A stretch of 64,000 nucleotides of DNA from a virus: IMG/VR virus record IMGVR_UViG_3300049855_000474, positions 1 to 64,000 of that record; one strand, 5' to 3'. Below, piece after piece: positions 1 through 64,000 of the stretch. The notes beneath the pieces are model-generated. The model did no database searches, was not told the origin of the DNA, and was given only the letters and a program-made list of their open reading frames with translations. A program made the position numbers and the translations under genes. The number at the start of each line of letters is the position of its first letter. The first letter of the stretch is position 1.

Positions 1-1080
1 GGAGCAGGTTGGCTCGTCGTCGCCCCTCGTGTCCGAGGGTCTGGTTCGGGTGTTCACGGCTGGCAAACGGGTAATACGATCACTGGTGCTAAGTCAGGCG
101 CTACAGTCTCACATAACGGAACCGCTATTGATTATGTGTATGAGGTTATGTTTACTAAGCCGGCTAACCAGACGACATTACACATAGGTGTCACACAGGT
201 CGACAAATCAGCGGAATCTGCAGAACTATTCTCTGTAACAGCGGCTTCTGCTTCTGCAACAGTGGCCCCAACTATGGGGAACCATAGTTGGGTTGTGTTG
301 GGGACAACACTTGTCGGAGCGACAGGTGGTTCAGCTCTTAACTTTCCTGAAATTTCAACGGGGCATGTAATTTGTGCAGATGCGATCTCCGAGGCAAATT
401 ACTCAGCAGATGGTTCTTGGGCAGCCGTATTATTTCGGTATGAGGATAGTCAAAGCAGTACAGGGGGTATTACGGACCCTGTGCTGGGTACTGGCTTATA
501 CGGATTGCAACGCTTGCAGGACACAGAAGATGGGGATGTTTCTCTATATGCCTCAGTAGCACCTGCTAGTACTAAAACTATTGACACCCGCACCTCGGCG
601 GGTTCTATTGCAACAACTAAGTATGACCAACTTTCCTATGGCAGTTTCAGTGCTGACGCGACAACAACGAACCATTTTTTCAGTACTTGGAAAGCGCGCG
701 GTCTAACGGCAGAAGCCTTTCAGGACTGTGTTATTGCTGTACAAAGAGCACAGCAATCATCAATCGTTTTACTGAGTAACAATGCTCACCTCTACTTCAC
801 TCGCATGCAAGCTTCTGCGAACCCAATCATGCGCCAACGGGAAAAGATCTGGCTTTCCGGGATAAGTACGCGTTCCTACAAAGGCAGCTTAAAATGGATG
901 TACTTTGTGAACGGTGGCAGCCTTGGTGATGTATTTGCTGGCGACCCAGGCTGGGCTCAACTGTCCAATGGCGCGGGTGCAGGTACCGTAAGCAACACAT
1001 TGGCTTGGGGTGGCGGAGCTGTAGTTATTGGACCAGCTGATGGTACCGTGCCTTGGATCAACAACTCATTTGGTACATAA
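1..1080 (+). CDS. Putative virion structural protein, 5'-partial (frame open from base 1)
   Basis: Frame of ORF 136..1080 has no stop back to position 1 (GAGWLVVAPRVRGSGSG...); G/S/T/A-rich composition typical of phage tail/fibre accessory proteins. Confidence 0.5.
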   Translation, partial: GAGWLVVAPRVRGSGSGVHGWQTGNTITGAKSGATVSHNGTAIDYVYEVMFTKPANQTTLHIGVTQVDKSAESAELFSVTAASASATVAPTMGNHSWVVLGTTLVGATGGSALNFPEISTGHVICADAISEANYSADGSWAAVLFRYEDSQSSTGGITDPVLGTGLYGLQRLQDTEDGDVSLYASVAPASTKTIDTRTSAGSIATTKYDQLSYGSFSADATTTNHFFSTWKARGLTAEAFQDCVIAVQRAQQSSIVLLSNNAHLYFTRMQASANPIMRQREKIWLSGISTRSYKGSLKWMYFVNGGSLGDVFAGDPGWAQLSNGAGAGTVSNTLAWGGGAVVIGPADGTVPWINNSFGT

Positions 1081-1086
1081 CCTGTA

Positions 1087-2292
1087 ATGGCTACTAGATT
1101 CTATTTCGGGAAGATACTAACTGATACGGTGCCTACATTTAGCGCAACGTGGCAGCAAGCCTCCACCACCGCTCCAATTCGTGCACTCATGAGGACTGTA
1201 AAAACGAAATCTTTAAAGTCTTCAGCCCCATTTGTGCAAACTACGACTGAAGCCGTAGTAACTGGCGGAGCAAACTCCTTGTGCGCACAGTTTATATCAC
1301 GCCCATTAGATGCGCAGACGATCACAGGAACTGTCAAAGGCTACGCGCTTTTCAGCGAGGCCGTCGCGACTCAAGACTGTACAGTCAGGTGTGAAATTAG
1401 GGTTATTTCGCCTACGGGAACTGTGCGCTCAGGCACGAGCATTTTCAACGGAGGAACTGAGTTTGCTGCTGGAACTGCAACCAATAGTCGCATTCCAGCT
1501 GCGGCTTCTGGCACGTTGACATCTGTCACAGCGCAAGCAGGCGATTTTTTGGTGGTTGAAATAGGATTTATATCAGCTCCTAATGGTGTTACCAGCGTCG
1601 TAACCTTCCAGTGGCATGATGATACCTCAACAGGCGATCTTCCTGAAGACGAAACGACGACAGATACAACTCTCGCGCCTTGGCTTGAGTTCTCTCAGAC
1701 ATTGGTCTTACAGGATCAATTTGACAACGGGACTTCCCCAAGTGTCGGATCTCTAGGGGTGACCGATCTATCAGGTCTACCCGCTCCATCCTTTATCGAT
1801 AAGTCGATCGATACTCTACTAGAGTTTGCTCCTCCTTCCTTATCGATACCCTTGGTTGCGAGGCAAGCGAACCAAACAACTGACAACACAAACCCAACAT
1901 TCTTGCAGCAACAGACCTTAGGGGATGTAGCCACTGCTGCTTTCGATGACACACAAGTACGCCAGTTTGCCCCTGCTACTGTTGGTATTACGGATGTAGC
2001 TGCTATGACGGCACTTAATCAAACCCTATGCCCAGAACCTACATACGGCGTACCGGAGTTTAGTCCGCCTGCAATTAGCTTCAATCTCGTTGAACCATCG
2101 CAAGATGCGATAGCTGTAGCTTCCATCAGTTCTACACGATATATCAATCGCGTTTACGATACTACGGCAGCAAAATTTGTACGCTGGATTACGGACACTG
2201 TAGCCGATACCACAGGAATATACTACCCAGGTCCGGGCACTTTCAATGTACACACTTCTGATTATGTGATCGAAGCCAGCTATACTTTATGA
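1087..2292 (+). CDS. Putative virion structural protein with internal duplication
   Basis: T/A/S-rich 401 aa; repeated segments LGVTDLSG..EFAPPSLSIPLV and VGITDVAA..EFSPPAISFNLV. Confidence 0.5.
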   Translation: MATRFYFGKILTDTVPTFSATWQQASTTAPIRALMRTVKTKSLKSSAPFVQTTTEAVVTGGANSLCAQFISRPLDAQTITGTVKGYALFSEAVATQDCTVRCEIRVISPTGTVRSGTSIFNGGTEFAAGTATNSRIPAAASGTLTSVTAQAGDFLVVEIGFISAPNGVTSVVTFQWHDDTSTGDLPEDETTTDTTLAPWLEFSQTLVLQDQFDNGTSPSVGSLGVTDLSGLPAPSFIDKSIDTLLEFAPPSLSIPLVARQANQTTDNTNPTFLQQQTLGDVATAAFDDTQVRQFAPATVGITDVAAMTALNQTLCPEPTYGVPEFSPPAISFNLVEPSQDAIAVASISSTRYINRVYDTTAAKFVRWITDTVADTTGIYYPGPGTFNVHTSDYVIEASYTL

Positions 2293-2322
2293 TTCCGAAT
2301 AAAAAGGCGGTCTAGCTGAGTG

Positions 2323-2331
2323 TTATTTGAT
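2323..2331 (+). promoter_or_regulatory. Candidate late-promoter motif TTATTTGAT
   Basis: Same 9-mer at 32775 and 42145 in intergenic DNA upstream of virion genes. Confidence 0.35.
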
Positions 2332-2370
2332 TGAAGCAGACTTATCACTGCAGTCTCAAGGAAGTTTATA

Positions 2371-2853
2371 ATGATTACAATACTTAAGTTCTTCGAAAAC
2401 ACGAACAAGCAGAACCAGGATGATGACAACGACGTAATCAGCAGAACAATGCTGAAAATAGCCGTCGTCTCCCGCCATTACAAGCAACAGCATAGCGCCA
2501 CAATGCCAAAACACGGTGAGCTTTGGCGTTGCAAGATTGTAAAAGAAATTTCCAGCGGAATAAACAAGGGCTGCTTTGTAGTTGAGCCACTAGAACAATT
2601 ATCTGAGGATAGCATTGTTAGACTCATTCCAGGTTTCTTCTGTCGTAAGTTTGTCAAAGGCAGACTTATCATTTATCCCAAAAAGCCTGGGCACGACTGG
2701 ATTCTGCCTCTCACACACAAACGAATCATGGCTGAAGAACACAATGCTTATTGTGTAATCGTCCAATTGGACGGATCAGCTGAGGATCTACGAGAGTGCG
2801 AGAAGAATGCGGAAATAGCGTCAAAACTTGACGAGCCTCCTGTAAAAGAGTAG
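2371..2853 (+). CDS. Hypothetical protein
   Basis: 160 aa ORF with AAGGAAG upstream. Confidence 0.7.
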   Translation: MITILKFFENTNKQNQDDDNDVISRTMLKIAVVSRHYKQQHSATMPKHGELWRCKIVKEISSGINKGCFVVEPLEQLSEDSIVRLIPGFFCRKFVKGRLIIYPKKPGHDWILPLTHKRIMAEEHNAYCVIVQLDGSAEDLRECEKNAEIASKLDEPPVKE

Positions 2854-2879
2854 AATCTCTCAACAGGATAGATTCTACG

Positions 2880-3152
2880 ATGAATATTTATGCGCAGCTT
2901 CTGGACAAGGCTACTGTAGGCAGCAAAGTAGGGCTTACCTACATTGAAGGTAAAGCGGTAGCTTCTACTACTATAAACCATGGTAGATTTGGTATCATAA
3001 AGTCCATCAAGAGCGGTGTGGCATTCATTGAACTACTAAAAGACACCCAACCTAAGGCATCTGCGGATGCTGGTTCCGCTCTGGGTGTAACTATCGATCT
3101 ACCGGTTACGGCTTCAGGTTATTTAACAGTAACTGTTGAAGACGACAATTAA
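2880..3152 (+). CDS. Hypothetical protein
   Basis: 90 aa ORF, AGGA upstream, in gene run. Confidence 0.65.
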   Translation: MNIYAQLLDKATVGSKVGLTYIEGKAVASTTINHGRFGIIKSIKSGVAFIELLKDTQPKASADAGSALGVTIDLPVTASGYLTVTVEDDN

Positions 3153-3170
3153 CCTAGGTCGGTAATACTA

Positions 3171-3998
3171 ATGAGATTCAGCCTTGAAGATGCCAAAGAA
3201 CTTCGGAGACAGCTTCTGATAATTTTGAAAGGTCTATCCTCCAAAGTAGAGTTGACACCAGCGGAAGGTAGTCAGTACCGGGTAATTGTAATACAAAGAG
3301 ACGCTAAGCTACCGGAGCTACCTCCAGGAGTAGAAACAATAAAGGATAATATAGCGGACCCTGTGGATAATGTGACAGGACAGCCTTCGAGTACTCCTGT
3401 AACCAAAGACTTGAGTAAGCCACAAACGGAAACTAATCGTACAGTAGAACCACCGGACGAATTCCGTTCTAGAAACAGGAGTCTACAGGATATGGTTAAA
3501 AAATACGCACACACAGAGAAGCTGGTTGATATCTCTGATGGTATCCAAAAGCTAGCTTCAAGAGACCTACAAATTGATAGTTACCTAGAGACCATCAGGG
3601 AAGCTCTTCTTCACAAAAAATATACCAAAGGCTCCCAGCTCTGGAAGTTGCTGCAAAGCGTATTCGCCAGTTACGATATCGAAAGTGCAGAAAAGCTTTG
3701 TGCTAAGCTGACCAAAGAGAAGTTTGAGGATGGTACACTACATGCCTGCAAACAAATGGTTGCTTTGGTTCTAAAAAAGAACGGTATCGCACCAGATCCT
3801 TCTCCACCCAGTTCTGGTATCGAAGTACAAAAACTGAAGAAAGAAACAGCTGAACAATTGGTTTCAATTGAAAAGGTTCTCGACGCTATGACGCTAAAGT
3901 TGCGTCGATTGGGTTTGAAAGAAGAAGCGAACAAAATGGACGCAATGTCTGGATCTGTCCATGACATCTGTGGTACAGTCAATAAGCTCGGTAACTAA
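3171..3998 (+). CDS. Hypothetical protein (possible internal head protein)
   Basis: 275 aa; C-terminal helix VLDAMTLKLRRLGLKEEANKMD resembles motif in 34106 and 41088 proteins. Confidence 0.6.
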   Translation: MRFSLEDAKELRRQLLIILKGLSSKVELTPAEGSQYRVIVIQRDAKLPELPPGVETIKDNIADPVDNVTGQPSSTPVTKDLSKPQTETNRTVEPPDEFRSRNRSLQDMVKKYAHTEKLVDISDGIQKLASRDLQIDSYLETIREALLHKKYTKGSQLWKLLQSVFASYDIESAEKLCAKLTKEKFEDGTLHACKQMVALVLKKNGIAPDPSPPSSGIEVQKLKKETAEQLVSIEKVLDAMTLKLRRLGLKEEANKMDAMSGSVHDICGTVNKLGN

Positions 3999-4037
3999 AC
4001 CAATGTAACGGTGGACATGAACAGTATGAGTTAAAAG

Positions 4038-4076
4038 AAGCCCCGAATACTCAACACAGGAGTACGGGGCTTTTTT
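4038..4076 (+). terminator. Rho-independent terminator
   Basis: AAGCCCCG...CGGGGCTT stem followed by T-run. Confidence 0.8.
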
Positions 4077-4090
4077 AGTGGAGGAGTGCT

Positions 4091-4546
4091 ATGTTCGTAC
4101 AAATTGTGATCGGAGTTATTTACGCAAGCCTCGTAGAATGGTTAGTTCATAACTACATTCTACACGGGCTAGGAAAACGTAAAAACAGTGTCTGGTCCTT
4201 CCACTGGCACGAACACCATCACAATTCTAGGAAATATAATTTCGTAGATGCATCCTATCTCCAACCTTTCTATTCTGGTAGCAGGTTCAAAGAGATCCTT
4301 GGGCTACTTGCGCTGGCTTTAGCACAATCTTGGCTATTATTGTGGTTACCTTGGTTTGTTTTCACTACCTGGACCTACTGTGCGGTGTATCTCTGGGCTC
4401 ATCGAAAGTCTCACTTAGAACCTGAATGGTGTAAAAAGTATCTGCCATGGCATTTCGATCACCACTGTGGGAAGAACCAAGATTCTAATTGGGGAGTTGT
4501 TCTCCCTCTCTGGGACTATATTTTACGAACACGAAAGAAAATATAA
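4091..4546 (+). CDS. Sterol desaturase / fatty-acid hydroxylase family membrane di-iron protein
   Basis: His boxes HNYILH, HWHEHHH, HRKSH, HFDHH; C-terminal NWGV..PLWD; TM segments; GGAGGAG SD. Confidence 0.8.
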   Translation: MFVQIVIGVIYASLVEWLVHNYILHGLGKRKNSVWSFHWHEHHHNSRKYNFVDASYLQPFYSGSRFKEILGLLALALAQSWLLLWLPWFVFTTWTYCAVYLWAHRKSHLEPEWCKKYLPWHFDHHCGKNQDSNWGVVLPLWDYILRTRKKI

Positions 4547-4893
4547 TGGGTTGTAATTGCCGAGGATCTAATAGTTATATTCCTACGATTAATCGAGTAG
4601 CTTCTCGTCAATCTGGTGATACCTTATGCCAACAGATAGCCAAGGCACAGGGGAATTTACCCATTAAGGTAACTACTTCTGGTGGTATACTTGTCCCTAC
4701 AGCTACAATGCCTGCGCACGCTACCTTGTCAGTTTTAGGTTGTAAACATACACAAGCAGAAAAGATCTTAAACCTGGAACTATCATTAACAGCGCTTTTC
4801 ACAGACAACAGCACGAAAGTAGCTTTTCTTGGTAGACTAGGGGCAAATCCTACTGTAGGCTCAGTAGACGCGCTACTCAAAGTTTTCAAGTAA
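4546..4893 (+). CDS. Hypothetical protein (N-terminal MGCNC)
   Basis: ATG at 4546 overlaps upstream TAA (TAATG). Confidence 0.55.
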   Translation: MGCNCRGSNSYIPTINRVASRQSGDTLCQQIAKAQGNLPIKVTTSGGILVPTATMPAHATLSVLGCKHTQAEKILNLELSLTALFTDNSTKVAFLGRLGANPTVGSVDALLKVFK

Positions 4894-4917
4894 AATATTA
4901 CATTGGAGTCTAACCGC

Positions 4918-5937
4918 ATGGCGGATCAGAATTATTACGACTTACTCGGTGTTGCGAAAACAGCTACAACAGATGATATCAAAAAGAGCTACAGGAAGTT
5001 AGCTTTAAAATATCATCCAGACCACAATCAAGGAGATAAGAGCTCAGAGGAGACTTTCAAGAAGATCTCAGAAGCGTATGCCACCTTGAGCGATGACCGT
5101 AAACGTAATATCTACGATAATGGCGGCGTTCAACATAGGCAACATAGTTATCAGGATTTCATGAACATCAACCTTGAGGAAATTATGAACAATTTCAGGC
5201 AAGGTAGCGCACAAGAAAATCTAGATCTTCAAACCGACGTTGTAATAGAGCTGAAAGATGCTGTCTATGGAACTAAGGTGGAAGTATCTCTAGACTATAA
5301 CAAAAAGTGCCAACCATGCAAAGGTCTTGGTTCTAAAAATGGACACGCCAAGCAATGCAACAAATGCTTCGGTCGAGGACGTGTATCCGTAGCACAAGGT
5401 GGGTGGAATGTTGCAACAGTCTGCCCAAAATGCAAAGGCACCTGTAACGTACCACTAGACCATGACTGCGGACAATGTAATGGTAAAGGTTCTACTCGTG
5501 TACAACGAAAAATCAAGGTCAATATACCAGCAGGTATCGATAATGGTCAGGTTTTGCGTTTACAAGCACAAGGAGCGGCAGCAAACAATAGAACAGGGGA
5601 TTTGTACGTCAGGGTAAGTGTTCAACCAAACCCGGACTTTGAACGCCACTTCTTCAACCTCGTTACTCCAGTAAAGATCCCATTTGCTACAATCCTTACA
5701 GGTGGGGACATCGAAGTCAAGAACATCAAGGGAGAACTTCTCACTGTACAGGTAGAAGCATGTACACAACCAGGAACACTTCTTAAAGTTCCTGGTCAAG
5801 GTGTGCCTAGCCTTGGGGGAGGTTCTGTAGGTGACTTGCTGGTTGTTGTAGGAATTGAGATACCTACGACGGTAACAGAAGAAGTCAAGCAGAAAGCTCT
5901 AGAGCTACAGCAGGCGATTGAGAACGCAAAGGTGTAA
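4918..5937 (+). CDS. dnaJ: Molecular chaperone DnaJ (type I)
   Basis: J domain with YHPD, four CxxCxGxG/C zinc-finger repeats, C-terminal [14 protein letters not shown] substrate domain. Confidence 0.95.
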
Positions 5938-5958
5938 GAGAACCTGTAAAGGCTTCTC

Positions 5959-8900
5959 ATGAAGTCGGTACTCAAGCACGAAAAAGCCTTCTGTGAAGGT
6001 TGTCCCCTCAACCGAAACAAAGCCAAGAAAACTCATTACATTCCCACCGAAGTCCATTACGATAGAGTGGGTCCGGAAGGTCATGCTGAGGTTGATATCC
6101 TTGTCGTCGGAGATGCTCCAGGTAAGAGCGAAGACGACAATGGAATGCCCTTCACAGGACCCTCAGGCGAAGAGCTGAAAATCTCCCTGAAGAAGATTGG
6201 TATTGAAGGCTCCTTCGCTTTAGCCAATTCTATCAGGTGTCGTCCAACGGATGACGAAGGCAACAATCGCCCACCCTCCATTGAAGAAATTGCTGCTTGC
6301 GGCAACTACATCAAACAGGACTTAATTCAGCTAAAACCCAAGGTTGTTGTCCTTATGGGCAATACAGCCAAGGATATTCTAGCACCAACCCCAGAATGGC
6401 GGACTAAGGGAATTAGCAAGTTATCAGGTGAAATCTTTGTTACAAATGGCGTTACGTACACTGCCACAGTAAACCCCTCCAGCTTTCTACGCAACAATAA
6501 CTATATGGAACGACAGAGGTTCCATCGCCACATCGGCAACATTGGACGAATTCTTTCAGGTGAACAAGGTGCTTTCTCCAGGAAAGGTGTTTCTACACTT
6601 CTTAGAACAGAGAAAGCAGCAATTGATTTTCTGGACCTACTGGAGAACTTTGAAACTGATTTTGTTTGTGTAGACACGGAGACAGAAAATCTAAACCGTG
6701 TAGCACCAAACAAATTAGCCACTATCCAATTTGCTGTAGACAATGATATCGGTTTCGTCCTTCCTCTAGAACACTGGCAATCTCCCTGGACACCAGAGTT
6801 CTTAGAGTACCTTAGGGAGCGGCTAGCTCGCATCTTTAGTAATCCAGAAATCAAAATAGGCGCCTGGGTAGCTCACGGGTCCAAGTTTGACTACGGAAAG
6901 ATCACCAAGTTCTGCCGTATTATTAAGATAGCTCTCCCCATTATGGACCCCATCTTCATGGAGTACCTCCGAGATGAAAATCAAAGGAGAGGCATGGATG
7001 ACGGTGGAGAAGGTGGACTTGATGGTTCTGGTGGTACCAACTTCGATTTAAAGACCATGGCTAAGGACAAGCTGGGGTTCTACTATTACAATGAAAAAAT
7101 ACTAGAGGTCCGAAAAGACGGTAGTCTGGTAGAAGAACCGTTGTGGAATCCTGATAACTCGGTAAGTGAGTTCACTATTTATGCCGGTATGGACGTTTAT
7201 ATCGGTCGCCGTCTCATCTGCTATATCATCAACGAACTAGGACTAACAGAGCATAAAGAAAAATCAATCAACTTTGCTAAGAAGTGGGGTACCCGAGTTA
7301 CCCATCTTCTAACTAAAATTGAAGCCAATGGCTGCTTTGCTGATAAAGACCAATTGGAATACCTACGCAGTGACGACTCCCCGATCCTGAAACGGATGGA
7401 TGAGATTCCAGGGGAAATCACAAGCTCGCCTGAAGGTAAGAAAGCTAACCAGCTGATTCTATCCAAGGATCCTAGAACCAAGGGAATGAAGCCTCTCTTT
7501 GGCAAAGCACCAATTGTATTTGACATCGACAAGAAAGACCACCGAGTAGCTCTGTTGGTCGATACTTGCAAGCTCGAGCCTTTGGCTTACGGAAAGAAGG
7601 AAGGGGAAGCTAAAAGCAAGTACGCCAAGAAGGGCAAGAATGGAGAAATTGATAAAGGAAACGGGGTTCCTTCGATCAATAAGGCGTTCTTCCAGGAATA
7701 TAAAGACCACCCCTTTGCGGCGCTAGTTCAGGAATACGAAGGACTAAAGAAACTGAAGTCCAGCTACCTGAATAGCGTGATGAGCTTTCTGACTGATGAC
7801 ATTATCTACACAAAGCGTGGTCCAAAGTCAAACGCTGATAATTTGTTCGATGGAAGAATCCACCCAACTTTCTGGGACAGTAAAACTGTAACTGGAAGGT
7901 TCGCTGCTTCTGACCCGAACACCCAACAGCTTCCACGCGCCGAGGGTTTTGCCAAAAGCATGATCAAGTCAATGTATGGCGCGGCTCCTGGTCACGTCAT
8001 GCTGGAGGCTGATTTCGGTCAGGCGGAAATTCGTTGGTGGGCTCAAATAGCGAAGGACCAAGAATTCGCTAACTTGTTCAACGGGATGGTGTCTATATTA
8101 GAGGAATTTGAAAGGAATCCAACACCTGAGTTAGCTATTCGAGTATCGAATGAGTGTGACATTCATAAGCAGGTCAGTGCTGCAATGAATCGAGTACCAA
8201 TTGAGCAAGTATCGAAAGATATGCGCCAAGCAGCCAAGGGACTGTGCGTCGCCCCCGGAACTCTAATCCGGACTCCAGAAGGCTTGATTCCTATCGAGGA
8301 AGTAATAAATAGCTGGAAGGGTTCTGTATTGCTGGAAACGCGCAAAGGCGTAGAAGAGGCAAACAGGACTTTCGAGATTACCGTAAATAGAACCCAGAAA
8401 GTGAAAACAAGTAGGGGTTACACAATTCATGGAAGACCCGAGCATCCTGTATTAGTGTGGAGGAGTTGCAAGCTTCAGTTTGTAGAGTTGCAAAATCTCA
8501 ACTCAGAAGACCGTATTGTAACCAGGCGAAATGCCAAGTTGTGGCCTGAGAAATTGGTCAAGTTGGAGCCTTCGATACTAAAGTCTGGGGAAGAAATCTT
8601 CCCCAAAGAAGTTACACCGGACCTAGCTAGGCTACTGGGGTATATTACAAGTGAGGGAACTACAGGATACGAAAAGTTTATCCGTATTCCTAATACAGAT
8701 GAAAGAGTTATTGCTGACCTCAGAGAACTTCTAACATCTAACTTTGGCAAAGAAGCCTTTGCAGAATGTACAGATGATCGAAGTGCGGATAATTGGAAAA
8801 ATATAACTAAATTTACAATAAATTCAACAGCTGCCCGTTACCTTCGAAAACTAGGAGTAGTGGGTATCGAAGATTCGTACACAAAAGTAGTACCCAAAGC

Positions 8901-10326
8901 TATAATGCGGTCTCCGCGTCACGTAGTAATAGAATACCTTCGCGGATATCTTGCTGGGGATGCTTCTTCCAATTTCCACAGAGTTAAAGCCTGTACCGCC
9001 TCAAAACAATTAGCCAAAGAAATTCAAATCCTTCTATTGGACTTGGGGATTGTAGCCAAGCGTGATGGCAGCTACAGGAAGACCAACAAAGGAGAAGGTT
9101 TTTATTGGGATGTCACAGCAGTGGGTAAGGAGGCTGAACGCTGTTGGGCAATTATCCCACCAATCCGTCCTCTGGATGAAGCCTACGAAAAAGAATACAA
9201 CAACGCACAGCTCGATCACATTTACGGACTCCGAGAGTTAGCTAAGAAGTTTGCTGATTCCAACTATCGAGAAAAAGGAAACAAAGAAAACGGGGGTTAT
9301 TGGAAATACCCAGGTTTCCCTTGGACTCGTGCCGAGACTTGGACACTAGATTTCTGCTACAAGCACAAGGAGAAAATTATCAAAGGCTTCAAAGCCCGAG
9401 ATGAGCAACTTGCTTTAGATTTTGAGGAAATCCTTACGCAGGGTTACTTCCTCGATTCAATCGTTGAAAACGAAGTGATCGATCAAGACAACCAAACCGT
9501 CTACGATTTCACCGTTCCAGGCAGCCATTCCTTCGTGACCAATGGAATAGTAGGATCGAACAGCTTTGGCAGTTTATACGGAATGTCGCCTAAGTCACTT
9601 GCTATGCTTGTTAAATGCTCTGAATTTGAAGCTAAGCAATTGATTCAAACGTTCACTAACAAGTTTGAGCGTGCTGGCGGTTGGTTGGAGTATATCGAGG
9701 ATTTTGCAATGGAGAATGGATATGTTATATCGCCATTCGGACGTGCAAGACATCTCGCACCGCTGATCGAACTGAATGAGGGTGCGGCTCGACGGGTAGC
9801 TAGAAACTCACCAATCCAGGGTGCTGCTTCTGATACGACCGCAATGGGGGCTTGGTTAATTCAGGACTGGATTGAGAGGACCAATAGACCTTACAAGATT
9901 TGGAACGTTGTTCACGACGCTATTTCCATAGAAGTTCCCCTTACCAAGGAGGCTATTATAGAAGTTATGGCAGTTATGAAGAACTACATGACTAAGGAAA
10001 TCAACCCGTTCCTAAAGCAGGAATTTAATATCAATCTTATCGTTCCATTAGTTATAGATTTTAAGGTAGGTCTACGCTGGGGTCATTGTAAGACAGTGGA
10101 TCCACTTACGGATATTGATCAATTCGTAGCTACGCTGCAAGAACAGGACCGACGCCTCCATAACGGGGACAAGTGGTGGCAATTGGCTACCGAGCTAGAG
10201 GTAAAGAAGTTGGAGAAGGATTTAAGCAAGATCGAGAAAGAAAAGAAGGAAAACTGGGAGAAAGAGATCGCAAAACGTGTTAGGATGATTGAAGAGCACA
10301 GAAATTCGCTATTGAAGGCTGGTTGA
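5959..10326 (+). CDS. polA: Family A DNA polymerase with N-terminal family-4 uracil-DNA glycosylase-like domain and 3'-5' exonuclease, interrupted by an intein
   Basis: UDG4: CEGCPL, GDAPG, E..G.PF.G.SG, N..RCRP..NRPP...EI.AC; Exo I DTET, Exo II HGSKFD, Exo III YAGMD; Pol motif A DFGQAEIR, motif B RQAAKGL/SFGSLYG, motif C VHDA. Confidence 0.93.
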   Translation: MKSVLKHEKAFCEGCPLNRNKAKKTHYIPTEVHYDRVGPEGHAEVDILVVGDAPGKSEDDNGMPFTGPSGEELKISLKKIGIEGSFALANSIRCRPTDDEGNNRPPSIEEIAACGNYIKQDLIQLKPKVVVLMGNTAKDILAPTPEWRTKGISKLSGEIFVTNGVTYTATVNPSSFLRNNNYMERQRFHRHIGNIGRILSGEQGAFSRKGVSTLLRTEKAAIDFLDLLENFETDFVCVDTETENLNRVAPNKLATIQFAVDNDIGFVLPLEHWQSPWTPEFLEYLRERLARIFSNPEIKIGAWVAHGSKFDYGKITKFCRIIKIALPIMDPIFMEYLRDENQRRGMDDGGEGGLDGSGGTNFDLKTMAKDKLGFYYYNEKILEVRKDGSLVEEPLWNPDNSVSEFTIYAGMDVYIGRRLICYIINELGLTEHKEKSINFAKKWGTRVTHLLTKIEANGCFADKDQLEYLRSDDSPILKRMDEIPGEITSSPEGKKANQLILSKDPRTKGMKPLFGKAPIVFDIDKKDHRVALLVDTCKLEPLAYGKKEGEAKSKYAKKGKNGEIDKGNGVPSINKAFFQEYKDHPFAALVQEYEGLKKLKSSYLNSVMSFLTDDIIYTKRGPKSNADNLFDGRIHPTFWDSKTVTGRFAASDPNTQQLPRAEGFAKSMIKSMYGAAPGHVMLEADFGQAEIRWWAQIAKDQEFANLFNGMVSILEEFERNPTPELAIRVSNECDIHKQVSAAMNRVPIEQVSKDMRQAAKGLCVAPGTLIRTPEGLIPIEEVINSWKGSVLLETRKGVEEANRTFEITVNRTQKVKTSRGYTIHGRPEHPVLVWRSCKLQFVELQNLNSEDRIVTRRNAKLWPEKLVKLEPSILKSGEEIFPKEVTPDLARLLGYITSEGTTGYEKFIRIPNTDERVIADLRELLTSNFGKEAFAECTDDRSADNWKNITKFTINSTAARYLRKLGVVGIEDSYTKVVPKAIMRSPRHVVIEYLRGYLAGDASSNFHRVKACTASKQLAKEIQILLLDLGIVAKRDGSYRKTNKGEGFYWDVTAVGKEAERCWAIIPPIRPLDEAYEKEYNNAQLDHIYGLRELAKKFADSNYREKGNKENGGYWKYPGFPWTRAETWTLDFCYKHKEKIIKGFKARDEQLALDFEEILTQGYFLDSIVENEVIDQDNQTVYDFTVPGSHSFVTNGIVGSNSFGSLYGMSPKSLAMLVKCSEFEAKQLIQTFTNKFERAGGWLEYIEDFAMENGYVISPFGRARHLAPLIELNEGAARRVARNSPIQGAASDTTAMGAWLIQDWIERTNRPYKIWNVVHDAISIEVPLTKEAIIEVMAVMKNYMTKEINPFLKQEFNINLIVPLVIDFKVGLRWGHCKTVDPLTDIDQFVATLQEQDRRLHNGDKWWQLATELEVKKLEKDLSKIEKEKKENWEKEIAKRVRMIEEHRNSLLKAG
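8245..9561 (+). mobile_element. Intein (439 aa) with LAGLIDADG homing endonuclease in polymerase motif B
   Basis: Starts CVAPGTLIRT, block B HGRPEHPV, LAGLIDADG-like LLGYITSEG and YLRGYLAGDAS, ends VYDFTVPGSHSFVTNGIVGSN followed by Ser; removal restores RQAAKGLSFGSLYG. Confidence 0.93.
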
Positions 10327-10327
10327 T

Positions 10328-10528
10328 ATGGAGAACTTCCTAGAAGTTATTTGGCTTCTATCCATCCTAACTATGGTGTTTGTAGGAGTATCGCTACTCC
10401 TATTTCTATTCACACTAGTAGTAATACTGATATTCCCCGTCGTATTAATAGTTTTCACTGTGCAATATCTCTCAGTGATCTTTCGTGAATATAATAGAAA
10501 GGAAAACCAGGACAATGACAGTAAATAA
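10328..10528 (+). CDS. Small membrane protein
   Basis: 66 aa, long hydrophobic stretch. Confidence 0.55.
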   Translation: MENFLEVIWLLSILTMVFVGVSLLLFLFTLVVILIFPVVLIVFTVQYLSVIFREYNRKENQDNDSK

Positions 10529-10802
10529 ACTAGTATTACGAGATTTGGATATTTACGCTCTAAGGGCTTCGGAGAAAGATCCCGAGTCAATGGCTCGCTT
10601 TCATCAGGAATGTACTCCAGAACGAATCCTTGCTATCCTGGAGGAATTTAAGGAGATGAAGGAATGGTACGAGGGAGAAGAAGATCTCCGATCCCAAATT
10701 CAAGATCTTCGAGATGACCTTGAAACTGCGGAAGATAAGTGTGGTGATTACCATAGACAGGTTGAGGAGCTACAGGACGAAATAAAGGAGCTGCGAGGAT
10801 GA
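10515..10802 (+). CDS. Coiled-coil protein with Ead/Ea22-like motif
   Basis: FHQECTPERILAILEE resembles Ea22 FIAA.NP.TVLALLDE; acidic coiled coil; ATG after AGGA. Confidence 0.5.
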   Translation: MTVNKLVLRDLDIYALRASEKDPESMARFHQECTPERILAILEEFKEMKEWYEGEEDLRSQIQDLRDDLETAEDKCGDYHRQVEELQDEIKELRG

Positions 10803-11401
10803 CCCCAGATAAGACTCAAATTTCAGCTAAAGATATGAATGTGCTTATATCCCGTCAGGACCAGAAGGAATACTTTCCTTTGCTTGTATACCCAAACAAG
10901 GGTCTTCGAGTAGAAACCAAGGAAGTAACTGACTTCGGACCAGCTTTCCAAGCTATTATCGATAAGATGACTGCTACGATGTACAGGGCTCAAGGTGTTG
11001 GGTTGGCAGCTCCTCAGGTTGGTATTAATGCTAAAGTGTTCATTTTGGACTGCCCTGACGAAGGAAATAACGGACTTCAGGTGTTTGTTAATCCCGAGAT
11101 TATAACAGCCACTCTTTTCAGTAAAGCTATGGAAGGTTGCCTTTCCTTCCCCGGTGTAGTGGAACAAATTGATAGGGCTTCCAGTATTGTAGGTAAAGCA
11201 CAAGACCGATTTGGAAATCCTTTTACTTTCGCAAGCCTAGCAGAAGCTGATACAGACGTCATAAAGCTTTCCGAAGTGGAAGTGGTTGCTGTGCAACACG
11301 AGATTGAGCACCTGCAAGGTATTTTAATGATTGACAAAGTCAGTCATTTGAAGCAACGTTACATGAAGAAAACAGTACAAAAAGTATTGAAGAGCCTGTA
11401 A
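10799..11401 (+). CDS. def: Peptide deformylase
   Basis: Motifs GVGLAAPQVG, EGCLSFP, QHEIEHLQG. Confidence 0.93.
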   Translation: MTPDKTQISAKDMNVLISRQDQKEYFPLLVYPNKGLRVETKEVTDFGPAFQAIIDKMTATMYRAQGVGLAAPQVGINAKVFILDCPDEGNNGLQVFVNPEIITATLFSKAMEGCLSFPGVVEQIDRASSIVGKAQDRFGNPFTFASLAEADTDVIKLSEVEVVAVQHEIEHLQGILMIDKVSHLKQRYMKKTVQKVLKSL

Positions 11402-11413
11402 AGGAATAAAACT

Positions 11414-11824
11414 ATGTGGATGTCGGCTGAGAAGTCTAGTTATTTCGAAGCAAAGTACCCAGAGTTGTGCCCTATCGACCCAAAAGCTGAATTTCAGCAC
11501 TACGGTAGGATGGGGTGCGTTGGTATTGGGTGGTTTGATCGTTTGGATCAGATGTGCAAGGAGTTGTCGGAACTAGGCTTTTTCGTACAGCTGACCTGCG
11601 TCAAACAGAAGTTTGGTCGATTGCGAGTGCATTTTGACCACAACCGTGGAAATACAGAGCAGTACCAAGCTATCCAGGCTATTGTAAAGAGAGCTGAAGA
11701 AGACTGCAATTCGAGTTGTTCTATATGCAGCCTACAGCTGAGCGAGCAGCAGTTATCCCGCTGTTACGGGATTGGCTACCTTTGCGATAGTTGTAGACAA
11801 AAGCATCTTTCCGCATTAGTATAA
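11414..11824 (+). CDS. Conserved phage hypothetical protein with C-terminal Cys pairs
   Basis: GW....VKQKFGRLR....C..C....LCDSC pattern common in phage proteins. Confidence 0.6.
   Translation: MWMSAEKSSYFEAKYPELCPIDPKAEFQHYGRMGCVGIGWFDRLDQMCKELSELGFFVQLTCVKQKFGRLRVHFDHNRGNTEQYQAIQAIVKRAEEDCNSSCSICSLQLSEQQLSRCYGIGYLCDSCRQKHLSALV
11794..11822 (+). promoter_or_regulatory. Sigma-70-like promoter for the kinase cassette (likely leaderless)
   Basis: TAGACA-17 nt-TAGTAT (an overlapping TATAAT at 11820-11825); ATG at 11830 with no SD. Confidence 0.5.
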
Positions 11825-11829
11825 TCCCT

Positions 11830-12564
11830 ATGACAGCCACATTCTCAGATGAAGACTTGCAAGCAGTAGTACTGCAGCTAAAGAGGGCTAATTCGGAACT
11901 TGAGCGCTTCGCTTATGTAGCGTCACATGATTTGAAGGCTCCGCTTAGAGCCATTTCGAACTTAGCGTCTTGGATTAAGGAAGACAGTGACAATAAGTTT
12001 TCTAAGGAATCCGTTGAACATTTCAATATGATGCTCAATAGAGTTTCTAGAATGGAAAAATTGTTGGATGATATTCTAGCCTATGCTAAGGTAGGTAAGA
12101 GAGATAATACTTTCGAGTCGGTCAACCTTGTTGAAATGATTCAAAGCATATTTTATATGCTTCCAAATAAGCGTTTCACGGTCCTAACCGAATCTACAGT
12201 ACCTACTTTTTTTGCTGAAAGGTATCCTCTCGAGCAGGTGCTTCGAAATTTGATTAGTAACTCAATCAAGCACCATCACGCAGGAAAAGGAACTATTACA
12301 GTTAGTATAGAAGAACTACAAAAACATATACAGTTTACAGTTACGGACGATGGTCCTGGAATTCCTAAGGAAAATCAGGCAGAATGCTTCGAGATGTTTC
12401 GAACGCTGAAACCCCGAGATGAGGTTGAAGGGTCCGGAATGGGTCTTGCTTTAGTTAAAAAGATTGTAGAGAACCAAGGTGGGTCAATAGATATTCTACC
12501 CTCTAACAAGGGTTTGAGTATTCGTTTCTTGTGGCCTCGATTCGATCGGTACAGAGAAGAATGA
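11830..12564 (+). CDS. Histidine kinase (phytochrome/Cph1-type HisKA + HATPase) lacking any sensor domain
   Basis: H-box FAYVASHDLKAPL, N-box QVLRNLISNSIKH, G1 DDGPGI, F-box FEMF, G2 GSGMGLA. Confidence 0.93.
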   Translation: MTATFSDEDLQAVVLQLKRANSELERFAYVASHDLKAPLRAISNLASWIKEDSDNKFSKESVEHFNMMLNRVSRMEKLLDDILAYAKVGKRDNTFESVNLVEMIQSIFYMLPNKRFTVLTESTVPTFFAERYPLEQVLRNLISNSIKHHHAGKGTITVSIEELQKHIQFTVTDDGPGIPKENQAECFEMFRTLKPRDEVEGSGMGLALVKKIVENQGGSIDILPSNKGLSIRFLWPRFDRYREE

Positions 12565-12965
12565 GTATTACAATTTTAGTCATTGATGATGATAACGTGG
12601 ATGTGTTAGCCTTACGCAGGTCTTTCAAGAAGCACAAAGTTCTTCGTTATGCCGATCTACAAACGGCTAAAGATGGGCGGCATGCCTTGACTCTCCTTAC
12701 AGGGCAGTGCCCTATCAAACCAACGCTAGTTCTTCTAGACTTAAATATGCCTGGTATGAATGGACTACAATTCCTAGATAATGTCCGGTCTATCCCTTCC
12801 TTGCAATATCTCAGAATACTAGTGTTGACCACGTCTGCTGATGATACCGACATCAAAGCTGCAAACTCCAAATGTATTGTAGGATACGTTACAAAGTCTA
12901 AAGCTGGAAATTATACTGAATTAACCGATCTGCTAAATAATTACTGCAATCTCACGGAGAGTTAA
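12561..12965 (+). CDS. Single-domain response regulator (Rcp1-like)
   Basis: VIDDD, LLDLNMPGMNG, VLTTS, YVTK; ATGA overlap with kinase stop. Confidence 0.9.
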   Translation: MSITILVIDDDNVDVLALRRSFKKHKVLRYADLQTAKDGRHALTLLTGQCPIKPTLVLLDLNMPGMNGLQFLDNVRSIPSLQYLRILVLTTSADDTDIKAANSKCIVGYVTKSKAGNYTELTDLLNNYCNLTES

Positions 12966-12966
12966 G

Positions 12967-13899
12967 TTGCACAAACCCTGGAATATTTTCTTGCTGGAGG
13001 ATGATGAAGCGGATAAGCTGCTTGTGCAGGTAACGCTAAAGCATTCAGGGGTGCCGTTTACGTTGACCCACGCCAAAACTATGGACGAGGCTAGGAGTAT
13101 TTTAGATTCTAGTGGTGCTCTGTTTGACTGTGCTCTACTAGATAGGTCGGTTCCTGGGGGTTGTGGATTAGACTTAGTTAGCCATAATAAACTACAGTCA
13201 GTACCTTGTATCATGCTAACTGGAAATCAGGACGAGACAGTAGCCTTACAAGCACTACAGCGGGGTCTTGAAGATTATATTATGAAGGGTGACATCACCA
13301 GGCACACTCTGGTGCGAGCTATCCGGTACGCTATGGAACGTAATAGTATCAAATGCGCTTTATCTGAAGCGAAAAAGAAACTAGAAGAATTGGTGAAAAC
13401 AGATCACCTGACTGGTCTTTTGAATCGCCGGGGTTTGGAAGAACTGCTTCAACGGCTGCTACAACGAAACTCTAACTTTGAAGAGAATCACGGCGTAATA
13501 CTCATCGATATTGACAACTTCAAGGCTATCAATGATACCTTAGGGTATGATGCTGGAGATGAGGCACTACGATTTGTAGCTACCAAGCTCAGGCTGTGTT
13601 CCCGTCCTTTAGATCATGTAGCTCGTATTGGTGGTGACGAGTTTATCATACTCCTAACAAATGTTGAGATGGAACAATGCGCTGCTATCTCAGAACGAAT
13701 TCGGACTACTTTTGAGGAAACACTACTCAATATAAGGGGATCCGAACTGAACGTAACGGTGAGTATGGGGGTATCGGCATTAAACAATGCCTCTACAGTA
13801 GAGGAACTGTTCAAAGCAACCCAAGCCGCACTTCACTGTAGCAAAAAACAAGGTAAAAACGCTGTGTGTATGAATTCCACAATACCACCAAGCAGGTAG
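12967..13899 (+). CDS. REC-GGDEF diguanylate cyclase
   Basis: REC LLEDD..LLD..MLTG..YIMK; DHLTGLLNRR, DIDNFKAIND, I-site RPLD, RIGGDEF, SMGV, KKQGKN. Confidence 0.93.
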   Translation: MHKPWNIFLLEDDEADKLLVQVTLKHSGVPFTLTHAKTMDEARSILDSSGALFDCALLDRSVPGGCGLDLVSHNKLQSVPCIMLTGNQDETVALQALQRGLEDYIMKGDITRHTLVRAIRYAMERNSIKCALSEAKKKLEELVKTDHLTGLLNRRGLEELLQRLLQRNSNFEENHGVILIDIDNFKAINDTLGYDAGDEALRFVATKLRLCSRPLDHVARIGGDEFIILLTNVEMEQCAAISERIRTTFEETLLNIRGSELNVTVSMGVSALNNASTVEELFKATQAALHCSKKQGKNAVCMNSTIPPSR

Positions 13900-13902
13900 T
13901 TT

Positions 13903-14364
13903 ATGATTGGTCTATTGAAGAAGTTAGGGTCGGTAGCTTGGAATTCCGTAATAGCGGTAGTATCGAATAAAACAAAGTTCCCGGCTGTCAATGAGCGAGA
14001 TCTTCAGGACTTTGCCAGCTATGTGCAGAAAAACACGGCTACTAAAGCACACTACCAAGTTTCTGGAAAGTTTATGGAGTACGGCACCACGCCTAGACGA
14101 TTTCTTTTGACAGTTGAAGCAAACAACACTATACTAATGTCTTTCTTCTTATGTGGTGAGCCTACATTCTCAGCAGTGACTTTTGCGTTAGCAAGAGATT
14201 TCTTTGGAAAGGAACGCACATTTCTATCAAGCTCTTTTCTCTATAGAGAGGATAGTACTGTTTGTTTAAACTGGCATACGGATTTTCCTGTTGTATACTT
14301 AGAGTACATCAATAAGATTTTACGTAGCTCTCGCAGCGTAAAGAGTTCAACAGAACTCAACTAG
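13903..14364 (+). CDS. Hypothetical protein
   Basis: 153 aa ORF directly after the cyclase gene. Confidence 0.6.
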   Translation: MIGLLKKLGSVAWNSVIAVVSNKTKFPAVNERDLQDFASYVQKNTATKAHYQVSGKFMEYGTTPRRFLLTVEANNTILMSFFLCGEPTFSAVTFALARDFFGKERTFLSSSFLYREDSTVCLNWHTDFPVVYLEYINKILRSSRSVKSSTELN

Positions 14365-14385
14365 TGACGACTCAGGTTAGTAACA

Positions 14386-14886
14386 ATGAAACTGAAAGGT
14401 AATAAAATGAGCGACAGAGAAATTAGTGACCGAATTCTATTCCTGTACCTTCGGGATCCCAAGGATCCCAAGCACGTGGCGACTGTTGCCAGGTTCAAGC
14501 AGGGCAATGTCCTGACTTTTGCCTGGGCAATCAACAAGGTGACCACGCTTCAGAGTGGTCAGAAGTTTAGCAACTTTGAAGACTCCTACAAAAGCAAGAC
14601 GGTCCATGACGTGTTCAATAAGGCACGTGGGCGTACGATTGCTGAGGGTCGTCTGGGCTGCCACAAGTCGTCTATCACCATTGAGCTTTACGAGGATGAG
14701 CGTCCGCTTAAAGCTATGCTGGAAACTCTCGCTGGGAACTCCGAGGTAGATGGTGTGGTTATCCCTTCCTTCCTGTCACGCTGGGCTCGCGATAACTTGC
14801 TCGGCATCTACGCGGAGGAGGCAAGGCAGCTCATTGCTGCTCAGATTGAAATAGAAAAGTCTCAAGTCTCTGACGTTAGCCTTTGA
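14386..14886 (+). CDS. Hypothetical protein
   Basis: 166 aa ORF (start may be 14407). Confidence 0.7.
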   Translation: MKLKGNKMSDREISDRILFLYLRDPKDPKHVATVARFKQGNVLTFAWAINKVTTLQSGQKFSNFEDSYKSKTVHDVFNKARGRTIAEGRLGCHKSSITIELYEDERPLKAMLETLAGNSEVDGVVIPSFLSRWARDNLLGIYAEEARQLIAAQIEIEKSQVSDVSL

Positions 14887-15449
14887 TGCGAATTTTAGTA
14901 GATGTGGACGATACCTTGGCGGAGTTTACTCCGCACTGGCTAGATCTTATTTCCGATATTCTCGGAAAGAAGCATGTTCCAGAAGATTTCGACACATGGC
15001 TTATCGACGCACTCTACCCGGAAGATATTAGAGAAGCAATTTGGGAGAGGGTTGATACCTCTCCAGGATTTATTCGTAACTTACCTATGGTAAATGGTGC
15101 TACCGAAGCACTGCACGAACTACGACAAGTAGGTAGAGTAATAGCCCTTACAGCACCACACATTGGACCCTACTGGTTCTACGAACGTGCTATGTGGCTC
15201 AAAGATCGGGGCTTCAAGCGTTCTACAATGGGCTTTGTAGCTGCCAAGGAAATTGTCAAAGCAGATGTGTTCATTGATGACAATCCTGAACACATCAATA
15301 ACTGGAAAGCTGAACACCCACAAGGGCTAGCTCTCCTTTTCGACCGTCCCAATACTCGAAAAGCCGAAACAGCAGGAGTCCGAGTATATAACTGGGATGA
15401 AGCTATTAACGCTGTCTTGAGCTATCAGTGCGATTTGGTAAAGAAGTGA
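14886..15449 (+). CDS. HAD-family 5'(3')-deoxyribonucleotidase (NT5C-like)
   Basis: ILVDVDDTL, LTAP, FIDDNP, RVYNW; TGATG overlap. Confidence 0.85.
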   Translation: MRILVDVDDTLAEFTPHWLDLISDILGKKHVPEDFDTWLIDALYPEDIREAIWERVDTSPGFIRNLPMVNGATEALHELRQVGRVIALTAPHIGPYWFYERAMWLKDRGFKRSTMGFVAAKEIVKADVFIDDNPEHINNWKAEHPQGLALLFDRPNTRKAETAGVRVYNWDEAINAVLSYQCDLVKK

Positions 15450-15450
15450 A

Positions 15451-15478
15451 TTGACAAAATAGCATCCCTTGGTATAAT
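15451..15478 (+). promoter_or_regulatory. Consensus sigma-70 promoter (extended -10)
   Basis: TTGACA-16 nt-TATAAT with TG upstream of the -10. Confidence 0.8.
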
Positions 15479-15484
15479 CAAGGA

Positions 15485-15847
15485 ATGAAATGTTTTAATC
15501 TACTCATCATAGCTCTGCTAACCGCCTGCCTACCTAAACCTTCTATCGATTATCCGACCCTAGATTCTAGGATTGGTAATCCGGTACTGGTTTATGTACC
15601 TCCACGTCATGTAATTCCCGCGCCTTCCCCAGAGCAATTCCAGCCTAGAGACCCTGTGTGGAATTTCACTACGCAAGCCTCCCCGCCTGCAAATAGTGTT
15701 TATGAGGAAGAGCTTCGACGGGCTAATGAGGAGCGGAAGCTACAACAATACCACATTGTCCGAACAGTTTGCTATCCAGCATCGTACGCCTGTAGACCCT
15801 ACGTGCGCTGTTACTACGATACCTACGGCATGTTGACCTGCTATTGA
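15485..15847 (+). CDS. Putative lipoprotein
   Basis: Signal MKCFNLLIIALLTA-C lipobox; Pro-rich; Cys-rich C-terminus. Confidence 0.65.
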   Translation: MKCFNLLIIALLTACLPKPSIDYPTLDSRIGNPVLVYVPPRHVIPAPSPEQFQPRDPVWNFTTQASPPANSVYEEELRRANEERKLQQYHIVRTVCYPASYACRPYVRCYYDTYGMLTCY

Positions 15848-15870
15848 TAGTGGATAGCTCATCATACTCA

Positions 15871-15899
15871 TTGACATTTCCTCCGCTGTGTAGCAAGAT
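15871..15899 (+). promoter_or_regulatory. Candidate sigma-70-like promoter
   Basis: TTGACA-17 nt-CAAGAT upstream of GAGG SD and ATG 15920. Confidence 0.45.
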
Positions 15900-15919
15900 C
15901 AATACTGAGGTAACAGCTA

Positions 15920-16123
15920 ATGCTAAATGATCGCCAACTATGCCTATTGTCCAATTCCGCAATTGAGTTCAAAACTCTTATTGAGAAAATTGTATCAAAA
16001 CAAGTTTCAAAGTTAGAGCTTATGGAAGCCCTATCAGAGTTTGAAGCGGTAACCAGTTGTATAAGAATGGAATTGGATCACGGCTTTGATATTATAGAAA
16101 TTGAAAGTCAAATTGCTAATTAA
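15920..16123 (+). CDS. Small hypothetical protein
   Basis: 67 aa, GAGG SD. Confidence 0.6.
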   Translation: MLNDRQLCLLSNSAIEFKTLIEKIVSKQVSKLELMEALSEFEAVTSCIRMELDHGFDIIEIESQIAN

Positions 16124-16196
16124 GCTTGCGCTTACAGAGAAGTATGCCAAGCTTTGATAGTACCAACCAAGGTACCACTAGCAATAAAGAATACCA

Positions 16197-16385
16197 ATGA
16201 AATTAAACAATAGGCAAGTGGCTACATTAGCCCACAGCATTATGATCGCAACAAATTTGACAGACCGTGCTTCTGAGGGCACGATTACCCGAGAAGAGTT
16301 TGTAAAGACCTTAAAGCATCTTGAGGCTACGTATCACGGACTCAATGAAGAGTTCCTAAGGTCAAAGCAGTATGACGCAGGATAA
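16197..16385 (+). CDS. Small hypothetical protein
   Basis: 62 aa ORF in gene run. Confidence 0.55.
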   Translation: MKLNNRQVATLAHSIMIATNLTDRASEGTITREEFVKTLKHLEATYHGLNEEFLRSKQYDAG

Positions 16386-16629
16386 GATCACAACCTGTTA
16401 TTATTCCCCTACAGGCAAATCCTACGAGGATGACAAGGGACGCTGCTCTTGTATCCCAGTCACCCCTGGTCTGGACGGAAAAGACAGGGAGTTCTGGCTA
16501 AAGCTCAATCAGATCTCCTTTAGGCTTAACGTTCTAAGTTCCCTAGAGAATATCGGAGAAATAAGTGAACTCGCCGAAGAACTTGCTGATATTCGGGACC
16601 AGCTGTTCCCTATAGAGCAAGAAGCGTAA
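16372..16629 (+). CDS. Hypothetical protein
   Basis: 85 aa, overlaps both neighbours. Confidence 0.6.
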   Translation: MTQDKITTCYYSPTGKSYEDDKGRCSCIPVTPGLDGKDREFWLKLNQISFRLNVLSSLENIGEISELAEELADIRDQLFPIEQEA

Positions 16630-17003
16630 TGCCGGCTAGCCACAAAGAAATACAGCAGACATGTAAAGTATGTGGAAGCAAACTTGTTCCTCTGTTCTAT
16701 ACAGTAGAGTGTAATAGGTGCGATAAACCTATCACAGGATGGTTTTACCGTGCCTATGTTCTCTGGACATTAGAGCCGGATGAGCTATGGTCTATACATG
16801 AGCATCCTATATTCAAATGGCGTTCAGACTGCGAAATATGGAAGGAGAAGCAATACAAGCCTTCTGGACTCGAAGTCAGACATGTCCTATCCTACGACAA
16901 GTTCTTCTGGACAGAACTTCCTGGTACTCTGCTAGAAGTCGCTGGGGTCTATCACAAAGTGCATACCACACACACAAATACAGTAACAGACACTTTGGGG
17001 TAA
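16629..17003 (+). CDS. Zinc-ribbon protein, possibly frameshifted at a (CA)5 tract (would extend to 17098)
   Basis: CKVC...LVPLF...CNRCD; CACACACACA at 16967-16976. Confidence 0.6.
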   Translation: MPASHKEIQQTCKVCGSKLVPLFYTVECNRCDKPITGWFYRAYVLWTLEPDELWSIHEHPIFKWRSDCEIWKEKQYKPSGLEVRHVLSYDKFFWTELPGTLLEVAGVYHKVHTTHTNTVTDTLG

Positions 17004-17090
17004 TGCTTCTTCCGAGATACACGATAATAGATACAAGTTCCGAACAGGTTTTTGTGGATGACCAATTGAGCGCTAAATTAGGATTAAGCC

Positions 17091-17645
17091 ATGGATAATA
17101 ACTGTACCGTATCCGATTCCCCAGTAAAAGTTAGTAAGGCAGTGTCCTACACCTTTCATTTTAAACCATATGGATGGGCAATTTACACAGTTAACGAAAC
17201 TACGGGGGAATTTCATATAACTAGTGATTGGGGAAGTTTTTCCCACCGTTGGGATCCCAAGAATCTAGGTGAGAAAACTTTTCAACAGTTTCTGATTAAG
17301 GCAGAACCTTCTTATATCTGTAGAAAGTTTGCTGCCGCAAATAAAGAGCTAAATGAAGTAGTAGACGAAGAAGAGACGCTAAAAGCTATTAAGACACGGA
17401 TTCTAGAAGATCGTAGAAGTCGATTTATACCTTCCAAGGAAGAAGCAGAGTTGCTTCTTAGTTTGGCTGAAGAGTGGGCTGATGCCGATTTCTCGGAAGC
17501 TGTAATACCTTCCGAATTTTTCGATTACTCTTATGAAGACTTTCTACATACTAAGGAATCTTACACAGCGAAAGTAGTTACTACGCTTCTACTCCCCGCT
17601 TTCCAGAGTTATTTAAAAGAAAGCAAAGTACCAAACCATGATTAA
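17091..17645 (+). CDS. Conserved phage hypothetical protein
   Basis: 184 aa ORF coupled to both neighbours. Confidence 0.65.
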   Translation: MDNNCTVSDSPVKVSKAVSYTFHFKPYGWAIYTVNETTGEFHITSDWGSFSHRWDPKNLGEKTFQQFLIKAEPSYICRKFAAANKELNEVVDEEETLKAIKTRILEDRRSRFIPSKEEAELLLSLAEEWADADFSEAVIPSEFFDYSYEDFLHTKESYTAKVVTTLLLPAFQSYLKESKVPNHD

Positions 17646-18831
17646 CCGAGCCCACAAAATCGAGTTAGACCCCACTGTTGCGCAGGCGATATACTTCGCT
17701 AAAGCGTGTGGGGTCGCTCGTTTTACTTACAACTGGGCTCTAGTGGAATGGAAGAAGCAATACCAGGAAGGTAGTAAGCATAAAGAGTTTGCTATCAATA
17801 AGCAACTAAACTCAATTAAATCAATTGAGTTTCCTTGGATGTATGAAGTAACTAAGCGGGCTCCACAACAGGCAGTTAAGAACTTAGGCTCAGCGTACAA
17901 GCGTTTCTTAAAGAAGCAAGGTAAATATCCTCGATTTAAGAAGAAGGGTGTTCATGATAGCTTCAGAGCCGATAACGGACCTGTAGATAAATATAGTCAT
18001 GCTGTCAAGATCATCGGAAAAGAAGTGATTTTACCTCGTGTAGGTAAAGTAAGAATGAAACAAACACTTAGATTTAACAACGGAAGGATAATTTCAGTTA
18101 CTGTTTCTAGGGAAGCGCATAAATGGTTTGCTAGTATTTTATTAGAGATCGAACACACTAAACCAATCCGTGAGAACCAAGCGGTGGTTGGGGTGGATCT
18201 TGGCATCAAAAGTCTAGCAGTCCTTAGTGACGGAACAGTATTTGAAAATCCAAAAGCATTAAGGAGCAACTTAAAGAAACTAAAACGACTTTCTCGGTCA
18301 CTGTCTAGAAAGCAGAAAGGTTCTGCTAACAGAAAGAAAGCTCGTATGAAATTAGCTCGATTACATTATCGGATAAGCTGTATTAGAAAAGACGCCCTCC
18401 ATAAGGTAACCACGTTCTTGACTAAGAAGTTCACTTTAATTGGGGTTGAGGATCTCAATGTTAGTGGGATGGTTAGGAATAGGAAACTCGCCAGAGCCCT
18501 TAGTGATGTTGGTTTTGGTGAGTTTAGAAGGCAGTTGACTTACAAATCAGAACTTTACAGCTCTAATTTGTTTGTGGCTGACAGATGGTTTCCTAGTTCA
18601 AAGACATGTTCTCAATGTGGACTTGTAAAAGAGACACTGGAGCTATCAGAACGATCCTGGTGTTGCCTTGCGTGTAATACGATACACGATCGAGATGTAA
18701 ATGCAGCTATTAATTTAAAGATGTTGGCGGAGAGTTCCTCCGTGTCAGTCTGTGGAGCGGATGTCAGCCTCGGTCTCGCGACCGAGCAGACCGTGATGAA
18801 GCAGGAACCAGGTAATACCTATGTTGACTAG
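17638..18831 (+). CDS. tnpB: RNA-guided endonuclease TnpB (IS607-like), solo, no tnpA in window
   Basis: HTH RAHKIELDPT..G.AR..YNWAL; RuvC D (VGVDLG), E (VEDLNV), D (HDRDVNAA); Zn finger CSQC..CLAC. Confidence 0.95.
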   Translation: MINRAHKIELDPTVAQAIYFAKACGVARFTYNWALVEWKKQYQEGSKHKEFAINKQLNSIKSIEFPWMYEVTKRAPQQAVKNLGSAYKRFLKKQGKYPRFKKKGVHDSFRADNGPVDKYSHAVKIIGKEVILPRVGKVRMKQTLRFNNGRIISVTVSREAHKWFASILLEIEHTKPIRENQAVVGVDLGIKSLAVLSDGTVFENPKALRSNLKKLKRLSRSLSRKQKGSANRKKARMKLARLHYRISCIRKDALHKVTTFLTKKFTLIGVEDLNVSGMVRNRKLARALSDVGFGEFRRQLTYKSELYSSNLFVADRWFPSSKTCSQCGLVKETLELSERSWCCLACNTIHDRDVNAAINLKMLAESSSVSVCGADVSLGLATEQTVMKQEPGNTYVD

Positions 18832-18886
18832 ATCAGTAGATCGTGTTAGTATGGGGGCTGGAGAACGTACTTCGGGATTTCGTTAA
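18700..18886 (+). ncRNA. Putative omega-RNA scaffold/right end of the tnpB element, plus guide (about 18867 onward); boundaries approximate
   Basis: GCGGAGAGTTCCTCCGT hairpin, CTGTGGAG, CTCGGTC..GACCGAG hairpin, GAAGCAGGAA and GGAGAACG, as in IS607-type tnpB 3' ends. Confidence 0.55.
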
Positions 18887-19000
18887 AGCTAACCAGGACA
18901 AGACGGATGAAGCTCCCTTCCAAAAGGGAGGTTGGGTGAATAGTTCAGGAGAAAATAGCATGGAAGCTGCCGTTTATTCTAAGTTGGATAATAGGTTCAA

Positions 19001-19465
19001 GTGAAACAATTGTTTCCACCGAAGAGTATTACGCTGGGTATCACAGGAAGTCGAGATATTCCCGAGGGTGGTCTGGAGATTATCAAGGCACAAATGGCTG
19101 CTTACGTGGCAAATCCCAGGATCACAAAAATCATATTCGGTGGGGCTAGGGGCGCAGATACAGAAGCACTACGAGCAGCACTCAACAGTCGAACCGAAGA
19201 GAAGCCAAAGCTAGTAGTGGTTGTCCCTATGACTGTAGACAGGCAACCACAAGAAACCCGCTACATTACTAGGCAGGCTGATGAAGTTGTGGAGCTGGGG
19301 TTAGAATATCACGACGGTGTGTATATTATTCGCGATCGTTGGATCGTTGAAAACAGTAACCAATTGGCGGCTTTCTGGAATGGGAAAGAAGGTTCAGGTA
19401 CTCACAAGACTATGAAGATAGCTGAAAAGTCTAAGAAGTCGGTGGAGACTTGGTATATAAAGTGA
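19001..19465 (+). CDS. SLOG-superfamily (DprA/YspA-like) nucleotide-binding protein
   Basis: GITGSRD, GGARGAD, RDRWIV, AFWNG..SGT. Confidence 0.75.
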   Translation: MKQLFPPKSITLGITGSRDIPEGGLEIIKAQMAAYVANPRITKIIFGGARGADTEALRAALNSRTEEKPKLVVVVPMTVDRQPQETRYITRQADEVVELGLEYHDGVYIIRDRWIVENSNQLAAFWNGKEGSGTHKTMKIAEKSKKSVETWYIK

Positions 19466-19499
19466 TTTTAGAGATTTATCAAGATTTAAGGGATAGCAA

Positions 19500-20348
19500 A
19501 TGCTACAGGCTGGATTAGTATTTTATGGTGACAATTTAAGTTATCTCAAACAGATGCCAACAAATAGTATCGATCTAGTCTACATAGATCCTCCATACAA
19601 TACAGGTAAAGTCCAAAAACGTACATACACCAAAACAGAGAGAGATGATGCCGGGGATCGTAAAGGGTTTGGAGGACATACCTATAAAACCACCAAAATA
19701 TCCTCAGCTTCTTTCGATGACTCCTTTGACGATTTTATGGGTTTTATCAAACCACGAGTAGAAGAACTGCATAGAGTACTAAAACCTACAGGTAGCCTGT
19801 ACTTCCACATCAATTACAAAGAAGTCCATTACTGCAAAGTACTCATTGATTCTATCTTTGGTAGAGAATGTTTTTTAAATGAAGTTATCTGGGCATGGGA
19901 CTATGGAGCTAAAGCTAAGAGGAAGTGGCCTGCCAAACACGATAATATACTAGTCTACGTCAAGGACCCGGAAGCTTATTATTTTGACGATTCCGAAGTA
20001 GAGCGCATCCCTTATATGGCTCCGGGGCTAGTTAATCCAGAGAAACAGGAGTTGGGTAAGCGTCTTACGGACACCTGGTGGCACACCATAGTTAGCCCGA
20101 TGGGTAAAGAAAAAATGGGTTACCCAACCCAAAAGCCAATGGGTGTGATAAGTAGAATTGTAAAAGCCTCTTGTCCCCCTGGCGGATTAGTGCTGGATGC
20201 CTTTGCTGGTTCAGGAACAACAGGAGCTGTAGCCCTACAGGCAGGTCGAAACTTTATAATGATAGATCAGAATCCAGAAGCTATAGAGATAATGAAGCAT
20301 AGATTCGCAGAGCAGGATGTAGTATTCGAAGAGGCTTCTAATGGATGA
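19500..20348 (+). CDS. DNA amino-methyltransferase (N6A/N4C, beta class), orphan
   Basis: YIDPPY, YPTQKP, VLDAFAGSGTT. Confidence 0.92.
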   Translation: MLQAGLVFYGDNLSYLKQMPTNSIDLVYIDPPYNTGKVQKRTYTKTERDDAGDRKGFGGHTYKTTKISSASFDDSFDDFMGFIKPRVEELHRVLKPTGSLYFHINYKEVHYCKVLIDSIFGRECFLNEVIWAWDYGAKAKRKWPAKHDNILVYVKDPEAYYFDDSEVERIPYMAPGLVNPEKQELGKRLTDTWWHTIVSPMGKEKMGYPTQKPMGVISRIVKASCPPGGLVLDAFAGSGTTGAVALQAGRNFIMIDQNPEAIEIMKHRFAEQDVVFEEASNG

Positions 20349-20643
20349 TGACGATATCGAAGAGCGCAAGCGCATAGTTAGAAATGCAGAGGAGCTAGTC
20401 AAAGAGGCAGAACCGGATTCGATAGCTGCTGTTGCGATTGTGATGTTTTACAAAGCTATAGCTAAAGCGGTTTCTAGAGGAGAACTCCCCGACTACTTCT
20501 TGACAAAAGAAGGACTTAGTGTAGCCTTTACACACACGCTGTTTGGCAGTGAAAGCAGGATAGGAGCTGCTGAATACTTTGATCTCCCTATTATGGATAT
20601 AGGATCAACCTCAACCCCACCAAAGAAAGGGGAAATGAACTAA
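20341..20643 (+). CDS. Hypothetical protein
   Basis: 100 aa, GAGG SD, overlap with MTase stop. Confidence 0.6.
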   Translation: MDDDDIEERKRIVRNAEELVKEAEPDSIAAVAIVMFYKAIAKAVSRGELPDYFLTKEGLSVAFTHTLFGSESRIGAAEYFDLPIMDIGSTSTPPKKGEMN

Positions 20644-20813
20644 TGCGGAAAGAATGCTATGTAATTAGTAGAGTTAATAAGAAAACTCAGGAAAATTATC
20701 CTGTTCGTGTCTTTATAAGTAGGCAGCGTGCGGAAGAATACAAGAACGTAGAGTCCAAGCTCAGCGGAGAACGCTGGCTAATCGACAAAGTGGACATTGA
20801 AGTAGAGGAATAA
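20643..20813 (+). CDS. Small hypothetical protein (56 aa, not in ORF track)
   Basis: TAATG coupling; MRKECYVISRVNKK...DIEVEE fills the gap exactly. Confidence 0.6.
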   Translation: MRKECYVISRVNKKTQENYPVRVFISRQRAEEYKNVESKLSGERWLIDKVDIEVEE

Positions 20814-20815
20814 CC

Positions 20816-21091
20816 ATGTCAGACTTACAAAAAGCACTCAATACCTTGATGTCTTTCAAGCCTAAAGATATGCACGAGTCAATTATGACGCTACAAGATA
20901 TCCTAGATCGCAACCAGAATCCTGGTTGTGGTGGTGATGGTTCCATGTCAGAAAGGCAATGGACACTTCTAAGAGAAATAAAACTTTGTATAGTTGATTT
21001 GATGGGCAGGATGCTTCAGTGTGCTAAGGACAGGGGTCCTAAAATTTGCGAAACAGAACTCTGGAAACGTGAAAACAAAAAAAAGGATTGA
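20816..21091 (+). CDS. Hypothetical protein
   Basis: 91 aa, GAGGA SD. Confidence 0.6.
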   Translation: MSDLQKALNTLMSFKPKDMHESIMTLQDILDRNQNPGCGGDGSMSERQWTLLREIKLCIVDLMGRMLQCAKDRGPKICETELWKRENKKKD

Positions 21092-21096
21092 TTTCG

Positions 21097-21645
21097 ATGC
21101 GTGTATTCGTTGGTAATTTGGCGTTTAATGTGGGTGATAAAGATCTTCGGGCTCATTTTGAGACTAATGGGTTTAAACCCACGGATCTTAAGGTAATGAC
21201 AGATAGAGAAACAGGCAAGTCTCGTGGATTTGCCTTTGTAACCTTCAGTACAGAGGAACAGGCAAGCAATGCCATCTCTAAGCTGGACGGTTCTATTATC
21301 AATGGTAGAGAAGTTAGGCTAAGTGTGGCTAACGATCGACCACCACGACCGAGCACCGGTCCTATTCCCACCCAACAGAGGAATACCTACAATAACCCAA
21401 GTCCTAACAGGGTGTTGAATAGAACACCTGTCCAACCAAGGATAGCAAATCCTGAACCTTCTTTCAGTCAGGACCCACCAACTACTGTAGCTGAAAAGAA
21501 ATTTCTACCCAGGAAGTCCTATGGAAAGCAACCTGTATACGATGAGTGGGGTAGTAGTGAAGGCAAGGGTGGAGATCGTCGTCGCAGTGACCGAATCCGT
21601 GGGAAACGTCGTCGAGATCAAGAGGAAGACGACAGTTGGGATTGA
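21097..21645 (+). CDS. RRM-domain RNA-binding protein with disordered Pro/Arg-rich tail
   Basis: RNP-2 VFVGNL, DRETGKSRGFAFVTF (RNP-1), GREVRLSVA. Confidence 0.92.
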   Translation: MRVFVGNLAFNVGDKDLRAHFETNGFKPTDLKVMTDRETGKSRGFAFVTFSTEEQASNAISKLDGSIINGREVRLSVANDRPPRPSTGPIPTQQRNTYNNPSPNRVLNRTPVQPRIANPEPSFSQDPPTTVAEKKFLPRKSYGKQPVYDEWGSSEGKGGDRRRSDRIRGKRRRDQEEDDSWD

Positions 21646-21654
21646 ACTTTAGTC

Positions 21655-21684
21655 TTTACAACGGCAGTATTGTCCTGGTATAGT
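21655..21684 (+). promoter_or_regulatory. Candidate sigma-70-like promoter
   Basis: TTTACA-18 nt-TATAGT with TG extension, upstream of AGGAG SD. Confidence 0.5.
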
Positions 21685-21709
21685 AGTTCTATAACTAGGA
21701 GATATTGAG

Positions 21710-22225
21710 ATGGCATTGAATGAAGACTGGACTAACTTAGCGGAAAACGCTCATATTTTTGAGCGTAGAGCAAATTGGGCTAGAACTGGGGATCAACGGG
21801 AAGCCGGAACAATACTGACTATTATTGTTACGTTGATAACAGCAGCCCTACCTATCTTTCTTCTTTTTCATGCTTTCGATGGTTTCCGTGAAGATAATTG
21901 GACAACGGGTTTTACTTACCTAGCAGGTTTTGCACTGACTGTTAGTATATTCAAGTTATTACTGATAGTTGTATCAAACCTCGTCCATATAGGAATTGTA
22001 ATTGGTCTACTTTGGTGGGTAGGCAGCTGCATACAGGACAGTGTTGAAGCAAAAATAGAGCGAGAGAGAAATCCACCACCCACAGTAGTTTCCGATCCCT
22101 ACTGGGATAACCCCTTTATTGACAGACCTACCTTGACTGAGGCAGAAAAAGAGATGGGATACACGGTCAAAATCGAACCAGGAAATCGTATCCTCTATGT
22201 AAAAGAAGAGGACAAAGGAAACTAA
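21710..22225 (+). CDS. Membrane protein
   Basis: Two to three hydrophobic helices; AGGAG SD. Confidence 0.7.
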   Translation: MALNEDWTNLAENAHIFERRANWARTGDQREAGTILTIIVTLITAALPIFLLFHAFDGFREDNWTTGFTYLAGFALTVSIFKLLLIVVSNLVHIGIVIGLLWWVGSCIQDSVEAKIERERNPPPTVVSDPYWDNPFIDRPTLTEAEKEMGYTVKIEPGNRILYVKEEDKGN

Positions 22226-22228
22226 AAC

Positions 22229-22591
22229 ATGGATAATGAACAGGATAACGAGACAGAGATTGATCTAGAAGAACTTCGTAGTATGGAAATCGATTCCGTT
22301 TTCTACGGCGCTTTAGTCAATATTATGTCAAATGACCTTCCCAGTTCTATCGCACTTGTAACAGTGCTGCTGGAAAAACTAAAGGCAAAAGAACCTCTGG
22401 AAACAGATACTGCTGTAGATGTTCTACTTGCAGTGGTTGGCGACCTGGAAGATTCAAACTATTTCGAGGAGCGAGAAGCCATGGGCGGTTTTGATGGACC
22501 AGAGAGCTATAGCGAAGGACCTGAGGAATACGGTATTGAATTTGAGATCAAGACCGTTCAAGACGATGACCCAAAGAAAAGGCTAAACTAA
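22229..22591 (+). CDS. Acidic hypothetical protein
   Basis: 120 aa, D/E-rich, AAGGA SD. Confidence 0.65.
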   Translation: MDNEQDNETEIDLEELRSMEIDSVFYGALVNIMSNDLPSSIALVTVLLEKLKAKEPLETDTAVDVLLAVVGDLEDSNYFEEREAMGGFDGPESYSEGPEEYGIEFEIKTVQDDDPKKRLN

Positions 22592-22799
22592 ACCTTTGCG
22601 AGAATTTAATTAACAGCGTAAAATCCGATGCGAAAGAATTCTCGTCTTGACCTAGAGATCCCGTAGGGATTGCTGATATAGCCCAGAGGTTGTATTTAGG
22701 CAAAGATTGTGGTGGTTCTGCACAATCAGAAAAGGTCTGTACTACAGGAAACTTGTTTAGCCTCCGGAAGAGGTCGGAAGTACTGTAGGAAATGAACAA

Positions 22800-22847
22800 G
22801 AGCCTCGATTAGACATTCCGGGTGTTTAGTCGAGGCTCGGCGCTTTT
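22800..22847 (+). terminator. Long hairpin / probable terminator
   Basis: GAGCCTCGATTAGACA...TGTTTAGTCGAGGCTC then short T-run. Confidence 0.6.
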
Positions 22848-22850
22848 AAG

Positions 22851-22879
22851 TGGACCAAACTCCTTATAATTGCTATAGT
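22851..22879 (+). promoter_or_regulatory. Sigma-70-like promoter, likely leaderless transcript
   Basis: TGGACC-17 nt-TATAGT with TG extension; ATG 6 nt downstream with no SD. Confidence 0.5.
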
Positions 22880-22885
22880 AACTAG

Positions 22886-23575
22886 ATGCTAACAATCAAT
22901 CAAGCAATCAAAGGTTTTCTAGTTTCACCAGATCCCATAACAGGACCCTATATTATAGCCACGTCGGGGGGTCCAGATTCTCAATGTTTACTAAAGGGAG
23001 TTTCCCATGTTATTGGTACTAAAAATTGTATTGCAGTTGGTATTGATTATAATCTTTGCCAAACTGCTTCGAGACAGCTCGACATAGCAGAGAACCTGGC
23101 TAAAGACTATTGCGTAGAATTCCAACGTATCAAAGTTACCGTCGAAAAAGGTGGAAACCTACAGGCAAAAGCACGTGCTCTCCGCTATAAAGCTTTATAC
23201 CAAAGGGCTCGTGAGTGTGATTCTCAAGGTATAGTTATGGGACATAATAACGAGGATCAAGTAGAAACGCTTCTAAGTAAACTCCTTAATGGCAACACAC
23301 CTACTGCAATGAAGTTTCATACATACGTTGGGAATATTTGTATTATTCGTCCTCTACTGCTTCACACACGTGACGATATTAACAGATATCTTAAGTGCTG
23401 GAATATCCCATATGCTCAGGATTCCGCCAACTATAATCCTAAGGATCTCCATTCTTGGGTACGAGCAGAGTTATTGCCAAAAATGAAAGCTAAAAGCTCT
23501 AAAGTACATACTAATATCCTAAATTTTTTGACACAAAACCAATTAAAGCAATACACAGAAGAGGATTACCAGTGA
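22886..23575 (+). CDS. tilS: TilS-like PP-loop ATPase (N-terminal domain only, partly degenerate)
   Basis: SGGPDS, ARALRY, GHNNEDQVET, IRPLL, DSAN. Confidence 0.8.
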   Translation: MLTINQAIKGFLVSPDPITGPYIIATSGGPDSQCLLKGVSHVIGTKNCIAVGIDYNLCQTASRQLDIAENLAKDYCVEFQRIKVTVEKGGNLQAKARALRYKALYQRARECDSQGIVMGHNNEDQVETLLSKLLNGNTPTAMKFHTYVGNICIIRPLLLHTRDDINRYLKCWNIPYAQDSANYNPKDLHSWVRAELLPKMKAKSSKVHTNILNFLTQNQLKQYTEEDYQ

Positions 23576-23775
23576 AGAAAGAAAGTATCAAAGTCAAAGC
23601 CAAACATACAGCTGCTAGATTCTACTACGGAATTAACCTGAAGGCTTACGTAGAGGACTGGGCTAACGATGACGGTGAAACCATCAATCTTAAAGAAGAA
23701 ATCGACAAGGATGTCCGAGATCTTGCGGATCTACTTGTAAGCTTCCACAAGGAATGTCAGAAGGAGAAACTATGA
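23572..23775 (+). CDS. Small hypothetical protein
   Basis: 67 aa, GTGA overlap, GAGGA SD. Confidence 0.6.
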   Translation: MKKESIKVKAKHTAARFYYGINLKAYVEDWANDDGETINLKEEIDKDVRDLADLLVSFHKECQKEKL

Positions 23776-24560
23776 AACTAGCATGGATTACCGATCCACA
23801 TCTTGATACTATTCCAGATCATGTCGTGGAGGCTTTTGCTCGTCAAGTGAGCAAGATAGCTGACCGTGTAGTAATAACAGGAGATATTGCAGACGGTCCT
23901 TATAGTACACAGAGATTAGTTCATTTCGAGAAGTTCTTTAATAACAAAATTTTCTTCACTTTAGGTAATCACGACTATTATCACTCTTCTATTGCAAATG
24001 CAAAAAAAAGTGCCAAGCTAGTTAGCGAAACATATCCTAACCTGATTTACATGGAAGAGGCTGGGGTTATCGAGTTATCCAAGGAAGTTGCTTTAGTAGG
24101 CAATGGTGGATTCTACGATGCTCGAGCTGGGTCATCAGACAGTCGTTTTGATATGGATGACTTCAAAATCATCCGAGATCTAAGCAATCATAGCTATCAC
24201 GACCGTTTTATCCATTGCCGCCAGATTGCAGAGAACATGGCTAAAGAGGCGGAAAGGCATCTACTAGACGCAGCTAACCAGTACAAACACGTTTATTTTG
24301 CCACCCACGTACCTCCATTCACAGAAGCGTCCTGGCATAGAGGTCAACGCTCCGACTCTGAAGCACTACCGTGGTTCACTAATTTGACCTTCGGCAGGAT
24401 ACTGTCTGATATTGCTTATAACTATACGGACGTACAATTTACTGTGCTTTGCGGTCACACTCATAGTCCTGGGGAGTACCAACACTTAGACAATCTAAAG
24501 GTGTTGACAGGAGGGGCTGAGTATTGCTATCCTTCTGTATGGATGACATTCGACATCTGA
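23772..24560 (+). CDS. Calcineurin-like metallophosphoesterase (CpdA/Icc-like)
   Basis: DPHLD, TGDI, GNHD, THVPP, GHTH; AAGGAG SD and ATGA overlap. Confidence 0.88.
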   Translation: MKLAWITDPHLDTIPDHVVEAFARQVSKIADRVVITGDIADGPYSTQRLVHFEKFFNNKIFFTLGNHDYYHSSIANAKKSAKLVSETYPNLIYMEEAGVIELSKEVALVGNGGFYDARAGSSDSRFDMDDFKIIRDLSNHSYHDRFIHCRQIAENMAKEAERHLLDAANQYKHVYFATHVPPFTEASWHRGQRSDSEALPWFTNLTFGRILSDIAYNYTDVQFTVLCGHTHSPGEYQHLDNLKVLTGGAEYCYPSVWMTFDI

Positions 24561-24573
24561 AAGAAGTACCCAA

Positions 24574-25113
24574 ATGAAATGTCCTAAGTGCAGTTCCACA
24601 TTAAAGCAACTCTTTACTTCTTCCTATTGTCTTACCTGCGAGAATGCAGGTGATATAAAGGAAGTTAGCGCCAGCCACGTACCGCCTTCCACGGGAGTTA
24701 CCTTTACTTTCGGGTGTAAAATCCTAGCTTACCAGCACAATAACGGTGGAGGTTGGGTCGCTGATACCGCGATCGTATCAGACACAGTTTACGTTGGACC
24801 TGATGCGTGGGTTAGGGGCAATGCCAAAGTTACAGGAAATGTCAGAGTTACAGGTAAGGCACTAATTGCAGACAATGCCATAGTTAGGGACAATGCCATA
24901 GTTAGGGACAATGCCGTAGTTGCCGGCAATGCCGTAGTATAAGGCAATACCATAGTTGGAGACAATGCCTATATTAAAGATGCGGCTAATGTGGGTGGGG
25001 ATTCGAGGGTTGGAGGCAAAGCCCGCGTTAGTGGTACTGCCCGCGTTAGTGGTACTACTCTTGTAATAGGAAATATTTCCTATGGAAATTATAATAATGG
25101 GACTATTAACTAA
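24574..25113 (+). pseudogene. Zinc-ribbon + left-handed beta-helix (hexapeptide) protein with in-frame TAA at 24940-24942
   Basis: GNA.V/DNA.V repeats continue in frame for 56 codons after the TAA. Confidence 0.7.
24871..24978 (+). repeat. 18-bp tandem repeat (six copies, GACAATGCCATAGTTAGG-like)
   Basis: Directly visible; a second 18-bp duplication GCCCGCGTTAGTGGTACT lies at 25021-25056. Confidence 0.9.
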
Positions 25114-25144
25114 GCTAGTTAGAGAGTAAGTTTGTTGAAAAGAA

Positions 25145-25174
25145 TTGACTTAACTCCTCCGGTTGAGCTAGTAT
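25145..25174 (+). promoter_or_regulatory. Candidate sigma-70-like promoter
   Basis: TTGACT-18 nt-TAGTAT. Confidence 0.45.
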
Positions 25175-25198
25175 AGAAAGAGTAAAGGAAGTGCCCAA

Positions 25199-25414
25199 AT
25201 GACTCTAGTTTTCGACACTATGCAAGATCCCGGAGTAACCGAAGTAATACGTCTTCAACATGAAGATAGCCTAAAACTTGGATGTGCTTGGGATGTATTC
25301 TATTTTAGATCAAGCAAATACTGGACTAAAGAGTTGGAAAAGGAACTAATAAATAGGCACAGGGAAAATAGAGTACCTGTGGACCTTTCGAAGTTCGGAG
25401 CAGCAAAGTTATAA
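25199..25414 (+). CDS. Small hypothetical protein
   Basis: 71 aa, AAGGA SD. Confidence 0.6.
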   Translation: MTLVFDTMQDPGVTEVIRLQHEDSLKLGCAWDVFYFRSSKYWTKELEKELINRHRENRVPVDLSKFGAAKL

Positions 25415-25425
25415 GGAAATATCTA

Positions 25426-25974
25426 ATGAAAGTTCTATTTCTAGACTTCGACGGAGTCATTAACAACGAACAAACGTTTGAAGAGTTAAAACAAGCAGAG
25501 TTTACTCCCACAGACAGCGAACTTCAGTTAATTAGAAAACTAATAGTACAAGATCCTCGGCATAATGAGTCCTTTTGGCTTAATACTATACGGTCATTAG
25601 ACTCCAAGCTCATAGCACACATCACCTCAATCATCAAGGCAACTGGGGCTAAGGTTGTGATTTCCTCAGCTTGGCGCAATACCTTTAGTCTCCAGATTCT
25701 CGAACTACTCTTGAAGCACCATGGCTTTACTGGAGAGGTTATTGACAGTACGCCATCAAAAATGTCTCTTCATAGTCGAGCTGGCGAGATTTTTATGTGG
25801 CTGCGTAATGCCAAGGAAAACAAGTTGAATGTAGAGAATTTCGTTATCATCGACGACGATTCATCACCAAAAAACATTGAGTATCTTGTTGACAATTTGG
25901 TAGTAACAGATTATTCTCAGGGTCTGGATGAAGCCAAGACGCTTCAAGCTATAGAAATTCTGAAAAGGGGTTAA
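25426..25974 (+). CDS. HAD phosphatase (Swiss-army-knife RNA-repair type)
   Basis: LFLDFDGVIN, VVISSAWR, RAGEI..WL, VIIDDD, GL. Confidence 0.8.
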   Translation: MKVLFLDFDGVINNEQTFEELKQAEFTPTDSELQLIRKLIVQDPRHNESFWLNTIRSLDSKLIAHITSIIKATGAKVVISSAWRNTFSLQILELLLKHHGFTGEVIDSTPSKMSLHSRAGEIFMWLRNAKENKLNVENFVIIDDDSSPKNIEYLVDNLVVTDYSQGLDEAKTLQAIEILKRG

Positions 25975-25976
25975 TT

Positions 25977-26756
25977 ATGGGTTGTGATATTCACATATGG
26001 GTTGAAGCTAGGGCAAGTGAAAACGATCCATGGCAGTTGGCGTTCCCAGAGTCGTGGACGTGTCCTTGGTGCCATGGAACCGGCATTTCTAAGGCTAATG
26101 CCTATAGGAAGGTGGATGCTGATTGCTTCCTTTGTGAGGGTGCCAAGGTTGTTAATCAATTTACTGAACGCAATTACAATCTGTTTGGAATGCTTGCTAA
26201 TGTACGAAACGGTACGGGTTTTGCGGGTGTTCGTACGGGTGACGGGTACGTGCCTATCAGTAAACCCCGTGGATTTCCTAAGGACATGAGCTTGGGATTA
26301 ACTAAACACTTGGCTTCCTGGGACTGTGATGTAGACGAGGAGAATTCAGAAGAAATAGAATATCCTTACCGATTGGCATACCAAGGAGACCATTCAGACA
26401 GCTGGCTTCTCATTTCAGAGATTCTAGAGTATTTTGCTGACGGCAATAGGGTCTCGCATCACCAGGGGATTGTCTCAATGGAGGAGTACAAAGTCTTCCT
26501 TGAGAAGGGACGACCAGATAGCTGGTCTGGTGGAATCGGCGGTTCTGGTGTTGAGATCGTCGACAACCAAAAGGCACGTAATCTTCTTGAGAATAAAGAG
26601 ACTCAAGAAGCAGGAAAGTACTATTGCACACTCGTGCACTGGACGAGCACCTACGCTGAGGATGCAGGGAAAGCCTTCCTAGAGTATTTCATTCCAGCTT
26701 GTCAGAAGCTCGGTGACCCCAAGAACGTTCGACTGGTTTTCAACTTCGATTCGTGA
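25977..26756 (+). CDS. Conserved phage hypothetical protein with Zn-finger insertion
   Basis: MGCDIH, CPWC.G.G..CFLC.G, RNYNLFGMLANVRN, PRGFP, RLVFNFDS. Confidence 0.7.
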   Translation: MGCDIHIWVEARASENDPWQLAFPESWTCPWCHGTGISKANAYRKVDADCFLCEGAKVVNQFTERNYNLFGMLANVRNGTGFAGVRTGDGYVPISKPRGFPKDMSLGLTKHLASWDCDVDEENSEEIEYPYRLAYQGDHSDSWLLISEILEYFADGNRVSHHQGIVSMEEYKVFLEKGRPDSWSGGIGGSGVEIVDNQKARNLLENKETQEAGKYYCTLVHWTSTYAEDAGKAFLEYFIPACQKLGDPKNVRLVFNFDS

Positions 26757-26763
26757 GGTTCAG

Positions 26764-26922
26764 ATGTATATTCCACATATTTGTATGGATGAAATCCAAG
26801 CCGCTGTGACGATTGTCCAGACAGCAAACGGAACTATTCCAGTTCTGTTGGAAAACATCAAAATGGTTGTAATGACTTCCTGCCGTAAGAAGCGTCTTCC
26901 AGGTAAGAAGACAAATGGCTAA
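26764..26922 (+). CDS. Small hypothetical protein
   Basis: GAGG SD, ATG 26764, overlaps next gene. Confidence 0.45.
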   Translation: MYIPHICMDEIQAAVTIVQTANGTIPVLLENIKMVVMTSCRKKRLPGKKTNG

Positions 26923-27121
26923 AAGCAATGTTTCCGAAAAAACCAGAAGGAAGCCGAGAAAGCGCTACATAAAGCCAGAGGGTCTTACAGACGAGCAAGT
27001 GAAAGAAATTCGTAGGAAATACCGACGTGGAGATACGTCTACCAGGAAACTAGGGGTTGAATACGGAGTTAGTCACGTGTATATTAGCTACTTGATCAAG
27101 CGTACAAGAGCTATAACATAA
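26915..27121 (+). CDS. Small basic HTH DNA-binding protein
   Basis: LTDEQVKEIR...STRKLGVEYGVSHVYISYLI. Confidence 0.75.
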   Translation: MAKSNVSEKTRRKPRKRYIKPEGLTDEQVKEIRRKYRRGDTSTRKLGVEYGVSHVYISYLIKRTRAIT

Positions 27122-27136
27122 TCAAGGAATTTGAAG

Positions 27137-27655
27137 ATGAAAAATTACGTCAAAGGTTACCTCAGCATAGCAGCGTCATTTGTTCTTACAGTAATTGGTG
27201 TAACAATTCTGGTCTCCGAAAAAGAGGTTAGTGCTAGCCATTACGGAATACTGCTTCTAGCATCTATCGTACTGTTCGCCTATGTGGTGAAGGATGTCTT
27301 GGAAACTGTCTTCGCAGCAGAGAAGACCAGGAGGGCTTCTCAGGAGGCTGCAGCAGCAATTCGCAATAAAGAGATTTACGCACCCCAGCAGGTTTTCGCT
27401 CCTGCTGTGAAACCTGTCTTGCCTGTGGTCCCTCCACCAAAGAAGAGGGAAGATACAGTTTCCTACGTTAGGCGAGAGGATACTATCGCTTACAGTACTG
27501 TGCCAGTAGAGTCCTTTACGGTGATGACGGTGGATATCAGCGCTAGTGAACCTAGTAATGATTACTCCTCTAGTTCAGATAGTGGTTCTTCTCCTGACTT
27601 CAGCGGTGGAGGCGGTGATTTCGGTGGCGGTGGTTCTAGCGGAAGTTGGGACTGA
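27137..27655 (+). CDS. Membrane protein with Gly-rich C-terminal tail
   Basis: Two TM helices; ends FSGGGGDFGGGGSSGSWD as in TPM/YgcG-type tails. Confidence 0.7.
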   Translation: MKNYVKGYLSIAASFVLTVIGVTILVSEKEVSASHYGILLLASIVLFAYVVKDVLETVFAAEKTRRASQEAAAAIRNKEIYAPQQVFAPAVKPVLPVVPPPKKREDTVSYVRREDTIAYSTVPVESFTVMTVDISASEPSNDYSSSSDSGSSPDFSGGGGDFGGGGSSGSWD

Positions 27656-27963
27656 TGTATAACTATTTCAAACGTTGGTATTACAAGGCTCTAAGGTTTA
27701 TTTACGGAGGAACTATGGTTACTGAAATTATGGTAGGCGTGAGACTTGATGGTTCGTTGGATATTGACTTTTCTGATGACAATGATAATAAGCCCGACTG
27801 GACCTTCAACAATATTACAATTGAACAGGCGGAGTTTCTTCTCGAAGAACTTACGCATGCTATGGCTAGAGCTAAGCTTCGGGCACAGAAGCTGGCTATA
27901 GCGTCGAGAGCAGAAGTATCGAAGGCAGAAGCTTTGAAAGCAGTAGAAGATACCAAGAAGTAA
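27655..27963 (+). CDS. Hypothetical protein
   Basis: TGATG coupling (alternative start 27715 with GGAGG SD). Confidence 0.6.
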   Translation: MYNYFKRWYYKALRFIYGGTMVTEIMVGVRLDGSLDIDFSDDNDNKPDWTFNNITIEQAEFLLEELTHAMARAKLRAQKLAIASRAEVSKAEALKAVEDTKK

Positions 27964-28053
27964 GCTAGGAAAAGAGCTTGACCTACGGCTAAGTGCTGTA
28001 AAAGCTCTTCTAGGTAAGGCTATTCCAGCCTCCCTCAAAATACAGAGGACCCT

Positions 28054-28851
28054 ATGAGTTTAGTAATTCCTACCTTGCCTGTCTACGGAGTATGTGGACT
28101 AAAGGGGCAAGGTAAAGACACTATCGCCAGGCTAATACAGAAGGCTAATTCCGGCTTTACAATAACCCATTTCGCCCAGCCACTTAAAAGTATGACGATG
28201 GCGATCTTCGGGCTGAGCTACAGTCAGCTGTACGATGACAAGGAAAAGGAAATTCCGCTCGAAAAGGAAATCGTCATGGACGAATACCTTGAGGCGATGA
28301 AGGCAGCTACCGGACTGGATATCAAACCAGAAGGAGTAGTAGCTAAAACGCCTAGGCAGGTCCTTCAGCTATTCGGAACCGATTACGTCCGCAAGGCAGA
28401 AGATCTTTATTGGGTCACCGCTTTTCAAGGGGTAGTGAAAGCGTGCCTAACCAGGAACAGCCCAGTTATTGTTCCGGATCTAAGGTTTCTAAATGAAGAG
28501 AAAGCTATTAGGGACCTTCCTGGTGGTTATATTGTACGAGTTCTTAGAATAGATTTTCCGGAGAGTTCAGACTTACACCCATCAGAGATGGAAGGATTGA
28601 AAATTAATCCCGATCTTTTGATCGGTGCTAAGACAGGAGATCTATCTCTTCCTAGGCGGATAGCCGGATTATTAGCCCATAATCAACTAGAAGAAGCAAG
28701 TTGGTATGATTTTCGGTTAGTCCAAAAGGTACTAAAGATGTTGTCCGAGGGAAGTGATGTTGAAGGTATTGTATGTACATTATACAAGGGTGATGAAAAG
28801 ACTTATTGTGTAGTAGGTCGTATTATGGCTTACTATGGTAACTGGAAATGA
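28054..28851 (+). CDS. Deoxynucleoside monophosphate kinase (T4 gp1-like)
   Basis: GLKGQGKDT, FAQPLK, TPRQVLQLFGTD, DLRFLNE, HPSE. Confidence 0.85.
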   Translation: MSLVIPTLPVYGVCGLKGQGKDTIARLIQKANSGFTITHFAQPLKSMTMAIFGLSYSQLYDDKEKEIPLEKEIVMDEYLEAMKAATGLDIKPEGVVAKTPRQVLQLFGTDYVRKAEDLYWVTAFQGVVKACLTRNSPVIVPDLRFLNEEKAIRDLPGGYIVRVLRIDFPESSDLHPSEMEGLKINPDLLIGAKTGDLSLPRRIAGLLAHNQLEEASWYDFRLVQKVLKMLSEGSDVEGIVCTLYKGDEKTYCVVGRIMAYYGNWK

Positions 28852-29165
28852 GTAGTTTACAGCAGAAAATGGCTGAAAGCCAGTTATGCCTATCCCAGGC
28901 AGCGGGATTGGATTTATTGTTTGATTATATAGATGAACAATTTGAGTCTAAACAAACTGCTGCGCAGCTAAATGTGGAATTAGACAATCTAAACATTGAA
29001 CCAATTAATGACATTTTCTTGATTGGACTACTTACAGCGACTTTCGAAGGTAGGAAATATCTTCCTGCACGTGCCAAATTCTACGAGAGATCTTACCACC
29101 TACTGGTAAAAGTCCGGGGCAAGAACGATAGTATCATTGAAGGTCTAGAACAAGGAGATTACTGA
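28848..29165 (+). CDS. Hypothetical protein
   Basis: 105 aa, coupled both ends. Confidence 0.65.
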   Translation: MSSLQQKMAESQLCLSQAAGLDLLFDYIDEQFESKQTAAQLNVELDNLNIEPINDIFLIGLLTATFEGRKYLPARAKFYERSYHLLVKVRGKNDSIIEGLEQGDY

Positions 29166-29635
29166 TGGCTACTGCTAAATTCAAGAAGCTTGATCCTAAG
29201 GCAAAGTTACCTACCTATAACAACGAAAAAGATGCGGGGATGGATCTTTATGCTCTAGAAGACTACACAGTTACCCCCGGAGTTGTCACGAAGGTACGTA
29301 CAGGGCTAGCCCTCCAGATGCCTGAAGGTTATGAAGGGCAGGTTCGACCGAGGTCTGGTAATGCTTTCAAATTTGGACTTTCCGTTATTAACTCACCAGG
29401 CACAATTGATTCCGGATTCAGAGGAGAAATTTGTGTTCTTCTAGTCAAGCACAGTTTCAACACTAAAAATTTAGAGAGGTTTTTGCACCTAGAAAAGCAT
29501 GAAGGCAAAGCTGGTGACAAAGTTGCCCAGCTAGTAATCAAGGCAATTGAGTACCATGATATTGTCGAGATTGAAGAGTTTGATGCTCCGGAAACAGATC
29601 GTGGCGCTAAGGGATTTGGTAGCTCAGGAGTCTAA
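29165..29635 (+). CDS. dut: Trimeric dUTPase
   Basis: AGMDL, RPRSG, GTIDSGFRGEI, GDKVAQL, RGAKGFGSSG. Confidence 0.95.
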   Translation: MATAKFKKLDPKAKLPTYNNEKDAGMDLYALEDYTVTPGVVTKVRTGLALQMPEGYEGQVRPRSGNAFKFGLSVINSPGTIDSGFRGEICVLLVKHSFNTKNLERFLHLEKHEGKAGDKVAQLVIKAIEYHDIVEIEEFDAPETDRGAKGFGSSGV

Positions 29636-29637
29636 TT

Positions 29638-30750
29638 ATGTCTGATGATCAGAATTACGAACCCTTTGTCAAGAAGTACCGACCTAAGAAACTGAACGAG
29701 GTTGTCGGTCAGAAGGTCGCTGTTGGTATCATTGAAAGCATGCTTTCTAAGAACGAAATAGCACCGTGTATTCTGATTACAGGGGAATTCGGTACAGGAA
29801 AAACAACCTTAGCAAGAATTATTGCTATATATGTAAACTGTGAATCGGGAAAGGGCTGTGGTACGTGCCGATCCTGCGTAGCAATGGACAAAGGAAGTCA
29901 TCCTGACGTCACAGAGGTAAATGCGGCAGATAGCAGAGGAATTGATACAATTCGAGACCTCGTTACTATCTCGCAGCTGGCACCTCGGTTCGAAAAGCGT
30001 GTGATTATTCTCGACGAAGCGCACGCACTTACACCGCAGGCGGCTTCTGCGCTACTGAAGCCATTGGAAGAGCCCTCCAAGCGAACGATCTGGATTTTGT
30101 GCACTACCGATGCTCAGAAGATCCTGAGCACTATTAAGAGTCGGTCACGACAAATTAAGCTGCTTCCAGCTCCTGCGAAGTCCATCCAGAACCTGCTGCA
30201 GCGCATCTGTACAGCTGAAGGAGTGCCTTACCCAGAGAAGGCGCTCGAGATGATCGCCACCCTGGCGGACGGGCACCCACGTAATGCTGTCCATATGCTG
30301 GAATCGGTGAAGCATTATGCTACCAGCAACGGGATGCCTGAAAATCTAGAGGAAGTTCTCCCTAAGATTATTGACGAGATGTCCAGTATCCCACCTGAGA
30401 TTCTCTGTACCAAATACGTCCAATTGCTTTTAGACGGTGATTACAAAGCTATCCAGGCAGTTCAACGGGCAGATAACAAAGAATACTTCATGCACATAGT
30501 ATTCAAGTATTTGCGTGGAGTTGTTCACATGATGTACAATTCCCCCACTACTCCAGAGATTGAGATGTTTATGAGTCAGACACAATTCAAACGCTCTTTC
30601 AATAGGAGTCAGTTGCTTCAGTTGATGGACCTCCACTTAAACGGTCTGGAGCAGGCTAAGAGGTATGGCGTGGATGCTGCTGATGTCCTCGATATGGTGG
30701 TGCTCAAGTGCCTGGAACTGATGCAGACAGCACCACAGGTGAAATCATGA
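29638..30750 (+). CDS. dnaX: DnaX-like clamp-loader ATPase (gamma/tau type)
   Basis: KYRP, GEFGTGKTT, C4 zinc module, AAD.RGID, DEAH, LLKPLEEP, TIKSR. Confidence 0.88.
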   Translation: MSDDQNYEPFVKKYRPKKLNEVVGQKVAVGIIESMLSKNEIAPCILITGEFGTGKTTLARIIAIYVNCESGKGCGTCRSCVAMDKGSHPDVTEVNAADSRGIDTIRDLVTISQLAPRFEKRVIILDEAHALTPQAASALLKPLEEPSKRTIWILCTTDAQKILSTIKSRSRQIKLLPAPAKSIQNLLQRICTAEGVPYPEKALEMIATLADGHPRNAVHMLESVKHYATSNGMPENLEEVLPKIIDEMSSIPPEILCTKYVQLLLDGDYKAIQAVQRADNKEYFMHIVFKYLRGVVHMMYNSPTTPEIEMFMSQTQFKRSFNRSQLLQLMDLHLNGLEQAKRYGVDAADVLDMVVLKCLELMQTAPQVKS

Positions 30751-31058
30751 GCCTATATCTAACTGTTGAGGAGATTGACGAGCTGGAAGTTTTGGCTAAG
30801 AAAGCCACAGGAGGAGAGTGGTCTGTGGAACAACACGGTCCTAACCCAAAAGAGTACGTTTTGTACTCTGGAAGGAATACAGTTCTTCCAGGTACTGAAG
30901 AATCAGGATTTCCTATGCGCGGGCATGGACTCAATCTAATGTATATTAGCGAGCCAGACTGGAACGGGGATAATAACTTTGCTTACTTATCAAAAGTAAG
31001 TCCTGATACGATCTTGAAGCTAATCAACAGGATTCGAAATTTAGAAGAGGTATTATGA
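30747..31058 (+). CDS. Ead/Ea22-like protein
   Basis: LAKKATGGEW...NFAYLSKVSPDTILKLI. Confidence 0.65.
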   Translation: MSLYLTVEEIDELEVLAKKATGGEWSVEQHGPNPKEYVLYSGRNTVLPGTEESGFPMRGHGLNLMYISEPDWNGDNNFAYLSKVSPDTILKLINRIRNLEEVL

Positions 31059-31330
31059 CTATTTATGTTGGTGATTTGGTTCGGATTAGCTGTACGGTAG
31101 ACCCTGGAATGTTTTCTGACGAGCGCACTGTAGGGATTCTCGACATAAAAGAGAACCGATATGTCTACTTCTTTGCTAGTCTACGTAGTCTTCCGGACAA
31201 GACGGCTAGAGGACCTTCTGTTCATGGTAAAGTGCTAGAGCTTGACGAGGATCGAGCCCTAGTGCGCTTCAGCGGCAATGATGGTTGCGAGACATGTGTT
31301 ATAGCACTAAAGGACATTAAAGAAATATGA
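31055..31330 (+). CDS. Hypothetical protein
   Basis: 91 aa, GAGG SD, ATGA overlaps. Confidence 0.6.
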   Translation: MTIYVGDLVRISCTVDPGMFSDERTVGILDIKENRYVYFFASLRSLPDKTARGPSVHGKVLELDEDRALVRFSGNDGCETCVIALKDIKEI

Positions 31331-31680
31331 TCTACGAATACAAAGCCGAGTTGGTCAGGGTAGTCGACGGAGATACCATTTATGCCAAGACCTCGCTTGG
31401 ATTCAATGTATATATGGACTTAGAGTTCCGGTTGTTTGGCATCAATACGCCTGAGGTCATCGGAGCACAAAAGACAGCTGGGCTAGCAGCCAAGGCTGAG
31501 CTGGAGCGCCTTCTCAAAAGTGGACCACTTCGTGTAGTGTCCGAGAAGTCTGACAAATACGGTCGGTGGCTTGGTACCTTCTATGCCAAGAATGCTGACG
31601 GTACGGAAACCAACATCAATGATGCCCTCCTTAAAGGAGGCTTTGCTCTGCCTTACTTCGGGGTTGGTCCAAAGCCCTAG
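31327..31680 (+). CDS. Thermonuclease (SNase-like)
   Basis: VVDGDT, RLFGINTPE, DKYGRWLG. Confidence 0.88.
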   Translation: MIYEYKAELVRVVDGDTIYAKTSLGFNVYMDLEFRLFGINTPEVIGAQKTAGLAAKAELERLLKSGPLRVVSEKSDKYGRWLGTFYAKNADGTETNINDALLKGGFALPYFGVGPKP

Positions 31681-31681
31681 A

Positions 31682-32260
31682 TTACTTAGAACTGCGAGAC
31701 TGCGGAGGAGACCAGAAGAGGTTCCTCGTGTTTCCGCATTTAACAGGCTTCAAGTGGTTCCTTATAGCATTTCGAAGATCGTGACCATAAGGAGCGCCCC
31801 AATGCATAGCTCGACCCTTGCAAGGATCTTGAATTTCTCCTTCGTACCAAGACTGGCTAAATTCCAGAATTTTAGACCATTTCTCCTGGTGAGTAGTCCA
31901 AGATACAGCAGAAGGCCAGTGTTTGGGTCGGTCTACACCGTTTGTAGGAAGAGAATGAATCCACTTATGCCGCTTAGTGTGGTGAACTTTCTTCTGGAAT
32001 CCGGCACAATAGGCATGGACTTGGTCCCTAAGTGTCCAATCTGGGTTAGCTTGTCGACGAAATTGCCATTGACGATACAAAGTCCAAAGAATAGCAGCGT
32101 GGTCGGTAGTGGCTTGCCAACCAGCCTCAGAAACTAGTGCCTGAGCTAATAATACATGGGTTTCAGTGTCCCAGTTATCTACCTCTGGACCTGCAAAATC
32201 CGCCTTTGCAGACGATATAAACATAAAAAACATAAAAATAGTTAGTAGAAGTTTGGTCAT
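31682..32260 (-). CDS. Secreted SleB/Hydrolase_2-like cell-wall lytic transglycosylase
   Basis: Signal peptide MTKLLL...SSAKA; LAQALVSEAG (catalytic Glu position), DPCKGRAMHW, CGNTRNLFW. Confidence 0.55.
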   Translation of the reverse strand: MTKLLLTIFMFFMFISSAKADFAGPEVDNWDTETHVLLAQALVSEAGWQATTDHAAILWTLYRQWQFRRQANPDWTLRDQVHAYCAGFQKKVHHTKRHKWIHSLPTNGVDRPKHWPSAVSWTTHQEKWSKILEFSQSWYEGEIQDPCKGRAMHWGAPYGHDLRNAIRNHLKPVKCGNTRNLFWSPPQSRSSK

Positions 32261-32331
32261 AAAGATACAATAAGGCATAAAACAGAGATAAGCAACCGAA
32301 TAGATGTAAAAGAGACTGAGAGGTATTGCAG

Positions 32332-32769
32332 ATGACAGACGAAACGATGAACTTGGATAACTTGGAATTTTATGCTATCAAAGTAGGGCAAGAGGATGGA
32401 ATCCCGGCAGTGGAGCAGGATTTGTCTACAGGACAGTACAATGTTCTGATCTTCACTTCCTACGAGTCCGCAAGTAAATACTGTTATCTCCGTAAGCCGA
32501 CGCACAAAGATAATATCTACAAACTAGACAAAAAGACAGAAAATAAAAGAATTATCCAAACGGGACTACTTAGGATTGCTAGAAAGTGTTGTGTAGATTA
32601 TAAGTACATTGGTGGTGTAGTTTTCGATCATCCTGGGGTTTCTGGGAAAGATACAATATACGCTACCATGCAAGCAGTAGCGTTGGCAGCTCGACGACTG
32701 GTTCCAAAGGAGAGTACCAATAATATCTTTGAGTTTCTAGCGAGAGCGGACGCTGAAGATAACATCTAA
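32332..32769 (+). CDS. Hypothetical protein
   Basis: GAGAGG SD; about 145 aa. Confidence 0.65.
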   Translation: MTDETMNLDNLEFYAIKVGQEDGIPAVEQDLSTGQYNVLIFTSYESASKYCYLRKPTHKDNIYKLDKKTENKRIIQTGLLRIARKCCVDYKYIGGVVFDHPGVSGKDTIYATMQAVALAARRLVPKESTNNIFEFLARADAEDNI

Positions 32770-32774
32770 AGGTC

Positions 32775-32790
32775 TTATTTGATAGGGTGG
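32775..32790 (+). promoter_or_regulatory. 16-bp motif TTATTTGATAGGGTGG, identical to 42145-42160 (candidate late promoter)
   Basis: Exact repeat upstream of two tail-module genes. Confidence 0.55.
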
Positions 32791-33830
32791 CATACCCAGA
32801 AGACGAAAAGCCAGAAGATTTCATCTTCCAGGCGGTACCAAAGAGTGCCAGACAAGCCGCAGCCCAAACTGCGGAAAGTCGCGTAACTATGACGGTTAAG
32901 AGCGCTATTCAATCCTATCTGGAGCGCTTCTTCAAAGAAGACGGCTGTTACAGGAAACAGTTACAACAAACGGCGCCTTATGCTATTCAGTACGAAACTA
33001 GTATTTCTGGCGCTAAAGACATCTCTGACCCTACAGTATACGAGTTGCAGCTCGCGAGACTTTGGAAAGAGCTTCGACAAAAGCTGCCTTGTATACTAAT
33101 AGTTGACCAAGAGTTCAAATACGAAATATCAGGTCTTGGGGGTATTTCAGGGTCTTTCCTCTTTAGTAGGAAGACCTCGTCTATTGAGCTTAAAATGGAT
33201 TGCTCAGTTACGATGTTAATCGAAGTAGCTGCCTGGGATGAGACCACATGCAGCGATCTTAGAGATCTTCTGGTCTACATATTTGGACCGCTGACAATAG
33301 CTAATAAAAGCCATGTAATCAGGAGTAGTAGGAATCAAGATAGATGGGAAATCAGGCTACCCCAGGCTTTTGACCCCCAAGGGCTAGAACGTAAAAATGT
33401 AGAAGGTGATTCTAAGGATTCTTTCTGGATCTCTGGAATAGAACTCACCGTAGATTTCGAAGGAACTATCGACCTAGCCTTTGCCAACCAAACCCAGCTT
33501 GTTACGGTTGGGGATTTTAGAGAAGGCATGATTCCTAATGGCTTTGATATCGATGGCGTAATGACCTATATCCCAGCGGAAGGAACACCGACAGTAGAAA
33601 GTATTTCCGTTCCCACGGAAGTGACGCTAGGTCGTCCTACTAATATTACAGCACATTGGATCCCAGCTCAGGCAATATTTATCAGTGATGACCCCCGTAT
33701 TGCAATTGTGGACGAAAAGGGTGTCATCATACCAAAAAGATTAGGAAAATTCCGTGTCCATTTGATGGATTATGGAAAAAACAACCCAGAGGCTTTATTG
33801 ACCTGGGAAGTGCAGGTTAAAACGATGTAA
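32787..33830 (+). CDS. Putative tail completion/neck protein with C-terminal Ig-like (Big_2) domain
   Basis: LPCILIV motif, position before sheath, SDDPRIAIVDEKGVI..KRLG. Confidence 0.5.
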   Translation: MAYPEDEKPEDFIFQAVPKSARQAAAQTAESRVTMTVKSAIQSYLERFFKEDGCYRKQLQQTAPYAIQYETSISGAKDISDPTVYELQLARLWKELRQKLPCILIVDQEFKYEISGLGGISGSFLFSRKTSSIELKMDCSVTMLIEVAAWDETTCSDLRDLLVYIFGPLTIANKSHVIRSSRNQDRWEIRLPQAFDPQGLERKNVEGDSKDSFWISGIELTVDFEGTIDLAFANQTQLVTVGDFREGMIPNGFDIDGVMTYIPAEGTPTVESISVPTEVTLGRPTNITAHWIPAQAIFISDDPRIAIVDEKGVIIPKRLGKFRVHLMDYGKNNPEALLTWEVQVKTM

Positions 33831-33850
33831 GCTGTACAGTGGAGGTGTAA

Positions 33851-34054
33851 ATGTCCTGGTCAACAAAAATATTGGTGTATTTACTTAATTTTGTACTAGG
33901 AAAACTCCTCCCTGATAGCAATTTCGTAATTTGGGCTTTCGATACTAAACAAAAACAGGTAAAGGCTTCAATATTCCTGAAGCGTAAAAGCGAAGGAAAC
34001 TACAGCTACAACATAATTACCTTACATAATAAAGCTAAAAAGTCGGGTACTTAG
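33851..34054 (+). CDS. Small hypothetical protein
   Basis: GGAGGT SD, 67 aa. Confidence 0.6.
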   Translation: MSWSTKILVYLLNFVLGKLLPDSNFVIWAFDTKQKQVKASIFLKRKSEGNYSYNIITLHNKAKKSGT

Positions 34055-34105
34055 CCCTGATTATTTAACTTTAGAGGCACACCTCGAAGGGATCTGGAGT
34101 TTCAA

Positions 34106-34498
34106 ATGAATATCGATAAACTATACAAGCTTGCTATTGCGTTGGAAGCGCAAGAGATGCATGACGAATCTGTCAAAATTGGTCGATTGATTCGAGAAAT
34201 CAACGCCGCTCCTTCGAAGGATTCGGATGTTGAGATTTCAAGCTGGCCTGACTTCCTCGGCTGGTGGAACAACAATCGTGGGCAAGCACTTTCATACATC
34301 TTCATCGATACTTACGGTGAAAATAGCGAGGAAGCCCAGGAAGTAATTAAACTCATTCAGGAGTCAAATGCTCTTGAGGAGCATTTACATAAGTTCTACA
34401 TGCAGCTTCGTCAGAAAGCACAGCAATCAGCTGCTCCTGGACCAGCGGCACCAGCGGCACCAGCAGCTGACGAAGACCTAGAAGACCTGACAGCGTAA
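34106..34498 (+). CDS. Hypothetical (possible internal virion) protein
   Basis: GGAG SD; N-terminal KLYKLAIALEAQ helix; APAAPAAP tail. Confidence 0.65.
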   Translation: MNIDKLYKLAIALEAQEMHDESVKIGRLIREINAAPSKDSDVEISSWPDFLGWWNNNRGQALSYIFIDTYGENSEEAQEVIKLIQESNALEEHLHKFYMQLRQKAQQSAAPGPAAPAAPAADEDLEDLTA

Positions 34499-34502
34499 GT
34501 AA

Positions 34503-34727
34503 ATGAGACCCGACCTTCAGAAACGACTAGAAGCAGTAGCTTCAGTTCTAGATAAAACAGCGGATGTTGCGGAAAGAGCAATATCATCTGAAAAATATCG
34601 CCTACGTAAGCAAATACTAAAGGCAGTTGAAAAAATAGGATCTATTTCTCTGTCCCGAGAACAACAGACCAAAATAGTTGCCTATCTAGATTTGCTTGGT
34701 ACAAAACTAACTAGATTAGGTAAATAG
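34503..34727 (+). CDS. Small protein of MRx(D/E)LQKR family
   Basis: MRPDLQKRLEAVAS. Confidence 0.65.
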   Translation: MRPDLQKRLEAVASVLDKTADVAERAISSEKYRLRKQILKAVEKIGSISLSREQQTKIVAYLDLLGTKLTRLGK

Positions 34728-34736
34728 GCAATACCA

Positions 34737-36113
34737 TTGAGTACCTTTATATCGATAGCTAATAAACTGCAAAAGCTTGCGATTACAGCCTCTACGATGG
34801 CTGAGATACGCAAAGAGCTTATTAATGGCTATGGATGGGAGGCTGGTGATTACATCAACCTCAACAAGGTAATAGGCAAACAGTCTGTATCTATAGATCT
34901 AGAGGGTGACAAAGAGGGCGACCATGCCAAACTCCACGTAAGTTGGAGTTTCAAGGATCGTTCCGGAGTCTACATCTATAAGGATGAGGACATAGAAGAG
35001 ACTGCTCAGAATATCAATGACCTTGCCGAGACGCTACTAAATGAAAGTTCCGATGAGAGGAAAAAGCGTCAACAGAAAGAAAAAGCTGACCTAGTGCAGG
35101 TCCGTAAAGATCGCAAAGAACTAGAGGCTAAGGAAAAAGAAAAGAAAAAGCAGGAAAAAGCCAAAGAGAACTCTGCGGAGAAAATCAAAATTGACAGGAA
35201 TAAAATACACGAAATCAAGTCATGGCTTGTAGATCGTGGCTGGAAGTTAGCAAAAGTTTACGGATATTACAAGGAATTCGGCGATGTACGAGTATGGCTT
35301 ACGTTCGGACGGAATAGTGTATCTATAGGCTCTAGTATTAAAGCTTCCAGTCAAATTGATTTCGAAAATATGGACTCTTTTGAGGCAGCCCAGAAGATTG
35401 ATGAAACTGCTGAAAATCTGGCAATGATCCATACAGAAGGTCCTGATACAAACAAACCAGAGCATCAGGAACTTAAGTTAATCCATGCACTAAACGAGTT
35501 CGGCTGGAAAAATAGCCATATAGACGGCGGAGTACTCCGCACATCTAGGGAACTGCTAGGAACGGAACTCCCTTGTATTATTACAATGGCTATTGACCTG
35601 GAATCGGGTAGAACAAATTTTGCATGGATTGCTAATAATGAGCATCCGATCCAAATACTTTCATGGGTATTGGACATAGCAGATTTGAAGACTAAAGAGC
35701 TTACAGAGAAAATTAACCTACTGTATGATTCTGTCCAGAAGAGTGTTCGCAGAAAGGATGCTATTTTAGGAGAAGAAGTAGCTAAGCAGCAAGAGCAAAA
35801 GAAGAAAGATGATGAGTATAATGCCTGGAAAGCCAAGCAAACTCAAACAATAAATAAAAAAGATAAAGAAGAATCCTGGAAACGACGGCTAGAGCGTGAG
35901 TTAGCACAAAAGAAAGCACCTGCCAAAGCCATTAATCTAGACCCTGCTGCTCTTGAAAATCTCGTAAAAGCTGAAATTAAGACAGCCGAAACTAAAGTAA
36001 CCCCAGGTCGTTGGTTTATGCAAGTCGTAAAACCTGGGCAACGTCGGTATTTCCGAGGATTGAAAACCAAAAAAAAAACGGTGGAATTGCTGGCGTATTA
36101 TATGATGAGATGA
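34737..36113 (+). CDS. Three-repeat protein; likely extends to 36229 via frameshift at an A10 tract
   Basis: Repeats L...GW[EK]...A..I...AE.L three times; A10 at 36069-36078. Confidence 0.65.
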   Translation: MSTFISIANKLQKLAITASTMAEIRKELINGYGWEAGDYINLNKVIGKQSVSIDLEGDKEGDHAKLHVSWSFKDRSGVYIYKDEDIEETAQNINDLAETLLNESSDERKKRQQKEKADLVQVRKDRKELEAKEKEKKKQEKAKENSAEKIKIDRNKIHEIKSWLVDRGWKLAKVYGYYKEFGDVRVWLTFGRNSVSIGSSIKASSQIDFENMDSFEAAQKIDETAENLAMIHTEGPDTNKPEHQELKLIHALNEFGWKNSHIDGGVLRTSRELLGTELPCIITMAIDLESGRTNFAWIANNEHPIQILSWVLDIADLKTKELTEKINLLYDSVQKSVRRKDAILGEEVAKQQEQKKKDDEYNAWKAKQTQTINKKDKEESWKRRLERELAQKKAPAKAINLDPAALENLVKAEIKTAETKVTPGRWFMQVVKPGQRRYFRGLKTKKKTVELLAYYMMR

Positions 36114-36322
36114 ACACGAAGGCTATTAAAGCCAGCGTGTCCAAGGATAGTTTCAAGCTCTGGTGTGAACTACAAGAAGAACAAGTTCCTGCTTCTATCC
36201 GGAATAAGATTCTAGCGAAAATTTCGTAACATTACGGATTCTTACATCAAAAGCTTGGGCGCCAAGCTTATAACCTAAACGTCGACCTACAGCCATAAGC
36301 TGAGTATCGAAGGATAATAACT

Positions 36323-39300
36323 ATGGCTGATATTCTCACTACAACGCGTGCAACTAAGGCTGGCGTATACATTGGTCGCGTCTTTCGTCCGACGCCTGCG
36401 GGTCTTGCGGCATTTTCCCGAGTTCCTTGCCTTGTAGGTAAGGGAAACCGTCTCCAGACGGTTTTCAACCAACCGATTCGTCGCAGTTTCCGTAATAACG
36501 TAGCAATTGATTTCTCTCCTACGAGTCCTCATATTGCAACTTTGAGCTATGCGGCTCGAAATGACCAGACTGTAGCGAAATTATATAAATCGACGGGTCA
36601 ACCAGTTCCACAGAATCAATGGTCGTTCACAGAAAGCACCCCCAACGCGGGATACAATCAGGTTCTAATAGTTCCCGAAGTTTTCGATGCTAATGCTGAT
36701 TATTTCATTGACTACCAGTCTACGTCAGCGACCATTAGGGATGAATTGCCTTTCAATGAACTTCGAGAGATTCGTTTTATTGGTGATACCGAAAGCCAAG
36801 ATCGTTACGTAGAAAATAGGAATTATTACATCCCAATTACGCTTAGTACGACAGTTGCAGGTGTTCTAAACGCGGATACGGGGAATAACCACTATAACGA
36901 CCGTGACTTTACTACACCAGCGATTGCTAGTGGTACCAACAACGGTTCAGCGGTTTTGACGGTATTGGCTGGTACCTTCACGGGTGACTACAGCCGACTA
37001 TACACCGTGACTGTAACTGGTGTCAATACTACAGTTGACGCGAGTGTCAAAATTACGCTACTCAGCGGTGGTAACAGTGTGGAGGCGCCTTCACCTGTCC
37101 ATACATCACTAGCGGTCCCTGTGGGGCAAGTTGTCAACTTCCCAACGCCTGGTGGTACTTCTACGGATACGTTCACGGATCCTGCGACCGGTGACGTTGT
37201 TACTCTCCAGCTTGCCGATACGTCAACAACTGGTACCGGTGACACAATCAGCGGTACAGCACCCACGATGACACTTACGGATGCTGGCGGTACCTTCACA
37301 GCTACTGACGTTGGTCGGTATATCACCATTTCTGGTGCTACAACTCCTGCGAACAATGGCTCGTTCCTCATTGCTGGTTACACCAGCGGTACGGTTATTA
37401 CCTACACGAACGCTTCCGGCGTAGCCGAAGCTTTCACTGGTACGTATTCTATCCCTAACGTAAGCACGGGTGATGTGTTTACTTTCGCAGGACTAGGACC
37501 GAGTCTTATCGAGGTAGCTGGAGAAGTTCTCAATACCAACCAGTTCTCCACAATTGGTGCTGTCACAGAGACGGTCACCAATGCAAGCGTTGCCTTGACT
37601 ATTCGTAATGATGCTTCCTACACAGGAACCAACAACCGTAACTATCACGTACAGTGCACAGCGGCAGCGGGCGTGTCCCCCAGCCGTACGGCGACCTTCG
37701 TATGGACCGGTTATGGGGAAAACCCCGTAACTGAGGGAACTTTCTCTATCAGCGAGGCTGCTGAAACTAATCTAGAGAGAACACTTGAAAATGGAATCAA
37801 AGTAGACCTGGACTTCGGGTCAGTAAACTTTGTGGTAGGTGACAAGTTCACCTTTACCGCAACAGCTGCACGCTCTCTGATTACTGCCAAAGATAGTCGC
37901 AATTATACGCTTACCGTGCAATCTGCTGCTGCTGGTACGGTTTCACTTCAGTATGTCACGACTACACCTGAAGGTTCCTTCGCTATCGTCCCTGTCACCA
38001 CAAACGGAAGTCTTCGTCTTCCTGGCGGTGTTGACCTTCGTGTCCGTAACATTGGTACACTGACCGGTCAAAACCGGTACGTGGCTGCTGATGAGTGGAC
38101 ATTCTCCACAGTGGATGAGGAAGTTATCGACTGGACGCTTAAAACGCGTGTAGAAGAGACCATCAGCTCAACAGAGTTTTTTACTGACATGCTCGGTACC
38201 GTGACAGAAGTTGTTGGTGCTACATACATCATAATACAAAATATCCCCTCTAACATTCTTTATGTCAAGGATGCTGTGACGGGCGATATGTTGACAGCAA
38301 CAGCTCTTACAGATCAGCCTATCATCTGGTTCATTAATAGACCTGATAACAATGTCAAGGTGAGCTACGAGTACAGTGGTATTGAACCATCACCTGGGCA
38401 ATTATACTATATTACGGCTAACATACTGCGTCCTGACGAGTTGTACAATGTGCCGGTCTTGAGCCTCACATATGACGACGCGTCTCGTCTACTGGGTCCT
38501 TCTGCTACGAACAACGACTTGTTGATTGCTGCGGAAATCGCGCTGAACGATAACGGGGCGCCTGGCATCTACACCTGCCAAGCGAAGGACTCTGACTCAG
38601 ATGGAGTCATTTCCTCGGTCGATATCAATAACGCTGTTCTTGCCACAGAGAACAACAATAAACTAACAGACGTTATCGTACTGAACGGTAACACATCTCT
38701 TTCGACGGCTCTGACATCGAACGAAAAAATGAACGATCCTTTTGAGCGCAAAGAGCGTGCTCTTTGGGTCGGTCTGCCTGTTGGTTCTACTATCGGTAAT
38801 ACGGATTCGGCAGGTACCGTTGCTTTCACAGCAAAGCGTACTCTCCAGGTGTACGGCGATAACCACGCCCACGGCACCCGAGTACTACTGGCAAACAGTA
38901 GAGCTGTCAAAACTATTACCTTGACTGACGGTACGCAAACGGATGTGACTTTGGATGGCTCGTTCATCCAGACAGCAATCGCGGCAAAGAACGCCAGCTT
39001 CACGGATCCTGGTTCGACAATCCTTCGCCAGTTTATTTCAGGGTTCAAGTCCATTAACGTGTTCACGGAACCTGAGGAATATCAGCTCCAAGAGCTTAGC
39101 GTTCTCTACGTCAGTAACCAGGGTAGTTCTGATGCCCCTGTCTTCCGTATTGAAGAGTCTGTCACTGTAGACACTTCAGCACCAGATAATAACGAAATTT
39201 CCGTAGCTATCAACCAAAAGCAGTTTGTCACCAAGCAAGTTCGCGAAACTATGGAAAATGCACTAATCGCAGTCGTTCCCCCTAGCGAAGCTGCTGGCGT

Positions 39301-39544
39301 CGCCATCGTGCGTTCCTTCCTGGTAGGCAAATTGGTTGATATGATCGGTAAGGGTCTAATCGGACCCTACACTGACGACAGTGGAAATTCTCGCACAATC
39401 GATCCATCGGTTGACGTGGAAGTATTCCGAGATCGTACCGATAAGACATTGTACCACTTCAAGTATTACTGGATGGGAAGGTACCCCATCAAGCGTCTTT
39501 TTGGGATGTATTCAGTCGACAAAAGATTTTTTTCCCAGCAATAA
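36323..39544 (+). CDS. Contractile tail sheath protein with large beta-rich insertions
   Basis: N-terminal AGVYI, 1073 aa T/G/A-rich, C-terminal sheath-type region ending YPIKRLFGMYSV; upstream of tube and TMP. Confidence 0.8.
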   Translation: MADILTTTRATKAGVYIGRVFRPTPAGLAAFSRVPCLVGKGNRLQTVFNQPIRRSFRNNVAIDFSPTSPHIATLSYAARNDQTVAKLYKSTGQPVPQNQWSFTESTPNAGYNQVLIVPEVFDANADYFIDYQSTSATIRDELPFNELREIRFIGDTESQDRYVENRNYYIPITLSTTVAGVLNADTGNNHYNDRDFTTPAIASGTNNGSAVLTVLAGTFTGDYSRLYTVTVTGVNTTVDASVKITLLSGGNSVEAPSPVHTSLAVPVGQVVNFPTPGGTSTDTFTDPATGDVVTLQLADTSTTGTGDTISGTAPTMTLTDAGGTFTATDVGRYITISGATTPANNGSFLIAGYTSGTVITYTNASGVAEAFTGTYSIPNVSTGDVFTFAGLGPSLIEVAGEVLNTNQFSTIGAVTETVTNASVALTIRNDASYTGTNNRNYHVQCTAAAGVSPSRTATFVWTGYGENPVTEGTFSISEAAETNLERTLENGIKVDLDFGSVNFVVGDKFTFTATAARSLITAKDSRNYTLTVQSAAAGTVSLQYVTTTPEGSFAIVPVTTNGSLRLPGGVDLRVRNIGTLTGQNRYVAADEWTFSTVDEEVIDWTLKTRVEETISSTEFFTDMLGTVTEVVGATYIIIQNIPSNILYVKDAVTGDMLTATALTDQPIIWFINRPDNNVKVSYEYSGIEPSPGQLYYITANILRPDELYNVPVLSLTYDDASRLLGPSATNNDLLIAAEIALNDNGAPGIYTCQAKDSDSDGVISSVDINNAVLATENNNKLTDVIVLNGNTSLSTALTSNEKMNDPFERKERALWVGLPVGSTIGNTDSAGTVAFTAKRTLQVYGDNHAHGTRVLLANSRAVKTITLTDGTQTDVTLDGSFIQTAIAAKNASFTDPGSTILRQFISGFKSINVFTEPEEYQLQELSVLYVSNQGSSDAPVFRIEESVTVDTSAPDNNEISVAINQKQFVTKQVRETMENALIAVVPPSEAAGVAIVRSFLVGKLVDMIGKGLIGPYTDDSGNSRTIDPSVDVEVFRDRTDKTLYHFKYYWMGRYPIKRLFGMYSVDKRFFSQQ

Positions 39545-39573
39545 CAAGTACTTAGCTCTAGTAGCTTAAACAA

Positions 39574-39616
39574 AGAAACCGTAGTGGCTTTGATGGCTTC
39601 TACGGTTTCTCTATTT
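39574..39616 (+). terminator. Rho-independent terminator after sheath
   Basis: AGAAACCGTAG...CTACGGTTTCT then CTATTTT. Confidence 0.75.
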
Positions 39617-39647
39617 TAACTGCCACTACCAGATTAATTGATTAAAG

Positions 39648-40097
39648 ATGGACGAAGATACACAAATTCCGGAACCCCGAAGGTCCCTACATACACAATT
39701 ACAGAAAACCAAGTCCTGGGTTGCTCTGGTGGCCGGGTCTATCTTTTCTATTGTAATGATTGGATTCCAGTCAGCGCAGTTTATAAACTCTCTGGCGACC
39801 AAGCAACAAGTTACAGAAATGCGGGATTACCTGATCAAGGAGAATACCAAAATCAAGGAGGATTTTGACTATTCTAAAAAGAATGAAATAGAAATGCAAA
39901 TTGAACTTAGTGCAGTTAAAAAAGCCTTCCTGGACCACATGGAAAAGCATTCAGGTAGATTAGCGGCTGAAAGAGAACCTAATAAGGCAAAGGCGGCTTC
40001 TTCGGCTAAGGAAGCACGACGTAAATTTAGGGAATCTATCAATGCAGGAAGAACTATAGAACAGGCGCTTTACGACTCTTCTCCGGACTGGTTTTGA
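39648..40097 (+). CDS. Single-TM coiled-coil membrane protein (holin/lysis-associated-like, uncertain)
   Basis: SWVALVAGSIFSIVMIGF followed by coiled coil. Confidence 0.5.
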   Translation: MDEDTQIPEPRRSLHTQLQKTKSWVALVAGSIFSIVMIGFQSAQFINSLATKQQVTEMRDYLIKENTKIKEDFDYSKKNEIEMQIELSAVKKAFLDHMEKHSGRLAAEREPNKAKAASSAKEARRKFRESINAGRTIEQALYDSSPDWF

Positions 40098-40142
40098 GTA
40101 ACACGGTTATATATTAGAGACTAGTTATGGCAGGTATTTAAT

Positions 40143-40433
40143 ATGCGTAGAGAACTACAAAAACGAATAATAAATGTTTCTGCCTCTTTAGTCGCAATGA
40201 AACCCGCAACCAAATTGGCTCATGACGAGCCTGAAGTCGACGCAATAATGAATAAAGTCGACAGTTTACTGACAGAGTCTCTGGACAAAATAGAGCAATT
40301 GAAAGCACTACAACAGGCTTCAAAATATACAGAAGCTGCGGGTGCTTCGGATCTGGCTGCAAAAGCTGCCAGGGATATGTCGGTTCTATTATCAAAAGCT
40401 TCAATACTGCTCAACCAGCGAGCCACAACTTAA
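40143..40433 (+). CDS. Small protein of MRx(D/E)LQKR family
   Basis: MRRELQKRIINVSAS. Confidence 0.65.
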   Translation: MRRELQKRIINVSASLVAMKPATKLAHDEPEVDAIMNKVDSLLTESLDKIEQLKALQQASKYTEAAGASDLAAKAARDMSVLLSKASILLNQRATT

Positions 40434-40504
40434 TTACGTAGACTTCTTGTTTCTATTTCTGATGAGGGAAAAGTCAGTAAGACTTAGTACCGGAGGGTAT
40501 TAAT

Positions 40505-41023
40505 TTGGCATCCCCGAGTCCATACGCAACTAATAATCACGGCGTCGGAGTTCCTAAGATAAACTTCGATGCTCCAGGCTCGACAACGTCGATGACCTAC
40601 CACGGTCTTGCTATCGTGGTGGATAATAACATTGTGGGTCGAATCCAATCGTGGGCGCCTCAGATGTACTCGAGAGAGGGTGAGTGGGTTTACGAACTCA
40701 ATCACTTTACTTTTGGACGTCCGGTAGACTACGTCCCTGGCATCAACAGCAATTACACGATTAACTGCAATCGAGTAGAGGTTTGGGGTCAGGAACTTGA
40801 GCGTGCGTTAGGTTATCCGGCTGTGTGGTCGGATCTTATCGATCAAGATCGTCCTTTTGCTGTAAAGGAATTCTTGCTTAGAGGAAATAATCCGTACCGA
40901 ACCTGGGAGTACACAGGTTGTTGGTTCCGTAACAAGAACGTTCAAGAGTTTCAATCTAAAGAAACTCCTCAGGTTATGGTCACAGCAGAGCTTGCTTTCG
41001 TGGGTCGTCATAGATCAACGTAA
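40505..41023 (+). CDS. Tail tube protein (T4 gp19-like)
   Basis: 172 aa, VGRIQS..VYEL..YVPG..WEYTGCWF..V.AEL; GGAGG SD; between sheath and TMP. Confidence 0.78.
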   Translation: MASPSPYATNNHGVGVPKINFDAPGSTTSMTYHGLAIVVDNNIVGRIQSWAPQMYSREGEWVYELNHFTFGRPVDYVPGINSNYTINCNRVEVWGQELERALGYPAVWSDLIDQDRPFAVKEFLLRGNNPYRTWEYTGCWFRNKNVQEFQSKETPQVMVTAELAFVGRHRST

Positions 41024-41087
41024 TATACAATTAGCCGCTTAAAGCGGTTTGGCGCTAGAACAATCAAACTATTCGGAGAATGTGGAA

Positions 41088-42050
41088 ATGGCTCAAAACA
41101 AAAATATGGAACTTATCGTAGCCGAGCTGGATCTTATGGCTCAGGAGCTAGAGACCAAGGGCAGTGTCGAGCTTGCTAGTCTCGTGGACGAAGTGGCAGC
41201 AGATCTTGTTAAGGAAGCTGCGGCGAAGTCGCCAAAGGCACCAAAGAATGAAAAGGCTCCTAAGGCTGGTAAGGGAAACGGTAAGCGTAAGAAGATCCAG
41301 AAGAAGAAAACAGCTAAGGCTACTACGGCTGTTAGCCGATCGGAAGCTAAGAAAATCCTCAAGGCTGCGCATGCGGAGCTTTTGGATATCGCTGGAGAGC
41401 TTCTAAAGGACAAGGACACCAAGAGTGCTTCGGCTATCCTCCGTTATGCGGAAGAAGTGGACGAGGAAGAGAAGGGCATTGAGGACGGTGATTCTCCCCT
41501 TATTAATGATGGTGAAGAGCCCAATGCGGGTGGTGACCTTTTCCCAGCCAAGGATGAAGATGAGCTAGATAGCGACCCTGCGGAGGGTGACGATCTTGAC
41601 GAGCCTGAGAAAGGCGATGATGACCTTGATCCAGACGCGGATGGCGATGTGGATGTCGATACAGATGACGACGATGACCTGGAGAAGGAAGTCGAAGCCA
41701 TGATGCGTAAGTACGATCTTGATAAGCCCAAGACTCCTGAAGCACCTAAGACGCCCGAGGCACCTAAGATGCCTGAAGCGCCTAAGTCCCCCAAAGCCCC
41801 TGAACCTCCCAAGGCTCCTGGCGCTCCTTCGGACGAAGACGACAAGGACGATGATGAGGAGGAGGAAGAGGACGACGACAAAGATGAGGCTGACAAGGAC
41901 GACGACAAGGACGACGACAAGGACGATGAAGAGAAGAAAGTCGCGGGAACGTTGTTTGAGCTAGCCAAGAAGCTAGGTTCAGCGGGCGAGAAGGACCTTG
42001 CCTACAGTATTGCCGAAATGCTTGATCGTCACAGCATTAAATCCAAGTAA
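41088..42050 (+). CDS. Acidic low-complexity protein (possible internal/core virion protein)
   Basis: Three helical motifs separated by K-rich, D/E-rich and PKxPE repeats. Confidence 0.7.
   Translation: MAQNKNMELIVAELDLMAQELETKGSVELASLVDEVAADLVKEAAAKSPKAPKNEKAPKAGKGNGKRKKIQKKKTAKATTAVSRSEAKKILKAAHAELLDIAGELLKDKDTKSASAILRYAEEVDEEEKGIEDGDSPLINDGEEPNAGGDLFPAKDEDELDSDPAEGDDLDEPEKGDDDLDPDADGDVDVDTDDDDDLEKEVEAMMRKYDLDKPKTPEAPKTPEAPKMPEAPKSPKAPEPPKAPGAPSDEDDKDDDEEEEEDDDKDEADKDDDKDDDKDDEEKKVAGTLFELAKKLGSAGEKDLAYSIAEMLDRHSIKSK
41728..41820 (+). repeat. Coding tandem repeat PK(T/M/S)PEA
   Basis: PKTPEAPKTPEAPKMPEAPKSPKAPEPPKAP. Confidence 0.8.
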
Positions 42051-42078
42051 TAGTATAAACATTACTACGTGAAGTAAG

Positions 42079-42107
42079 AAGTCCGAGCTTAACCGCTCGG
42101 ACTTTTT
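42079..42107 (+). terminator. Rho-independent terminator
   Basis: AAGTCCGAGC-TTAACC-GCTCGGACTT followed by TTT. Confidence 0.85.
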
Positions 42108-42144
42108 CGTTTGGATCTGGTAAATGAATCCAGCAGACAGCAGA

Positions 42145-42160
42145 TTATTTGATAGGGTGG
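42145..42160 (+). promoter_or_regulatory. 16-bp motif TTATTTGATAGGGTGG (candidate late promoter)
   Basis: Lies between a terminator and the chaperone gene; identical to 32775-32790. Confidence 0.55.
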
Positions 42161-42198
42161 ATAACACAATTTCCACTGTATTTATTTGAGGTTTAGTA

Positions 42199-42984
42199 AT
42201 GACTGATAATCGTCTTGGTGATCGTGTTGATATTGATCAGATCTTGGAGGGTGATTTACCCTACCCAGGGCAACAACAAGCCCCCTCAGCCTTTTCAGGA
42301 GCTGAGGGGATGGATGCTCCCTTCAAGGTGAGCACGGGACAATCCAGCTCCACCAATAAAGCGGGTTTAGATGTAGGTAACTATGATCCTAAGTCTACAG
42401 CAGCCCAACAGACAACAAAAGCGGCAGAGAAGCCTATAGATAAAGAGCCCCCAGTAGCTTCAAAACCCACAACAGCGAATGTGTCAATGCAGCTACGAAA
42501 GTTCCGTGAAGCTTTCGGTGTGAAGCGCATTAGTACAAAAACCTATGTAGTTAAGCGTCAGAGTGAGGAAGGTGAGGTCAACTTCTCTTTCCAGCTTCGT
42601 CAATTGAACTATGAAGATTATCAGTGGGCTGTAATGAAGGCAACAGAGCATTCCATAGAGAATGATGTGCCTCTGATGTTCGCTTTCCACTTTGCGACAG
42701 TCGCAATCGCAATCTCTGCTATGGATGTAGACTTAGCAGAGGGTACTAAACCAACCCCAATCTACGAAGTATTCAATATTCCTGTAGAGAATACCGCACA
42801 TATTCGAGATCCTTTCTACCCAGCAACTCCAATTCGTACAGCGGCTGCTGCTCTCCTGTTCACGGAGCTGCATGACTCTCTTTTTGATATTGTTCAAGAA
42901 CTGCATGATGCTGTAGACGAGTACGTGACCAACAGGTCACAAGCGGTCCAGAAGGAGAAAGAAGAGGTTGGCCCTTTAGCATAG
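42199..42984 (+). CDS. Tail assembly chaperone (gpG-equivalent)
   Basis: Position between tube and TMP; slippery site at 3' end. Confidence 0.65.
   Translation: MTDNRLGDRVDIDQILEGDLPYPGQQQAPSAFSGAEGMDAPFKVSTGQSSSTNKAGLDVGNYDPKSTAAQQTTKAAEKPIDKEPPVASKPTTANVSMQLRKFREAFGVKRISTKTYVVKRQSEEGEVNFSFQLRQLNYEDYQWAVMKATEHSIENDVPLMFAFHFATVAIAISAMDVDLAEGTKPTPIYEVFNIPVENTAHIRDPFYPATPIRTAAAALLFTELHDSLFDIVQELHDAVDEYVTNRSQAVQKEKEEVGPLA
42972..42978 (+). other. -1 programmed ribosomal frameshift site C_CCT_TTA
   Basis: X_XXY_YYZ in correct phase; -1 frame is open and continuous with ORF 43041..43532. Confidence 0.75.
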
Positions 42985-43532
42985 AGCAGCTCAAGGAGGT
43001 TGATTACGACCTCTGGCTACGAGGTAAGCTTGCTGCAAAAATGCGAACTACCGTTAATGATCCACGGCTGCTGGACCTCACGCATACACAGGCAGAGTTG
43101 TCATTACTATTCATTCATGATGATGAAAATGAATATTTCGATAGAGTCGAAGCTATGCTCGGTATTCTATGGACACGGGAGGAAGTGGCTGGAATGCTTG
43201 GTGGCGAGGTAGGGGATCAACAATTACAGCAAATAGAGAAGTTTGATATAAAAAGAGCTCGATACCCCTTAGCGCTGATACTACGACCCGATCTATTTAC
43301 CGAGTTGAAAGAACGTTTTGGTTTGGGTACAAGAGAAAAGAACGATAAGGGTATGCCAGGAATGCCACATGTCCCAAGTGATGCTCAGTCTCTTGGTATG
43401 CTTGATAAAGACTCGTTCTTGAACAAACTAGGATTCAAGAGTTATAAGGATGATGCAGTAGGCTCACCCAATCAAAGAGATGTTCAAACAGGATTTATTC
43501 CGACAACACCACGTCGTCTAGGCGGAAGATAA
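42978..43532 (+). CDS. Tail assembly chaperone extension (gpT-equivalent), translated as fusion with 42199 gene
   Basis: Open frame from the slippery site (SIEQLKEVDYDLWLRGKLAAKMRTT...) ending immediately before the TMP ATG. Confidence 0.7.
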   Translation, partial: SIEQLKEVDYDLWLRGKLAAKMRTTVNDPRLLDLTHTQAELSLLFIHDDENEYFDRVEAMLGILWTREEVAGMLGGEVGDQQLQQIEKFDIKRARYPLALILRPDLFTELKERFGLGTREKNDKGMPGMPHVPSDAQSLGMLDKDSFLNKLGFKSYKDDAVGSPNQRDVQTGFIPTTPRRLGGR

Positions 43533-46514
43533 ATGGCTGATAAGAAAGAAAAGGTCCTGTCAAAGCAGGATGTTGATATAATCAAAAAGCGCACTAAGCT
43601 GCTAGCAACAGAGCAGCGTTTATCTAAACTAGACAAAGAACTCAGGCAATCACGTGTAAAACTAGGGCGTATTGACAATGAGCAGTCCGAAGAAGCTATA
43701 AAGCTTAGAGAAAAGATAGCCCAGCTAGATCACGAAGCGGTTGGAATAACTAGAGAGCACGATAAACTCCACAAGAGCATTACAAGTTCTTATGCTGATG
43801 AATCCAAGCATATAGCTAATATACTCAAAAATCGTCTAGGACTCAACTCATTACAAGAACAAGTTAATAGAAAAGCAGGTAAGCAACTAGATTACGCTAG
43901 TGATATTACTAAAGAGATCTCTGGCTGGATCGGTTACCTTCAAAAAGCCAAAGGGTTGCTGGCTGATATCTCGAATCCGGATAGTAAGCCGGATACGATG
44001 TTTGGTAGGGCTGGAAAACTAGCCTATGAAGATGTTCAGTACGCAGCTAAGAACTATCTGGCTCTACAAGGCGAAGTACAACAGGCTAACGAAACTACCG
44101 CATCAAAAGCTACAGCTGCTGCTATGAGCACAGCCAAAGCTATCGGTAACATGTCCTCCTCTGGGTTTGATGAGAAGACAAGGAAAAACGTCTCAGGCTC
44201 GGTAGCTGTTATTTACGAGTTTCGCCAAGCTTACGAAGAGTTAGGCAAAGAAGCCAAGAAAACCAGCCAAGAACTTGGTGCCGATCTGTCGGAAGTGAAG
44301 AAGCTTCAGGCAGAGTTAGCTACAAAAATGACCCTGGACGTTCGTGACGAGAACGCCAGAAAAGCTGTAGCCTCTATGACTAAAGAGTTCATCTACATGC
44401 GAGAGCGGGGTATTTTACCTGCTGACGTTGGTATTGATGAGGTTATTAAAAGAGCCCAACAGTTCGGAACAGCTAGCCCCAGAAATATAGCTAAAGTAGC
44501 TAAAGAATTTGCTTACCTCTCTGCTCTGCCTGACGTAATGGCAAAGCGACTCAAGAAGCTCAATCCAGAGCTAGGACGATTCGTTGCTGCAAACAGGGAA
44601 GAACTAGCAAAATCTGTACGAGAGCTAAACGCAGAACTCGGGGACCAAAATACAGTCCTGGAGAATCTAGCTACCAACTACGCGGTGCTTACAGCTAAAG
44701 CTCATGCTTATGGTGCTTCGGCGGAAACAGCAGCCAAGGTAGGAAATGCTTTAGCTAAGGGACTATTCAAGACAGATACTTCAATCGATGCTATTTCTAT
44801 GGGGGCAGGCGAGAATCTTGCTAACCAAATCCGTAAGAATAAGCAAGTAGCTTACGATCTCGCCAGGCAACAAAAAGGTGATGACGGTAAAGAACGCACC
44901 AAGGAAGAAATTGAGCAAACTGCCCAAATTTACATCCGAAAAGCGAATGAGGGCGGTACATCCAATTCTACACTAGCGCGGATGACCTCTACTACTACCC
45001 AAGGCATGGAGGCTCTACTGGGTAGAATGCGGGAACTTATACCACAAGGAACAACAACAGAAAATGCTTCTCGAATCATGGCGTCCCAAGGCTTCACAAC
45101 TGGAAGCGCGATGGGCGATGAAATTATGGCACAGCTTGCTCTAGAAAAGCCTGACGCTAAAGCTACAGAAAAAGCATTAGGGGATATCAAAAAGTTCCAA
45201 GAGGAAGCAGCTAAAGAAGCTAAGGCTCTATTAGACAAAGAAAACGAGTATAAAGCAAAGCAAGAAGCCGCAACACTCGCGGTAACTCAGATGGTTGAAC
45301 CTGTCAAACTTCTCGAGAATATCGAGAAATGGACACTGGCTACATCTAACAACACTTTTGGTATAGCTGCAACACTCGCGGTACTTGGAGGTGGTAACCT
45401 ACTACTTAAAGCCCTACAAAGTCGTGGCGGACCAGGCGGCACCAACCCATTCCCTAATCTAGGGAAACCTAGAAGTGGTAGTGGAGGAACAGGGGGTTCA
45501 GGAGGAACAGGTGGTAGTGGTGGTAGCAGAGGAATACCGGGGGATATCGAAGCTCCCAAGACACACACATATAGCGCCACTACAGGCGAAGCAGTAAACC
45601 CTACTACAGGTAAGGCAATAGATGCGGTCTCTGATGCTGCAGATGACTTGGCAGAAGTAACTAAGAAGCAAACTCTTACCCAGAAGCTAATGACACTGGG
45701 TAAGAAGGATATAGGTAAAGCCCTAGCTGATACTACAAAAGGCATCACAAAAAATGGCGGAAAAAAAGTAGTAGAGGCAACTAAGAATTTGTGGGAGGGG
45801 ATTGGGAAGACAGCAGGCAGCGCCAAAGGCTCATTAGCTTCTGGTTGGCGTGGTATGACAGCTACATCCACCGAAATAAGTAAAAATACCGGCAAGGTGG
45901 GCAAAGCTCTAGGAGCTGTAGGTCTTGGATTAAGTGCCTATACGATATTGTCTGATGATAAAACTAACGCCTCCGAAAAGACCGCAAAAGTAGGCGAGGC
46001 GGTTGGAGAAGTAGGACTTGCCGCTATAAATCCGATAGCAGCAGCAGCCTTAGCAGCCAGAACTGTAGCTTCATTAGGAGCACGCTATGTGGCAGGTAAC
46101 GAAGGAGCTGCGGATTGGATTGATGACAATGTCAAACTCTCCAAAGTAGGAGAACTATTAGGTGAAGGGTTGTTTAAACTCTTCGGTGACGAAAATACAA
46201 ATACCCTAGTAAAAAGCACACAAAACGTTGCTCCTGCTCAGACCGGTCCAAACATAAGTAAGAACACAGGCAGTCCTGTAAAGACAGCAAACGTAGCACC
46301 TTCTCAGCGCACACCCGTTGGAGCACCAGGAGCTTCAGCATCAGGAGCCGTACCACCAGGTTCAATTACCGCCCTAGCTGCTACAGGTTCGGCTATTTCG
46401 AATCCAGATGGGAGTATTCGAGTCCCCTGTGAGTTTACTATCGCAGGATTTCAAGATGCGGTATTCGCCAATATTCGCCAATTTGATAGCAAAAAAGCCA
46501 CAGGTCTAACGTAA
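43533..46514 (+). CDS. Tail tape measure protein
   Basis: 993 aa, A/K-rich helical, Gly-rich and hydrophobic segments, follows chaperone pair. Confidence 0.75.
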   Translation: MADKKEKVLSKQDVDIIKKRTKLLATEQRLSKLDKELRQSRVKLGRIDNEQSEEAIKLREKIAQLDHEAVGITREHDKLHKSITSSYADESKHIANILKNRLGLNSLQEQVNRKAGKQLDYASDITKEISGWIGYLQKAKGLLADISNPDSKPDTMFGRAGKLAYEDVQYAAKNYLALQGEVQQANETTASKATAAAMSTAKAIGNMSSSGFDEKTRKNVSGSVAVIYEFRQAYEELGKEAKKTSQELGADLSEVKKLQAELATKMTLDVRDENARKAVASMTKEFIYMRERGILPADVGIDEVIKRAQQFGTASPRNIAKVAKEFAYLSALPDVMAKRLKKLNPELGRFVAANREELAKSVRELNAELGDQNTVLENLATNYAVLTAKAHAYGASAETAAKVGNALAKGLFKTDTSIDAISMGAGENLANQIRKNKQVAYDLARQQKGDDGKERTKEEIEQTAQIYIRKANEGGTSNSTLARMTSTTTQGMEALLGRMRELIPQGTTTENASRIMASQGFTTGSAMGDEIMAQLALEKPDAKATEKALGDIKKFQEEAAKEAKALLDKENEYKAKQEAATLAVTQMVEPVKLLENIEKWTLATSNNTFGIAATLAVLGGGNLLLKALQSRGGPGGTNPFPNLGKPRSGSGGTGGSGGTGGSGGSRGIPGDIEAPKTHTYSATTGEAVNPTTGKAIDAVSDAADDLAEVTKKQTLTQKLMTLGKKDIGKALADTTKGITKNGGKKVVEATKNLWEGIGKTAGSAKGSLASGWRGMTATSTEISKNTGKVGKALGAVGLGLSAYTILSDDKTNASEKTAKVGEAVGEVGLAAINPIAAAALAARTVASLGARYVAGNEGAADWIDDNVKLSKVGELLGEGLFKLFGDENTNTLVKSTQNVAPAQTGPNISKNTGSPVKTANVAPSQRTPVGAPGASASGAVPPGSITALAATGSAISNPDGSIRVPCEFTIAGFQDAVFANIRQFDSKKATGLT

Positions 46515-46527
46515 ACCAAGAGGAAAA

Positions 46528-46767
46528 ATGTCTGCAAAATTACTAAAGTCACTAGCAAATGGAAAATGTACGGTCAAAAACACCATATCTGGTGATGTGG
46601 TTGTATATTACCCAAAAGAAGACACTAACGAGCTGGATCATATTATCATCCGAGCTAGTGGTACAGAAGTGAACTTGGTCAAGTTCGCTTCTATCAAGCA
46701 GCTGAGGAAATCCCCTAACCTCAAGAGACTTGTAAACGATGGTAGTCTCTCAGTCGTCACCAATTAG
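46528..46767 (+). CDS. Small hypothetical protein
   Basis: GAGGA SD, 79 aa. Confidence 0.65.
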   Translation: MSAKLLKSLANGKCTVKNTISGDVVVYYPKEDTNELDHIIIRASGTEVNLVKFASIKQLRKSPNLKRLVNDGSLSVVTN

Positions 46768-46777
46768 GGATAAGCCG

Positions 46778-47044
46778 ATGACATCAAAAAGCCTCAAAAA
46801 GCAACCAGGAGCTGCTTACCTAATCCCTATAGAAGCTACAATAGAGCTTCGAAAGATCATACAGTATAACGACTCCTGCGCTTTCCCATACAAGCGAGTT
46901 CAGCGATCCGATGTGATCAAGTTACTCAAGCAGTACGGATGGGAGGGATCGGTACATAGCCTCAACAGGCTGATCCATGCCCACTTTGGACGTTCTTTCA
47001 CTAAAGCCTCAAATCAAAATACCGGAGCCTCTAAGAATGCCTGA
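46778..47044 (+). CDS. Hypothetical protein
   Basis: AGGGA SD, ATG 46778, overlaps next gene. Confidence 0.55.
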   Translation: MTSKSLKKQPGAAYLIPIEATIELRKIIQYNDSCAFPYKRVQRSDVIKLLKQYGWEGSVHSLNRLIHAHFGRSFTKASNQNTGASKNA

Positions 47045-48170
47045 AAACAAGTCGCGATGGTCTAAAACCGTAAATAAAGCTAAAAACCATCCAGCGGCAA
47101 AAGCGGCTGCCCTCCCAGAAGAACCTCGAAAAAAGATTACAGCAGAGGACCTTATAGCTCAAGCGGAAAGCCGAGATAAGGCAAAAGTCTACCCCTCGCT
47201 ACATAACCATAAAGCACCCCCAGGATACCACCTTCGAGGAGTGTCTACCCTACTAGATGCCGAAGGCACACCAGTGCAGACTTGGGTCAAGACCGTCAAG
47301 AGTCAAGATGATCCAATGGCAATATTAGATCAATTCCAAATTGCTGTAGCTAATAGGGACATCAAACAAGCAAAACCAGTAAAAGCACCCACAATTGCTG
47401 ATAAGGATTTGCTAACAGTGTTTCCGATAGGTGACCAACACGTTGGGCTTCTATCTTGGGGAGAAGAAACCGGTGAGGATTTCGATATTAATATCGTAGA
47501 AAAAGTACTATATGCGGCAGTAAATAGATTGGTAGAGTTAGCACCATCCAGCGAACAAGCTCTAATTATCAATCTAGGGGACTTCTATCATGCAGATAAT
47601 CCTGACTCGCGTACACGCAGCGGGCACGTTCTGGATGTAGACTCTAGGTGGGCTAAAGTATTCCGAATAGGCGTTATGATCATGACAAAGTGCATCGATC
47701 GTGCGCTAGAGAAACACAAAAAAGTCAGTGTTATCAACGCTTTAGGTAACCACGACTACTGTAGTGCTCTAATGCTAACCACCTGTCTAGCTCATCATTA
47801 CAGGAATGACCCTCGTGTGTATATCGATACATCACCAGCAATGTTTCACTGGTTTGAATTTGGAGAATGCTTGCTCGGTGTCCATCACGGACATACAGCA
47901 AAAGCAGCAGATCTACCAGCAATCATGGCTTTCGATAAAAAAGAAGCCTGGGCTAGGACATCTTTCAGGCAATTCTATTGCGGACATATTCATCACCAGA
48001 AAGTTCAAGAGTTCCGAGGCGTTACAGTAGAATACTTCCGGACATTAGCAGCTCGCGACGCCTGGCACGCAGGGCAAGGTTATAGGTCGGGACGTTCTAT
48101 GGTTTGCGATGTTTGGCATAAAAATCGTGGCAGGATCATGCGCCACGAAGTTGGAATTGAGTCTCTGTGA
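47037..48170 (+). CDS. Phage calcineurin-like metallophosphoesterase/exonuclease
   Basis: GDQHVG, NLGDFYH, GNHD, HHGH, GHIHH; GGAG SD. Confidence 0.8.
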   Translation: MPENKSRWSKTVNKAKNHPAAKAAALPEEPRKKITAEDLIAQAESRDKAKVYPSLHNHKAPPGYHLRGVSTLLDAEGTPVQTWVKTVKSQDDPMAILDQFQIAVANRDIKQAKPVKAPTIADKDLLTVFPIGDQHVGLLSWGEETGEDFDINIVEKVLYAAVNRLVELAPSSEQALIINLGDFYHADNPDSRTRSGHVLDVDSRWAKVFRIGVMIMTKCIDRALEKHKKVSVINALGNHDYCSALMLTTCLAHHYRNDPRVYIDTSPAMFHWFEFGECLLGVHHGHTAKAADLPAIMAFDKKEAWARTSFRQFYCGHIHHQKVQEFRGVTVEYFRTLAARDAWHAGQGYRSGRSMVCDVWHKNRGRIMRHEVGIESL

Positions 48171-48191
48171 GACGCGCGTACTGTGTATATA

Positions 48192-48223
48192 AAAGCCAAA
48201 GCCAAACCGGCTTAGTTGGCTTT
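48192..48223 (+). terminator. Hairpin, possible terminator
   Basis: AAAGCCAA-AGCC..GGCT-TAG-TTGGCTTT. Confidence 0.45.
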
Positions 48224-48291
48224 AATGCCTTTTAATAGTTAAATCTTTATACGGTCTTACTACCCTCACCGAAAGGATACGACCACCAACG

Positions 48292-49308
48292 ATGACCACC
48301 CGGAAAAGCGCGGAACCCACTGTTTCTAGAGACATTGAAATAAACGATACGGGAGTGTTGCTTCAAGTTCTAGGTCCTAATGACGCTTACGTGAAGCTAA
48401 TCAAGAAGTCTTTCAGAATCAAAATCTGGTTGAGAGGAAACTTGGTTAAATTGGCTGGTGGCGAAAGCGGGGTTAGGTTAGCAGAAAAGGTGCTTGGTGA
48501 GTTAGAGGCTCTAGCCCGTAAGGGCAAAGAAGTTGGTCAATTGGAAGTTACTCAGTGCATCAATATGGTAGGCAACCAACCTAATATTGATCACAAAGCG
48601 TTACGCAAGAGTGCTGTTAGAACCGGTGTCAATAGAAAGACAGTAACCCCAAAGGGGGCGGCTCAGCAAGCGTATATGCAAGCTATCGAAGAGAACGATG
48701 TGACGTTCGGGATAGGTTCCGCAGGATCCGGGAAAAGTTTCGTTGCGATGGCAATGGCTATTTCTGCAGTACTAGACAATAAATACAAGAAAATCATCCT
48801 TACACGTCCTACCGTCGAGGCTGGAGAGAAGTTAGGATTCCTGCCTGGTGGTCTAGAAGACAAGATCAACCCATACCTGCGTCCTTTATTCGATGCCATG
48901 GAAGACCTTTTGGATAGAGAGAAGGCTACCGAATGGATGCAGAAGGGCATTGTAGAAGTAGCCCCACTAGCCTTCATGAGGGGTCGCACGCTCTCGAATG
49001 CCTTCATTATTCTAGATGAAGCTCAGAATACTACATGCGAGCAAATGAAGATGTTTCTAACTCGTATTGGGTTTGGGTCCAAAGCAGTTATTACTGGTGA
49101 TATGACACAGTCTGACATAGAAGGCAGACGCAATGGTTTGATGGATGCAGTTCAGCTACTGCACAACACAGAAAGTGTTTACATTAACCGGTTCACGGAT
49201 ATTGACGTGGTGAGGCATCCTCTGGTACAAAGGATAGTACGCGTATATGACGCTCGAGATGAGCGCCGCCAGAAAGAAAGAGAAGCTGAAAATGGACCAA
49301 AAGGGTGA
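48292..49308 (+). CDS. phoH: PhoH-family ATPase (bacterial YbeZ-type with N-terminal domain)
   Basis: GSAGSGKS, ILTRPTVEAGEKLGFLPG, PLAFMRGRT, ILDEAQN, TGD.TQSD, DVVRHPLV. Confidence 0.95.
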   Translation: MTTRKSAEPTVSRDIEINDTGVLLQVLGPNDAYVKLIKKSFRIKIWLRGNLVKLAGGESGVRLAEKVLGELEALARKGKEVGQLEVTQCINMVGNQPNIDHKALRKSAVRTGVNRKTVTPKGAAQQAYMQAIEENDVTFGIGSAGSGKSFVAMAMAISAVLDNKYKKIILTRPTVEAGEKLGFLPGGLEDKINPYLRPLFDAMEDLLDREKATEWMQKGIVEVAPLAFMRGRTLSNAFIILDEAQNTTCEQMKMFLTRIGFGSKAVITGDMTQSDIEGRRNGLMDAVQLLHNTESVYINRFTDIDVVRHPLVQRIVRVYDARDERRQKEREAENGPKG

Positions 49309-49543
49309 TTGGTTTTCTAAGCCAGGTGATACAATTGTAGATCTCCTCAATGAGAGGTGCATGCCTATCTGGGAATTTGCTAAAAAATCAGGTCTATCTT
49401 TTAGTGAAGCTGTTGACTTGATTGATGGTAAAATTGCTATCACTACCGAAGTAGCTCGGGGACTAGAAGCTGCTTTTGGTGCTCCAGCGTCTTTTTGGCT
49501 CCAACGTGATAGTAATTATAGGAAGAAGATCTCTTGTTCGTAA
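49292..49543 (+). CDS. HigA-like (XRE HTH) antitoxin-type protein, orphan
   Basis: PGDTI..LL..R....EFA..SG......LIDGKIAIT...A..LE..FG..ASFWL. Confidence 0.75.
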   Translation: MDQKGDWFSKPGDTIVDLLNERCMPIWEFAKKSGLSFSEAVDLIDGKIAITTEVARGLEAAFGAPASFWLQRDSNYRKKISCS

Positions 49544-49989
49544 AGTGTCACGTTCACGGGCAGCCCTTCCCAAAGTCTGCCTGCCATTCTCATCACGAAA
49601 AACCCAGGTCTACTGGTGGCGGTGACGAAGCTTCGAACCTAATTTGGCTCTGTGCTAATTGCCACAGTACCGCACATCGGGTAGCCCAGCTGGTAGAGAA
49701 GGGTCGCGGGGGCGAAGCTGAGGATATCAGTACAGGCTCCTATCCTCTACCTGCACAAAGGCAACGCTTCAAGCTTGTAGTTGCGGAGATTCTTCAAGCG
49801 ACGGAAGACTCTAAGGTCACAGGCAAGAGGAAAGCCAAGGCTATGATCGAGCTTGAGCTACCTCACGAGGTCAACGACCGCATTAAGCTGCTGCTGGCTG
49901 ACAGTCGTGGCAAAGGGAAAAAGCTTAGCGTGGCTAAGTACATCGAGGCTTTAGTTGTCACCCACTTGAAGCAAAAAGGCCTTCTGTAG
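49534..49989 (+). CDS. HNH endonuclease with C-terminal ribbon-helix-helix-like domain
   Basis: HHEKPRSTGGGD...NL..LCANCH..AH; IELELPHEVNDRIK...SVAKYIEALV. Confidence 0.75.
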   Translation: MFVKCHVHGQPFPKSACHSHHEKPRSTGGGDEASNLIWLCANCHSTAHRVAQLVEKGRGGEAEDISTGSYPLPAQRQRFKLVVAEILQATEDSKVTGKRKAKAMIELELPHEVNDRIKLLLADSRGKGKKLSVAKYIEALVVTHLKQKGLL

Positions 49990-50014
49990 AAGATTATTGT
50001 GGAAGTAGGCTTTT

Positions 50015-50050
50015 GTGTTGAAATTATGAGGCTCGTGTTGAAAATATGAG
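50015..50050. repeat. Two 16-bp direct repeats GTGTTGAAA(T/A)TATGAG at 20-bp spacing
   Basis: 50015-50030 and 50035-50050. Confidence 0.8.
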
Positions 50051-50051
50051 A

Positions 50052-50086
50052 AAGGCGCCTGAACAGTTTGAATGTTCAGGCGCCTT
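50052..50086 (-). terminator. Strong hairpin terminator for the tRNA transcript
   Basis: 14-bp perfect stem AAGGCGCCTGAACA/TGTTCAGGCGCCTT at convergent junction. Confidence 0.75.
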
Positions 50087-50092
50087 CCAGTT

Positions 50093-50169
50093 TGGCTCTA
50101 GGGGCAGGGCTTGAACCTGCGACCCTTCGTTTAACAGACGAACGCTCTTACCAACTGAGCTACCCTAGA
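50093..50169 (-). tRNA. tRNA-Asn (GTT), CCA encoded
   Basis: Cloverleaf TCTAGGG..GCTC..GAGC..TTCGT-CT GTT AA-ACGAA..GCAGG TTCAAGC CCTGC..G CCA. Confidence 0.93.
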
Positions 50170-50180
50170 ATAATAATAAT

Positions 50181-50256
50181 TGGTCCCTGGGATCGGTATC
50201 GAACCGATTGCCTCTGCGGCTTCACTGCAGCGCTCTACCATTTGAGCTACCCAGGG
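50181..50256 (-). tRNA. tRNA-Phe (GAA), atypical anticodon arm, CCA encoded
   Basis: CCCTGGG acceptor; CTGCA-GT GAA GC-CGCAG; ATCGG TTCGATA CCGAT. Confidence 0.82.
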
Positions 50257-50257
50257 T

Positions 50258-50332
50258 TGGTTCCTGGGGTGAGATTCGAACTCACGACTTGTCGATTAAG
50301 AATCGACGACTCTACCGCTGAGTTACCCAGGA
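50258..50332 (-). tRNA. tRNA-Lys (CTT), CCA encoded
   Basis: TCCTGGG acceptor; GTCGA-TT CTT AA-TCGAC; GTGAG TTCGAAT CTCAC. Confidence 0.92.
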
Positions 50333-50529
50333 ATATGTTGTATCAGTTGCTAAACAACTGTCGCTTACCAAACACCTTGCAATTGCTATTATTAGGCAAT
50401 TGAAGGTAGCTGGGTTGCGACAATAGATTTACAACGATACACATAACCTGAACTCCAAACGGTACAAACGGGTCTAGATTTTCTTGCTAGGCTGAAATAC
50501 ACCTAGAAGAACATATAACACAGGTAACA

Positions 50530-51327
50530 CTATGGTGCAAGCGTCCCAACGATGATTATCCTCCTAGAGGGCGGATAAAGGAACAACCTTTCCTCCTGTG
50601 AGGTACCTAACAAGCTTTGAAAGTAGCGAATCCTGTAGAGCTTGTAGCCTAGAGTCCCAGGTTCTTGTACTTTCTTTCGACCCAGCTTCCAGTCCGCTCG
50701 AGCCACCTTCCAAATATCGAAGTTTTCAGTTTCTAGAATCTGGAACTGGATTGTTACTTTCTTAGCAGGACCACTACCATACAGGGCGATATGGACAATC
50801 CCAGGTATAGAAATATCCGTAACTATCTTAACAGGAAACGGGTAGGTGTTCTTTACTTGTAGATCCTTCACTCCCCAGATAACTGTCGCGTCTAGAGATG
50901 GCTGGATATAAGAACTAGCACGAGAATGTGGGGAGTGCTCTACTATATCTAAGCCAGCATAGAGAAATACGGCATGAAGAGTGCTGGCAGCTTGGCATAC
51001 ACCACCACCGAAATCCTTACGAAGGCGCTTCTTAAAGATGACCTTCGCTTTCTTGAAACCCTGCTTTTCTGTCCGTGGTCCTACAGTTTTATTAAACGAA
51101 AATAACTCGTTAGGTTGTATTACAACGCCATCAAGCAGTTGTGCGGCAAGTTTGATATTGGCAGCTCTAGCGCCGTGTGCCTTACCACGATAAGAAAACT
51201 CAGTCTTATACTCAGAGAGTAGTGTAGATTGAGCATGAGCCCGAGGACACGAGCCCAATAAAACCAAGATCAGTAATACTAAAAGTAGCGACAATAAAGC
51301 ATTTTTCAGCACAAAAACCCTATTCAA
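50530..51327 (-). CDS. VanW-family exported protein
   Basis: Signal/TM N-terminus; NIKLAA..LDG.VI.PNE.FSFN..VGPRT...GF, GGGVCQ.ASTL, HS..YI..LDATV..G..DL...N. Confidence 0.85.
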   Translation of the reverse strand: MNRVFVLKNALLSLLLVLLILVLLGSCPRAHAQSTLLSEYKTEFSYRGKAHGARAANIKLAAQLLDGVVIQPNELFSFNKTVGPRTEKQGFKKAKVIFKKRLRKDFGGGVCQAASTLHAVFLYAGLDIVEHSPHSRASSYIQPSLDATVIWGVKDLQVKNTYPFPVKIVTDISIPGIVHIALYGSGPAKKVTIQFQILETENFDIWKVARADWKLGRKKVQEPGTLGYKLYRIRYFQSLLGTSQEERLFLYPPSRRIIIVGTLAP

Positions 51328-51572
51328 TCTGGAAGTACCTTAACCCAAGCTTCGCATTTAGAATACTGATAAGCAGGACAAAGCATATAGGCAATTTCTT
51401 TGGTTGTTTTACCTACACACTTAGAGTTACCGCTAGGTAACGGTGACTCGCAAAAAACTTTTGCGTTAGGTATTTGAAGAACCAAGGTTGTATAATGAGC
51501 ATTGTAATAGGCATAATCTGACCAGTTAGGACTTGCCACAAGCACATTAATAAACAAGAAAAACAACTTCAT
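51324..51572 (-). CDS. Small secreted Cys-containing protein
   Basis: GGAGG SD, hydrophobic N-terminus, four Cys. Confidence 0.55.
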   Translation of the reverse strand: MKLFFLFINVLVASPNWSDYAYYNAHYTTLVLQIPNAKVFCESPLPSGNSKCVGKTTKEIAYMLCPAYQYSKCEAWVKVLPD

Positions 51573-51600
51573 AAAACCTCCTACAAACGAACTTTACAGG

Positions 51601-51942
51601 TTAGTTCTTAATAAGCAAGAGGTCTTCTCTAGAAAAACGACCAGTAGGTTCAGACTCCTCGTCGTCAAGAGGTGCCGGATAAAGAATATGATCAACGATA
51701 GAAATAGTAGAAACTACCTCTTCCGTGGGTCTCTTGAAGACCTTAACCGCAGGATCCTGCTTAGAAGCAAAACTAGATCGATTAGCTTTAGCCTGAGCTA
51801 CCTGTAGGTCAAAATCTTTTTGAATCTTATCAGCTTGCATAGAGTTCCGAATATTATAGACTCCGAATAACACTAAAATAAAAAGACAACCTACTATAAA
51901 ACCTACAGCAAGACCCAAACTAAACAACTGTTCTCCACCCAT
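51601..51942 (-). CDS. Single-TM membrane protein
   Basis: GAGGAG SD before ATG 51942; N-terminal TM. Confidence 0.6.
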   Translation of the reverse strand: MGGEQLFSLGLAVGFIVGCLFILVLFGVYNIRNSMQADKIQKDFDLQVAQAKANRSSFASKQDPAVKVFKRPTEEVVSTISIVDHILYPAPLDDEESEPTGRFSREDLLLIKN

Positions 51943-51952
51943 GACATTCTCC

Positions 51953-52264
51953 TCACAATGATAAAGATTTCTTCCACGAACGCAATTTTGCATTTAAGTT
52001 ATCTCGACCCTGAGGATTGGCACTATGAACATGCCAATCCGGTGGTCCTTCCTCATAATAGTTTTCGGAAAGCCAGTTGACAAAAGACATAACATCAACA
52101 GTGTTACCGGCTGAATCCAGACCGAGGTCATGGTCCAAAGACATAAAAGAAGGAAGTCCAAGTTCTAGGACAATAGCCTTGGCGTCTTCGAATGTTCGTG
52201 CTAACACATAGCTATCGTCCGGTGGAGTACGTTCATCATCTAGATACAAGATGTAACCAGTCAT
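51953..52264 (-). CDS. Cyclic-phosphate processing receiver (cREC) domain protein
   Basis: LYLDDERTP, SLDHDLG, VHSANPQG. Confidence 0.78.
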   Translation of the reverse strand: MTGYILYLDDERTPPDDSYVLARTFEDAKAIVLELGLPSFMSLDHDLGLDSAGNTVDVMSFVNWLSENYYEEGPPDWHVHSANPQGRDNLNAKLRSWKKSLSL

Positions 52265-52325
52265 GACCTAGTGATACAACAAATTTTTGTTGGTGGCAAG
52301 AAAAATCACTCTTAGCGAGATCAAA

Positions 52326-53873
52326 ATGCAGCTAAAGACAATTAAAAAGTTGCTACGAGAAGGCAAGCTGGAGGAAGCTGAACGAGAGTTCATGTATTCT
52401 CTATACAGTACAGAAGGTTTAAAACTCTGGAAAGAGGCTTTGTTGATCAAGAATCCTGAGGATAAAATTCCTCATCTTCTCGGGTTCGCCACAAAGATTG
52501 TATTCTGCGAGAAAATAACAACAGCCTCTGTAAATTTCCATACCAAGGTAATTAAACTAGGGTCAACGTTCTTCTGTGATTATATTTCATCCTGGGGAGA
52601 TGTCATATTCATCCTGATGCACGAACGAAATCACCTTCTTATAGACTACTTCTATACGTCCAGAATGAACGAATTTAAAAACCGCATATTTGCCAACATG
52701 TGGGAAGATATCTACATAAACAATACAATACTAGAACATGTTGATAGCCAACTATGTCAGAGGTTCTACGCGAATCCTGATGCCAATAATCTGGATTGGT
52801 TAATGAGCCAATCAAAGATTTACGAATGGTTCAGTTGGTTCAATAAAGAGCATGCTAGGGTAGTTGTTGCCTGTCCTACCTTTTTCGAGTTTGCGGAACA
52901 ATTAAGCGAGGGTCTGCTGGACCCTAAAAATGTAGGTTATTACAGCTGGATGGAAATTGGGTTAGCTGTAGAACTCGAAATTACGACGGAGAGATATCTT
53001 GACATTGGAGGACTTCCAGAGAACAATGGAGAAAGTGGAGGCTCTCTTCCAGAGCTAGAAGAGGGGTCCTCATCATCAGAGGACTCCACAGAGGATTTGG
53101 TTCTGGAGGAGAGAGACAAAGAACTAACTATTGACAGTTATCCGGTGACAAAAACACGCGTAGGTCCACAAAGCTTACCTGAGCATATAAAAGAGCTGTT
53201 AGCATTAAAACTTTCCAGTGATGAGTATATTTACAGAAATACGGATAGACAGGCTACGTACAAAGAAGTGATAAGTAGACAAGTTGTTCAACCGTTATTA
53301 GCTTCCAGAATAATAGATGACGAGTACAAAGTACTTTCACCTTTCCCCTCGTCTATCTCAAGACGAGACATTTTTTCTCTTGCCTGCGGACTAGTACCCA
53401 CATACTGGGAACAAAATCGACATAAACCGGTAGAGGAAAAAGCAATTTCACTCTATATAGATACAAGTGGGAGTATGCAAGAGTGGTACCCGATGATACC
53501 ACAAATCGTAAAGGAATTAAACGGTTTTTGTTCTCTGGTTTACAACTTCGACACCCACGTAATACAGGTCGAAGACCCCTTGAGCAGCGTAATATACAAT
53601 ACCACACAAGGAACAAACTACAATAAAGTCTGTAAGCACATTACAGAAAACGAGATTAATAGCATTATAGTTTTCTCTGACAGTACGGAGTCGATCCAGA
53701 AAAGCTATATAAAGAGCCTGGGACTGCGACTGAAACAATTCATATACATCACCACATCTAAAAAAGATGGTAAGAGCTGTGGCTTTATAGAGTTAGCCAA
53801 AGAGATGGGTGACAAAAAAGCTAAAGTAGTATATCTAGGCAACGTAACAGCTACAAAGAAGGAGTTCTCTTGA
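52326..53873 (+). CDS. Zincin-like metallopeptidase + vWA domain protein (MoxR partner)
   Basis: FILMHERNH..ANMWED.YIN; acidic linker; MIDAS YIDTSGSM, FDT, GTNY, VFSD (start may be 52287). Confidence 0.75.
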   Translation: MQLKTIKKLLREGKLEEAEREFMYSLYSTEGLKLWKEALLIKNPEDKIPHLLGFATKIVFCEKITTASVNFHTKVIKLGSTFFCDYISSWGDVIFILMHERNHLLIDYFYTSRMNEFKNRIFANMWEDIYINNTILEHVDSQLCQRFYANPDANNLDWLMSQSKIYEWFSWFNKEHARVVVACPTFFEFAEQLSEGLLDPKNVGYYSWMEIGLAVELEITTERYLDIGGLPENNGESGGSLPELEEGSSSSEDSTEDLVLEERDKELTIDSYPVTKTRVGPQSLPEHIKELLALKLSSDEYIYRNTDRQATYKEVISRQVVQPLLASRIIDDEYKVLSPFPSSISRRDIFSLACGLVPTYWEQNRHKPVEEKAISLYIDTSGSMQEWYPMIPQIVKELNGFCSLVYNFDTHVIQVEDPLSSVIYNTTQGTNYNKVCKHITENEINSIIVFSDSTESIQKSYIKSLGLRLKQFIYITTSKKDGKSCGFIELAKEMGDKKAKVVYLGNVTATKKEFS

Positions 53874-55042
53874 TTGAACAATTAGGAATTATTGGATGGG
53901 GTAAGATAGAACCTATCATCCTATCCGCCCTTCTGGCTGGTGAGCCTATCCTTTTTGTAGGGTCTCATGGTGTCAACAAGACTGATGGTGCTCAAGCTCT
54001 GAGTGAAGGGGTTCTGGGGTTAGGAACAAATTACGTTAAATACGAAACACCAATCATCCAAAACGATGATATCCTTGGATATATCAATGCTAAGGACATG
54101 ATGGAAGGCAAGTTGAGTTACCTACAAACCCCAGCATCCTTATGGGCAGCTGACGCAGTTGGTTTGGATGAGCTTAATCGAGCTAATCCTATGACAGCCG
54201 CTAAGCTCATGGAGACCGTGCGTACGAAAAGTATCATGGGAATGAAGACAAATCTAAAACTTGTCTTCGCCATGATAAATCCACCACAGGATTATGATAC
54301 TATCTATATTGACGTGGCTTTAGCTTCCAGATTCGTGATTATCAAGGTGCCTGGAACAAAGCAGTTGAGCACATCGGATCTTACAGAAATTATTCAGGGT
54401 ACCGAAAAAGACCCAAAGAGTTTTAAGGATTTCAAAGAGGAATTCGAGAAAATTCAGGCTGTAGAGCTTGACACTGAAGACAAGCAACAAATAACAAAAA
54501 TGGTTGTCAATATTGGGCGTAAACTCAAAGAGGTAGAGATTGAGCCTAGAGAGCTAAAGACCATTGCCAAGCTGCTGGTAACAGCACAAAAGTTGAAAAG
54601 AAGCAACTTTCCTCTTGACGAAGGTGTAATGGCTGACATAATCCTAAGCAAGATACCCCAAGCATGGGGCATCACGCGACATCAAGTCGATGCTAAAAAC
54701 ATACGCCCAACACTGCTTCAAAACCTAATAGGCTTTGCTCTCAATGATCCACTAAGTAAAGCCACTACAATTGAAGAAGTATTAAAAGCGCCGAAAGCGG
54801 ATAATCTTGCTTGGGCAAGCGCTCTCCTAGCTGTAATTTCTAAGGAAACCGACGCTAGCAAGTTACGATCCCTATTGGGTCAGTTGAACACCGTAACAAA
54901 TGCAGAAATAACAAACCACTGCATGCAAGCTGCCGTTACTCGTATACTAGAGATTTCCGAAAAGGGTATGATCCCAAAAGACTACCTAACATGGGATCGC
55001 GAGGAAATGAAGGATCTTGTGAAGGAAATTGTCAATGCTTGA
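53870..55042 (+). CDS. MoxR-type AAA+ ATPase
   Basis: GEPILFVGSHGVNKT, LDELNRA, AMINP, DVALASRF. Confidence 0.8.
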   Translation: MIEQLGIIGWGKIEPIILSALLAGEPILFVGSHGVNKTDGAQALSEGVLGLGTNYVKYETPIIQNDDILGYINAKDMMEGKLSYLQTPASLWAADAVGLDELNRANPMTAAKLMETVRTKSIMGMKTNLKLVFAMINPPQDYDTIYIDVALASRFVIIKVPGTKQLSTSDLTEIIQGTEKDPKSFKDFKEEFEKIQAVELDTEDKQQITKMVVNIGRKLKEVEIEPRELKTIAKLLVTAQKLKRSNFPLDEGVMADIILSKIPQAWGITRHQVDAKNIRPTLLQNLIGFALNDPLSKATTIEEVLKAPKADNLAWASALLAVISKETDASKLRSLLGQLNTVTNAEITNHCMQAAVTRILEISEKGMIPKDYLTWDREEMKDLVKEIVNA

Positions 55043-55550
55043 ATTGGGTTTGGGCGAGTTGAACAGAGTTCTACATACGAATGCCAGTCTAAATTACTAT
55101 TTCACAAACAAAGGGCTGATAAACTCGGGTTCTGCTGTGAATATTCCTGCTTATGCTACATCCCGCCCACTACCGAAAATAGAGCTATCGAAGTTACTGC
55201 TGCTCCAGCTTATAAACAAGAAGGACAACAGTACAATACTGGTAGAATTTTTCGGTAACCAAACACGTGCCTTCGGTGTACCTACAAAACCAGGATTCGA
55301 GAATCAATACAAAGCAAGCGGTTTGCATGCCTTGTTTATGCCAGAACCTGGTCTGAATTTGGATAAGAAAGAGTGGGAATTAGAACGACTGTTTATATCA
55401 CCAACATTACACGAATTAGCACTGCACAACTTTCTTCCTATGCTACTGTCTGCGCCAGTCCCTAATAACATTTGCACAGTTCTAACAAAAAACAATAGAG
55501 GGCAGAAAGCCTACCAACCCGATTACATTAATCTAATGGCAAAGAAATAA
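55035..55550 (+). CDS. Hypothetical protein
   Basis: AAGGA SD, overlap with ATPase stop. Confidence 0.6.
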   Translation: MLELGLGELNRVLHTNASLNYYFTNKGLINSGSAVNIPAYATSRPLPKIELSKLLLLQLINKKDNSTILVEFFGNQTRAFGVPTKPGFENQYKASGLHALFMPEPGLNLDKKEWELERLFISPTLHELALHNFLPMLLSAPVPNNICTVLTKNNRGQKAYQPDYINLMAKK

Positions 55551-55561
55551 AGGAGACCAAA

Positions 55562-56350
55562 GTGATTGAAATTTATTTGATGGATGGTTGTGAAGAGGAA
55601 TCGCTCCGTAAGTTCTTGACGCGGCTGGTTGATATGCAACTCGCTTATACGATCAAGAAGCTCCCCAAGAAGCCTTACCGCCTGCTGAGTTGTTACGTTG
55701 AAGGTGCTTTCAAACAGGCTGGGATTTGGGGTTTGCCTGTTGAGCGTGGACATCTGCGACTACTCTGTGCTAGCGAGCAAGTAGGACCTTTGTTCGGTCA
55801 ATCGGTTACACTCAAGCGCAAGGATGGCGTCCAAAAGCTGATGTTTGCTTCACATCCAGATCCAGATACCTTGTGCACAGTAGCGCTCCACGAGCTTGGA
55901 CACGCCTTGAAGGCTGTTCGTAAGAAGACTCATGATTGTGTCATGGTTGTGAAGACCAAGAAAGAGTTGTCTGCGGAGACCACCAGGACGCTTATCCAGC
56001 AAGGTGCCCTGGAAAAGTTAGGCAAGCTTTACCCGGAGTCAATGGTAGAGCTGGGAGGATCCCACTGTCTTGAGGCTGCATGTATTATGCAGGTAGCCCC
56101 ATCTAATAGCGCAATTGGCTTTGATCAGCCATTCTGCGATCTTTGTTTCGAAAACGTAAAAGACGAAGTGAAGAAGGTAAATGCCGAGTTTGATGCTGTC
56201 AAGAACAAGTGTGGAGAATGCACTTATCTTAAGCGGTGCATGAATACGAAGGAGTGGGTATGGGACGGCTCCGACCCCTGTGACGAGTTTGAGCAAGATC
56301 CTACTTTGATGGCGAATAATACGCCGCCCCAACAAGCGAAGGCAGACTGA
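55562..56350 (+). CDS. Archaemetzincin-like zinc metalloprotease
   Basis: ALHELGHAL, HC....CIM, FCDLC; extra C-terminal Cys cluster; AAGGAG SD. Confidence 0.65.
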   Translation: MIEIYLMDGCEEESLRKFLTRLVDMQLAYTIKKLPKKPYRLLSCYVEGAFKQAGIWGLPVERGHLRLLCASEQVGPLFGQSVTLKRKDGVQKLMFASHPDPDTLCTVALHELGHALKAVRKKTHDCVMVVKTKKELSAETTRTLIQQGALEKLGKLYPESMVELGGSHCLEAACIMQVAPSNSAIGFDQPFCDLCFENVKDEVKKVNAEFDAVKNKCGECTYLKRCMNTKEWVWDGSDPCDEFEQDPTLMANNTPPQQAKAD

Positions 56351-56353
56351 TCA

Positions 56354-56596
56354 ATGGATAAAACAGACTCTATAATTGCAGGCATAGTATGCACAGTTAT
56401 TATAACCTTAATCTGGTTCATCGTCGAAGGAGCCCCGTATAGCCCCTGCGCAGCACCCAAGTGCTACGGCAAGCTCGTAACAGCACAGCAATGCCAAACC
56501 AGCTGTCACCCTCTCAAAGTGAAAGCATTCGATACCTCAGCTACATGGGATCACTACGGTCGCATGAAACCAGACAACTGCCTCTGCTCACACTAA
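56354..56596 (+). CDS. Small membrane-anchored Cys-rich protein
   Basis: N-terminal TM, six Cys after it. Confidence 0.55.
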   Translation: MDKTDSIIAGIVCTVIITLIWFIVEGAPYSPCAAPKCYGKLVTAQQCQTSCHPLKVKAFDTSATWDHYGRMKPDNCLCSH

Positions 56597-56618
56597 AACA
56601 TTCTGAAATAAGGCAAAT

Positions 56619-57743
56619 ATGACTAACTCCGATATCCGCTCGAAACTTATTCCTTATTTTACAAATTTACATTATCGAGAGGTACCAACAGCTCAACGGG
56701 CTGTTGGTTGTCTTGTCCTACTTGATAATGTGAAGACTTACGATGAAATTGTAGCGGATTTCGAGTCAGAAGAAAACTACAAATCCTTCCTTAGACCAGT
56801 TAAAGCACTACTCACAGATTCCTTTTGTGCTCGAAATGCCTGGCGAGCTGCTTTATATGCAACCGGTCAAAATATTGACTTAAACAAAGCAGCACAAGCC
56901 TTCAAAGTCAACCAGAGTGATTTTTATTTTCTCTGGGATGGTCTAAAGGAAGAAGATCGGGATATTATCAGACATAATGCCAAGGAATCGCCTGTACTAC
57001 TCAAACAGTTAGCAAAGGAAGATTTGCGAGGTTTGATGAACAGGCTTAGCAAATTTTGTAAGCAAATTGCTTATCAGAAACTTCGATTCCTACAGACGAC
57101 AGACAATGCTATACTTATGGAGGATATTCATAGTGAACTCCTAACAAAAGCCCTTAAGATGGTAAGACATTACGAACATATGTCTGAGGATGGAAAAACT
57201 CATGCTATTCTAAAAATAGAAAATTATGCCAGATCCGGCATAGCCAACTATGTTACGAATATGATCAACTTTTATACCACAAAGAAGCGGGCTCGTGTCC
57301 AGAATACCACGGAAATCTGCGGTACCTGTGATTATTGCCTAGCTGGACATATTACACATTGCCGTAATGCCGTCAATAGCTTCCAAGCAACTACCTTGCG
57401 AATTGATCTCCCAGCTAATGCTGACAATCCAGCCTCAATTGCTTCCAGCCTGAGAACTTCCCTGCGTCCCTACGACGAAACTTTAGTAGAGGACGAGATG
57501 CTGCAAACCATGTTGAGGGGAAGCAGTGACGAGCTGAAAAACTTCGTTAATATCGTAACTGACGTGCAAACTCCAGAAGAATTTGAAAGATGGCTCCAGC
57601 TACACTATGATGTCCGTGTAGATGAAATTACAGACGATCGCAAAATGACAAATTACGCCCTAGAATACTTAGACCTGCAGAAACCTCAAACTAGACGTAT
57701 GCTACAAGCTAAGTATAATAAATACGCGGGTGACCGACGATGA
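56619..57743 (+). CDS. Putative phage sigma-70-family factor (divergent)
   Basis: Region-2-like KQIAY..EDIHSELL..ALKM..HY...NYAR..IANYVTNMI, then Cys cluster CGTCDYC..HC and RIDLP. Confidence 0.45.
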   Translation: MTNSDIRSKLIPYFTNLHYREVPTAQRAVGCLVLLDNVKTYDEIVADFESEENYKSFLRPVKALLTDSFCARNAWRAALYATGQNIDLNKAAQAFKVNQSDFYFLWDGLKEEDRDIIRHNAKESPVLLKQLAKEDLRGLMNRLSKFCKQIAYQKLRFLQTTDNAILMEDIHSELLTKALKMVRHYEHMSEDGKTHAILKIENYARSGIANYVTNMINFYTTKKRARVQNTTEICGTCDYCLAGHITHCRNAVNSFQATTLRIDLPANADNPASIASSLRTSLRPYDETLVEDEMLQTMLRGSSDELKNFVNIVTDVQTPEEFERWLQLHYDVRVDEITDDRKMTNYALEYLDLQKPQTRRMLQAKYNKYAGDRR

Positions 57744-57943
57744 CAGATACCGCGCACGTAGTAGGTTTTGTAGCTACTATCGTAGCTTCCGCAGGAAAGC
57801 CAGATTCTTTCGGTAATATCTTGACACTAGAAGAAATAAACAATCTAGCAACCAAATCCGCTGGACTTTGCTGGGTGGAAGATGGTAGCCTGGTGACGCA
57901 TGTACTTTTAGAAAGTACGAACAAGTTTCGATTGGATGGATGA
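57740..57943 (+). CDS. Small hypothetical protein
   Basis: ATGA coupling, 67 aa. Confidence 0.5.
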   Translation: MTDTAHVVGFVATIVASAGKPDSFGNILTLEEINNLATKSAGLCWVEDGSLVTHVLLESTNKFRLDG

Positions 57944-58508
57944 CTCGATGAGATTTGACGCAATTTCAAGCGATCCACATTTTTCGCACTTTAATATAAT
58001 TCAATACTGCGGTCGTCCTTTCAAGGACGTCTACCATATGCAAGAGGAGTTAATTCAACGGCATAACGAAGTAGTTGGTCCTGATGATACTATTCTTTAC
58101 CTTGGGGACATGTTCTTCATGAAGCCACATGAAGCCGAAAAGCTCATGAAGAGACTAAACGGTAAAAAGTATCTTCTGCGTGGAAACCACGACAAAAGGA
58201 TCACAGATTCCCAGTTTCTAAACATTGGATTTGAGATGGTTTTCCCTATGTATTTTCAAGCATACCTAGGCAAGTACCCCGTATGGTATTCCCATTACCC
58301 CTTTGCAGGATATTCCGAGGATAAGCGATACGAGGATCGTCGTCCACCAAAGGACGGTACAGTAATTGTACACGGGCATACTCACGATAAGACTAGGCTA
58401 ACCAAACAAAACACAGTCCACGTAGGTGTGGATGGCTGGGATTATCGACCTGCTCGATTTGAGGAAGTAGAAGCGCTAGTAGCAGAAGCTTACGAAAGGA
58501 AGAAATGA
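57936..58508 (+). CDS. Phage calcineurin-like phosphoesterase
   Basis: SDPHFSH.NII.YC.RPF, LGD, RGNHD, HYP, HGHTH, VGVD. Confidence 0.88.
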   Translation: MDDSMRFDAISSDPHFSHFNIIQYCGRPFKDVYHMQEELIQRHNEVVGPDDTILYLGDMFFMKPHEAEKLMKRLNGKKYLLRGNHDKRITDSQFLNIGFEMVFPMYFQAYLGKYPVWYSHYPFAGYSEDKRYEDRRPPKDGTVIVHGHTHDKTRLTKQNTVHVGVDGWDYRPARFEEVEALVAEAYERKK

Positions 58509-58509
58509 T

Positions 58510-58833
58510 ATGCCATACATCCAGCAAGAACAAAGAGTTCCTCTCGAGGAACCTATCAAGCAGCTTACTGCTGAAATAGTCAAGCTATCCCTAAAAGGCG
58601 ACCTGACTGGAATGTCAGGGCTATTGAACTACTCCTTCTCCCGTATCCTCATGGGTGTCATCCGAGGAACAGGCGGCATCCGGTATCACAAGATTGCATC
58701 CGTATCCGGGATGCTGAAGAATGTGTCGGATGAATTCTATCGAAGGGTGGTTGTTCCCTACGAAGATCGACAAAGCAAGGCTAACGGCGATATTCCGGAG
58801 TACGAGAGCAATGACGATCTTAATCGAATCTAA
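58510..58833 (+). CDS. Conserved phage hypothetical protein
   Basis: MPYI...R, GLLNY, EFYRRVVVPYED..NGD pattern. Confidence 0.7.
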   Translation: MPYIQQEQRVPLEEPIKQLTAEIVKLSLKGDLTGMSGLLNYSFSRILMGVIRGTGGIRYHKIASVSGMLKNVSDEFYRRVVVPYEDRQSKANGDIPEYESNDDLNRI

Positions 58834-59086
58834 AGGCACTCAGTTGCCTGGCGAGGATACTATTCCTATAGTAGAAGTAACTTCTCTTCTACGTAAAATC
58901 CGGAGAGAACAGAAGCTCTCCCAGAAGGTTTTTGCCAAGCAGATCGGAATTTCAGTTAAAAAGCTACGGGACTTCGAGAAATCTGAAGACCCAGAGGTCA
59001 TTCTGCTACAAAGAGTTCTCATGGGCTTAGGCGGAAAATTGGAAATTGTTGCTTGCTTTGACGATAAGAAAGAACGTATACTCTAG
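58811..59086 (+). CDS. XRE-family HTH protein
   Basis: LRKIRREQKLSQ..FAKQIGIS...LRDFE...LGGKLEI. Confidence 0.78.
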   Translation: MTILIESKGTQLPGEDTIPIVEVTSLLRKIRREQKLSQKVFAKQIGISVKKLRDFEKSEDPEVILLQRVLMGLGGKLEIVACFDDKKERIL

Positions 59087-59089
59087 CCT

Positions 59090-59320
59090 ATGCCTATCCT
59101 AACCAAAATAGTGATACAGTGCGACGCTAAAGACTGTGAAAGCACCTGCGAAGCTGATGTCGAATGGCACAACCAAGATCGCTATCCTAGTCTAAGGAAT
59201 ATTACAGAAACTTGGAAAGTTGAAAGAGGAATACCTAACTTTGGTAAGATAAAATACTGGTGTGATAAACATGCAGCTAAAAGCTTAGTAGTCAGCTACT
59301 GGAGGGGTGACAATGATTAG
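59090..59320 (+). CDS. Small hypothetical protein
   Basis: CD..DC...WCDKH, 76 aa. Confidence 0.55.
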   Translation: MPILTKIVIQCDAKDCESTCEADVEWHNQDRYPSLRNITETWKVERGIPNFGKIKYWCDKHAAKSLVVSYWRGDND

Positions 59321-60065
59321 AGACCACGTCAAAGCCAGAGTTGAAGCCGTCAAAGCCGGTCATATGCCCAAGGTAACTCTGGAGGAATACGAAACACTTC
59401 GTATGAATACAGATGAATGGCGAGCAATTGCCCCTATCCTAACGGATGAGGCATTGAAGCAAGCTATAACTAACACATTGAAAAATTGCAGTAATCGTAG
59501 CGGTACCTACGAAGACGCCTTACAGAATGTGTACGTTCCGCTACTGATGGAACGCGTGTTCGGCTCCTCAGCAGAAGAGGACGATATCAAGGAACCTGCG
59601 CGTACTTATACATGCAGCGAAATGTGGGATATCTGCCTTGAAAATCCTAATGCTCGCTTTGCAGCCAGCTACCTACGCGGACTGCAAACGGGCTACCTGC
59701 TCAGAGCAGGGACACTCCCAAATACTAAAAAGTTCTGTATCATGAATGAGGTTGGTAATCATCCTTTTATGGATTTCAGGAACGACTATGATTTCTACAA
59801 AGTCACTCGTCTACCAGACGCTCCATCAAGTGTTGAGGAACCCACCCGCACCTATTCCACTATTGAGATGTGGGATATTTGCAGAGCAAATCCTAAAGCC
59901 CGATTTTTAACCATTCTGGAAAATAGAGAGCACGTCCTCAAAGGTGGACAACATCCAAAAACTTTTGAGTACTGTGTCAATTATCCTGATAGAACTGGCT
60001 TCTTTATGGGTGCCAGAATTGATTATGATGGTTGCACAATCACACGTCTCCCCGATGCCGATTAA
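59313..60065 (+). CDS. Hypothetical protein with tandem about 80-aa duplicated domain
   Basis: EP.RTY...EMWDIC..NP.ARF ... DYD....TRLPDA occurs twice; GGAGG SD. Confidence 0.7.
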   Translation: MIRDHVKARVEAVKAGHMPKVTLEEYETLRMNTDEWRAIAPILTDEALKQAITNTLKNCSNRSGTYEDALQNVYVPLLMERVFGSSAEEDDIKEPARTYTCSEMWDICLENPNARFAASYLRGLQTGYLLRAGTLPNTKKFCIMNEVGNHPFMDFRNDYDFYKVTRLPDAPSSVEEPTRTYSTIEMWDICRANPKARFLTILENREHVLKGGQHPKTFEYCVNYPDRTGFFMGARIDYDGCTITRLPDAD

Positions 60066-60100
60066 AAGCAAAAAGCCCTCTGGCATAACCAGAAGGCTTT
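60065..60100 (-). terminator. Terminator at convergent junction (T-run on minus strand)
   Basis: AAAGCCTTCTGG..CCAGAGGGCTTTTTGCTTTT on minus strand. Confidence 0.75.
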
Positions 60101-60129
60101 CAACAGTTAGCTGCCTAAGCAGCGCGAGC

Positions 60130-60846
60130 TTAGCTCTTGAGGGGAAGGTCGAACTTCACACCAAGCATGCCGTTAGCAACGCTGGGAGTCTGCGACACGA
60201 AGCCAATGGCGTTAGCCGCACCACCCGCAGCGGACGACACCTTACCAGCAGCCGCAGGATACACAAGTGCACCCACAGTGTAAGCAACCGAGGTATCGAA
60301 CATCGTGGTGAAGATCTCACCTTCATGAGCACCCACGCTGACCGTCGAGAAGTAATCCTGAGCACGATTATTGACCGAACGCTCATGGAAACGCGACAGG
60401 CTCTCCTGCATGGTGAGCGTGTAACGGTAGGTCACCGTAACAGTCTCGCCAGCCTGAGCAGAGTGGAACGTCACGACAGCATTCACGAGACTGACGGCAT
60501 ACTCGCCCGACGCCGAAGCGTCATCAAGAGTAAGCACGCCAGTCGTGCTCGCCACAGCGCGGGTCGAACCCGACACGAGGTTAGCATTGCTAAGCGTAAC
60601 AGTGTAGGGAGCTGACGAAGGAACGGTCACAGTCTCAACAACCGTATCCGTCAACTTCTTCATTGCATCGGTAATCGCGAAACCCGCAATCGCCTGGTTA
60701 GCACCCGCTCCGCAGGGCTGAACCACCATCGTGCCATCACCGCCGTCAACATAGACAAGCAGCTGGCCTTCCTCAGTGATGCTGGCTCCAGCAGCGACGG
60801 GACGCTCCTTAAGATCAGCAAAGTACGAACGCATCAAATCAAACAT
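60130..60846 (-). CDS. Putative head decoration/capsid cement protein
   Basis: A/V/T/G-rich; EEGQLLV..AGFA and YTVGALVY...GKVS..IGFV..P motifs; GAGGAG SD; follows scaffold-like gene. Confidence 0.55.
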   Translation of the reverse strand: MFDLMRSYFADLKERPVAAGASITEEGQLLVYVDGGDGTMVVQPCGAGANQAIAGFAITDAMKKLTDTVVETVTVPSSAPYTVTLSNANLVSGSTRAVASTTGVLTLDDASASGEYAVSLVNAVVTFHSAQAGETVTVTYRYTLTMQESLSRFHERSVNNRAQDYFSTVSVGAHEGEIFTTMFDTSVAYTVGALVYPAAAGKVSSAAGGAANAIGFVSQTPSVANGMLGVKFDLPLKS

Positions 60847-60897
60847 TTTATATACTCCTCTGTAGAATTCTTACACTAGACGGATGTCTAGATTGGA

Positions 60898-61863
60898 TTA
60901 GCGACTGGACTTGCCAGCCTGGTGACGTGCACGGAAGCCAAAGACCTCACGCAACTGCTCTTTAGGATCGGTCTCTTCAGAGAAACCTGCGGTGTATGTC
61001 ATGAGAGGAACATTCTTCGATGCAGGAGCGACGGCAGTCGAGGCTTCGACCGTGGGCGTACGCTGAGGCATGTCATTGATCTGCTCCTGGATCTCGTTAT
61101 AAGATTCAGGCGAAAGATCCATCCACTTCATGGCTTGCTTGAAAGCGTCATCGAAATACTCTGAGGACTTCTCCTGCCAAGCAGCTTCGATAATCGCAAC
61201 AGCACGATCCGACTCAATACCCGCCGAACGCATACGATTGAAGAGAGCATCCTTGAGCGCGTTAGCGACAATGAAGTTCTTCGTTTGCGCAGTCACAACA
61301 AGGTTAAGCGTATTAACCATGTCATTACGGAGGTTAGCCTTCGCACGACGAAGCTCGTCGGTCGATGCAGCCTTGAGATGAGCTTCGAGCGCCTGGTAGG
61401 CGTCGGAACCCTTGACGGAAGCAACGTAAGCTCGAGCACGAACACCAGCAAGAATCTCTTCAAGATCCATACGGGTAGCCGCGTTCACGATGCCGTGCGC
61501 ATAAGCGTCAGTCGAAAAGACCTTCGCAACGCGCTCCACATCTTCCTGGTCACTCAAACGAATCTGAGCAACGGGCTGACCATCAGCGCACACAAGCCAA
61601 TGAGGATCCGAAGACCTTTCATTGAACAAATGCATGGTGAGTTCAGCAGTCTTCGTCACATTCCTGGGATCGAGTACAGCCGCTGTGAGAGTTTCCGTAG
61701 ACATAATCTCTGCAGTAGGCGCCACGGCGGGCGTAACAGCAGGAGTTACATCACTAGAAACAGTTGCGGTGGGCTGAGACTGTTGTGCGGTCGTGGGAGC
61801 GCCCTGCTTGTTAGCAAGTCGCTTCTGTCGATCCGCCCTTAAGGCTGCCTTGTCGATTGTCAT
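60898..61863 (-). CDS. Putative capsid scaffold/core protein
   Basis: Helical, A-rich, disordered ends; between protease and decoration genes. Confidence 0.5.
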   Translation of the reverse strand: MTIDKAALRADRQKRLANKQGAPTTAQQSQPTATVSSDVTPAVTPAVAPTAEIMSTETLTAAVLDPRNVTKTAELTMHLFNERSSDPHWLVCADGQPVAQIRLSDQEDVERVAKVFSTDAYAHGIVNAATRMDLEEILAGVRARAYVASVKGSDAYQALEAHLKAASTDELRRAKANLRNDMVNTLNLVVTAQTKNFIVANALKDALFNRMRSAGIESDRAVAIIEAAWQEKSSEYFDDAFKQAMKWMDLSPESYNEIQEQINDMPQRTPTVEASTAVAPASKNVPLMTYTAGFSEETDPKEQLREVFGFRARHQAGKSSR

Positions 61864-61996
61864 AGCATTATCCTTTAATACTAGCCTTGTTGGGTTTCAT
61901 AATATCCTCAGCACCAGTACCGAGGACTTTGGCTCCAGCTAGAGGAGCAACTAAGGGCAATTAAATCACCCTTGAAATTATATAACTAGTCTATGA

Positions 61997-62236
61997 TTAA
62001 GCCAAATCCTGAAGAGTATCACCACCAGCCATCTGGGTAAGCTCATTGTGCTTCGCCCAAAGCTGAGCCAAAGCACTGTGCGCCTTAGGCAACTTGTCCT
62101 TACCTATTTTACCAGATTGTAGGTTTAATGAGATCTTATGAATAAGATTCTCAATATCCTTCAGTTCCTCAGGTCCAGCAAGCTTCTCAATAGCCGCCGC
62201 CACAACATACACTCGCTTTTGTAGATCTTTACGCAT
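61997..62236 (-). CDS. Small protein of MRx(D/E)LQKR family
   Basis: MRKDLQKRVYVVAAA; AGGA SD. Confidence 0.65.
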   Translation of the reverse strand: MRKDLQKRVYVVAAAIEKLAGPEELKDIENLIHKISLNLQSGKIGKDKLPKAHSALAQLWAKHNELTQMAGGDTLQDLA

Positions 62237-62294
62237 TCTTCTTATTCCTGTGAAAATCTCCAGAAAATGGAGAAATTGTAGATCGCTTACAGAA

Positions 62295-62420
62295 TTATAT
62301 AACCAGGTCTTCCAATTTAGTGCAATAGGAGAGAAGATCTTCTAAACTGGTGACTGGGTACTTGGAAAGGTCTTTCCTAAGTAAGAAAATTGTTTTATTG
62401 GCTAATTCAGGGCATTCCAT
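62295..62420 (-). CDS. 41-aa ORF whose SD and start codon come from the IS right end
   Basis: GGAGGATGTCA-ATG then ECPELANKTIFLLRKDL...EDLVI stop. Confidence 0.35.
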   Translation of the reverse strand: MECPELANKTIFLLRKDLSKYPVTSLEDLLSYCTKLEDLVI

Positions 62421-62600
62421 TGACATCCTCCCCTTCTCTAAAGAAGGAGATTCCTAACTCACTTCAGAGCCTACCGTTAGACAGCAGGAACAGGTTTGGC
62501 TTGTGAGGTACTCATTTACCTCAGTGTAAGTCCCTGAGCGCCTAATGGCTTTGTACTTCAGGAACGTCCTTAGCATAGCCCAACCAGCGTTAGTAAACAT
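62420..62600 (-). mobile_element. IS200/IS605-family tnpB scar (internally deleted) with intact right end
   Basis: Fragment NAGWAMLRTFLKYKA..EVNEYLTSQTCSCC; right end GGAATCTCCTTCTTTAGAGAAGGGGAGGATGTCAA. Confidence 0.85.
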
Positions 62601-62613
62601 AAGTCCTTGTAAT

Positions 62614-63360
62614 TTATAGCTTATCCCAAGGAGAGCGCCAACGATCATATGCAGTATGATCGGCGGGGCAAACTCCAGGCAAAATTGAAGTTTCAATGTA
62701 GTTTAAATTAAAACAATTTTCATACAATAGTTGTCCGTTGACAACCTGTCCCTTACCTTTACCGTGCTGCATGTGACTACAAGCAATTCGTCCATTAGGA
62801 CTAGTAGCCCCACAACCCGGATAAGAACATTCCGTATAACCAACAAAGGCTCCCATAGAAAAACCAAGACGATCACCACGCAACATTTGCGCAATCATCT
62901 CTGGATCCTTTGTGCGATCCCAAGCAGCAAGTACTACAATTTTGTACTGACCATTAGCTAGCTTCTGTAGTGATGCATCAAGATGCACACCACGGGCTTT
63001 ACGGATGTCCTTGTTGTCGTGATCTCGATGTGTCGGCTTGGAAATAAATGTTTGATAGGCAATTCTTCCAATGTCGGGATTGAACGCTGACACAGCATCA
63101 AAAGTAAAAGCATCAAGGTTTCGATTGGGGACATCTACTGTCACAATGGGGATTTCATTGATGATGTAATCTTTAATATCTGGTGATATATGATACTTTT
63201 CAGCGGCTAGGGGTAGCCAACTGATATCAATGTGTCCGGTTTTATTGAAGATATGGTTTGATGCCATACGGAGCTTACCGGTGGTAGGGTCCCGGAATTG
63301 CTCGCACTTATGCCCTTCGAACTGTCGAGTGGCTGGGGTGGTTTCACCTAGTTTTATCAT
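62614..63360 (-). CDS. Putative prohead maturation protease with Zn-finger
   Basis: PNRNLDAF, HRDHDN, GFSMG, CS..C...C.H, ETS..PAD; position in head module. Confidence 0.65.
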   Translation of the reverse strand: MIKLGETTPATRQFEGHKCEQFRDPTTGKLRMASNHIFNKTGHIDISWLPLAAEKYHISPDIKDYIINEIPIVTVDVPNRNLDAFTFDAVSAFNPDIGRIAYQTFISKPTHRDHDNKDIRKARGVHLDASLQKLANGQYKIVVLAAWDRTKDPEMIAQMLRGDRLGFSMGAFVGYTECSYPGCGATSPNGRIACSHMQHGKGKGQVVNGQLLYENCFNLNYIETSILPGVCPADHTAYDRWRSPWDKL

Positions 63361-63420
63361 TTATGAAGCCTTTTCACGTAGCAATTAGAGCAATAACCCT
63401 TACATAATAGATAATCTTAG

Positions 63421-63999
63421 TTATTTCATCTTTTTCAGGGCATTAGAATCATCAATGAAACCAGTGAGAAGTCTATCACCGCCGCGTTCGCCGGGAATAG
63501 AAACTCTACTGAAGTCAATGGGCATAGCGGGTTTTGGTTTCTCTACTGCCCCTGGTGCTTCTGGACGAACAAGGGTGTAGGCATAGACATACTGAAGTTC
63601 TGTCTTGAGCGCTGTCTTATCATGAATAGAATCTAGTAGCCCGTCAGTAATATCAGAAGCGATATCTTGACTTAGGGTGATACCGTGAAGTAGACCAGCG
63701 CGAGCAAGTAGGTACTGCAGCACTTGGTCTCTCTTGACATTTCCGGTATCAATGATACTGGAAACTCTTTTTTGCTTGCCGACGACTTTGCTGGATTGGT
63801 TACCGAGATAATCCAGCAATACTTTGGTCGAGTATTCAGCCTGTTCCCTGGTTATACCTAGGAACGAGCCTCGGATAAAATGAGGGAGAGTAGCTACAGC
63901 AGCGATGGAATCCCCATAATCAGAAGTAGTTGTTTCTTTTACGGAGGCTCCAAGAGTGGGAAGTGAGATATTAGAAGGTGCTCCACCTGGGGCACCTCC
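63421..63999 (-). CDS. C-terminal part of a longer gene running off the window (probably portal)
   Basis: Frame open to window end (GGAPGGAPSNISLPTLG...); directly upstream of protease. Confidence 0.45.
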   Translation of the reverse strand, partial: GGAPGGAPSNISLPTLGASVKETTTSDYGDSIAAVATLPHFIRGSFLGITREQAEYSTKVLLDYLGNQSSKVVGKQKRVSSIIDTGNVKRDQVLQYLLARAGLLHGITLSQDIASDITDGLLDSIHDKTALKTELQYVYAYTLVRPEAPGAVEKPKPAMPIDFSRVSIPGERGGDRLLTGFIDDSNALKKMK

Positions 64000-64000
64000 T

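Follow-up and report, generated by a model that had tools for sequence, protein, structure and literature searches.

c-di-GMP decides whether a bacterium swims or settles, and it controls the pili, flagella and surface polysaccharides that are the receptors of most phages. Phage involvement in this signaling was previously known from peptides with which phages activate a cyclase of the host and from scattered annotated GGDEF genes, to which a complete pathway adds a kinase and a receiver. The YIP peptides of PB1-like Pseudomonas phages activate the host cyclase YfiN and thereby raise c-di-GMP, and reduced motility or superinfection exclusion has been discussed as their pay-off (PMC8085984). 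In addition, a 'diguanylate cyclase' is annotated in Bacillus phage SP-15 (KT624200), and mucR-like genes have been described in sargassum viromes (PMC11295528). A literature search found no published description of a phage kinase–receiver–cyclase cassette, in agreement with an initial annotation, made from the sequence alone, in which no described cassette of this kind was known. Here, we analyzed a stretch of 64,000 nt (the window, positions 1–64,000 of IMGVR_UViG_3300049855_000474, a 153-kb IMG/VR virus record), which encodes a sensor-less histidine kinase (HK), a stand-alone receiver (REC) and a REC-GGDEF diguanylate cyclase (DGC) side by side. Based on gene content, motifs, conservation, purifying selection and viral context, it is likely that with these three genes the virus encodes a self-contained two-component pathway for driving c-di-GMP synthesis in the cell that it infects, and that this pathway is stable and selected in one lineage of very large phages.

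Genomic context of the cassette in a tailed phage

The 153-kb contig was estimated by CheckV to be ~36% complete, and therefore the genome is probably that of a very large phage of roughly 400 kb. Using PHROGs, a major head protein (phrog_2522, 2.4e-59), a large terminase (phrog_17415, 2.8e-114) and a head-tail connector (phrog_17327, 3e-24) were identified on this one molecule, which assigns it to the tailed bacteriophages (Caudoviricetes). These hallmarks came from PHROGs, while the contig had no match to PF17289 or PF03237, the terminase families of Pfam, and several of its large ORFs matched neither PHROGs nor Pfam. A sigma factor, UvsX, RNR, SbcC and a helicase are also encoded, and no tyrosine integrase was found on this ~36% complete fragment. 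Two weak hints to the host were obtained, namely the common use of Shine-Dalgarno sequences in the phage and TnpB relatives from Burkholderiales (56–65%).

Replication and nucleotide-metabolism genes surround the cassette on the same strand, and the GC content of the cassette equals that of its surroundings. Its flanking genes are of phage type, namely UDG-PolA with an intein, peptide deformylase (PDF) and NT5C, confirming that it is embedded between ordinary phage genes. The features of the locus are listed in Table 1.

Table 1. Features of the cassette and its flanks, numbered from the first nucleotide of the window.
Feature	Coordinates	Strand	Basis or remark
Cys-rich upstream ORF, 136 aa	11414..11824	+	Stop 5 nt before the HK ATG
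Promoter-like hexamers TAGACA-17-TAGTAT	11794..11822	+	Chance-level; within the 3′ end of the upstream ORF
Sensor-less class-I histidine kinase (HK), 244 aa	11830..12564	+	Pfam HisKA + HATPase_c
Stand-alone receiver (REC), 134 aa, Rcp1/RcpA-like single-domain response regulator	12561..12965	+	Pfam Response_reg
REC-GGDEF diguanylate cyclase (DGC), 310 aa, DgcR/PleD type	12967..13899	+	Pfam Response_reg + GGDEF
ORF-A, 153 aa, lineage-restricted hypothetical	13903..14364	+	Directly 3′ of DGC; without Pfam match
ORF-B, 166 aa, widespread phage-only hypothetical family	14386..14886	+	Alignment, tblastn

One kinase and two receivers are encoded in a compact unit

The HK stop and the REC start overlap in an ATGA, and the REC stop is followed by a 1-nt gap and then by the TTG start of the DGC, which verified the tight packing of three co-directional genes described initially. 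The two receiver domains and the GGDEF domain of the cassette are the only ones on the 153-kb fragment. No Hpt domain (PF01627) was matched in the cassette or on this fragment, which lacks ~64% of the genome; therefore, the layout as encoded is one kinase with two receivers and probably not a strict phosphorelay, the term used in the initial annotation.

The Pfam search of the HK returned HisKA (1.4e-10) and HATPase_c (3.6e-25) and no further domain, and the protein begins 32 residues N-terminal of the H-box histidine, so it is indeed a kinase without a sensor domain. It is composed of a short N-terminal helix, a DHp domain carrying H33 in the H-box SHDLKAPLR, and a CA domain with the N (N144), G1 (DxGxG 173–177, with D173, G175 and G177), F (F187/F190) and G2 (GxG 203–205) boxes. 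In an alignment of 15 sequences, comprising 12 phage-clade homologues and 3 outgroups, these catalytic residues were invariant; ahead of the H-box, ~20 residues are conserved, among which L17, E23 and L24 are invariant. HisKA kinases need Thr or Asn at H+4 for phosphatase activity. Because the H-box of this HK retains the acidic residue on which kinase activity depends and Ala replaces Thr/Asn at H+4, the enzyme is, by analogy, probably kinase-biased.

A recognizable input domain was absent from 11 of the 12 clade kinases. The kinase of one relative, L003, carries an 85-residue N-terminal extension, the nature of which is not apparent from its sequence, and given this extension the lineage is evidently not uniformly input-less. 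Together with the conserved residues ahead of the H-box and with a presumably regulated input-less kinase that neighbors a small receiver on the cellular contig L012, this extension would fit an HK that is not signal-independent, with a DHp/CA core controlled through ATP/ADP, the free receiver or a protein of phage or host origin, in which case the cassette would have kept a sensing role. We consider such regulation very unlikely, given the input-less form of nearly the whole clade and given that DHp-CA fragments cut from many kinases show constitutive autophosphorylation in vitro.

The REC matched Response_reg (2.2e-15) over nearly its entire length and has no output domain. Its motifs IDDD, LLDLNMPG, LTTS and TKSK are kept in five orthologues, and the acidic pocket, phospho-acceptor Asp, Thr and Lys characterize it as a single-domain receiver of the CheY/Rcp1-like kind. 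The best PDB matches were 2qvg, 6xvu, 8avv, a bacteriophytochrome-RR fusion, RcpA and Rcp1, all phytochrome-associated receivers, for the REC, and 8f71 and bacteriophytochrome kinases for the HK. Thus, the Cph1/Rcp1-like layout proposed initially holds insofar as both proteins fall into phytochrome-associated subfamilies by PDB comparison, but not with respect to the phytochrome module, which the nearest kinases lack. A phytochrome-type sensor kinase (Cph1/BphP) was rejected for the HK, which has no PAS-GAF-PHY, and a phytochrome ancestry was likewise unsupported: no phytochrome module occurred among the best longer HK homologues, and no long form was found in the phage clade.

The cyclase retains the residues for regulated c-di-GMP synthesis

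The DGC matched Response_reg (2e-11) and GGDEF (6e-42), two domains joined by a helical linker; it aligned over its full length with DgcR (6zxm, 1e-28) and residue by residue with PleD. Its catalytic, guanine-binding and I-site residues were checked in 15 clade members. Throughout the clade, no variation was seen at the receiver residues D12, D59, T85 and K107, at D181/D183, N189 and D198, or in the GGDEF motif (222–226) of the cyclase domain, for which D327, N335 and D344 of PleD served as the metal- and guanine-binding reference positions. The I-site R213-P-L-D216 is followed by HVARI and then GGDEF, and both R213 and D216 are invariant. Hence, all catalytic motifs listed in the initial annotation are intact, and they are invariant in the relatives. 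D198, at the PleD D344 position, is Asp in all 17 aligned sequences instead of the Ser/Thr of Hypr enzymes, supporting the earlier assignment to the c-di-GMP type rather than to the Hypr/cGAMP type. A complex prediction of the kinase dimer with the cyclase receiver domain gave a score of 0.00, which counts neither for nor against binding.

The cassette is conserved across the phage lineage

A search of phage and virome data for the three-gene synteny, as suggested initially, recovered HK-REC-DGC, equally packed and in the same neighborhood, on seven other independent metagenome contigs: L001 (133 kb, IMG/VR, 34% complete), L002 (100 kb), L003, L024 and three Logan contigs. An additional fragment, L025, carries the REC end, the DGC and ORF-A. 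The neighbors shared among these relatives are UDG-PolA with an intein, PDF, NT5C and PhoH. The phage DGCs (50–86% identity) and the phage HKs (53–72% identity) each form a monophyletic clade with a support of 100, and their cellular homologues reach at most 38% and 52% identity, respectively. Beyond these contigs, blastn against GenBank phages found no close relative, and tblastn gave only matches of ≤40% identity, mostly to contaminated or prophage records. Single-protein scans of IMG/VR returned nothing, and the single clade member recovered by an alignment-based scan, L026, proved to be the L001 record itself.

Between the window and L002, the identities of HK, REC and DGC were 61, 63 and 64%, compared to 61% for PolA and 56% for PhoH; between L001 and L002 they were 68, 67 and 56%, compared to 73% and 67%. 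Since dN/dS was mostly not computable owing to synonymous saturation, pN and pS are given instead: pS was 0.65–1.0 (saturated) and pN 0.08–0.37, and dN/dS was 0.04–0.16 where computable. As judged from these substitution patterns, the cassette is under purifying selection, and as judged from its distribution it was inherited vertically over a long time throughout the phage lineage and is not a recent capture.

The initial annotation had raised the concern that the cassette might be a mis-assembled host fragment. All three proteins indeed belong to typically bacterial families, and many IMG/VR GGDEF matches lie at the ends of prophage-like contigs and resemble host flanks, as would be expected if a host chromosomal fragment had been mis-assembled or mis-binned into the viral contig. 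Such an artefact is extremely improbable and was ruled out by the recurrence of the same cassette and phage neighborhood on seven other assemblies from different samples, by its co-divergence with the backbone genes PolA and PhoH, by the even GC content, and by the presence of head, terminase and connector genes on the same contig.

Transcription of the cassette and its flanking ORFs

The initial annotation had assigned to the kinase its own promoter, positioned for a leaderless start. This TAGACA-17-TAGTAT pair matches the consensus at 9 of 12 positions, and 9 such sites were counted in a 5.3-kb stretch, versus 8.9 expected from shuffles; ahead of the kinase genes of L001, L002, L003 and L024, the hexamers are not conserved. 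Being at chance level, not conserved and inside the upstream ORF, they do not support this promoter. Moreover, -10-like hexamers were not enriched before ORFs (10/194 vs. a background of 3.9%), and the RNA around the HK start was unstructured (z = +1.6), which suggests nothing special. A TGTAAAG is found at 11397–11403, ahead of the Cys-rich upstream ORF, and genome-wide TGTAAA is enriched directly upstream of ORFs (13 vs. 1.55 expected). From this arrangement, the cassette is probably co-transcribed with the Cys-rich ORF in this phage, and we expect its transcripts to come from early/middle genes farther upstream and not from a start at 11829–11830; the ORF itself is not conserved in the relatives.

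Downstream of the cassette, ORF-A directly follows or overlaps the DGC in L001, L002, L024 and L025 and is absent in L003, and only 12 representatives were found among 1.84 billion proteins. Its AF2 model is confident (pLDDT 82) and shows a compact alpha/beta domain. ORF-A had no Pfam match, and Foldseek returned nothing at E ≤ 0.001; the best VIA-align hits (Z ~7) were common alpha/beta arrangements (KA1/AMPK-CTD-like) and lay within the noise range. ORF-A is a possible fourth gene of the cassette unit. Five relatives have DNA downstream of the cyclase, and ORF-B is conserved there in each of them; its Atlas neighbors are all viral hypotheticals, and its family is not tied to cyclases. Both ORFs were considered as c-di-GMP readers and set aside, as neither has PilZ or any other Pfam match, the Atlas was uninformative, and the structure searches with ORF-A were unhelpful. 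Neither a PilZ receptor nor an EAL phosphodiesterase was found on the 153-kb fragment, from which ~64% of the genome is missing.

These flanking genes bear on whether c-di-GMP might be made for the phage's own use, as a signal to a phage effector (timing or superinfection sensing) or as a decoy against cyclic-nucleotide host defences. A lineage-restricted ORF with a confidently modeled fold that directly follows or overlaps the cyclase in four of five relatives would suit this purpose, and the I-site implies a c-di-GMP level that is regulated and not merely maximized. Yet no known c-di-GMP-binding family, PilZ included, was detected, ORF-A lacks an informative structural match and is missing in L003, and the ORF-B family is not cyclase-specific, so own use appears quite improbable. 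We know of no defence system that is countered by c-di-GMP. A broader and rather speculative version, to which we give a small chance, is an autonomous viral second-messenger circuit with its own always-on kinase, sink or timer, cyclase and c-di-GMP reader (ORF-A or another phage protein); if true, the messenger would let the phage itself register that the cell is infected, serving developmental timing or the control of superinfection, besides or instead of reprogramming the host.

Cellular relatives and other phage GGDEF genes

The nearest non-phage kinases (47–52% identity) carry PAS, GAF, CHASE or HAMP sensors. The L012 contig, which is cellular and probably cyanobacterial, encodes a 248-aa sensor-less kinase (47% identical) followed by a 146-aa receiver, and no kinase gene adjoins that of the closest bacterial DGC (38%). 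Thus, the idea that the phage captured an operon and lost its input domain was not substantiated, because kinases with a sensor and kinases just as short as the HK are both found among the bacterial relatives at ~50% identity.

Among the IMG/VR GGDEF records, REC-GGDEF (L034), REC-GGDEF-HD-GYP (L053), PAS-GGDEF-EAL (L042) and bare GGDEF (L048) architectures were observed. At 79 further IMG/VR GGDEF loci that were examined, no histidine kinase was encoded within 8 kb, and the other phage GGDEF proteins are ≤36% identical to the cyclase of the window. From their gene content, the receiver-containing forms among these loci would depend on a host kinase, which raises the further question of whether receiver-GGDEF genes of other large phages plug into host kinases.

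Discussion

In the pathway that we propose, kinase activity, phosphotransfer partners, c-di-GMP production and the host effect are all predicted from the encoded proteins. The input-less HK would autophosphorylate on H33 whenever it is made and would pass the phosphoryl group to the two receivers whose genes directly follow its own. Once D59 is phosphorylated, the coiled-coil-linked REC-GGDEF dimer may rearrange, as in DgcR, WspR and PleD, and the rearranged dimer would switch on the conversion of 2 GTP to c-di-GMP, with the conserved RxxD I-site capping the c-di-GMP level through product inhibition. The stand-alone REC could act as a phosphate competitor (a sink or timer) or provide a second, protein-binding output. 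Because the kinase has no input domain, the pathway would be triggered by the expression of its genes during infection and not by a cue from the environment. The output would be a host forced into a high-c-di-GMP state, with less motility, fewer pili and flagella and more matrix, a state that could exclude competing phages or hold the infected cell sessile.

The stand-alone REC matches the other two genes in conservation and offers no output that can be read from its sequence, and the HK belongs to a large transmitter subfamily that occurs on many bacterial sensors (~50% identity), so that matching host receivers may exist. These features would also be compatible with phospho-signaling cross-talk as the main purpose, in which the HK and the free REC act on host two-component proteins, either phosphorylating regulators of the host or serving as a phosphate drain on its kinases, and the cyclase is one of several outputs. 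However, the trio invariably occurs as a translationally coupled unit, as is typical of cognate partners; the retention of all catalytic and I-site residues by so deeply diverged a cyclase implies that its product matters; and no host target can be named. Cross-talk as the main purpose is therefore an unlikely reading, and a cassette-encoded route to c-di-GMP is preferred.

The full pathway has remained intact throughout the divergence of the phage DNA polymerase lineage, which argues that setting host c-di-GMP from within the cell is a selected part of the infection strategy. As a compact three-gene system, the cassette can be tested for what a virus may gain from forced high c-di-GMP, and for the behavior of an input-less kinase with two receivers.

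Compared to known systems, the phage DGC most resembles proteins of the DgcR, WspR and PleD kind. DgcR of Leptospira biflexa (6zxb/6zxc/6zxm) has the same Rec-GGDEF architecture, helical linker, phospho-acceptor Asp, metal- and guanine-binding residues, GGDEF and RxxD I-site. WspR (3bre, 3i5a) likewise has one receiver but is fed by a chemosensory CheA-type kinase, and PleD of Caulobacter (1w25, 2v0n, 2wb4) is also a receiver-plus-GGDEF protein but has two receiver domains. In contrast to all three, the phage DGC is virus-encoded, with a sensor-less kinase in the same unit. The Cph1-Rcp1 and BphP-BphR pairs share with the phage unit the HisKA transmitter (SHDLxxPL H-box) and a single-domain receiver in adjoining genes, whereas the phage unit lacks PAS-GAF-PHY and adds a REC-GGDEF output. 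The L012 pair resembles the phage HK and REC, but it stands in a cellular context, with hybrid kinases rather than a cyclase next to it. Finally, YIP is a small peptide acting on a cyclase of the host, YfiN, whereas in the present case both the cyclase and the kinase come from the phage.

Domain content and catalytic residues of the cassette

The ORF listing and Pfam assignments recovered the three tightly packed, co-directional genes described in the initial annotation, which encode a histidine kinase (HK), a stand-alone receiver (REC) and a REC-GGDEF cyclase (DGC): the HK stop overlaps the REC start as ATGA, and one base separates the REC stop from the TTG start of DGC. The GC content of the cassette (0.40-0.44) equals that of its surroundings, and each of the three proteins is an unremarkable member of a known family. 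HK is indeed sensorless, being made up of DHp and CA only.

Coordinates of the cassette, its neighbours and the viral loci compared with it
Feature	Sequence	Coordinates	Strand	Details
DnaJ	window	4903-5937	+	full-length (J domain, Zn-finger, C-terminal domain); kept in L002
TGTAAA(G)	window	5945		
UDG-exonuclease-PolA	window	5959-10326	+	1455 aa; intein with LAGLIDADG domain inside
Peptide deformylase	window	10799-11401	+	kept in L002
TGTAAA(G)	window	11397-11403		5′ of ORF 11414
Upstream ORF	window	11414-11824		TAA 5 nt upstream of HK ATG
TAGACA-17-TAGTAT	window	11794-11822		9/12 consensus positions
HK	window	11830-12564	+	244 aa; HisKA 1.4e-10, HATPase_c 3.6e-25, no other domain
REC	window	12561-12965	+	134 aa; receiver domain 2.2e-15 only
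DGC	window	12967-13899	+	310 aa; receiver domain 2e-11, GGDEF 6e-42
ORF-A	window	13903-14364	+	directly 3′ of, or overlapping, cyclase in 4/5 relatives
ORF-B	window	14386-14886		in 5/5 relatives with DNA downstream of cyclase
TTGACA-16-TATAAT	window	15451-15478	+	12/12, with upstream TG
Small Cys-/Tyr-rich ORF	window	15485-15847		lipoprotein-like N-terminus
TnpB	window	17638-18831	+	OrfB_IS605 and Cas12f1-like TNB, without tnpA
RNR large subunit	L005 (same record, beyond window)	60-4013 (genome 84060-88013)	-	1317 aa
Tubulin/FtsZ-family protein	L005	9379-10650 (genome 93379-94650)	-	TubZ/PhuZ-like; Tubulin 1.1e-17, TubZ-like_C (C-terminal domain) 2.8e-5
TnpB	L001	4697-5731	-	
TnpB	L001	7484-8518	+	
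Extended kinase	L003	377-1366	+	329 aa
REC-GGDEF	L034	8001-8948		102-kb record, CheckV 28%
REC-GGDEF-HD-GYP	L053	7947-9485		82-kb record, CheckV 77%
PAS-GGDEF-EAL	L042	6816-9401		165-kb record, CheckV 74%
Bare GGDEF	L048	7806-8477		388-kb record, CheckV 98%

In an alignment of HK, 11 near relatives and 3 outgroup sequences (15 sequences in all), H33 (in SHDLKAPLR), N144, D173xG175xG177, F187/F190 and G203xG205 are invariant. Among 17 cyclase sequences, D12, D59, T85 and K107 of the DGC receiver, D181/D183, N189 and D198 of the cyclase domain, the R213xxD216 motif five residues N-terminal to the active site, and G222-G-D-E-F226 were likewise invariant, and the DDD, the acceptor Asp in LLDLNMPG, the TTS and the Lys of REC are kept in five orthologues; the catalytic motifs are intact, as had been proposed. 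HMMER aligned N189 and D198 to the guanine-binding Asn and Asp of PleD, which points to c-di-GMP as the expected product rather than Hypr-type cGAMP and agrees with the earlier reading of the invariant Asp. The solved relatives of HK are 8f71 and bacteriophytochrome kinases; those of REC are 2qvg, 6xvu, a bacteriophytochrome-receiver fusion, RcpA and Rcp1, in line with its description as Rcp1-like; and those of DGC are PleD and DgcR (6zxm, 1e-28), a cyclase with a single receiver that aligns along the entire protein.

Predicted operation of the unit

As encoded, the cassette comprises one kinase and two receivers, and no Hpt was found in it or on the 153-kb fragment (about 36% of the genome), so the label "phosphorelay" given to it would not apply in the strict sense. 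Other kinases cut down to DHp and CA are, as a rule, constitutively active in vitro. In HisKA kinases, an acidic residue at H+1 is needed for kinase activity and Thr or Asn at H+4 for phosphatase activity; the H-box of HK has Asp in the former position and Ala in the latter, from which we infer by analogy a kinase-biased enzyme. If HK has no phosphatase activity, REC could plausibly act as a phosphate sink or timer, and it may also bind a separate target. DGC resembles DgcR in its layout of receiver, helical linker and GGDEF, a likeness from which a dimer rearrangement driven by phosphorylation would be the expected switch, and its I-site would confer product inhibition. Outside the cassette, no receiver or GGDEF domain was found on the 153-kb fragment, and neither PilZ nor EAL was found anywhere on it.

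Conservation of the cassette in the phage lineage

A protein search returned same-length homologues in 14 cyclase clusters (50-86% identity) and 11 kinase clusters (53-72%), which co-occur on the same contigs; beyond these, identity falls to at most 38% for the cyclase and 52% for the kinase. The HK-REC-DGC synteny was found in the same order on contigs L001 (133 kb, 34% complete, the same record as IMG/VR locus L026), L002 (100 kb), L003 (27 kb) and L024 (5 kb), and on three Logan contigs, for which the order was taken from gene tables alone. A 1.2-kb fragment, L025, carries the receiver C-terminus, the cyclase (86% identical) and the start of ORF-A. In the relatives with DNA sequence, the cassette genes show the same overlaps or 0-1-nt gaps. 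The relatives also share a neighbourhood: besides the cassette, it contains the intein-bearing UDG-PolA, peptide deformylase, ORF-A, ORF-B, NT5C and PhoH. In FastTree phylogenies the 15 phage cyclases and the 12 phage kinases each formed one clade with support 100, and the pairwise identities indicated that the cassette tracks the phage backbone.

Percentage identity of cassette and backbone proteins among three phages
Pair	HK	REC	DGC	PolA	PhoH
window-L002	61	63	64	61	56
window-L001	59	56	53	58	58
L001-L002	68	67	56	73	67

Synonymous sites in the cassette are saturated (pS 0.65-1.0; pN 0.08-0.37), and dN/dS is 0.04-0.16 where dS is computable. Recurrence in the same neighbourhood on other contigs, single clades, co-divergence with the backbone and purifying selection together rule out mis-assembly. 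At the level of sequence comparison, these results showed long vertical inheritance of the cassette under purifying selection.

The L003 kinase bears an 85-residue N-terminal extension with no recognisable domain; it directly follows the deformylase gene, and the extension stands where the window has a non-conserved ORF.

Transcription of the cassette

The promoter assigned to the cassette, TAGACA-17-TAGTAT, was not upheld. A scan of 5.3 kb gave nine sites that match 9/12 positions, where shuffled sequences would give 8.9; the proposed site falls within the 3′ end of the upstream ORF, and the sequences upstream of HK in L001, L002, L003 and L024 bear no likeness to that of the window. Across the genome, ORFs are not preceded by -10-like hexamers more often than background (10/194 vs 3.9%). 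On the whole contig, the 25 nt before predicted starts contain TGTAAA(G) about eight times as often as expected (13 vs 1.55); in the window overall it is not over-represented (12 vs 11.9), with copies at the tabulated positions and others. The motif could serve as a promoter or start element specific to the phage; a sigma factor is encoded on the same contig. Since the upstream ORF ends close to HK and a TGTAAA copy precedes that ORF, the cassette in the window's phage most likely shares a transcript with the gene before it and relies on translational coupling.

A perfect sigma-70 consensus, a far better match than the site proposed for the cassette, lies directly 5′ of the small Cys-/Tyr-rich ORF.

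Gene content of the phage

The window forms the first 64 kb of one linear contig of 153,375 bp, an IMG/VR virus record whose CheckV completeness of 36% implies a very large phage with a genome of roughly 400 kb. The contig encodes a major head protein (phrog_2522, 2.4e-59), large terminase (phrog_17415, 2.8e-114), head-tail connector, UvsX-like recombinase, SbcC, a helicase, RNA ligase, DNA methylase, clamp loader, PhoH and three tRNAs; no tyrosine integrase was found on this 36% complete fragment. A tubulin/FtsZ-family protein is encoded beyond the window, and the ribonucleotide reductase large subunit is interrupted by an insertion that resembles an HNH endonuclease and is probably an intein. 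DnaJ and peptide deformylase are host-like proteostasis genes beside the polymerase, whose fusion and intein architecture is common to the window, L001 and L002 (58-73% identity among the three phages). The TnpB genes of the window and of L001 come without tnpA and have their nearest genomic relatives in Burkholderiales and Polaromonas MAGs (56-65%); the two L001 copies lie on either side of the stretch that immediately precedes the cassette.

Among 1.84 billion proteins, ORF-A, which lies downstream of DGC, is represented only 12 times. Its AlphaFold model is confident (pLDDT 82, from five sequences only) and runs from a helix through a sheet of four strands and a second helix to three further short strands, ending in a long C-terminal helix, with no clear or informative structural neighbour in the PDB; ORF-A is a lineage-specific domain. 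ORF-B is one of a large family of hypothetical phage proteins, and neither can at present be tied to c-di-GMP.

Origin of the cassette

The best longer HK homologues (38-52% identity) carry PAS, GAF, CHASE or HAMP inputs, come from varied bacteria (for example Shewanella, Rhodoferax, Psychromonas and Chloroflexi) and lack a phytochrome module. Complete kinases just as short exist at the same distance; on L012, a 109-kb cellular contig that also encodes a photosystem II protein, one of 248 aa precedes a receiver of 146 aa. The cellular cyclase closest to DGC (38%) lies on a 449-kb contig next to a ParA-like gene, with no kinase beside it. No single donor or ancestral architecture stands out among these relatives; the trio may have been taken up as a unit or put together within the phage. 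Capture with sensor loss, as had been proposed, is not supported: the long vertical inheritance speaks against a recent event, and cellular kin of both kinds occur at equal distance. Overall, the observation in the initial annotation was real, the promoter excepted, and its interpretation was right in kind but wrong on the promoter, the relay label and the recent capture.

Rarity and comparison with known systems

An alignment-based scan of IMG/VR gave 236 GGDEF-encoding stretches, many of them at the ends of prophage-like contigs, where they are probably host flanks. GGDEF genes also occur on several large viral records (L034, L042, L048 and L053), none with a histidine kinase nearby; phage-borne cyclases are thus not rare in metagenomes, and c-di-GMP turnover genes may recur as little-discussed cargo of big phages. 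Of the best 80 among the 236 loci, L026, itself a clade member, is alone in having a histidine kinase within 8 kb, and the self-contained kinase-receiver-cyclase unit was found in the lineage of the window's phage only. A full-text literature search found no published description of such a phage cassette. A comparative survey covering 224 jumbo phages reports receiver domains in a divergent, non-two-component form only (PMC7824862), phage YIP peptides activate the host cyclase YfiN (PMC8085984; PMC11461919), and single cyclase or phosphodiesterase genes have been annotated in viromes (PMC11295528). The novelty of the cassette, whose activity is predicted, lies in the setting of its known protein families, which is viral, self-contained and conserved over deep divergence.
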